64,000 nt of DNA from Barthelona sp. PCE (lineage: Eukaryota): NCBI GenBank assembly GCA_040285745.1, contig JAUFOR010000002.1:1116001-1180000 (forward strand), written 5' to 3'. The notes under the pieces were generated by a model. It worked only from the letters and a program-made list of their open reading frames with translations. It was not told the origin of the DNA and did no database searches. Position numbers and translations under genes: made by a program. Shown piece after piece: positions 1-64,000 of the stretch (its first letter is position 1; each line of letters opens with the position of its first letter).

Positions 1-2102
1 TTCTCTTCATAAGCGAGGCGCTCCTTCTCGAAGTCAGCGCGCATGGCAGCAAGGCGGTCAGCCTGCAATTCGTCGAGCGCATCCTGGAAGTCAGTATCAC
101 CAATGAAATCTGTGACCGGCTTTCCCTCTTTACCAGCACCAATAAAGCGGAAGATAAACCTCTGTCCAAACACTACTGAGTCTCCATGAACGAGAATGGC
201 TTCTGTGACGGCCTCGCCGTTGATGTGCAACTCACCCTTGGCGTTAACAATAACGTTTTCTCCGTTATTAGTAAAGAGTGCGTGCTCTTCCTCAATGCCA
301 ATACCACTTAGTGCAATACGTTGGTTCTTTCCTGCGATTAATTCCTCATTCGGCACGAACTCATAGCGCTGGTGCCCTGACCACATGCTATCGCTGTTAA
401 TATTAAGCAACCATGGCATGTTACTAGCAAGCGGACCGCGTGCAACAGTAGTTTCCTTAGCAGCAGCTGCAAAGTATTCAGAGGCTTCGCTTTGCTTACC
501 ACCTGTGGATTCCACAGTATCCTGGTCAGAACGCACCTGTTGGAGACGCTGTTGGGCGAGTTCAAGCTGCTCCTGGAGCTCCTGGACCATATCTGGATCT
601 GCTGCAAGTTTCAGCTGCTCGATCAACTTCTGCTGCTCTTCGACCTGCTTCGTCAGCTCTTCAACCTTTGCCTGGAGAGGTGAAACGTTTTTCTTGACAA
701 CGTTAGTGATCTTTGCAGCAACCTGTGCATATCTCAAAGTTGAGAGGGTTTGGTCGAAATCGACAGCAGACGGGGAGAGGGCGGCAATCATGACTGTAAA
801 ACAGTTACCACCCAACGCATTCGAAAGCATCTGCGTCAGCTTGGAAGCACGCATGGAAGGACGCGCTAACTTCTTTTTTTCTTTGGGGGTAGCTGCGAGC
901 CAGCGAATAACTGAACCAAGGTGGGATAGTGAACGGTTAATATTGGAACCCTCACGGAGACCGGCACCTGAGGCACCTGTATCGTTGGCACGCTCTGAAC
1001 CGGCAAGATCGACAAGGTTCATATCTGCTTCGATAACGTTCTTGACCTCCTTGCGCTTACCGTCCTGTTCGACGACCTCTGTAACGAACTGCTTGATTGT
1101 GACAGTGAAAATAGAGTGTGAACGGGAGGATTCAGCATTCATCTTTGTGGCACGCTTGAAACGCAGACCATCACCAATGTTAATTAGTCGGTTAATATCC
1201 TCGAAAGACTGGACGAGCACACGTGTTGCACCCATGACTTCGGGGATACCGTTGAGAGTGACAACCTTAAGATCGTCAGGATTAACTGATGAGTTGTCGT
1301 TCAGTTTGTTGTAAACCTGTCTCTTACGCTTGAGCTGATCAGAGTCACCCTTGAGCTGTTGTCTGTTAAGCTCATCACGCTGGTTCTTGAGGTTCGAGAC
1401 GAAATCAGAAGCGCCCTTATCGTGAATGACCGCCATGACCTGATCCATGTTGAACTTTTGTTCCTTGTACACTGAAAGGTCACGGTCTAAACAAAGAAGG
1501 TCACGGATGGCTTCATTGTAGATTTCAATGTACCTACATTCGACCAAAATATTGATCTGCTTGCCCTCGCTTTCAAACTTAGCCTTGAGCTCGGGGATCT
1601 TCACAAAAAGTTCAGAACAAGCACGGGGAATAATTCCCCACTGGTCGTGGTCGTCAAGAACACCCATCATGGAGTACGATTTTCCCGAACCAGTCTGGCC
1701 ATATGCAAAGACTGTAGCATTGTATCCTTCCAGCGACTTTTTGAGCATGGGAATTCCAATCGCTTGGTAAACGTCCACTTGGGAGGCGAAATTCTCTGCT
1801 TTTCCCTTGGGGATTTCGTTGAAATCTGCAATTTCCTGGCTGAAACATATGAATGAGTTGAATGCATGGGTGAAATTGAAACTCTTAACATGTTTGTCAG
1901 CCATGTGCTTTTCTAGCTCTCCATTTTCAATTTTTGTACGCAGGGCTTTGTCAGTAAAGTACTCGTCAGATCGAATTTTAAGGTAACCAGGGGTATCTGG
2001 GAAGAATTGAAGACAAAAACTCGGGTGTTGTAGCAGCTTACGCGAATCGTCTCTGGGAAGGAAGGGACGGGTACGCACCGCGATAACTAGGTTCTGTGAC
2101 AT
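1..2102 (-). CDS. Kinesin-3-like (KIF1/KIF13-type) motor with FHA domain; 3' end runs off the left edge of the window
   Basis: Missing from the ORF track because it is open at the edge. Manual translation from the ATG at 2102 gives MSQNLVIAVRTRPF...FAYGQTGSGKSYSM...YIEIYNEAIRDLL...NAESSRSHSIF...NLVDLAGSER...TLSTLRYA, then a coiled coil and an FHA-like segment (IALSGIGIEEEHALF...LHINGE...LVHGDSVVFGQRFIFRF). Confidence 0.9.
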   Translation of the reverse strand, partial: MSQNLVIAVRTRPFLPRDDSRKLLQHPSFCLQFFPDTPGYLKIRSDEYFTDKALRTKIENGELEKHMADKHVKSFNFTHAFNSFICFSQEIADFNEIPKGKAENFASQVDVYQAIGIPMLKKSLEGYNATVFAYGQTGSGKSYSMMGVLDDHDQWGIIPRACSELFVKIPELKAKFESEGKQINILVECRYIEIYNEAIRDLLCLDRDLSVYKEQKFNMDQVMAVIHDKGASDFVSNLKNQRDELNRQQLKGDSDQLKRKRQVYNKLNDNSSVNPDDLKVVTLNGIPEVMGATRVLVQSFEDINRLINIGDGLRFKRATKMNAESSRSHSIFTVTIKQFVTEVVEQDGKRKEVKNVIEADMNLVDLAGSERANDTGASGAGLREGSNINRSLSHLGSVIRWLAATPKEKKKLARPSMRASKLTQMLSNALGGNCFTVMIAALSPSAVDFDQTLSTLRYAQVAAKITNVVKKNVSPLQAKVEELTKQVEEQQKLIEQLKLAADPDMVQELQEQLELAQQRLQQVRSDQDTVESTGGKQSEASEYFAAAAKETTVARGPLASNMPWLLNINSDSMWSGHQRYEFVPNEELIAGKNQRIALSGIGIEEEHALFTNNGENVIVNAKGELHINGEAVTEAILVHGDSVVFGQRFIFRFIGAGKEGKPVTDFIGDTDFQDALDELQADRLAAMRADFEKERLAYEE

Positions 2103-2909
2103 GTTTCTAAGCCGTTAAAATCAAGGAAAAGGAAGAAAGAGTTAAAACAAGAAAAAGCATATTTGAGATATTTACATCAGTTATTTGTGGATTATATCTA
2201 AAATAAATGGAGAATGTGGTATTTAAACTTTCAAAAAACCAACAAAATGTAAAAGTATTTTTTGGTTATAGTTCAACATTCAACTTCATGTTGTAGTTTT
2301 TCATTTGAATTGTATTACCGTACATGTTTAACCCTTTAGATATGTAAAAAAAAGGTAAAAACCTCTTCAAACGAAAGATAAAAATTAATTCAAAAAACCT
2401 CAAACTGACCGCTGCTTTACTTCTCTCATCGGTTTATCTCATAGTCAATACACTTCAATCCTCAAAAACAGCTTAAAATTAAATAAATATAAACCAGCTA
2501 GAAGATTCAATTGATATGTATCCTCCAAAAATTACTATAACAAAACGTGCACGGGAAACCGATTTAGCTTGCAGCAAAGCCCTTAAAAACAGCAGTACAG
2601 TAAAGAATATTGCTTTCAATTCCTCAAAAACTTATGAACTTAGCGCATCAGATACTAACATGCATTTGGCTGGACTTAAACGATAGTATACATAGATTTA
2701 GACTGAAAATCGATGAATACGAAGAGAAAAAAAAATGACTACTCATTTTGACCCTAATTACTAACAATCTTCACACCGTTTTGAGGTAGCATGTGCAAGG
2801 GGTGCACGATGAAACAGAACTCATTGGGATGTCATCGATGATGGTGAGCGTTAACCACAAAAAAGTGAATTATTCGCTTCCGTTTGAGCATTTTCCGGGG
2901 CTACAAAAT

Positions 2910-2938
2910 GTAAGTTCACGCATGCTACTAACCACCAG
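2910..2938 (+). other. Candidate 29-nt spliceosomal intron in an otherwise unannotated region
   Basis: GTAAGT donor and ACTAAC-CAC-CAG end, with the same branch-point/acceptor spacing as the RPB5 intron. Its removal gives a 55-aa ORF at 2829-3025. Confidence 0.45.
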
Positions 2939-2995
2939 AGGGTGAATCAGATTGTCTTTACTGAAAATATTGAATTAATGAAAGTTTTGAGACTC

Positions 2996-4990
2996 TTACT
3001 CAATAAAAAACAGAGAATCCTTTGAATTCTTTATGACATCAACGACTTCAATGGTAGAATTAGTCATTACGTCCATTAAAGAAATTGTTTCCGTCTCTGC
3101 CGTCTCTTCACACCCGAAAACTAAAGAAGTTCTTTTCATTTCCAATGTTGCAGGGTTGATACAATAATGAACAATCGTGTTAACAGCTGGAACAATAATG
3201 GAACTCCACCCATGAACGTAATCAGGAAATAGACGCTTTGTGCTGCCAGAATCCAAATCATGATAAATAAGTTCATTGTCATCCTCTTCATCATAGCCCA
3301 AGAATGCAGTTGGGCTGACCCATGCAAGAAAACGCTTCTTCTTTATGAGTCTTGGCAATACATCAGCCAATTGTACGTTTGGTGCCAGCTCCTTCATCTC
3401 CAGTCGACCAAAATTATCCTCTGCAATTGTCATATTGAACGGATTTAAGTGACTGTTACGGAAATAAACCTCTGATACCTGTTCGTACCCATTATCACGG
3501 TCAAAAAAAATGCAACCAGCGTGGTCGGAAAAAACTGATGTAAAAAATACACAGTTCTCATGTAAAACAATCTCTAAAACATCATAAAATCGAATCTTAA
3601 ACAACTTACTCACACTACCGTCCTGACTAAACAGAACTATCTTGTTGCTTTCACCAAGGCGGGCGAAGTCACCAAGATCATTAGTGGCCCACTTGATGCC
3701 AACCCCAAATGCATATTTGTCTTCACAATCATCATCATCAACTGACAAAAGCTGATTAGTGCGCAGCTGGGGGTATACGTTGTGAACAAAACTCCTGTTG
3801 TACCTGTTGTGAGTGCACTCGAGATTGGTCATTTTAACATGGTTCGTGTAGCATGTAGTTGTGTTCGTGCTCGTGTCCACTTTAATATATGATTTATCAC
3901 CAGTACGGATTACGTAACATTCGTCTTGGGCATATACAACACTCTTTCCTTCAAGAACACCGTGGAAAAGAACGTTTTCCTTGTTCTGCCAAACATATTG
4001 CTGTAAAAACGTGCCTTCACGACCACTGTCACTCATACCGCAGTTGACCATGCCAATGATTGTTCTTCCTGACCATATATATGCGCCCTCGTTGCAAAGA
4101 TCTACATCGCTGGTAAAGATTGGTTGATTAATTGCAAAAGCCCGAATGTTACTGATGCATGTGCGCAAAAAAGTTGTGGAACACTTATTGTCAGTTATAT
4201 TAAAGTCAACAAATGTATGACCAGCAAAATAGCAAGAACTGAAAACTAATAACGCAATGCGCTCAGCAGAAACTTCAAACATAAAGACTCCATACACTTT
4301 ATCTTCCAAAAGTTTTAATTTGGCAGCAAGATCACTTCCAGGAATACTAAGGTTAAAATTGTTGATACCATCTGTGAGAATCCATGGACTTTCCTCACTT
4401 ATAGCAACAACACATTTGGAATTATAGACTGGAATGATCTTTGACTCTTCAATGTCCATCTGCTCGAGGGTGAGGTCGCGTTTAACTATGTAATAAGTGG
4501 TGTAACAAAAAAAATCTCCAACTCTCTTTGAGAAGATAACAGAGTTAGTAAATGTATTGTTGGGATACAAAAACAAGCTATATGAACGATATATTGACAT
4601 ATCAAGTCTGACACCATCCTTACATCCATAAAGAGGTGATTTGTTGATCTTATTCAGCACCCAGAAAGAATCTTGGGTAAAAAATAATGCTTCCAACATA
4701 TCAATAGGTGCATCAGTAAATATTTCAAAGGATTGTTCAGTGACATTAGTTCTTACTAGATTTTCATCAAAGGTGAAAAACACTGCATTGAGAGTAGTTT
4801 GGTCTTCAGTTCTGGCAAATGTTGTTTGGTAAAAAACATGGCTTTCATGAACACATTTCTGTATTCTTTCACCGCTATCATCGAAGTCGGGTATAGAGGA
4901 AGGAAAGAATGATCCTGCTAAGATAGAAGAGTTTTGGTTCGATTTGAGCACAGTAAAATCCTTGTTCTTGTAGATTAATGATTCTGCCAT
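2996..4990 (-). CDS. Hypothetical beta-rich protein, member A of an apparent lineage-specific paralogue family
   Basis: Long ORF. The ATG at 4990 (MAESLIYK) lies 13 nt after a CCTTTTC motif. Its C-terminal ETISLMDVMTN resembles the ends of the ORFs at 17862 and 62204. Confidence 0.75.
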   Translation of the reverse strand: MAESLIYKNKDFTVLKSNQNSSILAGSFFPSSIPDFDDSGERIQKCVHESHVFYQTTFARTEDQTTLNAVFFTFDENLVRTNVTEQSFEIFTDAPIDMLEALFFTQDSFWVLNKINKSPLYGCKDGVRLDMSIYRSYSLFLYPNNTFTNSVIFSKRVGDFFCYTTYYIVKRDLTLEQMDIEESKIIPVYNSKCVVAISEESPWILTDGINNFNLSIPGSDLAAKLKLLEDKVYGVFMFEVSAERIALLVFSSCYFAGHTFVDFNITDNKCSTTFLRTCISNIRAFAINQPIFTSDVDLCNEGAYIWSGRTIIGMVNCGMSDSGREGTFLQQYVWQNKENVLFHGVLEGKSVVYAQDECYVIRTGDKSYIKVDTSTNTTTCYTNHVKMTNLECTHNRYNRSFVHNVYPQLRTNQLLSVDDDDCEDKYAFGVGIKWATNDLGDFARLGESNKIVLFSQDGSVSKLFKIRFYDVLEIVLHENCVFFTSVFSDHAGCIFFDRDNGYEQVSEVYFRNSHLNPFNMTIAEDNFGRLEMKELAPNVQLADVLPRLIKKKRFLAWVSPTAFLGYDEEDDNELIYHDLDSGSTKRLFPDYVHGWSSIIVPAVNTIVHYCINPATLEMKRTSLVFGCEETAETETISLMDVMTNSTIEVVDVIKNSKDSLFFIE

Positions 4991-5166
4991 AGATTTAATT
5001 GTGGAAAAGGGAGAAAACAAAAAATATGACAAATATTGGGTTAAATTTTCCGAACAAAGTGCCTCCTCATCTGTGTATTGAGCTAAAACCAGCTCCGCCT
5101 TTTAATTTTCTTTTTCTATTTTCATATATGAAAAAATAGATATGGAATATGCAAACTGTATCCATC

Positions 5167-5194
5167 CAAGGAGGTGGAAAGGTTAATGGTATGA
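5167..5194 (+). repeat. Left terminal inverted repeat
   Basis: CAAGGAGGTGGAAAGGTTAATGGTATGA; the reverse complement of 9276-9303 is TAGGGGGGTGGAAAGGTTAATGGTATGA. Confidence 0.85.
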
Positions 5195-5399
5195 GGAGAC
5201 GGATCCAAGCTATAAACGTTGTCATTGTAAAAGCATAAAAGAAAAAAATTTGGTAGTAGTTGATCTGCAGTTGTTCCGTTTTCTACTACCGCAATTTTCC
5301 AGTACATATTTACAAACATATTAAAATATTAGAGTGCTCAGAAATACATGTGAAAGCTTTCATGTACCTTGTGCCATCATAAAAATGAAAAAATTGAAT

Positions 5400-8300
5400 T
5401 TAGATAGTCTTCTCTATTTCTTTCAGTTCATCATACGTAATCCTTGGGACTGCAGAAGCTTCATTTAATAAAGTCCAATTAAAACGTGTACGAGTTGTTA
5501 ATCTGACTCGAATCTTGGAATCCAGTCCTTTTACCTTAGAAAATCCATGCTCAACTCCAGAATTGCTGGCAGATGCACTGCTATATTGTTTAATTATAGC
5601 TCGGAAACCGGGTAAACCCTCCACAGATTCGTGGGTGTGGCCATGAACAAGTGCTGCACGAACATCTCTTTCTCTAATTCCTGTATCACTGAAATCGAAC
5701 TCATCGGCCACCCTTTGAGCACTTAAAGGGGGCTCACGCACACTTTGGGCACTTGGAGATAGTTCACTCTCCATACGATTGGAAGAACGGCGACTAGGAC
5801 TGAGAAAGCCTGTCGATAATGGTAATACAATTGTTTGGGGTTCCACTTCTGGTGTATAGCGCATTACGACCTTCTTTCGATCTTCATTGGATGGTGAAAA
5901 GTCTAAATAGTAATTGGTACAAAGAATCGAAATTATATACCCCACTAACCCTCTATACAACAAAGGATCATTAAAATCTTTTGCCATATCAACATAAACG
6001 TGATCACTAATAAGATGTATTGCGGGATAATCACTTGCACAGCGCCTGAACTTGGTGCGTAAAAATGAAAAAACCATCATACCTTTTAGTCTGACAAGTT
6101 CCTTCTCTGTAACCTTAACTAAACCTGCTCTGTTAATATTGGGTATCTTTGCATCAACATACAGTTCGTATAATTCTTCCTTCAAACAACTCTTTCTGGG
6201 TTTATCATTTGTGATATCTTTAACCTCCTTATTATGATCCTGGAGCTCAACAGTGCTTAAATCTGAGAGAAGAAAAGCCACCAAAGGTTCGGGCATGATG
6301 AGGAATTTGCAAAAATAATGACGAACATACTCAAAAAGACCATCATGGTATATTGTAGCAAGGCTTGTTGCATTTTCTATTCTTAAATCTGAGCGCCACT
6401 TTCGCAATTCATGCAAAAGAATGGAAACTTGGAAATATGATTGTAAAACTGAAAAATCATTCTTACTGCTCATACGTTGAATGAAGATCATACGAGAATA
6501 AGTAGAAAAATAATTCCTTGCCAATACCCACATATCAGGGCCCAGAGAAAATCCATGAGGCTGCTTATTCCCATCCTTCATGGCCTCATAAAAAGGAGAA
6601 AGAAAATGCCGATAATGATCCTCGTCACAAACAGTATTATTGCTCTTTAACATCCGCTTAATCTCCAAATCCTTACCTTCGTGGTACTTCAGACGAAGAA
6701 TCATATCAGTGATATGAAAATGAGACCATGTTATTGCAAAATCATCAGGAATTGTTTCTGTTCCCTCAGGTAAAAATAGTATCTTGGGGATGTCCATGTA
6801 CAGTCCACCACACAATACATCATAAATCCATTCCAGTGTATCCCAACGAACATTCGAAAGAGATATGGATCTTCCCGTTACTTCACACCAGACTGTATGG
6901 TATTTATAAAACACACGCATAGTATCAACTGTTAACAGCGTCTGTATCTTTGAAAAATTGGCGAGAGATTTCTGCTGATCATCCAACATTTTCGCATATT
7001 TCTCTAAAGAAATCATGGCAAGATGATCAATGAATTCAGTATAATGCTCAAGTACATTGAAACGATAGGCATCATTTGAAAGAGAGTTACTTAAGGTCAA
7101 ATCAACGCCTAACAGGCAAGCATTGCGCTGACTTAACAAGTTTTCAAGGTGTTGACATTCGTGAAATGATGTATATGCAAAGGTAAACATGAGCTTATCG
7201 TCAGAAATCAAACCACCTTCAACCACATCACTGTCAGAATGAACAAATGACTCGATCCATTCTTCTGCTAAATTGTTGATAGTTGCACCAGAAATATCAT
7301 CTGTAACACTCTCATTCTCTGCTGCAGGTTCAGAAAGTGCAAAGATTGGATGAGTTTCATGGAGAGAAACAACGCTGTTAAGTCGAGCAGCAGCAGAACG
7401 TGAAATGGTACGGTTGGTGAATAAATTTGATAAATCTAGCTTCTTAGACAACCCTTCAACAGTTGATTCTTGTGAAACTTGATCGATGATATCCATAGTG
7501 ACGGTTTCATTGGAGACTCTCAACAAATTAAACCTATCTAAATAAGGAATGAAGGATTGATGCTGAATATGACTAGGAAAGAACTCAAACCCACTGGTTT
7601 TTGCCATAATCTTATTTAAAACATGACAAACACATGGAACTCGTGATATTGACGAGCATGCATCACATATCTTTTGAAAAGCGAGCTGTTCTGGCGTGCC
7701 ATTATCAGTTCCAACAACAATCTTAACTTCAGAATCACCCATGTCAATAATAACATCTTCTAAGCACCAGCGATCCCTGTTTTTCCTCTCGATGATTGAA
7801 TATGACTGGATGATTTTGTATTTTTTAAGCCGAGACAAAAACTGTTCGCACAGATCCTGAGCACGTTTGTATTCCGCCTTGCTGATTTCAGGTACTACAA
7901 AATTACGCACAGTGAAATCTGGGTAATCAAGAGGATTAATAACAACTTCAGTTGCGTGGGAAACAGTGAACTCGGTTGAAAATATATCAAAGATGATAAA
8001 CTTACCTTTTAAAGAATCCAAATATTGCTCTAGTGTGATTATTAAATGCTTTTTTTGTGTACATTTTCGTAGAGCTCTCCAAAAATGGATGCTCGACCCA
8101 AACAAGTTCCAGATCGGTTGGTACCTTCAACATAATAAGTGCATCATCTTTGCGTACATCGCTTGACAGATCAAATTCCATAAAAAGAGTTACGTTTTCT
8201 GAATTGTTTGCTGCTTGAACATAAGCAGAGTTAAAAATGGTTTCCAGAATGTAAGGGTGCACAACCTCACCGTAATATGTTGTGTAATCCCTGAAAGCCA

Positions 8301-9153
8301 TCTCAGAACCTGGACCGTATTCAGATCTAATGTTCTTCAAACTTTTATCCATAGCTAAAAATACAAATGGCAAAGCAAAGCCCCTAGCATCGTTAACCCT
8401 AGGAAGCGATACCTTCATCTTAGTGATTTGATGTTCTTGAAGTGTTAATTGTTGGAAACGAAGTGGAAATATTGAATCCTGGATTATTCCAATGTCTGTG
8501 CAAGTCCACTCAAATGTGTCCTTGTTATAATGAATATTTCTTTGATATTTGATGTCAGCATTATCAGTCACATACTTTAAACTACGTTCTGATATAAAAT
8601 TGCGTTTTGATGGAGTCGTAATATACACATCATTCAATATTTTTGCCAGTTCAGCGTCCGTAATCTTGATATTACTTGCTCGAATCATGTGTATAAAATC
8701 ATCCTTATCGAACTCAGGTTTTATCCAATTGTTCACCAAAGCACTCCAGATGATCTTGATATGTTCTTTGTTGGATATCCTGCGAAGATAGTGTTTACCT
8801 GTGAAGATACACAAGCCAATTACATGACAAGAAGCTTTTGAAACCGAACCACGTGATACACGAGCCAGTCTAGGCCCCTTAATGTTGTTATAAGTAGCTA
8901 AAAGCTCTTCGTGAGTTAATATCGCGTACTTATAAGCATTAAAATCATTAGAGTTTGGTAGAACACAGTTTTGTATTTCCAAACAGCCTACTTCATGGTA
9001 ATCTGAACGTAAGCCACCTTCAAGACACACATTAGAGTATAAGTGAACACGGACATGATAACTTTCATTATTTTGTTCTTTTGGATCACTTAGTCTTATT
9101 TTATCCATTGGAATACTCACATTGAACGATTGAAAAGTACCTTCTTTGGACAT
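5400..9153 (-). pseudogene. hAT-type DDE transposase (~1250 aa when joined), split by a +1 frameshift at an A7 run; either a pseudogene or an assembly error
   Basis: ORF 8002-9153 carries the likely first Asp (MEFDLSSD). ORF 5400-8105 carries VGTDNG, CVCHVLN (CxxH), NVRWDT and SASASNSGVEHGFS...RVRL. Removing one base from the T7 run at 8050-8056 fuses them as ...MYTKKHLIIT... Confidence 0.8.
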
Positions 9154-9275
9154 TAAAAAGATATCGTTGAGACTACCTGTGAAAAAAGTAAAAAATTGAG
9201 ATATGCGCTACTGGATTCCACAAGATCTCTTTGTTTGTTATAGTTTTTACAATACCCACAGTGTGGGGTGGTTGA

Positions 9276-9303
9276 TCATACCATTAACCTTTCCACCCCC
9301 CTA
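9276..9303 (-). repeat. Right terminal inverted repeat
   Basis: TCATACCATTAACCTTTCCACCCCCCTA, the inverted copy of 5167-5194. Confidence 0.85.
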
Positions 9304-9505
9304 GTGTGAAGTCTGCTTGCTCCATGTCCATTAAATAATTAATTACAATTGCAAATAAAAAGCCGTGCACATACAGGTGATTACGCAGAGAGCAACCAAT
9401 CACAAAAACAAAGCAACATTAATTGAAACAAAAGTTTTCACAAAACCTCCAACTCTTTAGAATTTCTTTCTTACACATTTTAACTTCATTACCTGGTTCT
9501 TAGAG

Positions 9506-10189
9506 ATGAGAAAGACCGATTCATGTAAGATCAGCGCATTTAGCATGACAAAACCGCCACAACCTGAAAGCTTCACACCAGTTGCTTATCAAAAGCTTCG
9601 GAATAGATTTTATGTTAAGTATATTGCCATCAGCACCAAGAGGATGTTGCTTGTGAACGTGAGAGAATTCAAAGCCCTCAATACTAAGCTACTAGGACTG
9701 TTAACAGATTTGCAAAAACAAAGATTCTCACCACAACTGCAATACATTGTCTACAAGAAGCTGAACAAGTGGCTGGGACACCAACAGATGCTCAATAGCG
9801 AACTCAAGCAAGAGAACTGCACCCAAAGAAACTACTTAGAAAACGCAGAATATGCTGCACCTCGGATAGCTGTTGACTGTAAGTTCGTTGAGCCGCAGAA
9901 GATCCTGGAGCTGTATAAGCGCATTCGAAATTTTAAAAAAAAAGACTTTGATCTAACAAAACTCCTTAAAAAAGAGCTCAAGGAGCTACATCAAACCATT
10001 GCTACTTCCTATCATATCCTCAACCACTACATGCTGTGGTGCCGTACAGAGGCGCTGGAGCTACTCTCTGTCATCAAGACTAACATGAATCTGACAGCAG
10101 ACAACCTCAGCTGCAGCATTAAGACAAGAACGTTTGCTTGCATAAATGCTGGTAATTTCGATCAACAGAGACCTCACACGACTCGCTAA
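9506..10189 (+). CDS. Hypothetical basic, probably helical protein (227 aa)
   Basis: The ORF fills the gap between the transposon and the kinase. Its stop overlaps the kinase stop by 4 nt. No motif recognised. Confidence 0.6.
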   Translation: MRKTDSCKISAFSMTKPPQPESFTPVAYQKLRNRFYVKYIAISTKRMLLVNVREFKALNTKLLGLLTDLQKQRFSPQLQYIVYKKLNKWLGHQQMLNSELKQENCTQRNYLENAEYAAPRIAVDCKFVEPQKILELYKRIRNFKKKDFDLTKLLKKELKELHQTIATSYHILNHYMLWCRTEALELLSVIKTNMNLTADNLSCSIKTRTFACINAGNFDQQRPHTTR

Positions 10190-11406
10190 AGCTTGTCACT
10201 CAGTAAAGATTGAACTTGATTTCCTAAAGAATGAGTATTGTCTACACTAATCAAGTACTCAACCAGATTTATCAAACAATCAATAAGTTGCTGATAATCC
10301 TCGTTATCTGGTTCGCTGAAGTGTCTGGGTAGCTTGAGGTTAAGAATCTTAAGATACTTCAGGAACTCGAAATTAAGAAAATGATTGATTTTGAGCGAGG
10401 AATCATATAAAATCTTGAAACCTATAATTCGGAGTTTCAACCCCAAACATGCCATGTAACTCAGTATGACCTTGAACTCCACCGACCACTGCGCCTGCAA
10501 CGCCTTTATATCGCTGAAATTGGAAGTGTTCAATGAATCAAAAAATGGATCAGTCAGCAGCTCCTCTATAGTAATCCTGTCCTCGGCATTCAGGCTCAGC
10601 AGGCCCTTAAGCAATGGCTTGATCTCGTGCGGTACCTGACTATAGTCAATAGGTTCTCTGATTTTCCGTTGCAGTAATGGAATCGTTCCAGCAACCACTG
10701 GATATGTTCCCACAATCATTTTATACATAATGACACCGAGAGACCAAAGGTCTGTCTTGTAAGTGTATTCTTGGCCCATTAACAACTCTGGTGACATGAA
10801 AAGAGGTGTACCAGCATATGTATTCATATTATTTTCAAATTCTCGAGCAAATCCAAAATCACCAATCATTACTAAAGGTTTAAACTCCTCAAATCTGTGC
10901 ATTAGCTTGGCGTATACCTTGGAATAATCAAGAATAGGTTCTTCTACGTTGGGGAACTGCAAAAAGATATTTGCAGCTTTGAAATCTCGATGAACAACTC
11001 CTTTCTCGTGGAGCTCGATGATTCCCTTGACAATCTCACCTGTGAAGTACCGAACTATCTCTATAGGGAGAGTATTGAACCCGTCTATCAACATTCGTAA
11101 TGTTCCACCGTTGCAGAGATATAAAACAATGAATAGGAAGCCGTCCCTCTCAAAATGATCGTAAAGCTGCACAATATTCGGGTGATCTGATACCTTACAA
11201 TGTATTTCTATCTCTTGCATGATGTTGATATTTGGTACCTGATTCATCCCCTCCAAATCGATCGCTTTGACCGCTACGAACTCGTTATTATACAGTCCTT
11301 TCCGAGATTTTGCTTTAAAAACATGGCTAAAAGCCCCTGTGCCCACAAGCTCGAGTATTTCAAAGTCAGAAAGGATGGTCGTGACTCTACGAAGCTGCTG
11401 GGTCAT
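10186..11406 (-). CDS. Ser/Thr protein kinase, ULK/Atg1/Fused-like
   Basis: GTGAFSHV, VAVK, HRDFKAAN, DFGFAR, GTPLFMSPE, DLWSLG. The ATG at 11406 (MTQQLRR) is preferred to the non-ATG start in the track. Confidence 0.85.
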   Translation of the reverse strand: MTQQLRRVTTILSDFEILELVGTGAFSHVFKAKSRKGLYNNEFVAVKAIDLEGMNQVPNINIMQEIEIHCKVSDHPNIVQLYDHFERDGFLFIVLYLCNGGTLRMLIDGFNTLPIEIVRYFTGEIVKGIIELHEKGVVHRDFKAANIFLQFPNVEEPILDYSKVYAKLMHRFEEFKPLVMIGDFGFAREFENNMNTYAGTPLFMSPELLMGQEYTYKTDLWSLGVIMYKMIVGTYPVVAGTIPLLQRKIREPIDYSQVPHEIKPLLKGLLSLNAEDRITIEELLTDPFFDSLNTSNFSDIKALQAQWSVEFKVILSYMACLGLKLRIIGFKILYDSSLKINHFLNFEFLKYLKILNLKLPRHFSEPDNEDYQQLIDCLINLVEYLISVDNTHSLGNQVQSLLSDKL

Positions 11407-11838
11407 TTCACCTGTGTGAAAGATTAATTGAAAGGGTGCAAAATGTAAAACGAACATTTTTATCAACAGACTGTTCACAACGACTTGTGCCAATTTAATA
11501 GGCTTTATATGAATTTTGACTCACACTAACTCCAATGCAATCTAAGTTTGCAATACACAAAAAAACCTGCAAATTTTGCAAGCTTCACTGAACCTATGCT
11601 CAATAATTCGACTGATTATTGACATAATACACTCACAAGAAGTTCATGAAACGATTTAAAAACACTCACAAAGGCAACAAAGTAGATTTTAAACTTATCC
11701 AAACAAATAACATTGTTAAACAAAAGCAAACCTCTTCAACGCGATTATAGATCAGTATATCCCTCAATACACTTACTTAAAGTTTCCCATTAAAACAAAT
11801 GCCCTGTTATTCGATTTCTTTCATTTTAACACGGCGCA

Positions 11839-14800
11839 ATGTCTAAGAACACTAGCGTCGAGGTCGTAGTCCGTGTCAGACCTTTATCGGACCGCGAAAA
11901 GAGGAATGGAAAGCTTATTTGTTCCATTGATGATCAAAAGAAGCGGTTAACTGTTACAGACACTCCTCAGGGCCAAAGACAGTATTCATTTGACTCAGTT
12001 CTGGGGCCTGAAACCACAAATAACGAAGCATACGAAAATGTTTGTGAGAACGTTGTCAAATCAGCTTTGAATGGTATTAATTCCACTATTTTTGCATACG
12101 GGCAGACGTCTTCGGGTAAGACATACACTATGTATGGTCCAGATGATGGAAGCATGACGGGTGTGATACCCCGCGCTGTTGACACAATTTTTTCACTTAT
12201 AGACAGCAAACCTATCAATTTCAAGTACAAAATCAAGTGTTTTTTCATCGAAATCTACAACGAGAAGATGATTGACTTGCTGAATCAACGCAATTCTCCA
12301 ATAATTCGTCAACATCTTGAACGTGGAGTATATGTTGAAAATGTTGAGCAGGTGCACTGTCGCAGTGTCAGTGATTGTATGAACGTCATCCAGCGCGGCC
12401 TCACCACTCGTACATCACATGCTACGAAAAGCAATGCGCGCAGTTCACGTTCGCATGCAATTTTCCAGATGCAAATTCAATGCAGAGAAACCGTCAGCGA
12501 CGGAGAAGAACAGTTCGAAGTCAATAGAACAAGTGTCCTGAATCTGGTTGATCTTGCTGGTTCGGAGCGTATTGCAAAAACAAAGAGTCAGGGACAGCGA
12601 AGAAAGGAGGGTGGTCACATTAACAGATCTCTACTGTTCTTGGGTAACGTCATCAGTGACCTTGCAAAGATGGAAGAGACGGGTCAGAACGTTCCCATCA
12701 CGTATAGAAATTCGAAACTTACTCGAATCTTGCAAAATTCTCTGGGTGGCAATGCACGCACCCTTGTTTTTTGTTGTGTCGCTGGTGCAAACCATCATAT
12801 GGAAGAGACATTGAGCACACTCATGTTTGCGTCAAAGGCGCGTAAGATCACAAACACTGTTGAGGTGAAGGAGCGAATCAGCGACCGTGATCTCGTCAAG
12901 AAGTACCGTTATGAAATATCGCAGTTGAAAGAGCGCGTCGCACAGCGTGAAAGCGAATTGGAAACAAACCAAGGTCGCCTTGACAGTATGCAATCACAGA
13001 ACGACGATTTGCTTGAGACGCTAAGCGAGCTCAAAGCGCGCGTTGAGCTTATCGAAGCCAGGAAGGAACGAGGTGCCCCAGTTGATGGATTCACTGAGAT
13101 AACCACGCCACTTATGGGACGTACTCCACACACACCTATCAGATCAGTGAGGACAAAGTCGCACGTTACACCCCTCTTAGTATCAGTTCGAAAGTCCGTA
13201 CGGAAGGCCACGCCCATATCTAAGCAGGAGCAAAGTGAGCTTGAGCACTACCTTGAAGAGCGCGAAGCCCACATCATTATGTTGGAAGAATCTCTTTCTG
13301 CAAGGGAACATGACATCGCCACACTTGAGGAGCGTATTATTCTAAGTAAGAAGTTAAACAGCACTGAGCTTGACCGCAAACAGGAGAATATTGATGATCT
13401 GCAGCAGCAGAACGATGAACTATCTGAGTATATATCACAGTTAACCAATGAAATTGGAGAGAAGTCCAACTTGATTGAGCACCTTGAAGAAAAGCTCGAT
13501 GAACAGGTAGAACATGTGCAGAACCTAACAAACGATGTTGGATTACTGGAGATCCAGAAGGATGAATTCCAAGAGGATGCTATCAATTATCAAAAGGAAC
13601 AGTCCCGCTTGGAGAGTATTATTAAGGAGAAAAACTCCGAATTGGATCAACAAGAAGCTTTTATTGAGGAAAGAAATCTACGTATTGAGGCTCTAGAGGC
13701 CGTGAAGACCAGTTCTACAAAGGGTATGCGTGTGCTACAGTCTCAGCTAGAGGATAGCAATAACCGCAATACCATGCTTGAGGGTGTAATCACCGAACTC
13801 AGTTCAACAGTGATGCAGTGGTGCGGTGACCTTCGCAAGGAGCAGAACGCAATCCGTGACACCGTACTTGACAACAACGACACTTACTCATCAATGCTCG
13901 ATGAGATTTCTGTGCGATATGGTGAACAAATAACTGCTGCGACTGAAGCTGAAGTTGACCACGAAAACGTTGTCTCTGAGTTATTATCTGAGATTGAAAG
14001 CGTTAAGGACAGTAGGGATGCGTACATGCAGGAGTGTGCTGCTTACAAAGTTGACATTTCCCGTACAAATACTGAGCTTTCTGAGCTTACTGAAAGTATG
14101 GAGCAACAATCGAAGACTATCACATCGCTGGAGTCTCTTGTTACTGATGGCGAAACATCAAATACAGCTCTTGAGAATCGTATCATAGATATGGAAAAGC
14201 ACCATATGAATTACATTGAAGGGTTACGCTCAGAACTGGAGTTTTGTCCAGAACTTGAGCTTGACCCCGCCGATGACATTGAAGGTCTGGAGGATCTTGT
14301 TAGCAACGCTGTTGAACAAGTGCGCGAGGAGCTAGAGGAGGCGTTAGATTTCAAAAAGTCCTTATCAATGGATTTGTCAACTCTGAATGAAAAGCATGAA
14401 GAGCTCAAAGGTGATCATACCGTTTATAAGAATGACAATGATAATTATAAGAAGGACAATGATAAGTTGGAAAAAATACTTAAGTCTACAAGAACTGAAC
14501 TGAAGGAACTGACCATTCAATTTGAGAGTCAACAGAACATGTTGCAAGGTGAGGCTTCAGAACTCCAGTCCGTCTACACACAATTACAACTAGACCATAA
14601 ATGCTTGCAAACTGGACACAAGAACTTACAGAAGGAGTACTCACGCTTGACTGAGGATGTTGAGAAACTAAATGTGGATCACACTAAACTCCTCACCGAC
14701 CTTTCTGGATTACAGTCTGAGCATGAACATGTGAAGGTACTTAATAGTGAGCTTAATCTGAAAGTACAAAATTTAACTTTGGAGATAAGTGAGAGTCAGC

Positions 14801-17760
14801 GGGAATGTTCTTTTGCTTATGAAAACATGGAACGTTACAAGTCGGAAAGCGAACATATGAAGGATATGTATGATTGTGTATTGAAGGAGAACAGTAAGAT
14901 GCTCAATGAATATGAATATGGTAGAGATTTGGAAAAGGATTATGAAGAAAGATTGGCAGAGAAAGATGATGATATGAAAGAGTTTAAGGAAACTACAGCT
15001 GTTGAAAGAAAACAAGCTGAGAAGCGAATTTCTGATCTGAAACAAGACATTATCAATGCGAAGGCCGAGCATGACATTCTAATTTCCAATATTGAAAAGG
15101 AGTTTAACGAGACAGTCTCTGCAATGGGTGAGGAACATAGAGCAAGAGTGGAGGAACTGCAGTCTACAGTTGCTTCAGTGCAAATTGTTAGGAAAGAACT
15201 TGAAGAATCTATAACCCAGCTCAACGAGGAGAAGGAAGATATCGAGTCCGACTTTGACCTTAAAACAATCGCTTTACGCGACTCAACCGAGAAATTAGGT
15301 CAGTTGCAGGATGAGATTGAATCTCTGAAGAGTGAAATTGATGAGCTCAAGTCTTCGCACCAAGAACAGTTAAACTCTATCAAATCATCACACAAATCTC
15401 AGTTGGAGAGCGCGTTGTCGAATTCTGATAACGAAACTCAGAAGCTGATTGAGACCATCAACACACAAAATAGTCAAGAAATCAAGCGCCTTAACAGCAA
15501 ACTTGAACAGCGTTCTCTTGATATAGAAGCTATAAAGGAACAACATATTTTTGCGCTTGCCGGTTTGGACGCTCAAAATGTCGAGTTGCAGCAAACAATA
15601 ACAGAGTCGAGCTTAGAACATCAAAGATTATCATATCAAATTGCTGAGCTTACTGACTTACAAGAGAGATCCTTGAGTAACTGTGAAAAATTACAAAATT
15701 TGTTGGAATCAAAGAGTGAAGAGAGCATAGTGCTTTCAAATGCTAATAGTGTTTTAGAAACAACCCTTGCTGATCAAACTGAGGTTATGGCCAAGTTGCG
15801 CATGGATTTACAGACGTTAACCGATAACCACAGCACTGTGTGCGATACTCTGCAGAAAGAGAGAGAAGAAATGGAAAGCGAGCGTTTATCAGTGGAATCT
15901 GAAATCACACGTCTCATTGAAGAGATTTCTACTTCGAAGAGCACCGAGGAGCAGCTTAAGAAGGAGCTAACGAGTAAGTGCGCTGATTTATCCGCTGTTA
16001 AATCTAAAAGTGACAAACTGGAGCAGAAAATCGAGGATATCACATTGCAATACAGCACGCTTGAGAAACAGCAACAAGACACTGAAGAGAAGCTCGTTGC
16101 TTCCAATGAGAAGGTTGAAAGTATGACTCAGAAACTCAAAAATTTCAAACAGCGCCTTCATGATGCTGAGTCTTCAAATACTATTCAGAACGACACTCAC
16201 AACAACATCGTAGCTGTTATGCAGGAAGATTTCGAGCGCCAGGCTGTTGTGATTGATGAAATGAAAACCGATTTAGAAAGCTGGAAAGAAAAATCAGAAA
16301 TGCAATCAGAAATGATGGATTCCTTAAAGGAAAAACTGGAGAATGTTCATGCTCAGAGCCGCCGTTCAAACTCGGAGTGTGATGTGCTCAAAGAAGCGGT
16401 TATTGAGAAGGAAAAAGAGCTGAAGGAGTTAACTATTCTGCAAGAAAGAACTCATGTTGAGAAAACTATGTTGGATACACAACTCCTTTCATTTATTAAA
16501 GAATGTGACGCTACCACTGCTGCGCTGAATGAGCAGCTGTCTGTTATGAAGAGTGAACTCACAGAGAAAGACGAAATTTTGAAAACCACAATCGATAACT
16601 CCGCACAGGAACTAATAGACGTAAAAGAAGAACTTACAGCTGCTAAAGACGAGATTAAGGAAGCAAAGAGGACATACAATGAACTTATGGGACGCTATCG
16701 AGATAGTGAAGAGACAGTTTCTGAAATGAGCGATGAGTTAAGTCGTCAACGAGTAACTGAACGCGGATTGGAAGCAAAGATAGAAGAGCAAAAGGAGAGC
16801 ATCTTATCGCTTGAAATCGTTGAGAATGAGCTCAGTGAAATTATTGATAGTCACAAGTCTCAGATGAAGCAGGTGAAGCAGATCATCGCTGAAAAAGACA
16901 CTCTGTTGGCAACACTCGCTGACGAAGGCGAGACCGGTAAGGCTCTGCACGAGCAGGCACAGCGCGGGTACGCACAGAAGCTGAAAGAAATTGAGGCCGT
17001 TGTAACACAATTGCGCCTTGGTAAAGAAGAATTAGAAAACAGATGTGTTCGATTGGAGACTGAACTTAACACCGTCCGTGTCCAAAACGAGGGTATCAAA
17101 CTCCAAATGGAAAATATCCAAGGGCAATCAGCTGAGGAGCAAAACAATCTCACTAAGCGCATAGACGATGCAGAGAAACAGAATTCAGTACTTACAGGCT
17201 TTATTAACAAGCTCGAGAAGGATGTGTCCACTGTAACACATGCAATGAACCATTATAAGTCAAAACTGAGCAAGATCAAGGTACTGAAAGGAAATATGGA
17301 TAAGGCTACTGAAATGTTATGCACCATCTCCATGGATATCATGAGGCAGAATAAGGCTCTTAGTGAACGATTTGGGTTGGAGTTCAATGCCGTCTCAATG
17401 CGTTCACTTCAGCAGCTCATTGATTGCTGTCTGAATTTGGTGGGATGCGATCCATCGGAGTCGAAGGTTGTCGATTCTATCAAGAACACACCCATTGTAT
17501 CGTCTCAGGTTAACAGAACGTTCTCTATCGAGAAGAAAAACGTCCAAGATGTCAGTAAGAAGTTGGTGCTTGATTCACCTAACAACGCCGGTCTACCTGG
17601 CAACAGGACGTCCTCACATGCGTCCGTGCAGTCATCGACAGAAATGAAAGCGAAGTTGCAGGCGTCAAACTCTGTATTGGAGACAGGGTTGACAAACAGC
17701 ATTCGTACTCAACCTAAAAAGAAGATCAGAGGATCTCTTCTGTCGCAGTTCACACTTTAA
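11839..17760 (+). CDS. Kinesin-7 (CENP-E-like) motor with very long coiled-coil tail, 1973 aa
   Basis: N-terminal motor (FAYGQTSSGKTYTM, SSRSHAIF, LNLVDLAGSER, RRKEGGHINRSL, LGGNART) followed by ~1400 aa of heptad-rich sequence. Confidence 0.88.
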   Translation: MSKNTSVEVVVRVRPLSDREKRNGKLICSIDDQKKRLTVTDTPQGQRQYSFDSVLGPETTNNEAYENVCENVVKSALNGINSTIFAYGQTSSGKTYTMYGPDDGSMTGVIPRAVDTIFSLIDSKPINFKYKIKCFFIEIYNEKMIDLLNQRNSPIIRQHLERGVYVENVEQVHCRSVSDCMNVIQRGLTTRTSHATKSNARSSRSHAIFQMQIQCRETVSDGEEQFEVNRTSVLNLVDLAGSERIAKTKSQGQRRKEGGHINRSLLFLGNVISDLAKMEETGQNVPITYRNSKLTRILQNSLGGNARTLVFCCVAGANHHMEETLSTLMFASKARKITNTVEVKERISDRDLVKKYRYEISQLKERVAQRESELETNQGRLDSMQSQNDDLLETLSELKARVELIEARKERGAPVDGFTEITTPLMGRTPHTPIRSVRTKSHVTPLLVSVRKSVRKATPISKQEQSELEHYLEEREAHIIMLEESLSAREHDIATLEERIILSKKLNSTELDRKQENIDDLQQQNDELSEYISQLTNEIGEKSNLIEHLEEKLDEQVEHVQNLTNDVGLLEIQKDEFQEDAINYQKEQSRLESIIKEKNSELDQQEAFIEERNLRIEALEAVKTSSTKGMRVLQSQLEDSNNRNTMLEGVITELSSTVMQWCGDLRKEQNAIRDTVLDNNDTYSSMLDEISVRYGEQITAATEAEVDHENVVSELLSEIESVKDSRDAYMQECAAYKVDISRTNTELSELTESMEQQSKTITSLESLVTDGETSNTALENRIIDMEKHHMNYIEGLRSELEFCPELELDPADDIEGLEDLVSNAVEQVREELEEALDFKKSLSMDLSTLNEKHEELKGDHTVYKNDNDNYKKDNDKLEKILKSTRTELKELTIQFESQQNMLQGEASELQSVYTQLQLDHKCLQTGHKNLQKEYSRLTEDVEKLNVDHTKLLTDLSGLQSEHEHVKVLNSELNLKVQNLTLEISESQRECSFAYENMERYKSESEHMKDMYDCVLKENSKMLNEYEYGRDLEKDYEERLAEKDDDMKEFKETTAVERKQAEKRISDLKQDIINAKAEHDILISNIEKEFNETVSAMGEEHRARVEELQSTVASVQIVRKELEESITQLNEEKEDIESDFDLKTIALRDSTEKLGQLQDEIESLKSEIDELKSSHQEQLNSIKSSHKSQLESALSNSDNETQKLIETINTQNSQEIKRLNSKLEQRSLDIEAIKEQHIFALAGLDAQNVELQQTITESSLEHQRLSYQIAELTDLQERSLSNCEKLQNLLESKSEESIVLSNANSVLETTLADQTEVMAKLRMDLQTLTDNHSTVCDTLQKEREEMESERLSVESEITRLIEEISTSKSTEEQLKKELTSKCADLSAVKSKSDKLEQKIEDITLQYSTLEKQQQDTEEKLVASNEKVESMTQKLKNFKQRLHDAESSNTIQNDTHNNIVAVMQEDFERQAVVIDEMKTDLESWKEKSEMQSEMMDSLKEKLENVHAQSRRSNSECDVLKEAVIEKEKELKELTILQERTHVEKTMLDTQLLSFIKECDATTAALNEQLSVMKSELTEKDEILKTTIDNSAQELIDVKEELTAAKDEIKEAKRTYNELMGRYRDSEETVSEMSDELSRQRVTERGLEAKIEEQKESILSLEIVENELSEIIDSHKSQMKQVKQIIAEKDTLLATLADEGETGKALHEQAQRGYAQKLKEIEAVVTQLRLGKEELENRCVRLETELNTVRVQNEGIKLQMENIQGQSAEEQNNLTKRIDDAEKQNSVLTGFINKLEKDVSTVTHAMNHYKSKLSKIKVLKGNMDKATEMLCTISMDIMRQNKALSERFGLEFNAVSMRSLQQLIDCCLNLVGCDPSESKVVDSIKNTPIVSSQVNRTFSIEKKNVQDVSKKLVLDSPNNAGLPGNRTSSHASVQSSTEMKAKLQASNSVLETGLTNSIRTQPKKKIRGSLLSQFTL

Positions 17761-17861
17761 TTATTCACATACATAACACAATAAACAAAATGATTTATTT
17801 TACAAAAGTTTTTTGTTTCACACTTTCGAACCTTTTCCATTATCTATTTGCGATAATTCTG

Positions 17862-19880
17862 ATGCCCAGGGCAACCGCTGACTCATATGTCATGTTTGGC
17901 ACCGATGAACTATTTATTGAACAGGATACCACAGATAGTTCCAAGCTTGTTATTGTGGAGAATAATGATTCTGAAATTCTCTCTCCAAGCTTCTCAAGGC
18001 AGATGGAGTGCAAAGCTAACAATAACTACTTCAAAAGGGTTCTGACAGACAACACACTTTATTACACGTTTAAGCGTGGGAATATAGTTAAGTTTATGAT
18101 GCTTATGGACGATGGGTGGGAGTATGGTGCCGAAATTTTCATTGATGTTGAGTATTTCAGTAAGGCTGCAGGATTTGACGGTGAGGAATGGAATTATTGC
18201 ACACTGGCTTGCGTCACACCGACTGTGTACATCATGTCCCACACCCGCATCTTCACGTACTACAGGCTGACACTCATCGATGTAGAAACAAAGGATATTT
18301 ATTCTTTTCAGAAGTATAATCATCAGATTTATCGGCAGCCCTTCAGCTCTTCGTGTTCGGGCACGTTGATTCTCAGAGATGAAAATACGATTGATTTCTA
18401 CATGCTAGACCTCAGTAATAGACTGATAACTGTTTCTGATGGACCCATAGTGGAAGAAAAATGTATTGAGCTCAGCGATTACTACACCCCAGAATACGGG
18501 GTCAGTACATCGCTGTTCCCATTCATAGGCATCGATTACATGTGCCTTATGTTACACAGAGAAAGCATCGTCTGCGGTTTGTTCTTTATTGGAAAGGGTG
18601 AAGTGTTGGACATTGCCAAACTTGTTGACATTGTGATTGGGTTGCAAATAGTAGATGCTGTGACAGCACAGACTGTCTGCTTCAGTAAGGAACGCATTCA
18701 CTTCGTGATACATTGTCTACTCGAATCCACTCATGTGATTAAGCATTGTGACGGGTGTGAATATCATGTAGTTAAGCACCATATACCACTGCATAAGTTC
18801 ATCCTGTCAAAGACGACGGAAAATGGTTGGCTATCGGACATGGATCATTCCTCGCAGTGGTCGGACATCATTACATATAGGGCGCGGAAGAAACCCCTCA
18901 TATTTATAATGGACGCGCGCAAATATATTTGTAGTATCCGTATAGAGTCATTTCAGTACTTTTTTAATGAAAAACTATTAGCTACTAGTAGAAATTGCAC
19001 CATTGCATTAGACTTTTCCAAAAAAATTGGGTACATCATACCTAATTATGGTGACCGCGTCTCATTACGCAATCATCACTGTTTTGTTGATGGTGGCATT
19101 TTAGGTTACAAAGAAAAGTATGGTTATTTTATTACAAAATTGCCAGATTTTTATGAAAGGCGGCTCAACACCACCACCAAGTCAGGGTACTATTTTCCAT
19201 CTGGCACATTTAACTCAAACAGATGCCTGTTTGTCACAGCTGATTTTTCAGAACTGCTTGGTTCTTCATTTTCTGTTTTTGCAGTGGAGGAGTACAACGT
19301 GCCATTCAGGTTCAATGAAACTTTCTTTCTTTCATACGTGGATAACGCATTAGCCTTTCATCATGCTCACGGTATATTGTACAAGTGCCTTTTAACTGAT
19401 ACTATTGTTACAAGCAGTTTTTCATGTCAGGATATTCATTTCATCCTTGTCAATCCATACGATGCAACTATTTTCGCCATCCAATCAGAATCGAAACTGT
19501 TTCTTTTTAAAGTGAATGTACTCAACAGGAAAATTTCAATAATAAGTGAAACAACATTGGGTCAATACAGGAAATGTTTTATGGCAGTGTGGTTTTCTCA
19601 CTCACATCTTTTACTACAAAGCTATGATTGCATACGAATCTTTAATAGTATATCCTGCTCATTTCGTATACTTAGACTGGAAGATGTGGCTAATCCAGAA
19701 CTGTATACGTATTACAACATTGGAGACTCCCTCATCACCGCATTTTCGTGTAGCGAGAACAAGCACTGTATTGAGAGGATTGAAATTCAGTTTAGCTTCG
19801 ATGGTTGCGATTTAGTATCTCATCAGACTATTCCTTTGATTGATTTCTTGTGCAATGCGATGGTGTATATCGAAAGGTAG
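17862..19880 (+). CDS. Hypothetical beta-rich protein, member B of the paralogue family
   Basis: Long ORF. The ATG at 17862 lies 24 nt after CCTTTTC (17831-17837); an upstream in-frame ATG also exists at 17790. C-terminal QTIPLIDFLCN. Confidence 0.75.
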   Translation: MPRATADSYVMFGTDELFIEQDTTDSSKLVIVENNDSEILSPSFSRQMECKANNNYFKRVLTDNTLYYTFKRGNIVKFMMLMDDGWEYGAEIFIDVEYFSKAAGFDGEEWNYCTLACVTPTVYIMSHTRIFTYYRLTLIDVETKDIYSFQKYNHQIYRQPFSSSCSGTLILRDENTIDFYMLDLSNRLITVSDGPIVEEKCIELSDYYTPEYGVSTSLFPFIGIDYMCLMLHRESIVCGLFFIGKGEVLDIAKLVDIVIGLQIVDAVTAQTVCFSKERIHFVIHCLLESTHVIKHCDGCEYHVVKHHIPLHKFILSKTTENGWLSDMDHSSQWSDIITYRARKKPLIFIMDARKYICSIRIESFQYFFNEKLLATSRNCTIALDFSKKIGYIIPNYGDRVSLRNHHCFVDGGILGYKEKYGYFITKLPDFYERRLNTTTKSGYYFPSGTFNSNRCLFVTADFSELLGSSFSVFAVEEYNVPFRFNETFFLSYVDNALAFHHAHGILYKCLLTDTIVTSSFSCQDIHFILVNPYDATIFAIQSESKLFLFKVNVLNRKISIISETTLGQYRKCFMAVWFSHSHLLLQSYDCIRIFNSISCSFRILRLEDVANPELYTYYNIGDSLITAFSCSENKHCIERIEIQFSFDGCDLVSHQTIPLIDFLCNAMVYIER

Positions 19881-20078
19881 ATGGCTAGAGCTATTGATAT
19901 TTGCATTTTGCCGGATTACAGTTTTACATTAGCAAAAACATTTTTTTCCAAAATAAATACTATGTGTGATGAGTTATAGTGTATATTATGCGTGAATTAC
20001 AAGGAAATTGACGGTAAAATCAAATTTCAGATGATATCAAATTTATCCCCTCTATAGCATCTATTTCGATCATTTAGT

Positions 20079-20747
20079 ATGCCTTTTTGGTATTTATTTG
20101 TCATAACAGCACTATTTTTGTGTGTTTCAAGGGCTGAGGATCTTGTTACTTGTGCAAGCGCTATCAAAATGCGTCATGAAACAACAAAGCACTTCTTACA
20201 TTCACACCAAGTGACATACGGCTCGGGCAGTGGGCAGCAAAGTGTTACTTGTTTCCCTGAACCGAACGATCACAATTCATACTGGATTGTGATGGCTCCT
20301 CATGGAAAACCTCAATGTGAGCGTGGCGAACCCATTATGTGTGGGTCTGTGATACGCCTTATGCATTTACAAACTAAAAAAATGCTTCACAGTCACGAAT
20401 ACCGTTCCCCACTTAGTCAACAACAGGAAGTATCCTGTTTTGGAGACAACGGAGAAGGAGACAGTGGCGACAACTGGCAGCTCATCTGCAAGAAAGGTAC
20501 GGAATGGTCCCAGAACAAGAGGTTCCGCCTTCGCCATGTCAACACAAAGAACTATCTCCATTCACATCAACACACATATTCTCATCCTATCTCAGGCCAA
20601 CTGGAGGTGACTGCTTTCAAGTTGGTTGATAAAAATGATAGAAACAATGACTGGACAGTGTCTCACGGTTCATTCTTCACTCTTGCCAGTGATTGGGATG
20701 AAGATTATGATGACGAGGACTACGATGATGAAACAAATGATCTGTAA
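20079..20747 (+). CDS. SDF2: SDF2/SDF2L1-like ER protein with three MIR domains
   Basis: Signal peptide; VTCASAIK, LHSHQVTYGSGSGQQSVT, LHSHEYRSPLSQQQEVSCFG, GDSGDNW, PISGQLEV; acidic tail ending in the ER-retrieval-like TNDL. Confidence 0.92.
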   Translation: MPFWYLFVITALFLCVSRAEDLVTCASAIKMRHETTKHFLHSHQVTYGSGSGQQSVTCFPEPNDHNSYWIVMAPHGKPQCERGEPIMCGSVIRLMHLQTKKMLHSHEYRSPLSQQQEVSCFGDNGEGDSGDNWQLICKKGTEWSQNKRFRLRHVNTKNYLHSHQHTYSHPISGQLEVTAFKLVDKNDRNNDWTVSHGSFFTLASDWDEDYDDEDYDDETNDL

Positions 20748-20750
20748 ATA

Positions 20751-21377
20751 CTAGTCGGCTTCAGAATTTTTGATACCAGTTCTCTTCCACATCTTCTTGT
20801 AAAGTGAAAGGAATCTCCAATTCGCTGCTTTACGGGCACCACTTGCTTCCTTGTACGCCCTGTCGTCTGGCGCGGTGAACTTAATCATCTCTGGCTGTTG
20901 CTGACGTGCAGGTTGCATTGCCATCATTGGTGCAGCTACAGGAACTACACTTGATTCACCTAGACCAATAGTCTGTGACCTTGCAGCTTTGAACTTCTGC
21001 ACCATACGGTTCGACCAATCCCTGAAAGTTTGCATTGCTGGATCGTTAATGTTCAGAAATGGGGCTTCCGTCTTAAACTGCAATGCCTGTTCCTGATAGT
21101 CATGGTACTCGGCAGATGTCTGGAAATGCTTGCGAGTAAGGCTTAGGGATTGCTGAAAACTGCTCTGTTTGGTAAATGAATCTTCACGTTCAGAACGTTC
21201 TTTCATACTAAGGAGTTCTCCTTTCGAGCAATTGGGACACTTTCGAAGGATGCGGTGACATCTCGAACAAACAGGGATCCCACATTCTTCGTTTGTGCAG
21301 AAATACACGTTACTCCCATTATAATTGAATAATGATACTGTTTCAACGCAACTTTCGTGCGGCCTGCGGAGAGACAT
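20751..21377 (-). CDS. MAT1/Tfb3-like CDK-activating kinase assembly factor (divergent RING)
   Basis: N-terminal Cys cluster (CGIPVCSRC...CPNC) followed by RKHFQTSAEYHDYQEQ, which resembles the MAT1 motif REEDFPSLREYNDFLEE. Confidence 0.55.
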   Translation of the reverse strand: MSLRRPHESCVETVSLFNYNGSNVYFCTNEECGIPVCSRCHRILRKCPNCSKGELLSMKERSEREDSFTKQSSFQQSLSLTRKHFQTSAEYHDYQEQALQFKTEAPFLNINDPAMQTFRDWSNRMVQKFKAARSQTIGLGESSVVPVAAPMMAMQPARQQQPEMIKFTAPDDRAYKEASGARKAANWRFLSLYKKMWKRTGIKNSEAD

Positions 21378-21546
21378 GCGTTGTACTGCTTAAAACAGGT
21401 TTTATCGTTAGAGAAGGTAAGAATAGAAAAACGAAACGATCAATGCCTTTTCTTCTTGTCAATACTTGGGATACATCGGATACAATACAAAGGTTCTATT
21501 TACAAAGGAGAGGAAAAACTTAGATTGCACCAAAATGCTGTGTGTA

Positions 21547-22104
21547 CTAAATTGCATATTTTTCTACTATACACTGATTAATGAATTGATCGACGTGTGG
21601 CATCAGTTCTTGGCGGAGAAAAGTATCCGAATGAAGTGATCCTGTCAACAAAATAAAGTTGTGAAAAAATTGTCGTATCATTGAAAATTTCCTATCTGAT
21701 ATCAAATCTAATACATCCATGGTCGGAAATTCATTGCATATAACCAATAAAAATACATTCTCACCCAAAAGCGTTTTGTTTTCCAGAAGGAAGTCAAAAA
21801 TTTCTTCGATATCCGTTGGCTTTCGACCAACTACAATCTGAATCTGAGAATGTAGAAACTCAGCCATAAAGTGTGGTATGTATCCTGTATCGTAAACAAC
21901 AATATTATGTTTTCTTCTGACGATACTAAACGTATTTAAGCCAAAAGTTGGTGTTAATGGGGCAATCGTCTTTTTACCCGTCATGCATTGATCTAAAAGA
22001 TTGAAAACAATGGTTTTGCCCACATTTGAAGTTCCCAAAATCTGTATATAAACATGTGGTCGCTCTGCGAGTCTTTTAATCGATATCTCAAGTAGACTGA
22101 TCAT
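21547..22104 (-). CDS. Divergent Arf/Arl-like small GTPase
   Basis: 185 aa. G1 GTSNVGKT and G2 PTFGLN are present; G3 (YDTGY) and G4 (CNEF) are degenerate. Confidence 0.65.
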   Translation of the reverse strand: MISLLEISIKRLAERPHVYIQILGTSNVGKTIVFNLLDQCMTGKKTIAPLTPTFGLNTFSIVRRKHNIVVYDTGYIPHFMAEFLHSQIQIVVGRKPTDIEEIFDFLLENKTLLGENVFLLVICNEFPTMDVLDLISDRKFSMIRQFFHNFILLTGSLHSDTFLRQELMPHVDQFINQCIVEKYAI

Positions 22105-22171
22105 TTATCGAACTTCACATGATTGAAAAGGGTTGAAAAGTTGTGTTGTTTTGAGTATTACCCCTATCACA
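22105..22171. promoter_or_regulatory. 67-bp putative bidirectional promoter between the Arf-like gene and RPB5
   Basis: Divergent ATGs at 22104 and 22172, with outward-facing motifs CCTTTTC (minus, 22125-22131) and CCCTATC (plus, 22162-22168). Confidence 0.55.
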
Positions 22172-22850
22172 ATGAGCGACGATTACGGAACTTTGTATCG
22201 TGTCTACAAGACTGTCTTGGAGATGCTTGAGGCAAGAGGATATGTCGTTGATGAACAGAAGATGGAAGTATCACTGGATGATTTCATGAGGTATGCATTT
22301 ATATTGTAGCAAACTTTGCACATAACTAACCTTCAGCCTTGCCAGTTCTGAGAATGCCCTACGAAGTGATCTGTCTGAATTCACATTCAAAGCAGACAAT
22401 CAAGACGATAACGTCGTTGTTCTCTTCACAACCGAAACCGTCACATCAAAATACCTCGACGGTGCTATGAAGCTGGTGGATAACAACAATTCTCGCCGAT
22501 GCATCATTGTAACAAAGAATGAGCGTACAATTACCTCCAAGGTCAGGGATAAGATCAGAGAGCTACAGGGTGCCAGACCCGAGCGCAACTTCGTAATTGA
22601 GGTGTTCAAGGAGAGCCAATTGGTCATCAACATCACTAAACATTCCCTTGTCCCCACACACATTCCCTTAACAGAAGAGCAGACCCAGGAGGTCCTCGAC
22701 AAGTATAAGGTTGAGAAGTTCCAGCTGCCCAGAATCAAGAAAGATGATCCTGTGGCGCGATTCTTGGGTTTAGCCAAGATGCAAGTTGTTCGTATTGAAA
22801 GGCCATCTGAAACAGCAGGTCGTTACGTTTCATACAGAGTTGTATGGTAG
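22172..22850 (+). CDS. RPB5: RNA polymerase I/II/III shared subunit RPB5; two exons (22172-22290, 22337-22850), 210 aa
   Basis: Exon 1 LYRVYKTVLEMLEARGY joins in frame to INITKHSLVPTH...QLPRIKKDDPVARFLG...RPSETAGRYVSYRVV. Confidence 0.95.
22291..22336 (+). other. 46-nt spliceosomal intron in RPB5
   Basis: GTATGC...ACTAACCTTCAG; its removal restores a full-length RPB5 reading frame. Confidence 0.92.
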
Positions 22851-22867
22851 ATAATTACATAGAGTTT

Positions 22868-25800
22868 TTATTGAAGAGGAATGCTGAAAAGTAAAATCTC
22901 CCCGTTTGGAGCCTTGATTAAACAAACTTGATGCTCATTATGCTGAACAATAACGTCGTTATACCAGATCTGATCGTTCAGTTCACAATTTCCAATCTGC
23001 CAGTTGCTGAAGTTTGCAATCTCTCCCGTAAGATAGTTATATAAATATAAGTCAAAATTGCGATTGAGAACTCCAAAGTAAAGCACACCATTCAATTTTG
23101 TGAACAAAAGTGAACGGAAAAAGCCATGGAACTCCTTGAACTGTTCAAAATGCAATTGACGAACCAAATTTAATGATTTATGTGCCGCACTGAACTTGAA
23201 AGTGAATACTTTTTCGAACACTGGATTAAACACAACTATTTCTGACTTATAAGGAGAAAAGAATACTTCAGAATTCTTTATCACGTTGACGTCATCAAGA
23301 ACAGGATGCTCAATACTTAGAATATCCGCCAGAATATCTGAGCGAAGACAAAACTCCGACATATGGTCGAAAGAAACAATGTGCGACTTGACTCCACCGA
23401 CAGTTGCTGTCTTCTGCTCCTTTATCTCGAGCTTCCAAAACGATAGTGAACTGGCGATTCGAGAATAAGTTACAAAAACTATAAGGTCTATGTGTTCGGT
23501 TGTGCTTAGATAGTACCGTTCGATAATATCCACTGGGAGACCTTCAACAACCGTTGTCTGCGCTATAACAATACCGCTGTCGGTGTCAATCAAAAACATC
23601 CTTCCGTTCTTAAACGTGACACACATAAGGTATGGGAGTAGAAACTTGACGTTGGTGATGCATGATTTCTCCTTGAGAGAGATCTTATGCGATAATTTGA
23701 GTTCATTCAACAAATTCCATTCGTGAATACGCACTGTCTTGCTCTCAGTTGAGATGGCAAGTTGTAGCTTGTCGTTTCGCAGTGTACTGGCAACACAGAT
23801 ACCCTTCAAAGGCTTCTTCCAGTTGAAGCAGTTGATCAACTGCACGCCATTTCTGAAAATAAACATACATGACCGATAGCAAACAACGACTAGGAAAGAA
23901 TGCTCCGAAAACGGGTGAATGCTTGTATGAATGGGCTTGCCGAAGCGGTTAACCGATGGTAAGACACCAAAAGCGTTCAGTTGAAGCTCGTCCTCGTCAG
24001 AAGTCATGAGATCCTCAGGAAGAGTGAAGCATAATGCTGACCCTGCTGTGAAGTCAAACAGTAGCGCGTCGTGAACATCACAGTAAGCAAGGGTGGTTAT
24101 AATATCCTTGGTTGATACTTTCTGTGTCAGTGCTGACTTGATTGGAACTCTGAACAAACACACGTTGTTTCTGAACGAGAACAGCTCTGCGCCAGATGTC
24201 ACGAAGAGAGCATCCTTCGCCTCGATGTACAAGGCCTGCGAAAGCTCAACGTCTTCATCGATTGTTGCATACAAGTCAACGTGGGTTCGATCAACGACGT
24301 TGTATACAACACCGCGCTTTGAAATGACATTTAACACACCTTTAACTGTGAACGTGTTAACGAGGGTGTCGTCGGCGTCGAGCAGTGACGATCCGTCGAA
24401 AACAACCTGCACATCAACCAGAGCGTCCATGACATTGTAGGTGTAAGAGTACACTGCCATATCGGACACTAAATGGGTACCGATGATACGGTGGATGTTT
24501 GTGCCGGCTGTGAACTGGTATATTGAGCAGAACTCACTTTGCTCAACGTTGAATATCTTAACAGCTTGAGTCATGAGGTACACAATGTACTGTCCATCAA
24601 ACGGCTGGATGTCAATAATCTCCTCTTCGTCACCGACCTGGACGTCAATCGTAGTGGTGAGCGAGTAGTCGCCAACTGTATACACGTACATCCTGTCCTT
24701 GCACACAACATACAGCAGAAGCTCGTCGGGTGACAGGAAGGCTGTAAGGATGTTCTTGCTAACGAACACAGAGCGCTGCAGCGCCAACGATCGATCGAAG
24801 AAAAGAACAGAATCCTGAGTCACCCACAAGACAAAGCTATTGGTCACAAGCAACGAACGGCCCTTACTAGCGAGCAGACACTGGCTGTAATCATAACACG
24901 ACAGGAGGTGAGCCCATTCCGTATTGGTCACGGGAGGGACAGATATCTTCTGCTTAACTCCTTCTGCACCACCATCAATAATCCCTGATGAAAAGCGCGA
25001 TGAACCTGATGATATCTCACTAATATCGTCCGAATCGTAGTCGACACTGTCGATGCTCTCACTTGTATCTTCAACACCCTTACCCATCTTTTGAAGATGC
25101 TCCTTGAATATTGTCTGTAAACGATTAGTCTCTGGCGTGACTTCCTCCTCTGCAGTCTCTTCGGCCTTGGAGTGACGGAATACATCCAACAAGTTCTGAA
25201 CGTTGGGCGTCTCGTCCTCCTCCTCTTCAAGAGTAGAAGGCTGCATGCGTGGTGTCGCCAATAGCATATCTGTGTTCATGCTGTCTGCTTCGTTAGTGAG
25301 GCGCATCTGCACCAGTGTCTTTCCCATCGAAACATACACGCGCTTGCTGTCGCGGGAGCATGATATACCTGTAACTGCAGACGAACTTATCGAATATGTG
25401 CATACGATATCAAGAGAAATGCGGTCGACCAAGACCAGCGTGCCTTCGCTGGAACCTACAATGATGTAGCGCATATTTGGGGTAACCGCTACAACAAAGC
25501 TGCACAGATCATCACTAAATATTGCTCTTTGTTTGATGACTGTGTTGAAATCTGAAGCGACCCTCGCAAGATGACCGTTGTCCAAGCAGACGATGAACTC
25601 ATGGTCGCACTCAATCAGTGACAGAATTGTGCCGCTTGACACTTTGAAAGACGTACGAGGCTCGAGGCTGAGCAAATCAAGCACGATGACCTCACCCATG
25701 CTCACTGTGAATCCACTCAGGAATATGGTTCCATCAACGTGGGCGATTGATGCACGGCTACTGAGGTTTCTGTTCAGGCTCAATGATGCACGGCTCTCCC

Positions 25801-28111
25801 ACTCCAGGTCACTGTCCAAGAGACTTATGAAGCCTGCGGTTGTTACGGCCACCAACACAAAGCGGCGCTCGCTGACAGGAACCAGCTTCACAGAACAAAT
25901 GGGCTGAGGAGGCATATCACCGAAAGAAAGAACAAAATGATTTAAAATGCTTCGCCTACGAACATCAATGATACTAATCGTGCCGGATTCAAAGCCCAAC
26001 ACTATAATGTTACCACAAGTGTCCATACAACGAGATGAATCAACAACGGTGCTATCCAGTGGCACAAGACCCATGGTCGTTACACACTCATGACTATCTC
26101 CGTCATATATCGTAACCTGCGTCCCTGTGTTGATGATACAATTATCCAACGATGATCCAATGTGCAAGATGTCGTTCTCCGATGCGTTAATGACGTTTGA
26201 GACTGTGGACTCATTCACTGTCTTTGTCAGCAACATCACACTACCTACATCGTCACATATAACCAACTGCCCGGTGGGGATAAACGAACAATCTCTGGGA
26301 ACATGCTTAAGTTCGGTTTCTAACAGTACGCTCTTGAAGTCTGCGCTCCATAGTCGCACAAAGCAGTCATCTCCATAAGATAAAATGTGTCCATCAATTA
26401 ACGAGACACCTCGCACTGCGCCGTCGTTATGGACGCGCACCATGCACTGCAGCGATTTGGTGACCGGTGAGAGCAGCAGGATATGGCCGTTGGTGAGTCC
26501 AACATACAGCATATTTTCAGCAACTAGATTATCTAACGAACAAGGTCCACTTGCCACTGAACAGAACTTGGTCTTTAATCGGCGCCCGAGCGTGCTTTCC
26601 ACGATATTGTGGTGTTTGAATAGGCCGTGTTGGGTAGGACGGAAGACGGCAACGGAATAATCAAAAACTGCTATAACCATTGGCAGGTAAGAATTCGAAG
26701 ACATAAAGCACACATCACGTACACGATCCGTTGAGCTGCCCTTATGCGTTATCTTAATTGGACTCAACAAAGTGGTGCAGTACATGCCCAGCGACATCTT
26801 GTTTGATGCAAGCGATGATGTCAGCGATTGAACCTGCGTCACAGAAGACTCGTATGCAGAAGTTAAATCGACCAGCTCAAATAGGCTAGATCCCGTTTTG
26901 GAATAACCAACGAGAAGCATGAATGTGCCCATATCAGTTTCATGAATTTTTGCTGTTTTCAAAGCGGAGATTGAGCTGTTCAAAACAAATGATGGTGAAA
27001 AGTGGCTGTTCTTTGGCAATTGTAACCCCTCACCAAGCATCTCGTTGTTGTAATGACGCTCGAGTGCGTTAGGGTCAAAAAGCCATACTCGACAATCACA
27101 TTTAGCTGTGAAGGTAAATACAATCTTAAAAGGCACTAATTTACCACGAACAGGGATCTTAAGGATCTTCTCCGGACACAAAACGGTTGTGATTGTGTCT
27201 GAATTCGAAAACACACAAATCTGTTTGTTGGTTGAGATGTTCAACATAATAAGATGATGATTACATCCAAACAACACAATATTCTTTGAGAAATGGACTA
27301 CCTTAGATGTACAGTTATAGAAATAATCAAAATCAATCAAATTGACCTGACTATTTGTTTTTTTCTCAAGCGCCTTTTGCTGCTTCCGAAGTAACCCCAA
27401 CAAAGAATCTGGCTTCACCGCTGCTTTACGTTTCTGGAGCTTTGAGAATCTCTTGGATAGTTCATGACTGGAGATTCGTGCGTCTCCTTTCCCTTTGAAC
27501 CGTTCCAATATTCCCTCTTTAGATTTCTTACCAATCCATTTAATAGGCTCTGTGATATTGGAGTCGGGTTTGAACAGCCAGAAGAGGCGTGGGCTGTTCA
27601 AGGGTGTGTAATAATTGTTCGAAGTGAACAAACCATGCAAATAACAACATGCATTAACTTGAATCTTCTTAATACCAGAGTATGTAAGATTCAAGTGCTT
27701 CTTCAGTGTTGTCTTCAAGTCCATGATCACAAACTGCCAATTTGTATGCTCTGATTCAATGGGAATAAAGCGAAATTGTAATGATAAAGGATCGATTTTT
27801 TGTCTGGAATACATATTCGAAAAACTAACTCTTATAAGCGCCCCATTGTCCGCTAAAACCTGCAAATGTACAACAAATGTTCTATTAGGAATGGGGAGAA
27901 TAGTTGCATAGAAAAATCGTCCTGTGAGCAACATCGACTCATCGTCCCTTGGTACCTTGACGTACGTGTTGGATGGAAGGTTAGAGAACAATTTGTGAAC
28001 CATCCTCTTAGTTTGAGGTTCCTGAACGCGAGTTACTGATCCTTCCTTGTCCATAATTGGCCCGAATCGGCGCAATACATCTACAAACGGGGATTGTAAT
28101 GGGTCGTCCAT
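22868..28111 (-). CDS. WDR90: WDR90/POC16-like centriolar protein (N-terminal CFAP20/DUF667-like domain plus WD40 repeats)
   Basis: MDDPLQSPFVDVLRRF...LLTGRFFY...FVVHLQV...IRVSFSNMY...LQF matches the WDR90 N-terminus, followed by multiple beta-propeller regions. ATG at 28111. Confidence 0.75.
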   Translation of the reverse strand: MDDPLQSPFVDVLRRFGPIMDKEGSVTRVQEPQTKRMVHKLFSNLPSNTYVKVPRDDESMLLTGRFFYATILPIPNRTFVVHLQVLADNGALIRVSFSNMYSRQKIDPLSLQFRFIPIESEHTNWQFVIMDLKTTLKKHLNLTYSGIKKIQVNACCYLHGLFTSNNYYTPLNSPRLFWLFKPDSNITEPIKWIGKKSKEGILERFKGKGDARISSHELSKRFSKLQKRKAAVKPDSLLGLLRKQQKALEKKTNSQVNLIDFDYFYNCTSKVVHFSKNIVLFGCNHHLIMLNISTNKQICVFSNSDTITTVLCPEKILKIPVRGKLVPFKIVFTFTAKCDCRVWLFDPNALERHYNNEMLGEGLQLPKNSHFSPSFVLNSSISALKTAKIHETDMGTFMLLVGYSKTGSSLFELVDLTSAYESSVTQVQSLTSSLASNKMSLGMYCTTLLSPIKITHKGSSTDRVRDVCFMSSNSYLPMVIAVFDYSVAVFRPTQHGLFKHHNIVESTLGRRLKTKFCSVASGPCSLDNLVAENMLYVGLTNGHILLLSPVTKSLQCMVRVHNDGAVRGVSLIDGHILSYGDDCFVRLWSADFKSVLLETELKHVPRDCSFIPTGQLVICDDVGSVMLLTKTVNESTVSNVINASENDILHIGSSLDNCIINTGTQVTIYDGDSHECVTTMGLVPLDSTVVDSSRCMDTCGNIIVLGFESGTISIIDVRRRSILNHFVLSFGDMPPQPICSVKLVPVSERRFVLVAVTTAGFISLLDSDLEWESRASLSLNRNLSSRASIAHVDGTIFLSGFTVSMGEVIVLDLLSLEPRTSFKVSSGTILSLIECDHEFIVCLDNGHLARVASDFNTVIKQRAIFSDDLCSFVVAVTPNMRYIIVGSSEGTLVLVDRISLDIVCTYSISSSAVTGISCSRDSKRVYVSMGKTLVQMRLTNEADSMNTDMLLATPRMQPSTLEEEEDETPNVQNLLDVFRHSKAEETAEEEVTPETNRLQTIFKEHLQKMGKGVEDTSESIDSVDYDSDDISEISSGSSRFSSGIIDGGAEGVKQKISVPPVTNTEWAHLLSCYDYSQCLLASKGRSLLVTNSFVLWVTQDSVLFFDRSLALQRSVFVSKNILTAFLSPDELLLYVVCKDRMYVYTVGDYSLTTTIDVQVGDEEEIIDIQPFDGQYIVYLMTQAVKIFNVEQSEFCSIYQFTAGTNIHRIIGTHLVSDMAVYSYTYNVMDALVDVQVVFDGSSLLDADDTLVNTFTVKGVLNVISKRGVVYNVVDRTHVDLYATIDEDVELSQALYIEAKDALFVTSGAELFSFRNNVCLFRVPIKSALTQKVSTKDIITTLAYCDVHDALLFDFTAGSALCFTLPEDLMTSDEDELQLNAFGVLPSVNRFGKPIHTSIHPFSEHSFLVVVCYRSCMFIFRNGVQLINCFNWKKPLKGICVASTLRNDKLQLAISTESKTVRIHEWNLLNELKLSHKISLKEKSCITNVKFLLPYLMCVTFKNGRMFLIDTDSGIVIAQTTVVEGLPVDIIERYYLSTTEHIDLIVFVTYSRIASSLSFWKLEIKEQKTATVGGVKSHIVSFDHMSEFCLRSDILADILSIEHPVLDDVNVIKNSEVFFSPYKSEIVVFNPVFEKVFTFKFSAAHKSLNLVRQLHFEQFKEFHGFFRSLLFTKLNGVLYFGVLNRNFDLYLYNYLTGEIANFSNWQIGNCELNDQIWYNDVIVQHNEHQVCLIKAPNGEILLFSIPLQ

Positions 28112-28397
28112 GTTCCCCGGTACGATTAACGATTGCGAAAAGAGAGAAAAGAGGAAAACGTTTCTCACAACAGTCTTCATCGGTAAATGATCAACTGTTG
28201 GCACTTTACACAACCTAAGACAGCTGCGGTACTACAAAAAACCAAACCGCAAGGTAAAAAGTCCACAAAAACACCATTTTCTTCTATATACACTATTAGT
28301 GTCTGTACAATTAATACAGTGGACATTTGTTTGAAGTCACATTGATTTGATATGGTTAATTATCAAATGTGTATTCTGATAACTTGTAATACAATTC

Positions 28398-30680
28398 ATG
28401 TCTTATACACCGAATAGAATGCCTCATTCGCATTCTACTCCTCTAAATAGCAGGAGAACGCCAACGAGGCCAAAGTCACGCCCAAGTTCGCGTCCAAATT
28501 CACGACTGAAGCGATCTGAAATTCGTTCAAGCGAACCACTCTCTTTGGAGCTGGCTTTCATTGAGCGTTTGACAGGACAGCTAACCCAAGCACACCAGGG
28601 CCTATCAAATCTTCTTCTTTCACACCAAAGTCTTTTAGATTCAGCAGAAGATGATGCTCAATTGGTTGAGGACATTGATTTCGTAAGTGAACTTCTACTG
28701 AGAGCTTCTAAATGTCAGGTGGGCAAGTTTTGGCAGCGTCTTGCAACGTTATCACAGGACGAATCAGGAAAACAATCACAAAAGCTCAGTAATCTTCTTA
28801 CAAACCTTACAGAAACGCGTGAAGACCTGTTGCAAGACCACGCCCAGTACGAAGATAATGAGCAGGACGAGAATCATTCGGGTGTGAAGAAAAACATCGA
28901 GTTGTACATTTCAAAGAGCATGATCGTTCGCCAGCGACTTGCAGATCTCAGAACAGAGGTCACAGACGATATTCTAAGCAATACAGATTTCCTAGTGGCT
29001 TATAAGAGCTTAGAAGATCAAGTGACAGAGATCAATGATGCAATCACCCATTTGGTGGAAAAGTTGGAGAATGAGGACACAATCGGCAACGTAAACCTGT
29101 TTAGGCGGTATGTTCGCATCCTTGAGGAGCTGGAAAGCAGTGCTATCACCGCAGAAGACTGTGCATTTCACTTACAACAGGAAAATCCATTTGCAATCGT
29201 TTCAAGTAATAAGGATCCCGAAACAATGTCTATGAAGGAGCTTAAGAATGAAAACCAGCAATTATTGACACAATTACACTTAGTTGAGTCGGAGTTCAAG
29301 CAGTTCAAGACCAATAGCAGAAGGAGATGTGCGGACTGCCGTGTATGGGAGCAGAAGGTGAACTCTTTGCGTAGGGAGATTTCACAGTTAAAGCAGGACA
29401 AATCAGTATTGGAGCTTGAAAACCAAGGTCTGGCTGCGACTTCCCCTGCTAAGCGGACAACACCGAAGCGCAACAGCATAGCAAATACATCTTCGCGTAA
29501 GACCCCTTCGTCGGCTGCAATTGCACGTGGACACCATCATAGCACTCCGAGTTCTTCTGTTCGTCGACCGAAGAGGCAGAGCACTCCCGAACTTTTAAGC
29601 GAGACGGAGTATCAGCAATTGGTCGTGGGAAGTCTTTCGCAGCATATGGACGCAGTGACGTGTCTGGACCTGGACTATGGTGAACCCAGTCGGTTCATCA
29701 CGGGCTCAGCCGATAACACCTTGAGACTGTGGCGGACAGCAGAGCGAGATCCTGAGACTGGTATGTTCGGTCAGCGCGCATTAGCGGATGATGGAATTTG
29801 TGAGGCGATTGGTGTTCTAAAAGGTCACACCGACTCTATAACCGATGTCAGTATGCACCGCTTCTCTTCTCATGTAGCGTCGGTCTCTGAGGACAGAACG
29901 TTGAGGCTGTGGGGCATCGGACCAGAGGATGAAAACGGTGAAATGCCCACTGTGTCCAACATTGGTATGCTCAAGCTAAGTGGAAGCGTTTCAAACTGCT
30001 GCTTGTTCAGCCCTTATCCTCAGGACTATGACATGCTCGCCATTGGTGGGTACAAGGTTGTCAGCTTCGTGGATACCACACAGGACACATTGGTGAATTC
30101 CATCAACGCTCACACGCTGAGTGTATATGACATGTGTTTTAATGCCAATAGTAGTGTTTTGGCCACGTGTTCAGACGATAAACATGTGAAATTGTTTGAT
30201 TATCGTAGCAGAGAGTGCATTTTTGATAAGAATCTTCGTACTTGGTTGTTTTCTGTTGATTTCAGTCCTACCGGTAACCATTTTGCTGTCGGTGGCCACA
30301 ATGGCAAGATCACCATCTTTGATTGGCGTGCTGGAAAGGTGTTTGATGAAATCATCACTTCACATGACAGTGCACGTGTAGTGCGATTTGCTTCAGATGA
30401 AATACTTCTCTCTGGTGGTCAGGATATGAACGTTAAGATCTGGGATATCACGAAGAACCAGTGCACGCATTGTATTCCTGGACATCGAGCTACAGTCAAG
30501 GATATCCTTTATAATCCACACGATTCTCTACTTATAAGTTGTGGCTGTGACAAGCTTGTCAGACTGTTTGACTCGCGAGAGTTGGTCCCTCAGGACATGT
30601 ACGCATATAATTCTGAGACGGAGGAAGAGATAGATGATGTGCCGAATGATATTCACGAACACGATTCACCTATGATGTAA
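28398..30680 (+). CDS. Coiled-coil plus C-terminal WD40-repeat protein
   Basis: Clear GH...WD-type repeats (ITGSADNTLRLW, GHTDSITDV, SVSEDRTLRLW, CSDDKHVKLFD, SGGQDMNVKIWD) after a Ser/Arg-rich head and a coiled coil. Confidence 0.85.
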   Translation: MSYTPNRMPHSHSTPLNSRRTPTRPKSRPSSRPNSRLKRSEIRSSEPLSLELAFIERLTGQLTQAHQGLSNLLLSHQSLLDSAEDDAQLVEDIDFVSELLLRASKCQVGKFWQRLATLSQDESGKQSQKLSNLLTNLTETREDLLQDHAQYEDNEQDENHSGVKKNIELYISKSMIVRQRLADLRTEVTDDILSNTDFLVAYKSLEDQVTEINDAITHLVEKLENEDTIGNVNLFRRYVRILEELESSAITAEDCAFHLQQENPFAIVSSNKDPETMSMKELKNENQQLLTQLHLVESEFKQFKTNSRRRCADCRVWEQKVNSLRREISQLKQDKSVLELENQGLAATSPAKRTTPKRNSIANTSSRKTPSSAAIARGHHHSTPSSSVRRPKRQSTPELLSETEYQQLVVGSLSQHMDAVTCLDLDYGEPSRFITGSADNTLRLWRTAERDPETGMFGQRALADDGICEAIGVLKGHTDSITDVSMHRFSSHVASVSEDRTLRLWGIGPEDENGEMPTVSNIGMLKLSGSVSNCCLFSPYPQDYDMLAIGGYKVVSFVDTTQDTLVNSINAHTLSVYDMCFNANSSVLATCSDDKHVKLFDYRSRECIFDKNLRTWLFSVDFSPTGNHFAVGGHNGKITIFDWRAGKVFDEIITSHDSARVVRFASDEILLSGGQDMNVKIWDITKNQCTHCIPGHRATVKDILYNPHDSLLISCGCDKLVRLFDSRELVPQDMYAYNSETEEEIDDVPNDIHEHDSPMM

Positions 30681-30802
30681 AGCTATCGCATTTATGGACT
30701 GCATTTTGGTTATGTGACCAATTTACAGGATTGAAGCAGTTAGAATGCTATATTGACTTGGAATTCCTTTTCTCACCTTCTTCAAACTAATTTTCTTTTA
30801 AT

Positions 30803-31735
30803 ATGTTCAAGAGGAAACTGCTACATTGGGCCGTTATGTTTTTTAACTTTGCCCTCTTCGCCTGTATTTTAACAGCAGCGATTTGTAATTCTGTGACAAA
30901 AAATTCTCTAGGTAAATTGTGGGTTGAACAGACTCAGGCTGGCTGCGTATCTGATGATAACTGTTTTTGTGAATTAGATAGACGCACAGACTTCTTGCGC
31001 CAACGCACCAATTCTATAACCTCACTCTTTTTTAATTTGACGGCTTTTTTCGTCCAGTTATTCACTCAAAATCAATTCAAAAAGCGGAAAAACACAATGA
31101 TTCCGTGCTTTGGAACATCTGCAATTTTCGCACTCACAAATGTTCTTCTCGGTTTCGGTTCTTTCACCTATCATGCAACGCTCACCCTCTGGGGGGAGAT
31201 CATTGATGGGATAGGAATGCATATGGTAGGGTTTTATCTCCTAATATTATCAGTTTTTCGAATTCTTTCACTAAATATCAAATCTGACACTAATAGACTC
31301 CAAAAAGCCTTATTCAGGACCACTTTGCTCACATTCATCGCAATATGTGTAATATATTTCTTTAAGCAGAAGTGGGGTCGTTTAACATGGTACATTTTAG
31401 CCTTTAATATCATTGTATCGTGCATAATTGAGGTCTTTTTCCACAAAAGAGTCGGAAACCCAAACGCAAAGTACTATTTCATCAGTTTATGTTTTGTCAT
31501 TATTGCATTTGTCATCTGGTTGCTTGATTTCAATAGAATTCTGTGTGACAGGTCGTTTATTATTAATGGCCATGGCTTTTGGCACCTTTTTCTAAGCCTG
31601 TCCACCGCATTTATTCACATGAATTATACATTGAATGTACCAAGACCTTATACTTTGAGTGCTAAGGGATTGGACACTGTTCTCACCATTGAACTCCCAG
31701 AGCCCATAATCTCTATTTCGCTTAGTAAACTTTAA
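30803..31735 (+). CDS. Alkaline ceramidase-like 7-TM hydrolase (CREST superfamily)
   Basis: FCE motif, SxxxH (GSFTYH), a conserved Asp, HxxWH (HGFWH) and several hydrophobic helices. Confidence 0.8.
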   Translation: MFKRKLLHWAVMFFNFALFACILTAAICNSVTKNSLGKLWVEQTQAGCVSDDNCFCELDRRTDFLRQRTNSITSLFFNLTAFFVQLFTQNQFKKRKNTMIPCFGTSAIFALTNVLLGFGSFTYHATLTLWGEIIDGIGMHMVGFYLLILSVFRILSLNIKSDTNRLQKALFRTTLLTFIAICVIYFFKQKWGRLTWYILAFNIIVSCIIEVFFHKRVGNPNAKYYFISLCFVIIAFVIWLLDFNRILCDRSFIINGHGFWHLFLSLSTAFIHMNYTLNVPRPYTLSAKGLDTVLTIELPEPIISISLSKL

Positions 31736-32386
31736 CACAAGTAATATGAAAATTTTTAGGAAATTTTTGAATTTGATATACCAATTTTTCTTTGTAAAAT
31801 ATTCACAAAAGAACAACTATTTCCAATAAAGAATTAACTTATGATAATATAACTGCTTTATTGTGCTTTTACGTAGAGAAAAATTTTATTAGTCCAATCA
31901 AAAAAACATAAAGAGGGTGTGGAAAATAACAAGGACGCAATGATATCATCATTATTGGAGAAAGGAAAAATGAAAGCCTGATACTTTTCAAATTTTTAAA
32001 TCATAAGTTTATGGAATATTATTGGATAAATATGCTTTGTTATGGTATGATTATAAAAAAACATTAGAGTATAAACCACGAAAAGTGATTGAGATGGCAG
32101 AAATCAGAAACTAGTCGTGTTTTTGTTTATTCATTATTAAATTGACTAAACTATTTGTAAAGTAACACAAAAAGATGGGTGAATAAATGGAAAAGGAAAA
32201 AACATTGATGTTGGCAATAAAAATTGTAAGAAATTTCCCGGCTTTATCACTATTGTTCGGAATACAGTTAATTATGTTTTTAAAGCCCCATTTATGTCAC
32301 ATTTACAGTATTTTAGCTGTATCTATTTTACCAAAATTCTGTTTTACAGCTTTATTCTCTTTTCTATATCATCTGGCATATAAAGA

Positions 32387-32725
32387 ATGCCAAAATGGTC
32401 AGATGAGGATACAGACTCCGAGTACGATAGTTATGACGCTTACGATAGTGTTGAAGAGGAAGAACAGGACCTGAAGCAGGAAAAAAAGATTGCTCCAACG
32501 GTCATTCCAGGCATAGAGCACATGGTACTGGACAAAGCGGGGGCTTCCACGGTCTCCATAGGAGAATCATCTCTGTTGACAAAAAAGTCGACCAATGATG
32601 TTGAGAAAGTTGTTGATCTCATACCTATGTTTCTCAAACAACCGTTTATTGCAGCCTTCCAATCTTATGAAGGTACTGAATCCTATGGGAGATCTGTGTA
32701 TCAACACGATGGGGAATTCTACTAG
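32387..32725 (+). CDS. Small acidic hypothetical protein (112 aa)
   Basis: ATG-started ORF after an AT-rich spacer, with a D/E-rich N-terminus. Its last 80 nt overlap the Myb gene in antisense. Confidence 0.5.
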   Translation: MPKWSDEDTDSEYDSYDAYDSVEEEEQDLKQEKKIAPTVIPGIEHMVLDKAGASTVSIGESSLLTKKSTNDVEKVVDLIPMFLKQPFIAAFQSYEGTESYGRSVYQHDGEFY

Positions 32726-33779
32726 AGATAGCCTTCCAATTATTCTTCCGTCCGACTTCATAGTATATTCTGATGAGCTGCTCATCCTCTTCCTTTGTCC
32801 ACGGCCCCTTTTTGATCGCTGGGTGTAGACAACGATGCCAACGTTGTGAGCACTGATCTGCAGTTTTGTTTCCAACTCTTCTGGCGACCTGTTTCCAATT
32901 CTTGCCTTTAAACACTTTGACAGCTTCTCTAAGTCTGTCGTCGTCCTGCTGGGTCCATAATTGAGGCTTCCTACGCATGCCTCTCCTTTTTTTTGTTGAT
33001 GTTTTCTTTCCAAAAATGTTTTCAACGGGTTGCTCAAAAAAGAAATCAGGGCAATAAGTTGGATCATCATTCTCACTCAATTCATCTTCTTCATCAATGA
33101 CCTCAAGCCAATCTAATGATAATGCTTTATCTCTACATGATAATGCTTTATCTCTACATGATAACACATTTTTATATCCGATTCTTTTACGCCGGTTTTT
33201 TAACTGTGAAACAAATTTTTTTGGCTTAGGAGACACAGATACAGAAAGCTCCTTTTTGACAGGAGAAGCGCTCTTTGGCACAGCACGGACAGGGGGGTAC
33301 TCGTATTGTTCAGTGTATTCCCCAAGTAAAACATCAGTGTCGGTGGAACATGTGGAGTTATAGTCAGCCGTTGGGATCACAGCTGTTCTCTGCTCGACCA
33401 TTACTTCGGAAGGAGACGTTGCAGTGAGTTCCTTTTCTGACTCTTCAATCTCAATTTCCTCTTTAGGAAGCAAAAGTTGTGCAATTTCGTCCTTTGAAAG
33501 AGATGTGTAGATGTGAAGAAGGTTGATTGATTCATCAAGGCGTAATATACCATTGCTGAAACGGTCCAGAACATCTATGATCTCTTCACGGTTATTTTTA
33601 GCCTGCAGAATGAAAGTATCCTGAAGTGATGGTTTTACCTCTTCTACTGCATGTTTAAAAGATGGAGAGGGCGAAATAGATCCCCAATGTGAAGCTGAAA
33701 AAGCGGATTCTGGATGGATTCCGTCAATATCAAAATACTCATACCCAAAACAGCCCATCATTGAATTATGAAAGTCCAT
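32646..33779 (-). CDS. R2R3 Myb-type transcription factor with C-terminal repeats
   Basis: WTQQDDDRL...KNWKQVA...TADQCSQRWHRCLHPAIKKGPWTKEEDEQL...NWKAIS. ATG at 33779. Confidence 0.9.
   Translation of the reverse strand: MDFHNSMMGCFGYEYFDIDGIHPESAFSASHWGSISPSPSFKHAVEEVKPSLQDTFILQAKNNREEIIDVLDRFSNGILRLDESINLLHIYTSLSKDEIAQLLLPKEEIEIEESEKELTATSPSEVMVEQRTAVIPTADYNSTCSTDTDVLLGEYTEQYEYPPVRAVPKSASPVKKELSVSVSPKPKKFVSQLKNRRKRIGYKNVLSCRDKALSCRDKALSLDWLEVIDEEDELSENDDPTYCPDFFFEQPVENIFGKKTSTKKRRGMRRKPQLWTQQDDDRLREAVKVFKGKNWKQVARRVGNKTADQCSQRWHRCLHPAIKKGPWTKEEDEQLIRIYYEVGRKNNWKAISSRIPHRVDTQISHRIQYLHKIGRLQ
33116..33164. repeat. In-frame 21-bp tandem duplication inside the Myb gene
   Basis: ATGATAATGCTTTATCTCTAC twice plus 7 nt; it encodes LSCRDKA-LSCRDKA-LS. 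Confidence 0.9.
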
Positions 33780-34030
33780 CGTGGTGTATTTCAGCGAAAA
33801 AGTAAAGGTAGCCCAAGAAATAAGACCGAAAAGAAAAAGCAAGTCACCTTTCACAAGTGGTCTAATTTTTTCAAAATAGATACTTCTTAATTTTTCTTGC
33901 TTGAATCACAGCCGAATACCCTATCCTATTGATAAAAATCCTGGAATACTATTTTGAAGTTTTCTTTTTTATTAAATCCATGTCTGTTGGTTTCTCTCAA
34001 AAGTACGTATCAGAACGATGTTTAATCTGT

Positions 34031-34729
34031 TTATTCGCTCGCTAGCATCTCATGGATACTGTCTAAAGAAAAGCCTCCGTTGAGATTCATGTACACAATC
34101 TTTGCATCGTCTGTTAAATCTGCAACAACAAAGGCATGACTCTGCGCCATCTCAAGCTCCTTATCAGTGGGATCCATTAGCATGACACGGGACTCATTGG
34201 AGTCTAAAATTGAAACACACATTAACTTTAAAGATTTTTGCTCCAAGAAGTGCCTTCCTGAGAATTGTAAAGCACCCTCCTGGTCTACATCCATGACTCC
34301 TGCATTCATGAACAGATTCTGCAGGAACGAAACGATGTGATATATTATGTTTCCATCAAGCAATTGTATATTAACCTCAATTGTGTATTTGACCATCTTG
34401 TTGGTGTTTTCCACCCATTTAGATAGCATTTTGACAATGAAACTAGGAATGTTAATCTCATTTCCGTTCTTTAAAACGATTAGTTCCACTCTAGAATCAA
34501 TGGATAACTCCACTTTGCTCACTGTGTACACTAATCCGCCAAATATCTCAATCCCCAAGCTCCTGTACGCAAATGCAGTGCTTTTATCTGTCTTGACAAC
34601 GTTTCGGAATCCAATTTCACGATAATCTGCAAATCTTCGTTTATCAAGCCTTAAACCCTTGCTGTGAAGTGTATCCGCAACAACCTCTGGGAACACCTGC
34701 ATAACCAGGCCCTTTGTAGCTATAGACAT
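34031..34729 (-). CDS. Exosome core RNase PH-like subunit (RRP43/RRP42/RRP45 group)
   Basis: FPEVV...GLRLDKRRFADYREI at the N-terminus and LMDPTDKELE near the C-terminus. ATG at 34729. Confidence 0.65.
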   Translation of the reverse strand: MSIATKGLVMQVFPEVVADTLHSKGLRLDKRRFADYREIGFRNVVKTDKSTAFAYRSLGIEIFGGLVYTVSKVELSIDSRVELIVLKNGNEINIPSFIVKMLSKWVENTNKMVKYTIEVNIQLLDGNIIYHIVSFLQNLFMNAGVMDVDQEGALQFSGRHFLEQKSLKLMCVSILDSNESRVMLMDPTDKELEMAQSHAFVVADLTDDAKIVYMNLNGGFSLDSIHEMLASE

Positions 34730-35119
34730 TGCTTTTGTGTTCTTATGTAAAGGAAAAAATAACAAAGACGTGTGTAATGCTGCTTCTAAACCGATAACCT
34801 CTTTTACATTGGGACTAAACACCACACGTTGCTCGTGAAGCAGAAATAAACAAGGTCTTTTCTGAAAATATAGAAACAACAGATGCACAGAAGTTTAGAA
34901 CCACATATAAGCAAGGTTGCATTGTATTGCATCCAGAGACACAAGTAACACTCTGTATTCATATGTAGTTGGGCCTCCAATTTATCTCGGTCCACGCTCC
35001 TGTTTGAAAGCTTTTATTCCGAAAAATAGGAGATCAAATGAGTTTTCGCATGTTTTACAGAACAAAAGCCCATATAACCAACTTTATGCAACTGCTTTTA
35101 AATTTTTATCCTTTTCTTT

Positions 35120-36517
35120 ATGTCTTCCTCTGAATTGAGCGATGCCACCGACCGTATTGACACTCCAGTGCGGCCAGATGTTGTTAAAGAACATGTTTCG
35201 CAGCAGAAAATTCCCACATCATCATCAACAACATTGACAGTACCAATAGATTTAGCTAAAGTGAAAAAACGCTCAATGGATGAACCTATTGAACGTATAA
35301 GTATCATATCTTGGATGTTAAACATTTTGGGGTGGGTTTTTAGTGCACTTTTTTTTCCAATCCTCGTGCATCGACGTATGAAAACCTACATCACTTCCAT
35401 ATTTGGACTCTCTACAAAAGAGACCCGCAAGTGGCAGAAGGTATCTTTCTGGACCACATTGATAGTTTTTCTCTTCTTTATTTTTGCTGTATCAAGCCTT
35501 CAGATGGGAATCAAGGTAGATTCGTTTCTGAATGGCCTTGCGAAGTTCCTTTTAATCATTATTTCAATCTTTGCAACAATTATGTTTGCATTAATTACAG
35601 AAGCTTGTGTGAATATCTTTACATTTTTGATTGTTTACATAACTAAAAAACCTCAGCGCATCTACTATGCAGCAGTGAAGTGGTTGGGATCTGTATTAAT
35701 GGGAGTTTTAATGTTTTTGACAATTTGGGGACTCATTAATCGAACAATTTTCCCAATGAACGGTACCGTCGAAAACATCCATCTGTACTACGATAACCTC
35801 CCGTCAGAGCTGGAAGGGTTCAAGATGATGCATCTCACAGACATGCATATCGATGGTCTGTACGGTTCTACGCACTTCCTTAATGAGCTAGACAGAGAGA
35901 TCGACCGTGTTCAGCCTGACATGATTGTCAACACCGGTGATTTCTTTGATACAACAATAGAACGTATCAGGGCTGTACGTGGTTTCCACGCAACATTTTC
36001 TCGTAATATCACTTATGGTCATTTCTATTCGTTGGGTAACCATGAGTTCATCCACGATGAGGAAGCGACAGTCAAGTACGTGCAGACAACAAATATTACA
36101 CCGCTGCGTGACGAATCTGTACTGGTACCCATCTCTGGTAACGTTTCTATGCAATTGGTTGGAGTTGACTATACAAGCAGTTCACCTGCAGTTAACAAGA
36201 GCAAGATCCCATACAATCTTACCAGAGATCCCGACTCTTCATTTTCAGTTCTCTTGTACCACGCTCCTGTCGACCCCTTATGGACAATGGCCAGAGATAA
36301 AATGGATCTTATGATCATGGGACACACGCACTCTGGCCAGTTCCTGCCTGTTAATTTATGGGCTAAACTAGCATATCCTCGTCTGCGCGGTATGTTTAAG
36401 GAGGGTAGATGTACGTATTATGTCTCCAACGGTGGTGGATCATGGTTATTGCCGCTCCGACATCCGTTTATAACTCAAGCCCAAATCCCTGTCTATATAC
36501 TGCATAATAAAGTTTAA
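35120..36517 (+). CDS. Membrane-anchored metallophosphoesterase (TMPPE/YkuE-like)
   Basis: N-terminal TM helices followed by DMH, GDFFD, GNHE, H and GHTHSGQ motifs. Confidence 0.88.
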   Translation: MSSSELSDATDRIDTPVRPDVVKEHVSQQKIPTSSSTTLTVPIDLAKVKKRSMDEPIERISIISWMLNILGWVFSALFFPILVHRRMKTYITSIFGLSTKETRKWQKVSFWTTLIVFLFFIFAVSSLQMGIKVDSFLNGLAKFLLIIISIFATIMFALITEACVNIFTFLIVYITKKPQRIYYAAVKWLGSVLMGVLMFLTIWGLINRTIFPMNGTVENIHLYYDNLPSELEGFKMMHLTDMHIDGLYGSTHFLNELDREIDRVQPDMIVNTGDFFDTTIERIRAVRGFHATFSRNITYGHFYSLGNHEFIHDEEATVKYVQTTNITPLRDESVLVPISGNVSMQLVGVDYTSSSPAVNKSKIPYNLTRDPDSSFSVLLYHAPVDPLWTMARDKMDLMIMGHTHSGQFLPVNLWAKLAYPRLRGMFKEGRCTYYVSNGGGSWLLPLRHPFITQAQIPVYILHNKV

Positions 36518-36519
36518 TT

Positions 36520-37905
36520 TTATTTACTTTGCTGGACAAACTCATGTACAACGTTCCAGAAGTTATTAATCTGTCTTAAATGATCATGGGATCTATTGGG
36601 ATTGAAATCAATGACCTGAATGTTATAGTTCTTGACGAAGGAAGGCACATCGTTTCCCTTCCAACAGAAATAGAAGGTGGGGATGGAAGCAAACAGCGAC
36701 TGGTAATCTGGATACATATCGGGGATGAGGGTAGACACTAAAGAATTAGTTCCGTCGATAATTATACCACTTAACAACGCTTCCTCCTTCTTGACTCGGT
36801 GTAAATTGTTTTGGTTTTTCTGAATTTGCTGTTGGTTTCTTGCGTTCAGTTGGTCAATGGTGCGCTTGACACTGTCATAATTATCGAAGAAATAGAATTT
36901 ATCCTTCGTCTTGATGAAGCTGCTTGGCAAGATCTTCTCGATGGACTTCTCTGGTATCTCAACCGATAGGTTCTGGTACATACCGTTGCCAAGGAAAGAC
37001 TTGACGTTGTCCAAAGTAATAGAAAGTCTGCCACTGCGGCCACTGGAAGGCACCAAAATGATTGGCCTGAATTTTTTCTTCTGCTTCTTCTCATTCCTCA
37101 CGCGTTTTTGCTTCAGGAAGCTGTTCAACTCACTGTACTTCGACCTAAAAACACTCAAAGCATCACTGATTGAATCCTGCTGTTGGGATAACAGTTTCGA
37201 CTGCAAGACGGTAAAATTCGGCTCAATGAGCCCTAAATTGGTGTACCTCACCATGTTGTCCATGAATTCTTCCTGTTCATTTAGGTCTTCTATCGATTCC
37301 ATAGAGTCGTTTAGCATTACTGTATTAAAGTTAAAATTAATCTTTTCCTTCTTTGAGAGACCCATAACAGCCTGGCCCTCTGCCTCCTGCTCGGCTTCGG
37401 CGTCGATTCCTACCATACCCTGATCGTTTGTATCAAACAAGGTGAGTTCTGGAAATTCCATGTCGTGCTCTACAAAGAGCTCCTCAAAAGGAATCTGAGC
37501 CCACGGGTGGTAGTCAACCTCGCTTATTGGGACAATGATACCCATCTTAGGCTTGATATGTGCACTGACAACGCCAGTTTTCAAATACTGAAGGAATGCA
37601 CGGAAATTAAGGTTCATAAGACGATTCTCAGACGGTAAGTCCCTCTTCTGATATTCCAAAATGTACGAACGATAACTGCCCTCCTCAACGCAAACATTGT
37701 ATGCAATTGCGAGAGAAATCAACAAAACTCTGCTGTTATCACGCCTGTGAAGTATGTTTGTTTGTGTGTTGAACGGGAAAGTGTGGCTTACACCTTTTGA
37801 ATCAAAAGAAACTGTTGAAGCTGCTCTATCGAACTGAATAGCTGATCCATCCTCATACGCGGAACGCAGGAGTGCGCATATGTCAATATCCTGAACCTGT
37901 TCCAT
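36520..37905 (-). CDS. CDC73: PAF1 complex subunit CDC73/parafibromin
   Basis: RPIILVPS...ITLDNVKSFL and the C-terminal RSHD...NNFWNVV match the CDC73 C-domain; FLQYL matches the N-domain. ATG at 37905. Confidence 0.75.
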   Translation of the reverse strand: MEQVQDIDICALLRSAYEDGSAIQFDRAASTVSFDSKGVSHTFPFNTQTNILHRRDNSRVLLISLAIAYNVCVEEGSYRSYILEYQKRDLPSENRLMNLNFRAFLQYLKTGVVSAHIKPKMGIIVPISEVDYHPWAQIPFEELFVEHDMEFPELTLFDTNDQGMVGIDAEAEQEAEGQAVMGLSKKEKINFNFNTVMLNDSMESIEDLNEQEEFMDNMVRYTNLGLIEPNFTVLQSKLLSQQQDSISDALSVFRSKYSELNSFLKQKRVRNEKKQKKKFRPIILVPSSGRSGRLSITLDNVKSFLGNGMYQNLSVEIPEKSIEKILPSSFIKTKDKFYFFDNYDSVKRTIDQLNARNQQQIQKNQNNLHRVKKEEALLSGIIIDGTNSLVSTLIPDMYPDYQSLFASIPTFYFCWKGNDVPSFVKNYNIQVIDFNPNRSHDHLRQINNFWNVVHEFVQQSK

Positions 37906-38088
37906 TACAAAACGTTTTTGAAAAGGTTGAGATTCCCAAAACACTTTTTTAAGGTTGATCTTTCCAATTGGTGGTACATCTGAAGAAGATACTCCGCCAT
38001 AGGAAACACACTAAAACTTGCTTACACTGTAAAACACATGCTATTCGTTTGGCAAAATTGTTTCCAATTTTTCTCTTCTTTTACGTTA

Positions 38089-39084
38089 ATGGATTTAGAA
38101 CACACCACTTACGAGAAGACGTTCTATCTCGATTCCTATGTGAAATTATGTGAAGTGGCAAAGTCATATGACAGCGAAATTCCGGAAGAGCTAAAGCAAA
38201 TGATTCAGAGTATAGGAGGGTATTCTACAAGCATGGGGGGTCTTTTTCAGCGAATTGCCAGAGTGTGTAATTCTATTTCAAAGGAGTTTCGCATTGAAAA
38301 AAAACAGTTAAATGTTTTGACTCATCTTTCAGATGATTCCAACGTGCTTAAAGTGGCACTTTTTGATGAAAAAGATAGAAATGTTCGTGATATATCACAA
38401 GAAATTTCATGTTTTGTTGTTAATGGTGAAACTGAAGTCAAACCAGGCAGAAATCAATCAATATCATTCGATATGAAGTCATTAAGCAGATTAGAGGTAC
38501 GTCCCATTGTTAACGATAAGCTATATCGCCTAAAGGACATCAGTTTTGATTTTTTGTGCTTACCCACTGTATTTGTTTATTCACAGTTTTTAACATCTTT
38601 AATAGATTATTTGTCAGCCAACGGGTGTTTTAGTATTGATTATCCTGGTAAGATCCAAATGGATGATGTGTTAAAGAATATATGTGAGGAAACATTAGGT
38701 ACGATAGTTGCACCATTACATGACATATGTGAGTTTTTCTTCACAAAGTTCACCGAAGTAGTGATATCTGCAGAGATTGTAATATTAAATGAACCTGGAG
38801 AAATTGTTAAAACAGAGGTTTGTTACCCTTTCATCGATAGTACCGAATTTGTTCCTTTTGGTGGTTTAAATGGTGGCCAAAACGAGCAACTTGTCGTTTT
38901 AGAGCATCTTCTAAGACAGAAACGGACGTTGGGTTTGAATAATATTGCAAGTGATATTCAAAACGATATTCAGCAGTTGGAAGTTTTCATCAATAACCAG
39001 GATGGATTGCTGAACAGTGACCTTAATAATGACTTTTTCAGTAACAATATGAGCGTAATATTGGAGTTATTAAACTCAGGTTGA
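38089..39084 (+). CDS. Probable divergent SWI/SNF BAF60/SMARCD-like SWIB-domain protein
   Basis: SYVKLCEVAKSYDSEI resembles the BAF60 segment AYMDLLAFERKLDQTI; LIDYLSANG...IQMDDVLKNI resembles a SWIB domain. Confidence 0.45.
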   Translation: MDLEHTTYEKTFYLDSYVKLCEVAKSYDSEIPEELKQMIQSIGGYSTSMGGLFQRIARVCNSISKEFRIEKKQLNVLTHLSDDSNVLKVALFDEKDRNVRDISQEISCFVVNGETEVKPGRNQSISFDMKSLSRLEVRPIVNDKLYRLKDISFDFLCLPTVFVYSQFLTSLIDYLSANGCFSIDYPGKIQMDDVLKNICEETLGTIVAPLHDICEFFFTKFTEVVISAEIVILNEPGEIVKTEVCYPFIDSTEFVPFGGLNGGQNEQLVVLEHLLRQKRTLGLNNIASDIQNDIQQLEVFINNQDGLLNSDLNNDFFSNNMSVILELLNSG

Positions 39085-39230
39085 TAATAGTGCAGATTAT
39101 TTTAGAAATAGTGAATTGAAACGATGCCTATATGTTGTTTAAGAGGCACAAGGGAATGTTCAAAGTATAGTTATACAGTAAACGATTGTTTCACATTTCT
39201 TATCCTTATCAATGAATGAATAGATAATAG

Positions 39231-41120
39231 ATGCGATTGAATCTTATTTACTCATCACAAATGCAGGGGAACAGAGCTCCAAAGCAGAATGGAGCAGAGT
39301 TTGCAGGATATTTTCTCGATGTGGGTGTTTTTTACTCAAATGAGGTTATTGAGTTGTGTTGTGGGAGCTCTTTCATCACACTTGTACCTCTTGCGGAGCA
39401 CAAAGCAGCAAATCCGGAGTGCAAACATATGAGCATTGTTAAGGTTGCTGTTGTACCTACAGTGTTTTTATTACCTGATTTGGTTGTTTTAACATCAACA
39501 CACGAGCTCATCCGCTGCAGCTATGAGATGAATTTAGACGCAGCTATACACAGTTACTCATATCATAGTATTGATTCAGTGCATAAGTTCTTTAATATAT
39601 GGCATGCCGAGGAACAAATAGATCCTCTCGAAGAGAACGAACAATTCGGTGATTCGCTTCCTCGTGTCGTTCCCCCAATGTTTTATGCGATGCACAAGGA
39701 TGAAAGAAACAATCCTCGTCTCAGTTATTTTGTATTGGATCGTAAGTTCATCAAGGTGAATAATTTCGAATGCGAGAGTACGTATGTTGAGCGTGAAATC
39801 GAAGAAGAATATGATCAGATGATTGACTTTGCTGCCAGCAGTTCTTGCACGATAATGCTTGTTCAATCACAAAAATATGCCGCAATAGATGATGATGTGA
39901 TGATGGAAGTCCCAGTTCAGGCTTCAGAGCAAGAGTATTCGGTTGTGGTTAGTTTTTTCCAAGATGCTGTTCCATTTATCACGACAAGTATCCCAAAATC
40001 TGTATTGGACGTAGTTGATTTTAAGAAAACAGTGTTCTGTAGTGAAAAATTCTTAATTTTTTATAGTTTTAATGAAATTTTTGTGTGGTCCTGTGACTCT
40101 CCAAGAAAATTTTTTAGAATATCAACAGAGTTCGATATTTCATCAGTTAGACCACTAAAGACGTTCAACAGTGATGCAAATTTAGTGTTTTATGTAAGTA
40201 CAGAGAATACATTACTGCGTTTTTCTATGCCATTGCAACCAGAAAGTTTCCCTGAAAAGTTCATATACAGCAACACAGTTTTATCAACAACTGGATTTGA
40301 GGTCCAGAGTATTAATGTATCCTCTGATATCAGGTGGATTAACTCTTTTGATGTGATTGAGATTGAGAATTTCTGCTTTTTGTTGTTAAATTCCATGATG
40401 ATTGCTGATAACGGTGAAAGTGTGGTTGGCACGGCGTTGGAATATGGTAAACTGGGTGGTGGAATTCAAACGGTACCTACTAGTGTTCTGTTGAAGATAC
40501 CTGCAGCATTCCTTGACTGTATGATGAGCCAAACAACCATGATGGGTCTTATAGACTATGGTAGTCTAAAACAGAATTTGATCGATTCAAATAACAACCA
40601 GTATACAATTCAGCGATTAATTCGATTAATTTCAATATATCTAAAGCACTGCAAATCCTTTGAATTCTATTACACCCGTGCATGTAAGCGGTATGATGAT
40701 GGAAAGAAGAAATTACCTGCATATATTGCAGGTATTACTTTGCCTTACGATCAAGAATTGATAAACATGATCGATGAAGATAGTGATCACCATATATTGC
40801 GTGATCTAGTACCTGCGTACTGGGAATGTATACAAATGTACGAAGATAGTATTAAGTGCTATATGTCTGGGTGTGATGAGTGCAATCTAACTCGTAAGAC
40901 CTTTGTACCAGTGTATTCGTGTGAGATTCATGGGCTACAACCCATTGATTTTGATACAGGTCACATAGAACATGATCTTTTTGCTATTTGGATTTCTTGT
41001 CCTATTTGTGGTTGTCAACGAACTCTGAAGTATCCATTTGACATGGAAACGTTCGAAATATGCCAGATATGTAGAAGCTTTATGGTTATTAGATCATATT
41101 TGCATGAAGTTGATTTGTAA
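39231..41120 (+). CDS. Hypothetical protein with beta-rich N-terminus and C-terminal Cys-rich Zn-binding region; possibly TFIIIC subunit 4-like
   Basis: 629-aa ORF with C-terminal CDEC, CEIH, CPIC and CQIC. The TFIIIC similarity is tentative. Confidence 0.6.
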   Translation: MRLNLIYSSQMQGNRAPKQNGAEFAGYFLDVGVFYSNEVIELCCGSSFITLVPLAEHKAANPECKHMSIVKVAVVPTVFLLPDLVVLTSTHELIRCSYEMNLDAAIHSYSYHSIDSVHKFFNIWHAEEQIDPLEENEQFGDSLPRVVPPMFYAMHKDERNNPRLSYFVLDRKFIKVNNFECESTYVEREIEEEYDQMIDFAASSSCTIMLVQSQKYAAIDDDVMMEVPVQASEQEYSVVVSFFQDAVPFITTSIPKSVLDVVDFKKTVFCSEKFLIFYSFNEIFVWSCDSPRKFFRISTEFDISSVRPLKTFNSDANLVFYVSTENTLLRFSMPLQPESFPEKFIYSNTVLSTTGFEVQSINVSSDIRWINSFDVIEIENFCFLLLNSMMIADNGESVVGTALEYGKLGGGIQTVPTSVLLKIPAAFLDCMMSQTTMMGLIDYGSLKQNLIDSNNNQYTIQRLIRLISIYLKHCKSFEFYYTRACKRYDDGKKKLPAYIAGITLPYDQELINMIDEDSDHHILRDLVPAYWECIQMYEDSIKCYMSGCDECNLTRKTFVPVYSCEIHGLQPIDFDTGHIEHDLFAIWISCPICGCQRTLKYPFDMETFEICQICRSFMVIRSYLHEVDL

Positions 41121-41408
41121 AAGTTTCTTTCTTCTTTAATCATAACTTCAGTGTTTTTTAGTGCTTTCACGCTCACCATAACAAATTAGTGTGTTTTGAG
41201 ATTTAATATTGTTTTCAAAATAGAATGAATTAATGCAATTACTTCTTTCACCTAGTTGCTTAAATTTTGTTTACTGTTATTGTTGTTAATCGAATGTAAA
41301 TTATATTAAAGATGTCTATATATGTTTCATTTCACCATATTTGCTGAAGAGGATTGATTTACAATTTTTACCTTTTCTCTCTATTATTGAGCAAAAATGA
41401 GGTGTTAA

Positions 41409-44400
41409 ATGAATCAAGACAAATCAATTAACCTCAAATCAACACTTCTGTTGTTCTACGCACCAACAGAAGTTGATGAAATTTTGGCTTTGGAGCAAAA
41501 CTCAACCTTATTGAGTAATTTAGAAGTCAATGGGTACGAAATATTTGTTTACAATTCGGATACTAGGGAGATAGATCGTCCAACTCGGTTTGTTCTACCA
41601 AAAGGCGATGAAGTCGGTGTTCTTTTGGTGAATGAGAGTTATGAATGGACTTTAGCATTTATTGAGGCGAAGCGTGATATTTTGGCGAGCTATTTCACCG
41701 ATGTTGTGCTTCCTATGGTTTTTGTGGAAATCCCATTAATTAGTCTTATGTTGGACTTCTTACAGAGTATGGGACCTTTTCTTCTCCCATCGGGTCAACT
41801 GGTGAAGATGTACATTATATTGGCACGTGAGATGGCTACCAATCCAACGATGCGAGCTCGATTATTTCACATTATTAACGATAGCATTATTAGATTCATC
41901 AATTCAAACCATGAAATCAAGTCGCCAGAGCTCGAGATCAAGTATTACCAGGATTATTCGTTAAGGTTTAAGATGTTGACGGATTTCTTCGGACATGAGT
42001 CTTTTCCTTTGTTGCAAACAATTGCTACAAAAACCGACAAGAGCTGTTCAGAGACGCTGCGCCACCTTACTGAAATATACAAAGTTGGTATCGAGGAGAC
42101 CAAGAAGTTGAGCAATTATTTCTTCATTTTGGAGGAGTGGTTGATACCAATCACTGAATCAAATAGCCTGAATAAGCTGGGGCGTCTCTGCAATAGCTTC
42201 TTCTGCGCGTATGATTATCTCTTGACCCAATGTCCAAACTATTCGACAATCCCCAACGTTGGCTTGTTTCTGAAAAGTTTTGTTAACATGTTTGTGAATA
42301 AGTGTTTGAGTTTCAGTAACGTGCATGGGCTATTAGACAAGCTTCATTATCTTGATAATTCACTAATCTTTCGTCATATTAGAAAGTATGGTAGTTATTA
42401 TTCTTTTAAGTTCAAGGATACAGTAGCACAGCTCAGTTATTTCAAGCAGCTCTTCATTAAGTATCGTAATGATTCCAACAGTATGCCTGTTCATTGTGAC
42501 CATGTAGGATTGCCATTAACAAAGGAGATGTTGAGCAAGAAGACGTTGTCTCACAGCGACAAGCAGTTAAACATCTGGAGCTGTATCAGTTACAATGAGA
42601 TCTTTGCAGGTGTGACACGTTTCTCAACACATGCATTGGATCTTAGTGAAATGTTTCATGTCATTGATGTTCTTGCTGTTCTCACGAGTTATGGATTCCC
42701 TGAGATGCTTCGTAACACGGACCATGAGCTGTTCTTCAATGCGCTCAATGCGCTTCAGAAGACATGTGCCTATTTCCAAGAGCTCAGCGAGATGATGTTT
42801 GTTGACTTACTCAGATCAATGTTTGTGTTCGATGCAAAGGGGTTGATTGATGTCCTACACGTTGACTCCGACGTGTTTGATCAGATATTTGTTCGATATG
42901 GTAGTGCAGTGCGTGATTTTGACTATGGATTGGAGAAATCGCTGTCTGTTCTCTTGACAAGTGTTCAGAATTTATCTGAAAGAATGGTTTTGGCCAGTCA
43001 TCTTTGCATGCTCGGCTCATGTCCTCTACTGCGTTTGAGTTCAGGGAACTTTAGAGTCTTCATTTTGCAGGTTTTCCATGATATTATTTACCAAGCCGTA
43101 TTTGAGATTATGAAGTTAGCAAAAGAGATCCCTCACAATTTAAATGAGTTGATATTACCATGTTTCACACAATCGCTATTGTTTACCGCCGAGTTTAAGC
43201 TCCCACAATCATGTGTATCGTTGGATGAATTGCAAATATCAGATATTCAGATTCTCATAGAAAAATTAACCCCAGTTTTAGTGCGTTGCTTCGCATACCT
43301 ATCATCAATAGACGTGATTATTTCCAAATACCCAGAATACTCGGATGCAATCATTACATTCGATGAGATCACAGAGATATTAAACGGTTTATCGACAGAC
43401 TACACTGCTATTTCCACAGATGCAATTGCATCTGTATCTCGCGAACTGCGACGCTTTGTTGACAACCTAATTGATAAAGTTAGATCAACGATTATTGAAC
43501 TGGTCAAGCTATTTGTTCCAAAGGCAGAGGCATTTATTATTAATCTTGCTAGTTTCAAGGAAAACAGCATCTTGTTCAAGGATGACTTGTCGGATAAGCT
43601 CGAGGTTGGTATCACAAAAGATTTCTTTGATCCTTTTATGTCGTTTTTACGGTTTATGAAGAAGATGAACATACTTCCATTTATTATTAACAATGTAGAA
43701 CTGAATAAGGCATTGAAATATCTAATCCCACCAAAATTCCGTTCAGTACAGGGATTTTGTCTTCATTCTAGGCGAATTTTGTTCAGATTGCTTGATGCAG
43801 TAACGAAGTATAACGCCCTTCGAAGAATACTCACACCCACAATCGAGAGCCTGTTGACAAGCGAGCTCAAGGACGCTGAGCAGCAGATCAACACATGTCT
43901 TACCGAGATCCACTGGTCTTCATCAAAGGCGAGTGATGCATCTCTTTTGTTGAGCACATCGTTCAGGGTACTGAAGCAAAAGGCCGACCCGCTTCTGCGG
44001 CTTTTGGACCACTGTACCAATCTCCCACAATTCTTCTTGAAAAACGCTATTATATTTGATTTGCCCACATTCCCCCAAAAGCCATTGGATTTCTTGAAGG
44101 AGAACATGCAAAACGCAATCAAAATAGAGGGTGTTGTGCGTGAGTGGAACAGACAGTTTGATGAGATGCTCAGTGATGCGAGAATCATCTGCGACATATC
44201 TCCATCAGATTTCAACTGGAAGAGATTCATTGGGCTACTGACAAACACAATTGTATCTCAGCTGTGTAACATTCTTGTCGCTGAGATGGAAGAGCTGTTT
44301 GTTATTCTGATGGATAGCGACCAACCAATCCTTGTTGATGGTCACGCTGAGCTTCATGGTGATCGAATCACGACTTTCCCTGGTTCCAGCGGTGCGCTAA

Positions 44401-47400
44401 AAGAGTCATTCCGCCACATGATGTTCCTGACACACATTGTTAATGAAGAGCTGGTTGAGAAGTTAGACATTCCCGGTTTCTTAGCCGTTCTTGTTTCACT
44501 TCCTGTGAACGCTTTTAAACTCATACATGTCCCTGTCAGCACCAAAGACGAGCAGATGGACAATGCTGTGCGTGAGATCAAACCCACCGAGATTTTTGAT
44601 GAAAAAGCAATTATTGATATTGATATTGAGTTGTGTCGTCAGGATACGATAATTGATCTGATAGATGAGAAACTCGACCTCGATCGCGCATTTATGCAGC
44701 TAGAAAATCTATGTGAAAGCATTTCTACTTCATCCAATCAAGTTTTTGGTGATATGTATATGCAGTTTGCATTCTTACTGGATCGTCGCGAATTAAGTCG
44801 ATTTCTGAGCCTTGACGCCGTGGAGATCTACAGAAAGGTGCCATATAACGAGAATACCCTTCTTGAGTATAAAATTCCGAATATCATTAAGTATTATCGA
44901 AAGTTTGAGGAATTCTTCTCACAGAAGCTTGCAATGGTTGCTAATCTCACAGAAGAAGCGTCGAGTATCCCAAGCGCGATTAGATTTCAGTTTGTCCAGT
45001 TTGTTATGAAACCAGTCAAGCACGCTCTCAACATGCAGTTAGCCATGTTACTGCACGAGTTGCGTGAGTTCATCACACAATGTATCAGTGATCTCACCAA
45101 ATCCGTTAGTGTATGGATGCGTCTAGCGTCCACTAGCCTCAACACTTTTAATAGGGACTTGACAGGAGAATTCTCCATTACAAGTCTTCGTGGTATAGGA
45201 CCAGTACTTGAGACGATAAAATACAGCGTAAAGGCACTAAAGAGGACCATAACAATCTCTAAGCGCCTGGTTGACGCCGTTGAGGATCAGAAATTGCAGT
45301 TGTCTATTTCGAGCGATTTCATCGGTTCGGAACGTAGGGCTATTGCCTCCAATGAGATGAAGTTGAAGCAGATCTTCCAGTCAAAGCAGCTGTTACAGGC
45401 GAACATGGCTAAGTACTCGAAGCTTCATTCATCCACAATTCGTGATTTTATTAATAAGGTGCACACCCTTATTGTTAATTTCAAGAGTGATGTTGACGCC
45501 AGGAAGCCGTTCATCGATATCGATAGGTACAATGGTTGCGGTGTTGAAATTGCAAATGTTGTTGTCAACTCTGTCGATGATGTTAAGGAAATTATTGGTG
45601 AGAAATTCCAGGAGCTCGATCAGATCGAACTGGATCTCAGCCAAGTTGCACTCATCCAAACTAACTTCGACAGCTCAAAGGTCGAGAAGATGAGAGTTGA
45701 GCTCAACGATTTGGATTTCTTCTGGACTGCTTTAGAATCCAGTTGTACAGCTATTGTTGAGTGTTTAGGAAGAACATTCCAGGACTGCAGCTTTGAATCA
45801 ATTGCAGAGAACCCTGAAGAAATGGTTGAGCTTATTGAAAAGTTGGAATACAGAGCTCATCGCTCATGGTTACCTATGCTACGTTACCAACTTTCTCATC
45901 TTGAAACAGTTTTCCGTATCATGCGTGCTCTCCAGCAACCATATGTCACTCAGTATTACTGGCGTCACCTCTCGCATCTGGTTAGATTTGAACTTACCAT
46001 CGAGAATAAGGTTGATGACTTAATGTACCTACTATTTAGAGATGATGATATCCGTGCCTCTATAAGCAAGCTCATTGGCGAAGCCAAGAAGGAGGACAAT
46101 CACAATAAGCACATTGAGGATTTGAGCCGAGTCTGGCTCTTTGCCAAATTTTCCAGTTCAACCAAGGATGTTGTTGTCAACACAAAGGGATGTCTGTGTA
46201 AGATGTTTGATTCCATTACGTATCAGCTCAGCCTTGATGAAGATGATGTTAATGATGAGCGAATCAATGTAGAAGAGGAAGGGAATGATTTTTATCATCC
46301 TCTGATGCGGTTTAACAATCATATTATTAACGTTGAAGAGTGTATGCTTGACCCATCAACCGAAGACTCGATGATAGCATCGGAAGAAACGTCTGCTTAC
46401 GATATTGCAGGTGAGTACGATTCAGAAATGGACGGTATTAACATGGATATAGATTTTGACATCTTAGAGCATGAACAGGAACAGTTGGATAATGCTGATG
46501 CGGAAACTACCGTGTTTAAACACAATTACATTAATACAGTTTCCTTGCTTAATGACTTCCAAGATCTAGTCATCAATCCTCTTTCTTTCATAAACGATTT
46601 AGATCTCTCGGATTACGATTCGTTGATGTCGATTTGTATTCATCTCCCAATTTTTGAGGAGCTTAATCGATCTCTCATTACTTTAAGAACATGCAAGAGG
46701 CTAAATACCAGGCGTTTAGATGCTTTAGTGGAGGAGTGGCGTGAGCAACTTTACAAGTTACGTGGTGCTTTACGCGAGCTTTATGCTTTATGTCTCTTTG
46801 TGGATTGTTACATTTATTTTTTCGCACAAGCATCTGTAATTTTAGGTGATACATTTGAGCTTAAAAGCGATGTGAAGGGCCCCATCGACGCCCTCACACG
46901 TGCCTATCGTCTGATTGATCGGATAGCTGCATTTGTCTGTATGCTTCAGATTGCTGACGATGATATCGTAGTGGAAATTAAAGAAACCAAGACATTCCTC
47001 GTATCACAGTGTTGGTCACTCGTTGTTGAGACCTGTGAGACGTTGTCCAGTCTTCATCCACAAATGCTATTCATATCATCAACTAAGATGCCTTTATATT
47101 GTTTCGGTTTTGGTCGCATTTTCAGTCACTTTAGTAATTGTGGTGTGACATCAAATTCTGATTACACATTTAACAGTGGAGATATAGCAATAATTAACTC
47201 CTTTATTGCAACAACATTTCCCACACTCAGGGCAGCGAGTATTGTTGAAAATTCGATCATATCAGTATTTGATAACGTTGGATACAAAATTCCAATGGTT
47301 AACAACATTGATTTGGAGAGAAATTATAACATATTCACATTCATACGAGATATGGAGAAACATTGTAACGAAATCGTCACTGTTTTCTTCAACAAATGTA

Positions 47401-50400
47401 AGAATATTGAAGATGAATTCAGTGATATGACTAATTTACCATTGGATGAGTTCGGTGTTCAAATTGATACATGGCTTCAGCGCGCTTTCGAACTTCCGTT
47501 CTCTTACTTTAGGTTAGTGTTAAATACTTTGCTGCACTTTTGTCGTTCATTTAACATCAGTATGGTCGAGTATTACCGTTCTTTCATTAGCAGTCTTCGT
47601 CGTGCATGTGCTATAGAAGACGAGTTCATCAAGCACCGTAACGTTATTAGCACAATGATCGGTTATGATGCATTGAAGACGAACGTTGTACGACCGATCG
47701 ACATGGAGTTCAACAGCAGCGGTGGTAGCTTCGTATTACATTCCAGTAAGTCAGATGCAAAAACTTTGTCGTTTGATAATGCTGTTATGAGTTCAACAGA
47801 AATTTTCAGTGGTAACATTGCTGAAAATGAGCTTGAAGAGGAGCTGATGATTATTGAAGATGAAGAAGATGAGTTTAACGATTTTGATGAGGATGAAGAG
47901 CAGATGGAGGAGGATTCTTCCATCTCCTGGACAGATCATATATGTTATTTCGACATTGAGTTCAATTTAGATGACAAAACGGCAAAGATAGATGATCTGA
48001 CTATGGATTTATCAAGACAGATTGTTACAAGTTATCCGTCTCCTGCTGCGTATAAGCAGTACTGGAATGTGATCAAGAATATCTTTGCAGCAACAACATT
48101 GGGTAACAACTTCCTTTTGTTTGGTGAGGGATATCACATGCGACAAACGTTATTGCAATCCTTCGTTGTTCTCAGCTGTCAATCTATTTTTGTGTATGAC
48201 TGTGCAAATTTCTTGAAGCTCTTCAAGGAAAACGATGAGAGGTCAGCGTTGATGCTCTTCCATTCTATCCTACGAGGATTAGTTGACGCAGCACACTTGA
48301 CAAAGACTATTATAATCTTTGATCACACTTGTCTGTTGAGCGACAGGTTGCTCAACATCCTTAATAATGACATCCCGCAACAGGGTATTGGGTTTTTGTA
48401 CAATAAGGGCTTTGAACAGAAGATTCATTTAAACGCTGTGCCTATTTATATGCCTTCTACGTTCGGTTCATCAACGAGCTTTTACTTTAATGTCTTCCTT
48501 TCCCTGTGTTTCTTGAAGGGTCAATTAACGAATGTTTATTCTTTTTCTTTGCATGTCTCGAAGATTTTGAGTACACTTGTACTTTACATGAAAGTTTTGG
48601 GAATTGACTTGCGTATTCGTGTTGTTGAATTGCGTAGAGTATTGGACGGTACGTTGAATGTGTGGAAAGCATTTGAGAAATCTGAGGAGGATACCATTTA
48701 CAGCAATGAACAGGCACACCTACGTCTGTGCCAGTGTTTCAGCTATGCTCTCCAGCAATGGTTAGACTTATTCCTTCCAGCATCTCTTCACAGCAGTATT
48801 CGTTATGGTGCTCACACCCAACGTCTGTTTTCAGAGGAAAACACGTTTGAGTTGTTGTTGAACAGAATAATTCCTAGTTCGAAGAAATTGAAGGAGTTAA
48901 AGTTCCCCGAGAGATACGATATTTTCGCAAACAGTTCATACAGTATGGAGGGACAGAGCGTTAAATTGGAGAAGACTATTCAACTATTGCATTCAGCCCT
49001 CAGTCATTACGATGATTTGGTTCTGTATTTCTATGCTGCATCAGATTATCATGTTTTTAAAGCTGTTGAAGATATCTTAAAGGTTTATTATCACAAAAGC
49101 CAAAAAAGAAAGGAGATGATTATCACATCAACTATCCGAAATAATACGCTGTTCGGTGATGAGCAGTTTATTGGTATTTTAAATGATCAACTAATGACAC
49201 GCTGCTTGAAGTATATTGATCACTTTAAGGACAGCAAAAAGATTCCCAAGTTAGTTTGTGTTATATACATATCTGGACCTCTTCACGGTGATCTGGCATC
49301 GTTTAAGATCAATTTGAGACGTAAACTCAATGTTTTCCTAAAAACACTGCGTCCAGATGTACCAGACGCTCGTTTTTTGTTTGTTCATGCTTTGAATTGT
49401 GGTTTAGAACGTGTGTCTTGTATTTCAGATGATATATACTCAAACATGGATTTCCAGCATCATTATAAAGCTGATGCAGAACTCAGGCTCAACTACAACA
49501 GGAATATCACGAATATGGTAGCTTTGGGTTTCTACTGCCCCATTATTTTAGATCCTTTAAGTAATTCGGTGGCTTCTCGTTCGATTTCACAGGCCTATTT
49601 CTTACAGCGCAGTCGTTTCGATATCCATTCAAGTCATCTCGGTAAGATATATGGCAGTGGAACAATTGGTGTATTTATTATTAGCAATGTGATTGGCTTC
49701 ATGAGCCAGTTTTCTCAGGAATTTAAATCTCTATCAACGATTTGGGCATCTATAGGTTCAAAGACCGAGCTCCTGGTGCGCCTTGCAGGTGCTATGCCTG
49801 TATGTGAGGACCCCATCGCTTGGTTGCTGTTTATCAGTTATATAACTTGTTTTATTGGAATCCGTCGAGAATGTATCCGTAAACTGGATTTGTACTACTT
49901 CCAACGTGTTAAGGAACAGTTGGGGGATGCCATCGAACAGGAAGAACTGAATGAATACGAGTATGACTTCAGTGAATCAATCACAGGTGAGCTCTCAATC
50001 AGTTTTGACCAGGTGAGCAACGTGATCGACCAGAACATCAATGGTCGCACTCCAATTTTATTGGGAGGCTATCATATCACTGCTTTGGATCAGTTGGAGT
50101 TAGATTGGAAGCCAGTTAATCCTTCTAAGACTGGTATGGATGACCTGCACACCGTTACACTCAAGAAACGTCAGCAATCCATTTCTAACGAGATACTGGG
50201 GTATGTGATGCGCAACGTTAATATGCGCAAGTGTGAAGTGAAGGTATCCTTACTTGACTGGCCGCTTATCACTGAGCATCCAATTGTTCCGTACATTGAG
50301 GAGAAAGGATATATCGTCAACACGTTCCGTTTCTCTTTAACACCGTTCACGACATGTGAGTCGCTAATTAGATCAATCCTGAGTGTCTTACCTCGTTGGA

Positions 50401-53400
50401 GTCTTTACGATTGTGAGCCTCTTTCTGACAAGGAGCGATGGATAATTTACTTTACTGATATTCAGTTCGCACCGCCAGAGGTTATATCTCAGATTGTGCA
50501 TCTTAGTAACACAAAATTGCTGTATGTTCCTTCAGAAAACATGACTGTGAAGCTCAAGTATTGTTTCTTTAGCGTTCATGGTCGTTTCTATGAACCTCTG
50601 TATGCACCTTTCAATGATCTTCTGCTCAGGTCAGCCAATCCTCTCAGTGGTTTTGTGCCTATTGAGTTTGATGCACACCATGATCTCCACATGTACAGCA
50701 ATGTGCTACTTCAGGAATGGGGGTTAGTACGTGGTACTGAGAATGCAGTTCTGGTACACAGTGCTGTTCAGACGCTAGATCATGTCATTACGAGTCTGGC
50801 CAAGTCAATGCGTCAGTCAATGTCTAAGCCGTTCTTGATCATCACAAAATCTCAGATATCAGCAATTATTAACGTTATGAAACACCATCGTCCTTGTGAT
50901 GAGAGTTTCCCTCTCTCTCTTCTAAGTTTATTGGTGTTCTGCATCCAGGTGTTCTTCATGTTGCGTAGTGCCACGGATGCAGAGATTGGTCACATTCAGA
51001 ATATGATCGAGACTGCAATCCGTCGGTATTTCCCTTCAAAAGTGCGCTTAAAGACACGTACAATTCTTCGAATTATTCTGGTTCACGAGAACATGGTTGA
51101 ATGGTTCCATGAAGGGGCATCAACCACTCTTTCACTTGTTGATAAAACAAAGAAATGCGGTAAGTTTTACTTGGTAAATAATTTCAAGCTGCTCCGGTTC
51201 AGGTTGTTCAGGAAACTTCAGAAGGAGGTGAGTACATTCAGTCTCATGAACGACGGTTGGATCACATCTGTTCTTATGGGTCTGCTATTCATCCTTTCAA
51301 CGCCTAATGGAAATCTTTGTATAAGTACTTCATTTAACTTTGATGTTGCCATCTTTAAGGATTTCATTGGGAAGAGTCTACAAAAGATCCATCAATCGGT
51401 CAACCCTGTTGAATTTTTATATTTGGGAGAAAAAGAAAAAGAAAATAGTACAAAGATTCTTGAGAAAGCAATCTATGATATGGTTGTTGAAGATCGGAAA
51501 ATTCACTTTTTGTTTGATCTTGAGTTCTATCATTGCGAACTGCAGTCAGAACGTGTCATCCGTTTCCTCAAGCTATTCTATGACGCTACTGTTCACGGTA
51601 CGTACTACCACGAATTTGTGTTACAGAACGAGTTCCTATCTCCCAATGTTAAGGATAAAATCATCAAGTTTGTTAAGGAACGTTCCTTACTGAAGATCAC
51701 ACCCGAAATGGTACTCCAAGAAAAGTTCCGTTCCAATTTCTCATTTGTCATTGTGACGCATATATCTTCTTTCTCGTATCCTGCGGAGTCCCAGTTCTTA
51801 TTACCACTCATTGCACGAATTCCAGTGTTCCGCATCCGTTTCATGGATATCAAGGCATGGACAACCCTAACTGAAGATGTCATGATGTTCCTCCGTGCAA
51901 AACTTGCAAAGAGCGTAGGTATGAACCTCAAGAACTCATCACTTATTAAGGTGAAGAGCACAGTTGCCTACCGTATTTGCCTGACAAAGCAAGACAGCAA
52001 TACACTCGCATCGTTCTTTGCTACCCTTTTTAATCACTGGTCACGAATGCTTCCATTGGGTTGTTTCACAATCAGTGACTCACCACTCTCTGTTGGCATG
52101 AATTTCGACGCTGCATTTATTCCAGGAACAGTTGATAACAGATCACTGTTTTCATTCTTTAGTGTTTATATGCACACGTTCATCAAGATTTATGTCGATG
52201 TACGAAAGATGATTATCGCAGAGGAGAGCAGTATCCGTGATTCTAAGCGGTTTATTACCAACCTTGAGCGGTCTGTCGATAAGAAGAAGAAAGAGGCTGA
52301 GGAATTGGAAGTCTCTTTAGCAGCACTCAACGATCAACTGGATACTCTTATTAATCAGATGAGCAGTGAAAGGTTGAGAGCTAACAGTCTTCAGGTGCAA
52401 CTGGAGGAGATCAAGATTGATCTTGATGAAAAAACAGAGCGTTCTGAAAAGGTGCTCAATCATCTTTCTAATTTACGTGACCAGTCAGAGATGAACGCTA
52501 GAAAGCTCAACGAGACAAGACGTAACTGTTCAATGATGTTGCGTATGTCGACGAATTCGAAGGAGGAGTCGATTGCTGTCCGTGAGCTAGTGCTTTCCGA
52601 TACCATGAATGAGGAGGCCATGTTGACTTGTGGTTTGCTCCTTGTTATCCTCGAGCAGCAGCCTCCGAATCAACAGCTCAGTGCGTATATTCCAAAGTTG
52701 CGTCAAATGCTGACAATTGATGATGGTCTTGCGATTCTCCTGACCAAATTTGATTATGAAATGGCAAACATGAAGGTGATTGATACTGCTGTGAAGATGA
52801 GAAGTATTCGTATGCCATTGGAGGAGAATAAGGATAATGTTGTTTTGAATTCTATAAGAGAGCTTATTCTCTATTGTTTCACCCTACGAAAGTTGCGAAT
52901 TGATATTGTTGATACGCACACGTTATCCACTGAGGCAGAGAGCGACCGTATCGCTGTCCAGGACAGATACTTGACACTTAAACAGTGGCATGAGACGTCT
53001 TCACAATCGATTGAGCGGTTGATCGGGCAGACGATAACCATGTCGGACCGTATTGCTTCCATCAAGTATACAATTAAGAAGAGCGGTAAGATTGTAACAT
53101 CTGCCGACTCGATCTTGAAACAGTTGGAAGGTGTACGTTGTGCATTGGAGGAAACAACCCTTCCTCAACTTGCCTCTTTGAAAACGTTTGAGGCTTCTGT
53201 GGCGCCGAATGAAGTTAACATTTCAGTGCGATCACCCGAGGCATCTCCCCTCATATTCTCAAATGCGAAATCTATATTCGAAACTGTGGAGTTTTTGAAA
53301 ACACCCAGTGCAGCAAATGTCGGTCTAGGATTCTCTCCCAATCAGTCTCGTAACGTACCTGATCTTGATGAGTTGTTTGCTGATTTTAACCCGAATGCAA

Positions 53401-56400
53401 CGTTCAAACATGCAGGTTCCAGTGCGATTTTATCGACATTGGGATTCTTCAGCTCTCGAATCACTCCTCTTGCCCATCAAGATTTCATTTATGGTTCGAT
53501 CAGCGCGCTTATGCATCACGATTTGATCAAACATACATCCATCTTTGACAACCTGGTCAAATTACTATTTGTTGACTCGTTTGTTCGATTACGTCGGTTG
53601 ATCCCCGAGTCAACATTCCCTACGCACGTCCCCGATTGCATAGATAACGTCTATCGCATGCTATTGGAGGATGAAAGGGAGTTACCGAACGGTACGCCCC
53701 AGATGAAGCTCGACATACAGGAGGGAGAGCTCATGGTTGATCATTCCCCCAGCGCAGGGCAGGAAGATAGCGGGCCGGGTGAGTCATCGGACTACACCAG
53801 TGCAAGTGAGCGGATGAAGACACACCGTTCAGAGATGAGCCTGCGTAGTTCATGCTCACGTATTAGTGAAAGCACCATCAGCGCTTCAGGAATGTTGCAG
53901 TCCGCATTGAGCATCTCTCAGTCACGTATGAGCATGTCTCAGGTGAATATCTCAGGTAACATTGATGATATTGATGTGCTTCTCCCAAAGATTAAGAGGG
54001 CAAAGGCACGAGCTTCTATGCTTACCCCAGCAATTCTTGGATGTGAGAGGCTCCGTATGGACATTATTTCGCTCAATCTTGGTAGTGCTATATCGTTCTG
54101 CTTCGACCCAATGTCTATCATTGAGACTGATCTCAAGAGTCTAAGTCACCCGAACCATATCTTCACAGATTTCTCAGATCCTGACCTGTTCCAGCGAATT
54201 CTTAGTGCTGGACAATCGGAAAACGATTTGCTCTTTATTAGTGGGTATGATTCTCGAAGTGCATTGCCGCATCATTTCATGCAGTTGTTGAATGCAGTCA
54301 AACATAGTAAGTCATTCTTTGACATTGATGATGTTAAGTATCCCATTCCGAAGCGCCATTTCGTCATGGTCTTTATCAGCGAGAACGCAATAGTGCCTTC
54401 AGTCGTCGCCAGTCCCATCCGTGATCACATAATTATCAGCACACCTCTCACCGTCGATGATCTCAGTCGTACCCTCGTATTTGAACTGTTGCGCCGCCGT
54501 GAGAAAGATGTCTATAACGTTATCTGTCTGTTGACACAAAAAGCAGATGCCATCCTCGTCGATTTCCACGAGTACAGATCCATATTAGCCAAGGCCGTCG
54601 TTGAACTCCCGTCACTGTTGGATAAGCTTGTGGTCAGTGATAAGATAGAGGCACTGCAGAGGGTCCTCAAGAACTTTAACAGCGTACATGAGCTTGCAGA
54701 CGCTTTGGATTTGTTCCTCAACCACATCATCAACCGATACGTCGAGCCTCTACAATCTGTGACTCAAACACTGGCTGCTCTCATGATGGCTGCGTATGAA
54801 CTGGGTGAGAAATTGAACAAACCCTTCATTTGCTGTCAATACACGGAGATCATCAGCTCACTTCTTTTAATCCTAGAGAGTAGAAACCTTTCCGACAGTG
54901 TGGCCCGCGAACTTAACAGACTATTCTGTGTTGCATGCGCGCAACTGCCAAACCACTACGATCGTTTGAGTTTGGGACTTATGTTTTTACGCTTCCTTGG
55001 ACTCATACCACAGGATAACATTGAAATGCTTATTCACTTGATCGAGGGAACAGACGAGGAGGAGGAGGAAATTGATCTGCTGAGCTCTATGAACTTGAGT
55101 AGCGCGATGATTGAACTGATTAACAGCGAAGACGAAGTCATTATGGACTTTGTACTCAGCTCATCACCATTCACAGCAAACTTCGATCTCCCTGAGCAAC
55201 TAACGCTGGTCCAGAAGCTTTTTGTTGTTGTTTATTTCAGATTTGAAGAGATCAATATTATCCTCTATCAATTCTTCAAGGCATTGGGCATGAACGCCAT
55301 CACTGATTTTACACCATTCAAGTTCCACTCTACGAAGGGGTACGTTGAGGATTTCCAGGGATACCACTGTTGCTGTCTCAATTGGAATCTGCAGCACTAC
55401 ATTCCCAACGATGCCTACTTCCTTGACCCTATCCAACCGTTGGATACGAACATGTTCTCCATGTCAAAGTACCTCGTTATCCCATTCGCGAACAATCACA
55501 CCGAGTATTTGATGAGGACTTTCAATCTACTAACAACAGACGATCGTTATTCGCACATCAAGTTGTACATTACGATCAGTGATGCATCGTTGTTCAAGCT
55601 TCCTGTCTACATTCAGCGTAAGACGTTGGTTGTTACTAGCTTTGATAACTTTAAATCGATTGACATTGCGCACAATTTCAACTTTGGTGTGATATTTTCG
55701 TTAAAGTTGGTCGAACGTCTTGCTTCTCTCTGCAAGATTGGTATCAAATCACTCCCCGCAACAATGTACACGAGTATCGTCTGCGCAATATGTTGGTTGG
55801 AGGTGCTATCCATAGTGCGAGTCTTCCCCTGTATTACAACCGCTTTTTATGAGGTGTGTCTCAAGTTGGCCAACGAGTACCATATCAACGGTAGAAGTAC
55901 AGCCAATCTCATTCAGCAGTGCAGCATCATATTTGATGGTCACATTGAACTACAGGAGGTGAACGTTGATGTTATCGGAGTATTTGAGTACTTTATTGAG
56001 CATCCATTCAAGAGCGTAGTTGGGAAGCTTACAGAGGATCTTTCTGATCAGTTCTTCACGGAGCTCTATTATACAGGAAACGAGATCCAAGATGTTGCAG
56101 TTGGTCTCTTTGATCCTAGTGTACGTTCAGATTACGGCGAGATGATACAGTTCCAGAAGCGGTTCATAGCCACAATGGGGAAGCCCAACGTCAATGTCTC
56201 AAGTCAGCTTTGTTTCACAGATGTCATCGAGAAGATCAACAATGTTGTTGAATTCATTACGCACAACATACCGGGGTATATTGTGGTGCCCCACAAGCAC
56301 AAGTTGGTGAACAATTCCCACCCAATGGTAGTTGCTTTACTTACACATGCGTATTCTCTTAACCATTTGCGCAATACTATGATCACAGATATCAACACGC

Positions 56401-57155
56401 TCTTGCACGCGTCCAATGGCAAGTATCCCACGTGTTCTAATCATCTAAGATCTATTGTTATACCTCTGCTTAACAATGCAGTCCCAATGAGCTGGTTCTT
56501 TGCCACCAAACCTTCAAATCGTATCATGTATCAGTCACACTTGTCAGTTTATCACTATAATTTATCGAAAACGCGTAAACTCACCGTCTATCTTGGAGAT
56601 TTCGAGGTTTCTGTCAACACAACACGTGATTTGATCAATAATTTAATGGAGCAAAACGGTTTTTACAGCCGTACAATTAGCGGGGTGGTATTACACGCTG
56701 GTATTTTCCCAACTTTTTCTTCTTTCATCCTATCAGCAATCATGAATTTGGGCAGGTTATGGCGTGAACGCGCACAATGTCTGTTCATATTCCCGCTGGA
56801 CTTCGAAGGTATCGATGAGCTAATCAAAAACAGCATCATCTCTCCAGCTTTGGTTAAGTTCTGTGATACATCTATAACAGGCGGTCAGGTCACACTGTTG
56901 GATTCGGGTAAGTTCGAGATAGATCTATTGCTTCAACATAATTGCAGACTTCCCCCTATTCAAATGCATGTGGGAACGTTTGATGCTTTACAACACCCTA
57001 ATATTACTGTAATTCCTGTTCGCTTCCCGTTCGATGAGAGCGAATTTCCTTTGAAAGTTAAAGCGCAAGATTTCTATCTTGTTGCCAGTGTGGAACCAAA
57101 GTCAGTTGATCGTGGTCCTAATCGTTTGATTTTGAATGAATTCTGGGGATTCTAG
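41409..57155 (+). CDS. Highly divergent dynein-heavy-chain-like protein (5248 aa) with degenerate P-loops
   Basis: DHC landmarks occur in the expected order: tail (EETKKLSNYFFILE; NYST...FVNMFVNKC), linker (LQQPYVTQYYWRHL; EAKKE...IEDLSRVW), AAA1 (FVYDC; ILRGL...IIFDH), AAA3 (WIIYFTDIQFA), AAA4 (PNGNLCI; KIHFLFD), two coiled coils flanking a globular stalk tip, then AAA5 (FCFDP). Confidence 0.75.
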   Translation: MNQDKSINLKSTLLLFYAPTEVDEILALEQNSTLLSNLEVNGYEIFVYNSDTREIDRPTRFVLPKGDEVGVLLVNESYEWTLAFIEAKRDILASYFTDVVLPMVFVEIPLISLMLDFLQSMGPFLLPSGQLVKMYIILAREMATNPTMRARLFHIINDSIIRFINSNHEIKSPELEIKYYQDYSLRFKMLTDFFGHESFPLLQTIATKTDKSCSETLRHLTEIYKVGIEETKKLSNYFFILEEWLIPITESNSLNKLGRLCNSFFCAYDYLLTQCPNYSTIPNVGLFLKSFVNMFVNKCLSFSNVHGLLDKLHYLDNSLIFRHIRKYGSYYSFKFKDTVAQLSYFKQLFIKYRNDSNSMPVHCDHVGLPLTKEMLSKKTLSHSDKQLNIWSCISYNEIFAGVTRFSTHALDLSEMFHVIDVLAVLTSYGFPEMLRNTDHELFFNALNALQKTCAYFQELSEMMFVDLLRSMFVFDAKGLIDVLHVDSDVFDQIFVRYGSAVRDFDYGLEKSLSVLLTSVQNLSERMVLASHLCMLGSCPLLRLSSGNFRVFILQVFHDIIYQAVFEIMKLAKEIPHNLNELILPCFTQSLLFTAEFKLPQSCVSLDELQISDIQILIEKLTPVLVRCFAYLSSIDVIISKYPEYSDAIITFDEITEILNGLSTDYTAISTDAIASVSRELRRFVDNLIDKVRSTIIELVKLFVPKAEAFIINLASFKENSILFKDDLSDKLEVGITKDFFDPFMSFLRFMKKMNILPFIINNVELNKALKYLIPPKFRSVQGFCLHSRRILFRLLDAVTKYNALRRILTPTIESLLTSELKDAEQQINTCLTEIHWSSSKASDASLLLSTSFRVLKQKADPLLRLLDHCTNLPQFFLKNAIIFDLPTFPQKPLDFLKENMQNAIKIEGVVREWNRQFDEMLSDARIICDISPSDFNWKRFIGLLTNTIVSQLCNILVAEMEELFVILMDSDQPILVDGHAELHGDRITTFPGSSGALKESFRHMMFLTHIVNEELVEKLDIPGFLAVLVSLPVNAFKLIHVPVSTKDEQMDNAVREIKPTEIFDEKAIIDIDIELCRQDTIIDLIDEKLDLDRAFMQLENLCESISTSSNQVFGDMYMQFAFLLDRRELSRFLSLDAVEIYRKVPYNENTLLEYKIPNIIKYYRKFEEFFSQKLAMVANLTEEASSIPSAIRFQFVQFVMKPVKHALNMQLAMLLHELREFITQCISDLTKSVSVWMRLASTSLNTFNRDLTGEFSITSLRGIGPVLETIKYSVKALKRTITISKRLVDAVEDQKLQLSISSDFIGSERRAIASNEMKLKQIFQSKQLLQANMAKYSKLHSSTIRDFINKVHTLIVNFKSDVDARKPFIDIDRYNGCGVEIANVVVNSVDDVKEIIGEKFQELDQIELDLSQVALIQTNFDSSKVEKMRVELNDLDFFWTALESSCTAIVECLGRTFQDCSFESIAENPEEMVELIEKLEYRAHRSWLPMLRYQLSHLETVFRIMRALQQPYVTQYYWRHLSHLVRFELTIENKVDDLMYLLFRDDDIRASISKLIGEAKKEDNHNKHIEDLSRVWLFAKFSSSTKDVVVNTKGCLCKMFDSITYQLSLDEDDVNDERINVEEEGNDFYHPLMRFNNHIINVEECMLDPSTEDSMIASEETSAYDIAGEYDSEMDGINMDIDFDILEHEQEQLDNADAETTVFKHNYINTVSLLNDFQDLVINPLSFINDLDLSDYDSLMSICIHLPIFEELNRSLITLRTCKRLNTRRLDALVEEWREQLYKLRGALRELYALCLFVDCYIYFFAQASVILGDTFELKSDVKGPIDALTRAYRLIDRIAAFVCMLQIADDDIVVEIKETKTFLVSQCWSLVVETCETLSSLHPQMLFISSTKMPLYCFGFGRIFSHFSNCGVTSNSDYTFNSGDIAIINSFIATTFPTLRAASIVENSIISVFDNVGYKIPMVNNIDLERNYNIFTFIRDMEKHCNEIVTVFFNKCKNIEDEFSDMTNLPLDEFGVQIDTWLQRAFELPFSYFRLVLNTLLHFCRSFNISMVEYYRSFISSLRRACAIEDEFIKHRNVISTMIGYDALKTNVVRPIDMEFNSSGGSFVLHSSKSDAKTLSFDNAVMSSTEIFSGNIAENELEEELMIIEDEEDEFNDFDEDEEQMEEDSSISWTDHICYFDIEFNLDDKTAKIDDLTMDLSRQIVTSYPSPAAYKQYWNVIKNIFAATTLGNNFLLFGEGYHMRQTLLQSFVVLSCQSIFVYDCANFLKLFKENDERSALMLFHSILRGLVDAAHLTKTIIIFDHTCLLSDRLLNILNNDIPQQGIGFLYNKGFEQKIHLNAVPIYMPSTFGSSTSFYFNVFLSLCFLKGQLTNVYSFSLHVSKILSTLVLYMKVLGIDLRIRVVELRRVLDGTLNVWKAFEKSEEDTIYSNEQAHLRLCQCFSYALQQWLDLFLPASLHSSIRYGAHTQRLFSEENTFELLLNRIIPSSKKLKELKFPERYDIFANSSYSMEGQSVKLEKTIQLLHSALSHYDDLVLYFYAASDYHVFKAVEDILKVYYHKSQKRKEMIITSTIRNNTLFGDEQFIGILNDQLMTRCLKYIDHFKDSKKIPKLVCVIYISGPLHGDLASFKINLRRKLNVFLKTLRPDVPDARFLFVHALNCGLERVSCISDDIYSNMDFQHHYKADAELRLNYNRNITNMVALGFYCPIILDPLSNSVASRSISQAYFLQRSRFDIHSSHLGKIYGSGTIGVFIISNVIGFMSQFSQEFKSLSTIWASIGSKTELLVRLAGAMPVCEDPIAWLLFISYITCFIGIRRECIRKLDLYYFQRVKEQLGDAIEQEELNEYEYDFSESITGELSISFDQVSNVIDQNINGRTPILLGGYHITALDQLELDWKPVNPSKTGMDDLHTVTLKKRQQSISNEILGYVMRNVNMRKCEVKVSLLDWPLITEHPIVPYIEEKGYIVNTFRFSLTPFTTCESLIRSILSVLPRWSLYDCEPLSDKERWIIYFTDIQFAPPEVISQIVHLSNTKLLYVPSENMTVKLKYCFFSVHGRFYEPLYAPFNDLLLRSANPLSGFVPIEFDAHHDLHMYSNVLLQEWGLVRGTENAVLVHSAVQTLDHVITSLAKSMRQSMSKPFLIITKSQISAIINVMKHHRPCDESFPLSLLSLLVFCIQVFFMLRSATDAEIGHIQNMIETAIRRYFPSKVRLKTRTILRIILVHENMVEWFHEGASTTLSLVDKTKKCGKFYLVNNFKLLRFRLFRKLQKEVSTFSLMNDGWITSVLMGLLFILSTPNGNLCISTSFNFDVAIFKDFIGKSLQKIHQSVNPVEFLYLGEKEKENSTKILEKAIYDMVVEDRKIHFLFDLEFYHCELQSERVIRFLKLFYDATVHGTYYHEFVLQNEFLSPNVKDKIIKFVKERSLLKITPEMVLQEKFRSNFSFVIVTHISSFSYPAESQFLLPLIARIPVFRIRFMDIKAWTTLTEDVMMFLRAKLAKSVGMNLKNSSLIKVKSTVAYRICLTKQDSNTLASFFATLFNHWSRMLPLGCFTISDSPLSVGMNFDAAFIPGTVDNRSLFSFFSVYMHTFIKIYVDVRKMIIAEESSIRDSKRFITNLERSVDKKKKEAEELEVSLAALNDQLDTLINQMSSERLRANSLQVQLEEIKIDLDEKTERSEKVLNHLSNLRDQSEMNARKLNETRRNCSMMLRMSTNSKEESIAVRELVLSDTMNEEAMLTCGLLLVILEQQPPNQQLSAYIPKLRQMLTIDDGLAILLTKFDYEMANMKVIDTAVKMRSIRMPLEENKDNVVLNSIRELILYCFTLRKLRIDIVDTHTLSTEAESDRIAVQDRYLTLKQWHETSSQSIERLIGQTITMSDRIASIKYTIKKSGKIVTSADSILKQLEGVRCALEETTLPQLASLKTFEASVAPNEVNISVRSPEASPLIFSNAKSIFETVEFLKTPSAANVGLGFSPNQSRNVPDLDELFADFNPNATFKHAGSSAILSTLGFFSSRITPLAHQDFIYGSISALMHHDLIKHTSIFDNLVKLLFVDSFVRLRRLIPESTFPTHVPDCIDNVYRMLLEDERELPNGTPQMKLDIQEGELMVDHSPSAGQEDSGPGESSDYTSASERMKTHRSEMSLRSSCSRISESTISASGMLQSALSISQSRMSMSQVNISGNIDDIDVLLPKIKRAKARASMLTPAILGCERLRMDIISLNLGSAISFCFDPMSIIETDLKSLSHPNHIFTDFSDPDLFQRILSAGQSENDLLFISGYDSRSALPHHFMQLLNAVKHSKSFFDIDDVKYPIPKRHFVMVFISENAIVPSVVASPIRDHIIISTPLTVDDLSRTLVFELLRRREKDVYNVICLLTQKADAILVDFHEYRSILAKAVVELPSLLDKLVVSDKIEALQRVLKNFNSVHELADALDLFLNHIINRYVEPLQSVTQTLAALMMAAYELGEKLNKPFICCQYTEIISSLLLILESRNLSDSVARELNRLFCVACAQLPNHYDRLSLGLMFLRFLGLIPQDNIEMLIHLIEGTDEEEEEIDLLSSMNLSSAMIELINSEDEVIMDFVLSSSPFTANFDLPEQLTLVQKLFVVVYFRFEEINIILYQFFKALGMNAITDFTPFKFHSTKGYVEDFQGYHCCCLNWNLQHYIPNDAYFLDPIQPLDTNMFSMSKYLVIPFANNHTEYLMRTFNLLTTDDRYSHIKLYITISDASLFKLPVYIQRKTLVVTSFDNFKSIDIAHNFNFGVIFSLKLVERLASLCKIGIKSLPATMYTSIVCAICWLEVLSIVRVFPCITTAFYEVCLKLANEYHINGRSTANLIQQCSIIFDGHIELQEVNVDVIGVFEYFIEHPFKSVVGKLTEDLSDQFFTELYYTGNEIQDVAVGLFDPSVRSDYGEMIQFQKRFIATMGKPNVNVSSQLCFTDVIEKINNVVEFITHNIPGYIVVPHKHKLVNNSHPMVVALLTHAYSLNHLRNTMITDINTLLHASNGKYPTCSNHLRSIVIPLLNNAVPMSWFFATKPSNRIMYQSHLSVYHYNLSKTRKLTVYLGDFEVSVNTTRDLINNLMEQNGFYSRTISGVVLHAGIFPTFSSFILSAIMNLGRLWRERAQCLFIFPLDFEGIDELIKNSIISPALVKFCDTSITGGQVTLLDSGKFEIDLLLQHNCRLPPIQMHVGTFDALQHPNITVIPVRFPFDESEFPLKVKAQDFYLVASVEPKSVDRGPNRLILNEFWGF

Positions 57156-58042
57156 CGCTTTCTTATCTTTTGTAATAAAAATATAACTGAAATAATGGTA
57201 AATAATCCAAACATATTAACTGCAGTAAAGTCTTTTCTCCTCCAAATAAGACTGGCTAAAATAATGATGAATGGACGCTTAATTGTGTTTAATGCACTAT
57301 GGGTTGAAGGATTGACAGTATTGAGAATTGTTAGGCTCAAAAATGTTTGTAAGAAATGACACACGCCACTAACGATGCTTAGAAACGAAAAAAGAACCTT
57401 TGATTTGCTATTAACAAGAAGCTGGAGGCTATGGAATACGAATTGAATTAAACTATATAAGAATAAACACTCAGAAGGTTGCAATCTCCTATCTTGTTTG
57501 AGTGATGCTTTTGTCATGAATATTTTGGCCACCACGTTCCTGCTACATGAACAAAATGACGATATAAGAGTATATATACAAACCAAGAAAGAAAATGATG
57601 TATCTCCAAACAGAAACAGAAGATTACCAACAACCAAAAAGAAATAGAGAACAAAAACGTTACCTTGTATCCTTTCCTTGAACAGAATACGACTTAGAAT
57701 GCTTGTTATAATAAGTTCTAAAGTTTTAAATGAATTGACGTTTGATATGCTTCCTGATTGTAATGCTAAGGCAAAGAACCAGAAAATACCAACGTGTAAT
57801 AACCCCAACACCAACGTTTGAACATTAAAAAGCTCTAAAAGTCGGCGAAAACTAGTACGAAATACTACAAAGCATAAAATGGAACTAACAATACTCTGAA
57901 ACAGCGTGTTCCCAAGATTAGACTGATGTTTAAGATCAGCTTTTGTTGCCCAATTACGAAGAAAACTAACAAAATACCATAAAACTACATAAAAACCTAA
58001 TTTCACATGATTCTTCTTCTCCCCATATGTTTCATTGATCAT
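57152..58042 (-). CDS. Triose-phosphate/nucleotide-sugar transporter (TPT/SLC35E-like, DMT superfamily)
   Basis: About 9-10 TM helices; FKTLE, SRNVVAK and VNPSTHSALNTIKRPFIII motifs. Confidence 0.85.
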   Translation of the reverse strand: MINETYGEKKNHVKLGFYVVLWYFVSFLRNWATKADLKHQSNLGNTLFQSIVSSILCFVVFRTSFRRLLELFNVQTLVLGLLHVGIFWFFALALQSGSISNVNSFKTLELIITSILSRILFKERIQGNVFVLYFFLVVGNLLFLFGDTSFSFLVCIYTLISSFCSCSRNVVAKIFMTKASLKQDRRLQPSECLFLYSLIQFVFHSLQLLVNSKSKVLFSFLSIVSGVCHFLQTFLSLTILNTVNPSTHSALNTIKRPFIIILASLIWRRKDFTAVNMFGLFTIISVIFLLQKIRKR

Positions 58043-58097
58043 AAACAATGAACACAACTTCTAAAAAATTGATAGGGTTGTAAAATGAAATGCAAAT

Positions 58098-60014
58098 TTA
58101 TTTGAAGGTGTATTGAACTGCTGTTGTATTACTAAAGTATCTTGTATTCTCAAATCCAGGCTCAAAATGGCATGGTATGTCAAGCTGATCTAAAATTTTA
58201 CCTAATTCGATAAAAAAAGCTCGAGAAAAGAAAGTTTCTGATACTTGATCAATAAGTCTTGCTATCTCTGATGTGAACCCTTGGGTTTCTAGCAATCTGC
58301 AAAAATAATATTGCTTAAAACCTTTAAAACACTTAAAATCATTTGGAATTAGAGAAAAAAAATCTGGAATTGTAAAAAAATTTTTTTTAAATATATACAA
58401 CAAATTTGCATAGAATTTACCTCTGACAACATAAGAAAACTTAAGATCAAATGGTTCTTTGCAACAATTTTCATTTAAAGCTAGGTTTAACTGTGAGTAC
58501 GACTTTATCTCATCAAGTGCATCCAAAACATTCCTTAAATAGTATAAATAATCATTATTACCCATCAGGTTGTACAGAAATAGATAATTATTTTCTTTTA
58601 ACACAAAGTTAAGATTATTCATAAATGATTTAAACAATTTAAAAATCAATTTGTAATTAAAACTAGATTCAAAGTAATTATCTCCAGGTTTGTAGTGGAT
58701 TAACAAATGGTTTTTCACGTACAAATACAATGTAATCAACAGTTCTTCATTCAATATTTTGTTGTAAAAATAATACGAGAACTCAGGTATATTGCTTAAC
58801 CAATATATTTCCAAAACTATTTTGATTAGTTTTTGATCATCAGGGTTACTTTCTTCCATTTCCGATTTGTTCTCAATCACAGAACTATGTAAAAGATCCA
58901 AAAAATCCAGCTTCATACCTTTTTGAAAAAACGAAAAAAGCATTTCATTAATAAGGTTTAAAGGCAACTGCACAAACTTATTCAGCTCAATTACGTTCAT
59001 GCTTTCAAGATACTCGGCATCTACGCTGAAAAAATCAAAGAATTTCTTACTAATCCTACCAAAAGAACCATCCATAATGCATTGCAATGATTGAACAACT
59101 GTGCGGAAATCAAGGCACCATGTGAGACACTCCACCTGCACCTGGTCCAACTTTAAATATTGTAAAGAAAATTCCTGCTCAGATACGTCATATAAAACAA
59201 AAAGATTAGGAAAAAGATAATAATACTCTCCTTTAGCACTATTCACTGTTTCTATTTCAATATTATCATCCTTAGAATCCACATACCACCATGTGTCGTA
59301 TTTCAGAACAATAGACGCTGAGTTTAAAACAATCGTTTCTATTGCGGTAGCATTGTATAATTCTTCGTTTTTCTTCATTAAATACCGAAGATCGTTTAAC
59401 GATTTAGGCTCAACTACCTTTGGTATAAAATTTTCTATGTTTTCATGTGTAGTGAAGCTACTTATACTTGGTGTTGTACTTGTTGCTGCTCGTACAAAAC
59501 TGGATGGGGATTCGTAGTTGGAAATGGATATCTCCAGAGGCGGGGTTGTCAGCCCATGATTCACCGGAGACGATATCGGAGAAGTTACAAGGATAGTTGC
59601 AAGGTCCTCAATCATATCGCGATTGATCATATGATTCATGATGTTCCTTACACTTTCAAGAACATCTGGCCTGTGTATCCATAGTGAAATGCATGTTTCA
59701 TCCGATAGAGTCACTTTTAACCCTGTGATCATGCCGCTATCTGTAGTAATACTATCAATGTTGGAGCCTGCAAGAGAACAAGCAAAAAAAAGGTTGTCAA
59801 GATTCCGTACAACTGCGGAATTGAGCCCCTGCTCGAGGATATATTCGCGTTCGGAGCTATCAACCGAGTAAAATATCATTTGTGAGTCTAGAGCAACTAA
59901 ACACTCCCCGCAATCGTCTGTGTCGATCTTGGCCTCACAGAGAAAAACTAAATCATCATTCATGGCATTGTTATGTGTGTAGAAGGTGATATTGTGGAAA
60001 ACAAGTCTATTCAT
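58098..60014 (-). CDS. Hypothetical protein (638 aa; start may be the ATG at 59963)
   Basis: Long ORF with a Ser/Thr/Pro-rich linker and an AT-rich, probably helical C-terminal half. No family recognised. Confidence 0.65.
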   Translation of the reverse strand: MNRLVFHNITFYTHNNAMNDDLVFLCEAKIDTDDCGECLVALDSQMIFYSVDSSEREYILEQGLNSAVVRNLDNLFFACSLAGSNIDSITTDSGMITGLKVTLSDETCISLWIHRPDVLESVRNIMNHMINRDMIEDLATILVTSPISSPVNHGLTTPPLEISISNYESPSSFVRAATSTTPSISSFTTHENIENFIPKVVEPKSLNDLRYLMKKNEELYNATAIETIVLNSASIVLKYDTWWYVDSKDDNIEIETVNSAKGEYYYLFPNLFVLYDVSEQEFSLQYLKLDQVQVECLTWCLDFRTVVQSLQCIMDGSFGRISKKFFDFFSVDAEYLESMNVIELNKFVQLPLNLINEMLFSFFQKGMKLDFLDLLHSSVIENKSEMEESNPDDQKLIKIVLEIYWLSNIPEFSYYFYNKILNEELLITLYLYVKNHLLIHYKPGDNYFESSFNYKLIFKLFKSFMNNLNFVLKENNYLFLYNLMGNNDYLYYLRNVLDALDEIKSYSQLNLALNENCCKEPFDLKFSYVVRGKFYANLLYIFKKNFFTIPDFFSLIPNDFKCFKGFKQYYFCRLLETQGFTSEIARLIDQVSETFFSRAFFIELGKILDQLDIPCHFEPGFENTRYFSNTTAVQYTFK

Positions 60015-60232
60015 ATTTCATCACTTTTTGTACTTGTTCAGATGGGGATCTGCCGGAATAGGTCACATAGAGTGCGATGTATGTGTATTATCAAATAAGT
60101 GATAAGTATTCTCTTCACAGGTTTTTTTAAATTCATGTGACATGGATTTCAGATGAGGTCCACTGACTTTCTTGCGAATGCACATCCATATGATTCTTTA
60201 TATAGATGTTGTACCATTTCTAACCCTTTTCA

Positions 60233-60421
60233 ATGAGTTCTAAAACTGATGATAAATTAGAAGAAGTTCCACCGCCGAGCGGCCTGGTATTCTCCGAGCG
60301 CGTGTTCCACAATGAGGCACTTTGTCCACCCAAGATTATTCCACTGAAATCTGTTACTTTGCAACGTCTTGAACGTATGGAAAAAGAAGCGGCTCAGATG
60401 TGGCGAGAGGATGATCAATAG
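60233..60421 (+). CDS. BBIP1: BBSome-interacting protein BBIP10/BBS18
   Basis: EVPPPSGLVFSE...LCPPKIIPLKSVTLQRLERM matches the BBIP1 pattern EVLPKQG.LF.E...LCKPKLLPLKS.TLEKLEKM. Confidence 0.88.
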   Translation: MSSKTDDKLEEVPPPSGLVFSERVFHNEALCPPKIIPLKSVTLQRLERMEKEAAQMWREDDQ

Positions 60422-60459
60422 CTTTCAATATGAAGCATATATGTTTAATAGCTGTAGAT

Positions 60460-61992
60460 TTAAAGGAGTTTTACTTCATTTGTCACGATTCCATCCATAT
60501 GCATGTTTCCAATTTTTGAAACCCTGAACGCAAACTCAATGTCTTCACGGTTGATTGACGGTTTACGTAATAACTTTGCATGAGCAATTGAGATTCTCAC
60601 AATACTACTTAGCACTTCTGTTTCTGCTTTTTTCTTCAAAATAACTTGTGAAAATGATCGTATGTTGCGAATAAACGACTTTAAGATGTTTAGAGCACTG
60701 GAACCAAACTCTGGAACATGTCGCTGACACATCTCAATGTAGCTGCTCAAATTTATCGATTCTTCCTTGGATACACACAAATTTTCAATGATGCTGCTAA
60801 TACTTGATGTCCCTATTGTGGATACACATATATCAGCAGCCTGAATCATCTTACTATTGGGTGTGTCAACCGTCGCCATGACTGGTATTTGAACTTTGTG
60901 AGGTTCTAGAGTTGCTGTTTTGTGACTGATGGAAACAACAGAAGTGCTGATGGTGCGCAACAACTGAGAGAGCTGAATATCACTTAATACTTGAAGTTCA
61001 TCCACGGCCAGCATAGATGTTCCTCCCCACACACCGAACGAGTCAAAATCTGCGGTGAATGTCTTGGTTGTGACCTGGTCTGCGTATATGAACCGTGTAT
61101 TGGGGAAAATTCTACGGGCTTCCATCAACAGTGATGTTTTCCCTGATCCGGATTCGCCGAACAGTAGAAAGAAGATGTTCTGTCTGGACGTCATGATCTG
61201 AGTTGTCTGAGATACCAACGTTATTAAGACAAGAAGCTTTAACATGTCGCACCCAGAAATATTTGTTGCAAATTGACTTACCAGGAATTTTTTTGTTGTT
61301 TTGCTATCCCGGAACGATAAAGTGTACGGAATCGGTTGAACATTGGGGGGTTCAATACCAATAATTTGAAACAATGCTATTTGCTTCTTCCTCTCAAATA
61401 CAACGTCAAAAAAGCCTGTAAACATATAAGAACCTCCTAGTTCGAGACTTCCTTCATTCCCATATATCACAGCATCAATTATTGTGGTGAAATCATTCGG
61501 AAACCGGAGTTTCATCTTTCTACATTGTCGCTTCGTGGTTTCCATCATAGCTCCGCATTTTTGACACTTCAGATGCTGCACGCTCAACCCTCCACACTGC
61601 GGGTTAAGGCAGTTGTTTATATATGAATCTGTAAAGTACTTTTCATCTGCCTGCGAAAGTCTGGCGAAAAAAGAAACTAGTCTATTAGGATTGTGTATCT
61701 TTGGCATGGATACAAGGTAGTTTCTTGGTGTTTTCGGCAGGCCTGTATATCGGAAAGTTATCATATCACTCATTCCAAGTTTATCAATGCATTGAATAAG
61801 AAATGACCGTTCAAATGACGCTAAATCAGTAAGTATGGACAGTCCAATGTCTGGATAGTGACTAATAGTTTTGGATATGTCGATTATGACAACGTTCTCA
61901 TTACAAACCTCAAGATCTCGGACTTTAAAGCAGGAACTCTGTTCAATGTACTCGTTTAGTGTGTCTGTTTCAGTAATTTTTGCCCTAGGCAC
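60460..61992 (-). CDS. Divergent MCM-family AAA+ protein (MCM8/MCM9/MCMDC2-like); start codon unresolved
   Basis: OB fold with Zn finger (CLNPQC...CQKC), ISGCDMLKLLVLITLV, Walker A GESGSGKT, Walker B AVDE, and IVRISIAHAKL...EDIEFA. Confidence 0.75.
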   Translation of the reverse strand: MPRAKITETDTLNEYIEQSSCFKVRDLEVCNENVVIIDISKTISHYPDIGLSILTDLASFERSFLIQCIDKLGMSDMITFRYTGLPKTPRNYLVSMPKIHNPNRLVSFFARLSQADEKYFTDSYINNCLNPQCGGLSVQHLKCQKCGAMMETTKRQCRKMKLRFPNDFTTIIDAVIYGNEGSLELGGSYMFTGFFDVVFERKKQIALFQIIGIEPPNVQPIPYTLSFRDSKTTKKFLVSQFATNISGCDMLKLLVLITLVSQTTQIMTSRQNIFFLLFGESGSGKTSLLMEARRIFPNTRFIYADQVTTKTFTADFDSFGVWGGTSMLAVDELQVLSDIQLSQLLRTISTSVVSISHKTATLEPHKVQIPVMATVDTPNSKMIQAADICVSTIGTSSISSIIENLCVSKEESINLSSYIEMCQRHVPEFGSSALNILKSFIRNIRSFSQVILKKKAETEVLSSIVRISIAHAKLLRKPSINREDIEFAFRVSKIGNMHMDGIVTNEVKLL

Positions 61993-62203
61993 ACACTGTG
62001 CTTAAAAATAGTAAAAAATAACAAATGTTAATGAGTGAGAAAATCGAAACGATGATTTTTTTCATTAAGTAAAGTTTGCTGTATATTTACAGGTTCTAAA
62101 ATTATAACTTAAACATTTTGGTAACTATAGAATTCGTCATTTTCAATAAACTACAGCAAATACCTAATTTTTATACTCATGAATATTGAATAATCGCTTG
62201 TTT

Positions 62204-64000
62204 CTAATAGGAACCCATCTGAGTTGGTAATTTAATATGCGAGAATCCACCATGCACATCAAAATTAACGTTTTGAATAACATCTAACATATTAATCCTT
62301 TTCTGAGTAATCTCATATTTGCAAAAGTCTTCATCGAAGTACATTGAATCCACAACCATTTCGTACTGAGTAAGGTGATTGTGAATACGCAGAATCTCAC
62401 GGGGTCTTCCAGCGGTGAACCAGCAATTACTACTTTCAGCAACATTCCATTGCAAATCGCTTAAAAGCTTAACAACTTTGCCATCGATGAATCTAAACAG
62501 TTTGTCACCGATTATAAAACAACCATCATCTATAAATCTTGCCTTTAATTTAAAACTACGGTTGTGAACATTAATTCGAAACAAATTCATTTCATCTTCT
62601 GAAACATTACAGAAAAAGCACTCAGTTGATGGATACCCAACCATAATAACTCCTTGCGTCAGACGGAAACAATTTATATGAACGAGTGGGAAAGTATCAT
62701 ACCCAAAATACCGATTATGTTCCCATTCATCACCAAGAAAAAAAAATTTTATGAAATTGGAACCACATATCCATAGGTAATCTCCATATAGGCTCATTTT
62801 ATATGAAAAACTATATGAACCATTCATATAATCTGCTTCATGAACTAATTCATCATTAATGTATGCATTCTCATTCAAGCCACAACAAGCAATATAGTTT
62901 GCATTTGATGTGATATGACCTGCATTGAGTGTTTGTTTTGATATGATGCTCAAAGGAACATTATTACAAAAAGTCTCACAACTATTTTCACCATCAATTG
63001 TTGTGTAGCTGATTATATTCTCATCAGTCATGTTAACCGCATGTAATATCTTTTCGTGCTGAGAATCTCCAACATGAAATAAATGAATTACGTCATCTAT
63101 GTCATGTAGATTGCAAATCATAATACTGCGAAATGACCGGAAATAAGGAAGTTTAAAAAGACTCTCCTGGAATGGAAAGCATTTTGCATTAGATGGTAAA
63201 GCAAACAAAACATCAGTTGCATCAAAAATACTGAACTCAAAAAAACTCCCATTAGTGTATATGTACAATTTACCATTAACATGCAATATGTGAATAATAT
63301 CAATTCCAGACACCTCATACCACACATCACCGTTCTCTTGATCAATACCTATACATTCTCCGAAAGCATCTACGAAGTACCGTCTACTACCTAATAAAAA
63401 AGTATCTGTGAACTTGCCACACTTTAATTCCCGATGATTTGGAACAATAATTGAAATGTTCTCGTGTGAAATTGATGAATCTTTAACTGAAATAGAATAA
63501 TTATTACCATCAATTGAAAAATGTCGTTGATGAGAATTAAAATCCAATACATTCATATTATCTTTAATAAAACCTTCAGGAACGTTCAATAACGGTTCAA
63601 ATTCAATTTCTCCATCATTATTCAACAATAGAACCTGACGATGATTATTTCTACTGTCAAAAAAAAAAACGTTTGAGTTAATATATATTCACAATTGAAA
63701 TTTTCAAATGTTTGAACTTGTTCAGTCTTTAGGCAGTATACTATAAATGGAAATATTGGTACAATTATATATAAATCTGAAACAAAATCAAGAGAATCTG
63801 AAACAGTAAACTTTTTTTGAGTGAACCGATGTTTTTTAACCAAAACCATACTGTCTTCACGCATTTCATAGTACTCAAACACAGGTATATCACTTACTTC
63901 TTCAAAAATAACGAAAAGATTATCTCTGTATGCACACCTCTTCATTATTACATTTTCTCGATCCAAGAGGAATGGTATTTCGGTTTTGTGGTCAAGAGAA
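62204..64000 (-). CDS. Member C of the beta-rich paralogue family; 5' end beyond the window; frameshifted at an A11 run
   Basis: The frame is open from the window edge to the A11 run at 63659-63669. Adding one base joins it to the 474-aa ORF (...TQTFFFFDSRNNHRQVLLLNNDG...). C-terminal KRINMLDVIQN. Confidence 0.65.

Follow-up and report, generated by a model that had tools for sequence, protein, structure and literature searches.

An unannotated, highly divergent hAT-like transposon family with an altered architecture in the metamonad Barthelona sp. PCE

A 4137-bp unit in the genome of Barthelona sp. PCE, a tiny marine protist belonging to the metamonads, is probably a copy of a lineage-specific and very divergent cut-and-paste transposon of the hAT superfamily. 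The family to which it belongs is real, unannotated, highly divergent and hAT-like, with an altered architecture; it does not amount to a new type of mobile element. The features of this copy within the stretch of DNA that was analysed (64,000 nucleotides, hereafter the window) are collected in Table 1.

Results

The terminal inverted repeat (TIR) of the element is far beyond chance. Its arms (5170-5194 and 9276-9300) span 25 nt and are 96% complementary; taken out to 5167 and 9303, the repeat is 28 nt long, with 25 of 28 positions matching and a perfect core of 22 nt. With up to three mismatches allowed, the 64-kb window contains the core exactly twice, and two matches were obtained in none of 100 shuffles, which bears out the perfect 22-bp inverted repeat that the initial annotation had placed around the ORFs. 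The terminal consensus [T/C]AGNGNNG (YAGNGNNG) has been derived from plant hATs (PMC6027215); of the five positions that this plant consensus specifies, the right end (TAGGGGGG) matches five and the left end (CAAGGAGG) four. No 8-bp target-site duplication (TSD) was present at the single copy examined, where the flanks TATCCATC and GTGTGAAG agree at one of eight positions, and a scan over 36 x 36 combinations of end offsets gave no duplication where the TIRs of this copy end. Among yeast hATs, 9 of 46 copies with two TIRs are reported to have no TSDs (PMC4316626). A search for subterminal repeats gave no convincing repeated transposase-binding motif, the sole shared word being a 9-mer in inverted orientation, and no further copies of the element were found within the 64-kb window.

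Table 1 Features of the element in the window (residues in the numbering of the 1250-aa read-through)
Feature	Position	Strand	Remarks
Whole element	5167..9303	-	4137 bp, with a host gene on each side (ORF 2996-5032, minus; ORF 9506-10189, plus)
Terminal inverted repeat, gene 3' end, CAAGGAGG...	5167..5194	+	Perfect core 5173-5194
Terminal inverted repeat, gene 5' end, TAGGGGGG... (read inwards)	9276..9303	-	Perfect core 9276-9297
ORF1, 383 aa	8002..9153	-	First 368 aa transposase, last 15 aa out-of-frame tail
ORF2, 901 aa	5400..8105	-	First 19 aa out of frame, other 882 aa transposase
A7 run (T7 on the plus strand)	8050..8056	-	One base above the frame of paralogs P0002 and P0003
D328, proposed first catalytic Asp (EFDLSSD)	8170..8172	-	Kept in all rows present except P0006 (G)
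D483, proposed second catalytic Asp (GTDNGTPE)	7704..7706	-	Invariant in 8 of 8 rows
C507-x-x-H510	7623..7634	-	24 aa beyond D483; unchanged in all 8 rows
R769-W770 (VRW)	6843..6848	-	Unchanged in all 8 rows; corresponds to Hermes R318-W319
E1201-H-G-F1204-S1205 (VEHGFS)	5538..5552	-	No change at E, F (+3) or S (+4) in any of the 8 rows
C-terminal 142 aa	5400..5825	-	Nearest language-model neighbours are hAT dimerisation-domain clusters

The two ORFs overlap on the minus strand, with ORF2 in the +1 frame. Skipping one base of the A7 run, the sole lesion in the coding sequence, joins them into a reading of 1250 aa without a stop codon. The paralogs read straight through here, in support of the fusion at this site into a protein of about 1250 aa that had been proposed at the outset. 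The transposase part of ORF1 consists of an N-terminal region of about 320 aa of no known family and the first candidate catalytic Asp (D1), and the 882 in-frame residues of ORF2 hold the second (D2), CxxH, RW, E and a hAT-like C-terminus. If the assembly is right, the one extra A in the run leaves the window copy unable to make a full-length transposase alone. ORF1 ends in AAA-AGG-TAA, and a programmed +1 frameshift there was considered and rejected because the paralogs are in frame well upstream, which places the shift in the A7 run. A real intron joining the ORFs, as in the public gene model P0001, which removes the 70 nt of 8028-8097, was likewise rejected: the stretch that it skips is coding in P0002 and P0003, and part of it is present in subfamily B of the family (described below). 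The intron of the P0001 model is an invented one that hides the frameshift.

The initial annotation had read D, D, CxxH, RW and E, then RxRL, in this order, with about 155 aa between the Asp residues, 260 aa from CxxH to RW and 720 aa from D2 to E. Both order and spacing held, with distances of 155 aa for D1-D2, 260 aa for H-W, 718 aa for D2-E and 431 aa for W-E; within the family D1-D2 ranges from 152 to 167 aa. Invariance was scored in an eight-row alignment of subfamilies A, B and C. Across them 73 columns are invariant, and they include the hAT key residues D483, C507, H510, R766, W767, E1198, F1201 and S1202 (P0002 numbering), with the D328 column varying in one row only. The key residues reported for known elements are D180/D248/R318/W319/E572 in Hermes and C401/H404/[F/W]722/S723 in Ac (PMC6027215); the E1201 motif, in which RVRL follows VEHGFS, is the counterpart of Ac E719, [F/W]722 and S723. 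A (C/D)xxH motif is expected 15-45 aa after D2 in both MULE and hAT transposases (PMC5499845), so CxxH is not exclusive to hAT. As had also been noted, the N-terminal 320 aa or so lack a BED zinc finger, a domain that many hATs have but some do not: zf-BED gave no match among 17 protein scans against Pfam, and the first 320 residues contain one invariant Cys column and no invariant His column across the subfamilies.

A profile search of 1.84 billion representative proteins returned nine relatives only, and those bearing names are all 'hypothetical protein' of Barthelona sp. PCE, which supports the earlier description of the lineage as undescribed. The hAT-class elements hAT.1, hAT.2 and hAT.3N1 of another metamonad, Trichomonas vaginalis (PMC7845603), were not among the relatives from this search. 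The relatives form three subfamilies (A, B and C) with a mutual identity of only about 20%, and the family is multi-copy, with eight named protein clusters in Barthelona sp. PCE whose longest contigs have four different sizes. Members of subfamily A are 83-93% identical to the window translation, a similarity that suggests fairly recent copying. Each subfamily has a full-length member with all key residues (P0002, of 1247 aa, P0004 and P0011), and five members are truncated (P0003, P0005, P0006, P0010 and P0012). Furthermore, a 269-aa family protein consists of the first 136 residues joined to the last 133, as expected of a derivative formed by internal deletion. Scanning metagenomes with protein patterns gave 134 matching stretches, none of which was confirmed by tblastn, and the scan with the TIR 22-mer matched none. 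No description of the family was found in the literature searched; the main text of the genome paper mentions transposons three times, never in relation to Barthelona elements, and has no mention of hATs.

Searches with known domains gave no significant hAT match. The hAT dimerisation domain (Dimer_Tnp_hAT, PF05699) had no match in 12 family members at E <= 10 or, at E <= 0.1, in either window ORF, and the MULE, SWIM, THAP and P-element families of Pfam gave none at E <= 10. Pfam DUF659 matched three of five members below its cut-off (best E 0.0047), and these sub-threshold matches always cover GTDNG..CxCH, that is, the second Asp and CxxH. Sequence searches of the PDB with two profiles and two single proteins returned chance-level rows and did not find Hermes; NCBIfam and PHROGs likewise gave chance-level rows only. 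In the ESM Atlas, Dimer_Tnp_hAT was carried by 27 of the 30 neighbours of the C-terminal 142 aa, with top scores of 0.91-0.92, which are uncalibrated for protein parts. For the whole of P0004, hAT-type Pfam families were on nine of the ten rows listed (scores 0.87-0.89); the top row was DUF7963, whose family only two of the ten best matches have. The shared-feature counts for the C-terminal 142 aa (156-165) are below the 170 typical of true family members, and Atlas scores serve as leads only; according to the tool, a third of shuffled proteins also reach ten of ten agreeing matches.

Both AlphaFold2 models are poor (pLDDT 34.4 and 44.7). Predicted strands around D1 (P0005 120-125 and 132-138), from a poor model, would fit a beta1-beta2 hairpin. 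Foldseek with the 528-aa model found nothing in the PDB at E <= 0.001 (best E 0.79), and a wide VIA-align search placed none of 48,161 chains at Z >= 5. Hermes (8edg_A) came fifth among these 48,161 chains for the partial model, in an alignment of 116 residues that spans Hermes 133-263, at values that are within noise according to the tool (Z 3.3, rmsd 6.8, model pLDDT 44.7). The initial interpretation is upheld in part: its assignment of the element as hAT-like is supported by the invariance and order of the key residues, the ends, the weak DUF659 matches and the Atlas neighbours, and a significant hAT match in Pfam or the PDB is missing.

The element resembles Hermes and Ac in the order and identity of its key residues (D, D, CxxH, R-W, E-x-x-F-S, then R/K-L), YAGNGNNG-type terminal nucleotides, short TIRs and a single gene per element. 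The Barthelona transposase, at 1250 aa, is twice the usual hAT size, the lengths of Hermes and Ac being about 610 and 800 aa. Unlike Hermes and Ac, the element has no BED finger, no Pfam hAT match and, at one copy, no 8-bp TSD. Its spacings also differ: D1-D2 is 155 aa compared with 68 in Hermes and 66 in Ac, H-W 260 compared with 51 and 60, and D2-E 718 compared with 324 and 352 (PMC6027215). The residue two after D1 is Ser, in contrast to Trp in Hermes (W182) and Kat1 (W312) (PMC4763223).

We also set the element beside Kat1 of Kluyveromyces and Roamer of Naumovozyma, hATs of the Ac group, by their descriptions. Both share with it a limited similarity to other hATs and a frameshift in the coding sequence (PMC4763223, PMC4316626), and the 28-bp TIR of Roamer has the length of the extended Barthelona repeat (PMC4316626). 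Kat1 also has a greatly enlarged helical region between D2 and E (D377-E895, 518 aa), with 171 aa between H405 and W576 against 260 aa here, but differs in its D1-D2 distance of 67 aa, BED domain, Trp after D1 and programmed -1 frameshift (PMC4763223). Roamer differs in matching the Pfam dimerisation domain and in having 8-bp TSDs (PMC4316626). Of the initial proposal of a large hAT lineage with extra inserts in both the RNase H fold and the insertion domain, the doubled D1-D2 distance stands without counterpart in Hermes, Ac and Kat1; the enlarged insertion domain has a precedent in Kat1.

MULEs have long TIRs or foldback ends, together with zinc-finger DNA-binding and SWIM domains. MULE transposases such as those of Muta1 and MuDR share with the Barthelona protein a (C/D)xxH motif 15-45 aa after D2, a W that is important for function and a DDE triad, the latter a candidate one here, and MULEs and hATs both use hairpin chemistry (PMC5499845). 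In Muta1 (D283, W401, E419), however, W precedes E by 18 aa and D2-E is 136 aa, compared with 431 and 718 aa here (PMC5499845). None of the MULE traits considered (W near E, a D2-E distance of about 100-140 aa, MULE or SWIM Pfam domains, long or foldback TIRs, zinc fingers for binding DNA) was found in the Barthelona element.

Discussion

By analogy with hAT biology, the transposase of about 1250 aa would use its unclassified N-terminal region of some 320 aa to bind the terminal repeats of 28 nt and would cut with a DDE site formed by D328, D483 and E1201, with CxxH and R-W assisting. Cleavage may leave hairpins on the flanking DNA, after which the element would be reinserted. Relative to Hermes, Ac and Kat1, the protein has its two Asp further apart by about 85-100 residues, and its D2-E region, predicted to be all-helical, is 1.4 to 2.2 times as long. 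The window copy could move in trans through intact paralogs, such as the 1247-aa P0002.

Kolobok and P transposases also have D, D, CxxH, W and E. The family might accordingly be a member of another superfamily with these residues (MULE, Kolobok or P), or of a lineage without a name that is sister to hAT and MULE, a reading to which we give little credence. It gains from the lack of a hAT HMM match, from the missing 8-bp TSD at the window copy and from a D1-D2 distance of 152-167 aa in the family compared with 66-68 aa in Hermes, Ac and Kat1, and CxxH 15-45 aa after D2 with W before E is common to MULE and hAT (PMC5499845). Against it, a long helical stretch separates W from the E that follows it, as in hATs, over a distance of 431 aa compared with 18 aa in Muta1; E-x-x-F-S equals the Ac invariants (PMC6027215); the C-terminal Atlas neighbours are hAT dimerisation clusters in 27 of 30 cases; no MULE, SWIM, THAP or P-element Pfam family was matched at E <= 10; and the ends fit YAGNGNNG. 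It is also rather improbable that the family branches deeply as a lineage of its own within the hAT/MULE assemblage, of superfamily rank and still active, with about 90 extra residues in the RNase H fold, Ser in place of the hairpin-assisting Trp beside D1, a new non-BED N-terminus and perhaps altered cleavage or target chemistry; such altered chemistry would explain the missing 8-bp duplication. Similarly improbable, in our estimate, is an immobile family of domesticated or decaying transposase genes in which the window TIR is a relic. The absence of a TSD at the window copy, the many truncated members, the loss of D1 in P0006 and the very small genome of 10.2 Mb (PMC11316075) would agree with immobility, but the repeat has a 22-nt core free of mismatches, all three subfamilies include a full-length member in which every key residue is present, a deletion derivative exists and subfamily A remains 83-93% identical to the window translation. 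A very divergent hAT transposon is the reading that we prefer.

The frameshift might be no defect, either as a homopolymer assembly error, in which case the copy would be intact and autonomous, or as a shift bypassed in expression as in Kat1; we regard this as a possible but unlikely account. Homopolymers are the usual weak point of Nanopore assemblies polished with Illumina reads, and both parts of the 1250-aa reading are free of stop codons. The assembly was made from Nanopore R9.5 reads with Illumina polishing (PMC11316075), and the -1 frameshift of KAT1 is bypassed by programmed frameshifting (PMC4763223, PMC4316626). On the other hand, Illumina coverage was 308x (PMC11316075) and the window copy differs from its closest paralog by about 7% at the protein level, so polishing reads should probably have been placed uniquely. 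P0002 and P0003 are in frame at the A7 site, and the shift site is therefore not a conserved feature; the shift required is moreover +1, unlike the -1 shift of Kat1.

As a very divergent hAT family, these elements indicate that hAT-type chemistry can reside in a protein of twice the usual size, with the spacing of the RNase H core doubled, and they bear on the possible growth of the hAT insertion domain. At 10.2 Mb, the genome of Barthelona sp. PCE is smaller than any other reported from a free-living eukaryote (PMC11316075), which raises the question of why it keeps three subfamilies of a 4-kb transposon. The sequence has diverged so far that the family escapes Pfam, sequence searches of the PDB and the annotation of the genome itself, and in the annotation of protist transposons such genes become 'hypothetical proteins'.

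Structure of the element and its coding sequence

The 22-nt core of the terminal inverted repeat (TIR) is perfect and brackets two overlapping ORFs, as described in the initial annotation. It has exactly two sites in the 64 kb, even with up to three mismatches allowed, and two matches to it occurred in 0 of 100 shuffles. Outward extension adds 3 positions, giving a repeat of 28 nt with 25 matching. The termini, read inwards, are CAAGGAGG at 5167 and TAGGGGGG at 9303. Compared with the terminal consensus [T/C]AGNGNNG, which derives from plant hATs (PMC6027215), the right end fits at 5/5 specified positions and the left end at 4/5.

Features of the element (window coordinates)
Feature	Position	Strand	Description
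Whole element	5167-9303	minus	4137 bp, between host ORFs 2996-5032 and 9506-10189
Inverted repeat	5170-5194 / 9276-9300		25 nt, 96%, from repeat search
ORF1	9153..8002	minus	383 aa
ORF2	8105..5400	minus	901 aa, overlaps ORF1, +1 frame
A7 run	8050-8056 (T7 on plus strand)	minus	Site where paralog-based frames switch

An 8-bp target-site duplication (TSD) was absent at this copy: the flanks TATCCATC and GTGTGAAG agree at one position, and a 36 x 36 end-offset scan found no duplication at the repeat ends (best 6/7, at unrelated offsets). Such flanks count against a recent simple insertion of this copy. Among yeast hATs, 9 of the 46 copies with two TIRs were reported to lack a TSD, an absence attributed to age or inter-copy recombination (PMC4316626). 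A 9-mer, ATTGTAAAA, lies in inverted orientation at 5224-5232 and 9245-9253, approximately 50-55 nt inside each end; it may be a chance occurrence or a subterminal motif for binding. No Pfam family was matched by the two directly flanking ORFs; the product of the nearby ORF 10186-11493 (minus) matches Pfam Pkinase (E 2.6e-53) and is a Ser/Thr protein kinase. The window also contains very long uninterrupted ORFs (41409-57155, plus, 5248 aa; 11839-17760, plus, 1973 aa; 22868-28213, minus, 1781 aa), and the stretch that holds them is densely packed and apparently intron-poor.

Fusion of the two ORFs at the A7 run, proposed from the sequence, was borne out by paralogs. Both P0002 (1247 aa, 93% identity) and P0003 are uninterrupted across the break (...MYTK[D/K]HLIITLEQYLDSLKGKF...); their tblastn pieces, in different frames, overlap over 8053-8084 for P0002 and join at 8050-8054 for P0003. 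When one A of the run is skipped, the two parts, both free of stops, join into a reading of 1250 aa; the extra A may be genuine, an assembly error or bypassed during expression. In the public gene model for the locus, P0001 (1227 aa, 100% identity), 8028-8097 (minus strand) is instead excised as a 70-nt GT..AG intron. This segment exactly covers the frameshift, and the residues lost with it are encoded in the paralogs, so the intron seems to be an artefact of gene prediction. According to the genome paper, the 10.2 Mb genome was assembled from Nanopore data with Illumina polishing, and its gene models come from AUGUSTUS. The paralogs rule out the alternative of a Ty1-like +1 site in AAA-AGG-TAA, where ORF1 ends.

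A transposase family in Barthelona sp. PCE

A word-indexed search with ORF2 (7612 candidates) found five proteins, each a "hypothetical protein" of Barthelona sp. PCE. A profile of those five recovered only 9 proteins at E <= 0.001 from 1,835,955,588 representative proteins; among the named members, none came from outside Barthelona sp. PCE, and the family was not found in the JGI metagenomes searched. The family comprises subfamilies A (P0001, P0002, P0003, P0007), B (P0004, P0005, P0006, P0008) and C (P0010, P0011, P0012), and P0009 is an additional fragment. P0004 (986 aa) is 40% identical to the query, and subfamily C, which includes the more distant P0011 (1110 aa) and P0012, shares 21-23% identity with B. 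P0006, P0011 and P0012 are likewise Barthelona sp. PCE proteins.

The contigs carrying family members come in at least four sizes, and subfamily A members share 83-93% identity with the window translation. P0007 (269 aa) consists of the first 136 and last 133 transposase residues (window 9108-8701 then 5801-5403; 90 and 83% identity, respectively) and probably derives from an internally deleted, non-autonomous copy elsewhere. The truncated P0006 (792 aa) carries Gly at residue 301, in the column of the proposed first catalytic Asp (D1), and is probably an inactive copy. The multiple contigs, the close identities and the probable deletion derivative speak for present or past mobility of the unit.

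Key residues and spacings

The motifs D, D, CxxH, RW and E, noticed earlier in hAT order, were located in the read-through at D328 (D1), D483 (D2), C507, H510, R769, W770 and E1201, and they are conserved across subfamilies. In a 12-sequence alignment, 73 columns were invariant (same in all rows present, all three subfamilies represented), including, in P0002 numbering, G481-T482-D483, G485, P487, E488, P506-C507, H510, V765-R766-W767, V1197-E1198, F1201 and S1202. The D328 column was broken solely by P0006. The essential or invariant hAT residues listed for Hermes are D180, D248, R318, W319 and E572, and for Ac D301, D367, C401, H404, R463, [W/F]464, E719, [F/W]722 and S723 (PMC6027215); the conserved key columns of the family correspond to them one for one.

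Motif spacings (aa); for subfamilies B and C the positions of the motif starts were subtracted, and Hermes, Ac and Kat1 values derive from published residue numbers
Spacing	Window	Subfamily B	Subfamily C	Hermes	Ac	Kat1
D1-D2	155	152	167	68	66	67
H-W	260			51	60	171
D2-E	718	706	625	324	352	518

The window spacings agree with the approximate values first read from the sequence (~155, ~260 and ~720). The doubled D1-D2 distance is without counterpart among Hermes, Ac and Kat1, whereas the D2-E helical region is also enlarged in Kat1, a partial precedent. The Kat1 paper is inconsistent on the second Asp, which it calls D377 in one place and D328 elsewhere (PMC4763223); of the two, only D377 fits the CxxH distance (C402..H405). 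Residue D1+2, a Trp that helps hairpin formation in Hermes (W182) and Kat1 (W312) (PMC4763223), is an invariant Ser (S330) in the Barthelona family.

Profile, language-model and structure searches

Pfam scans of the two window ORFs (E <= 0.1) and of 12 family members (E <= 10) gave no match to Dimer_Tnp_hAT, BED, MULE or any other transposase family. The N-terminal ~320 aa had no family match and no conserved Cys/His pattern, in keeping with the initial remark that no BED finger was obvious. The sole recurring signal, DUF659, was below the cut-off (best E 0.0047), seen in 3/5 members in one scan and 0/7 in the other, always over IIDMGD..KIVVGTDNGTPE..PCxCHVLNK. Searches of PDB with two profiles and two single proteins returned nothing real.

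Language-model neighbours were taken as leads only. When the C-terminal 142 residues of the window protein were used, 27/30 matches fell in the Dimer_Tnp_hAT set (top 0.92, 0.92 and 0.91), on a scale uncalibrated for protein parts. For whole P0004, 9/10 listed rows were hAT-type families at 0.87-0.89, where scores below 0.9 are not evidence; the neighbours were Dimer_Tnp_hAT, DUF659, ZBED1/ZBED5 RNase-like, hAT-like_RNase-H and DUF4371, and the top row, DUF7963, was shared by just 2 of the 10 best. Shared-feature counts were 156-165, versus 170 usual for true members, and full agreement of ten matches also arises in one third of shuffled proteins.

AlphaFold2 models had low pLDDT (P0004, 5 family sequences, 34.4; P0005, 8 family sequences, 44.7), reaching 55-80 in P0005 only at residues ~95-190. 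The model places two strands in that stretch, 120-125 (with D1 at its end) and 132-138, in line with an RNase H fold, whose first hairpin would be expected to look like this. Foldseek with this model gave no match (best E 0.79). In an exhaustive VIA-align search of 48,161 chains, none reached Z >= 5; Hermes 8edg_A ranked 5th at noise level (Z 3.3, rmsd 6.8), although its alignment, 116 residues pairing model 42-272 with Hermes 133-263, was the longest among the ten best chains.

Assignment and significance

The main alternative to a hAT is a MULE, which shares CxxH and the W; the Cys lies 24 aa past D2 here, inside the 15-45 aa range common to hAT and MULE (PMC5499845). However, in the MULE Muta1 the W precedes E by 18 aa and D2-E is 136 aa (PMC5499845), a layout unlike the present one, and the Pfam scans of the window ORFs and family members showed neither a MULE nor a SWIM domain. 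In how it works, the element comes closest to a hAT. Significant sequence evidence is absent; the hAT case rests on conserved columns, ends, language-model neighbours and structure. Given the unmatched hAT-domain HMM, the absence at this copy of the 8-bp TSD, a defining hAT feature, and the low-confidence structure models, we file it as hAT-like, not as a proven member. The suggested undescribed large hAT lineage with extra inserts is partly supported.

hAT families are annotated in another metamonad, Trichomonas vaginalis (PMC7845603, table), so a hAT in this supergroup is not in itself new; a term search of the Barthelona genome paper gave 0 occurrences of "hAT" and nothing on Barthelona transposons. 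The novelty lies in a family that escapes standard profiles and is known so far from one organism, and whose enzyme is 1250 aa long with an enlarged catalytic core. Its interest is moderate for transposon specialists and practical for the annotation of protist genomes.
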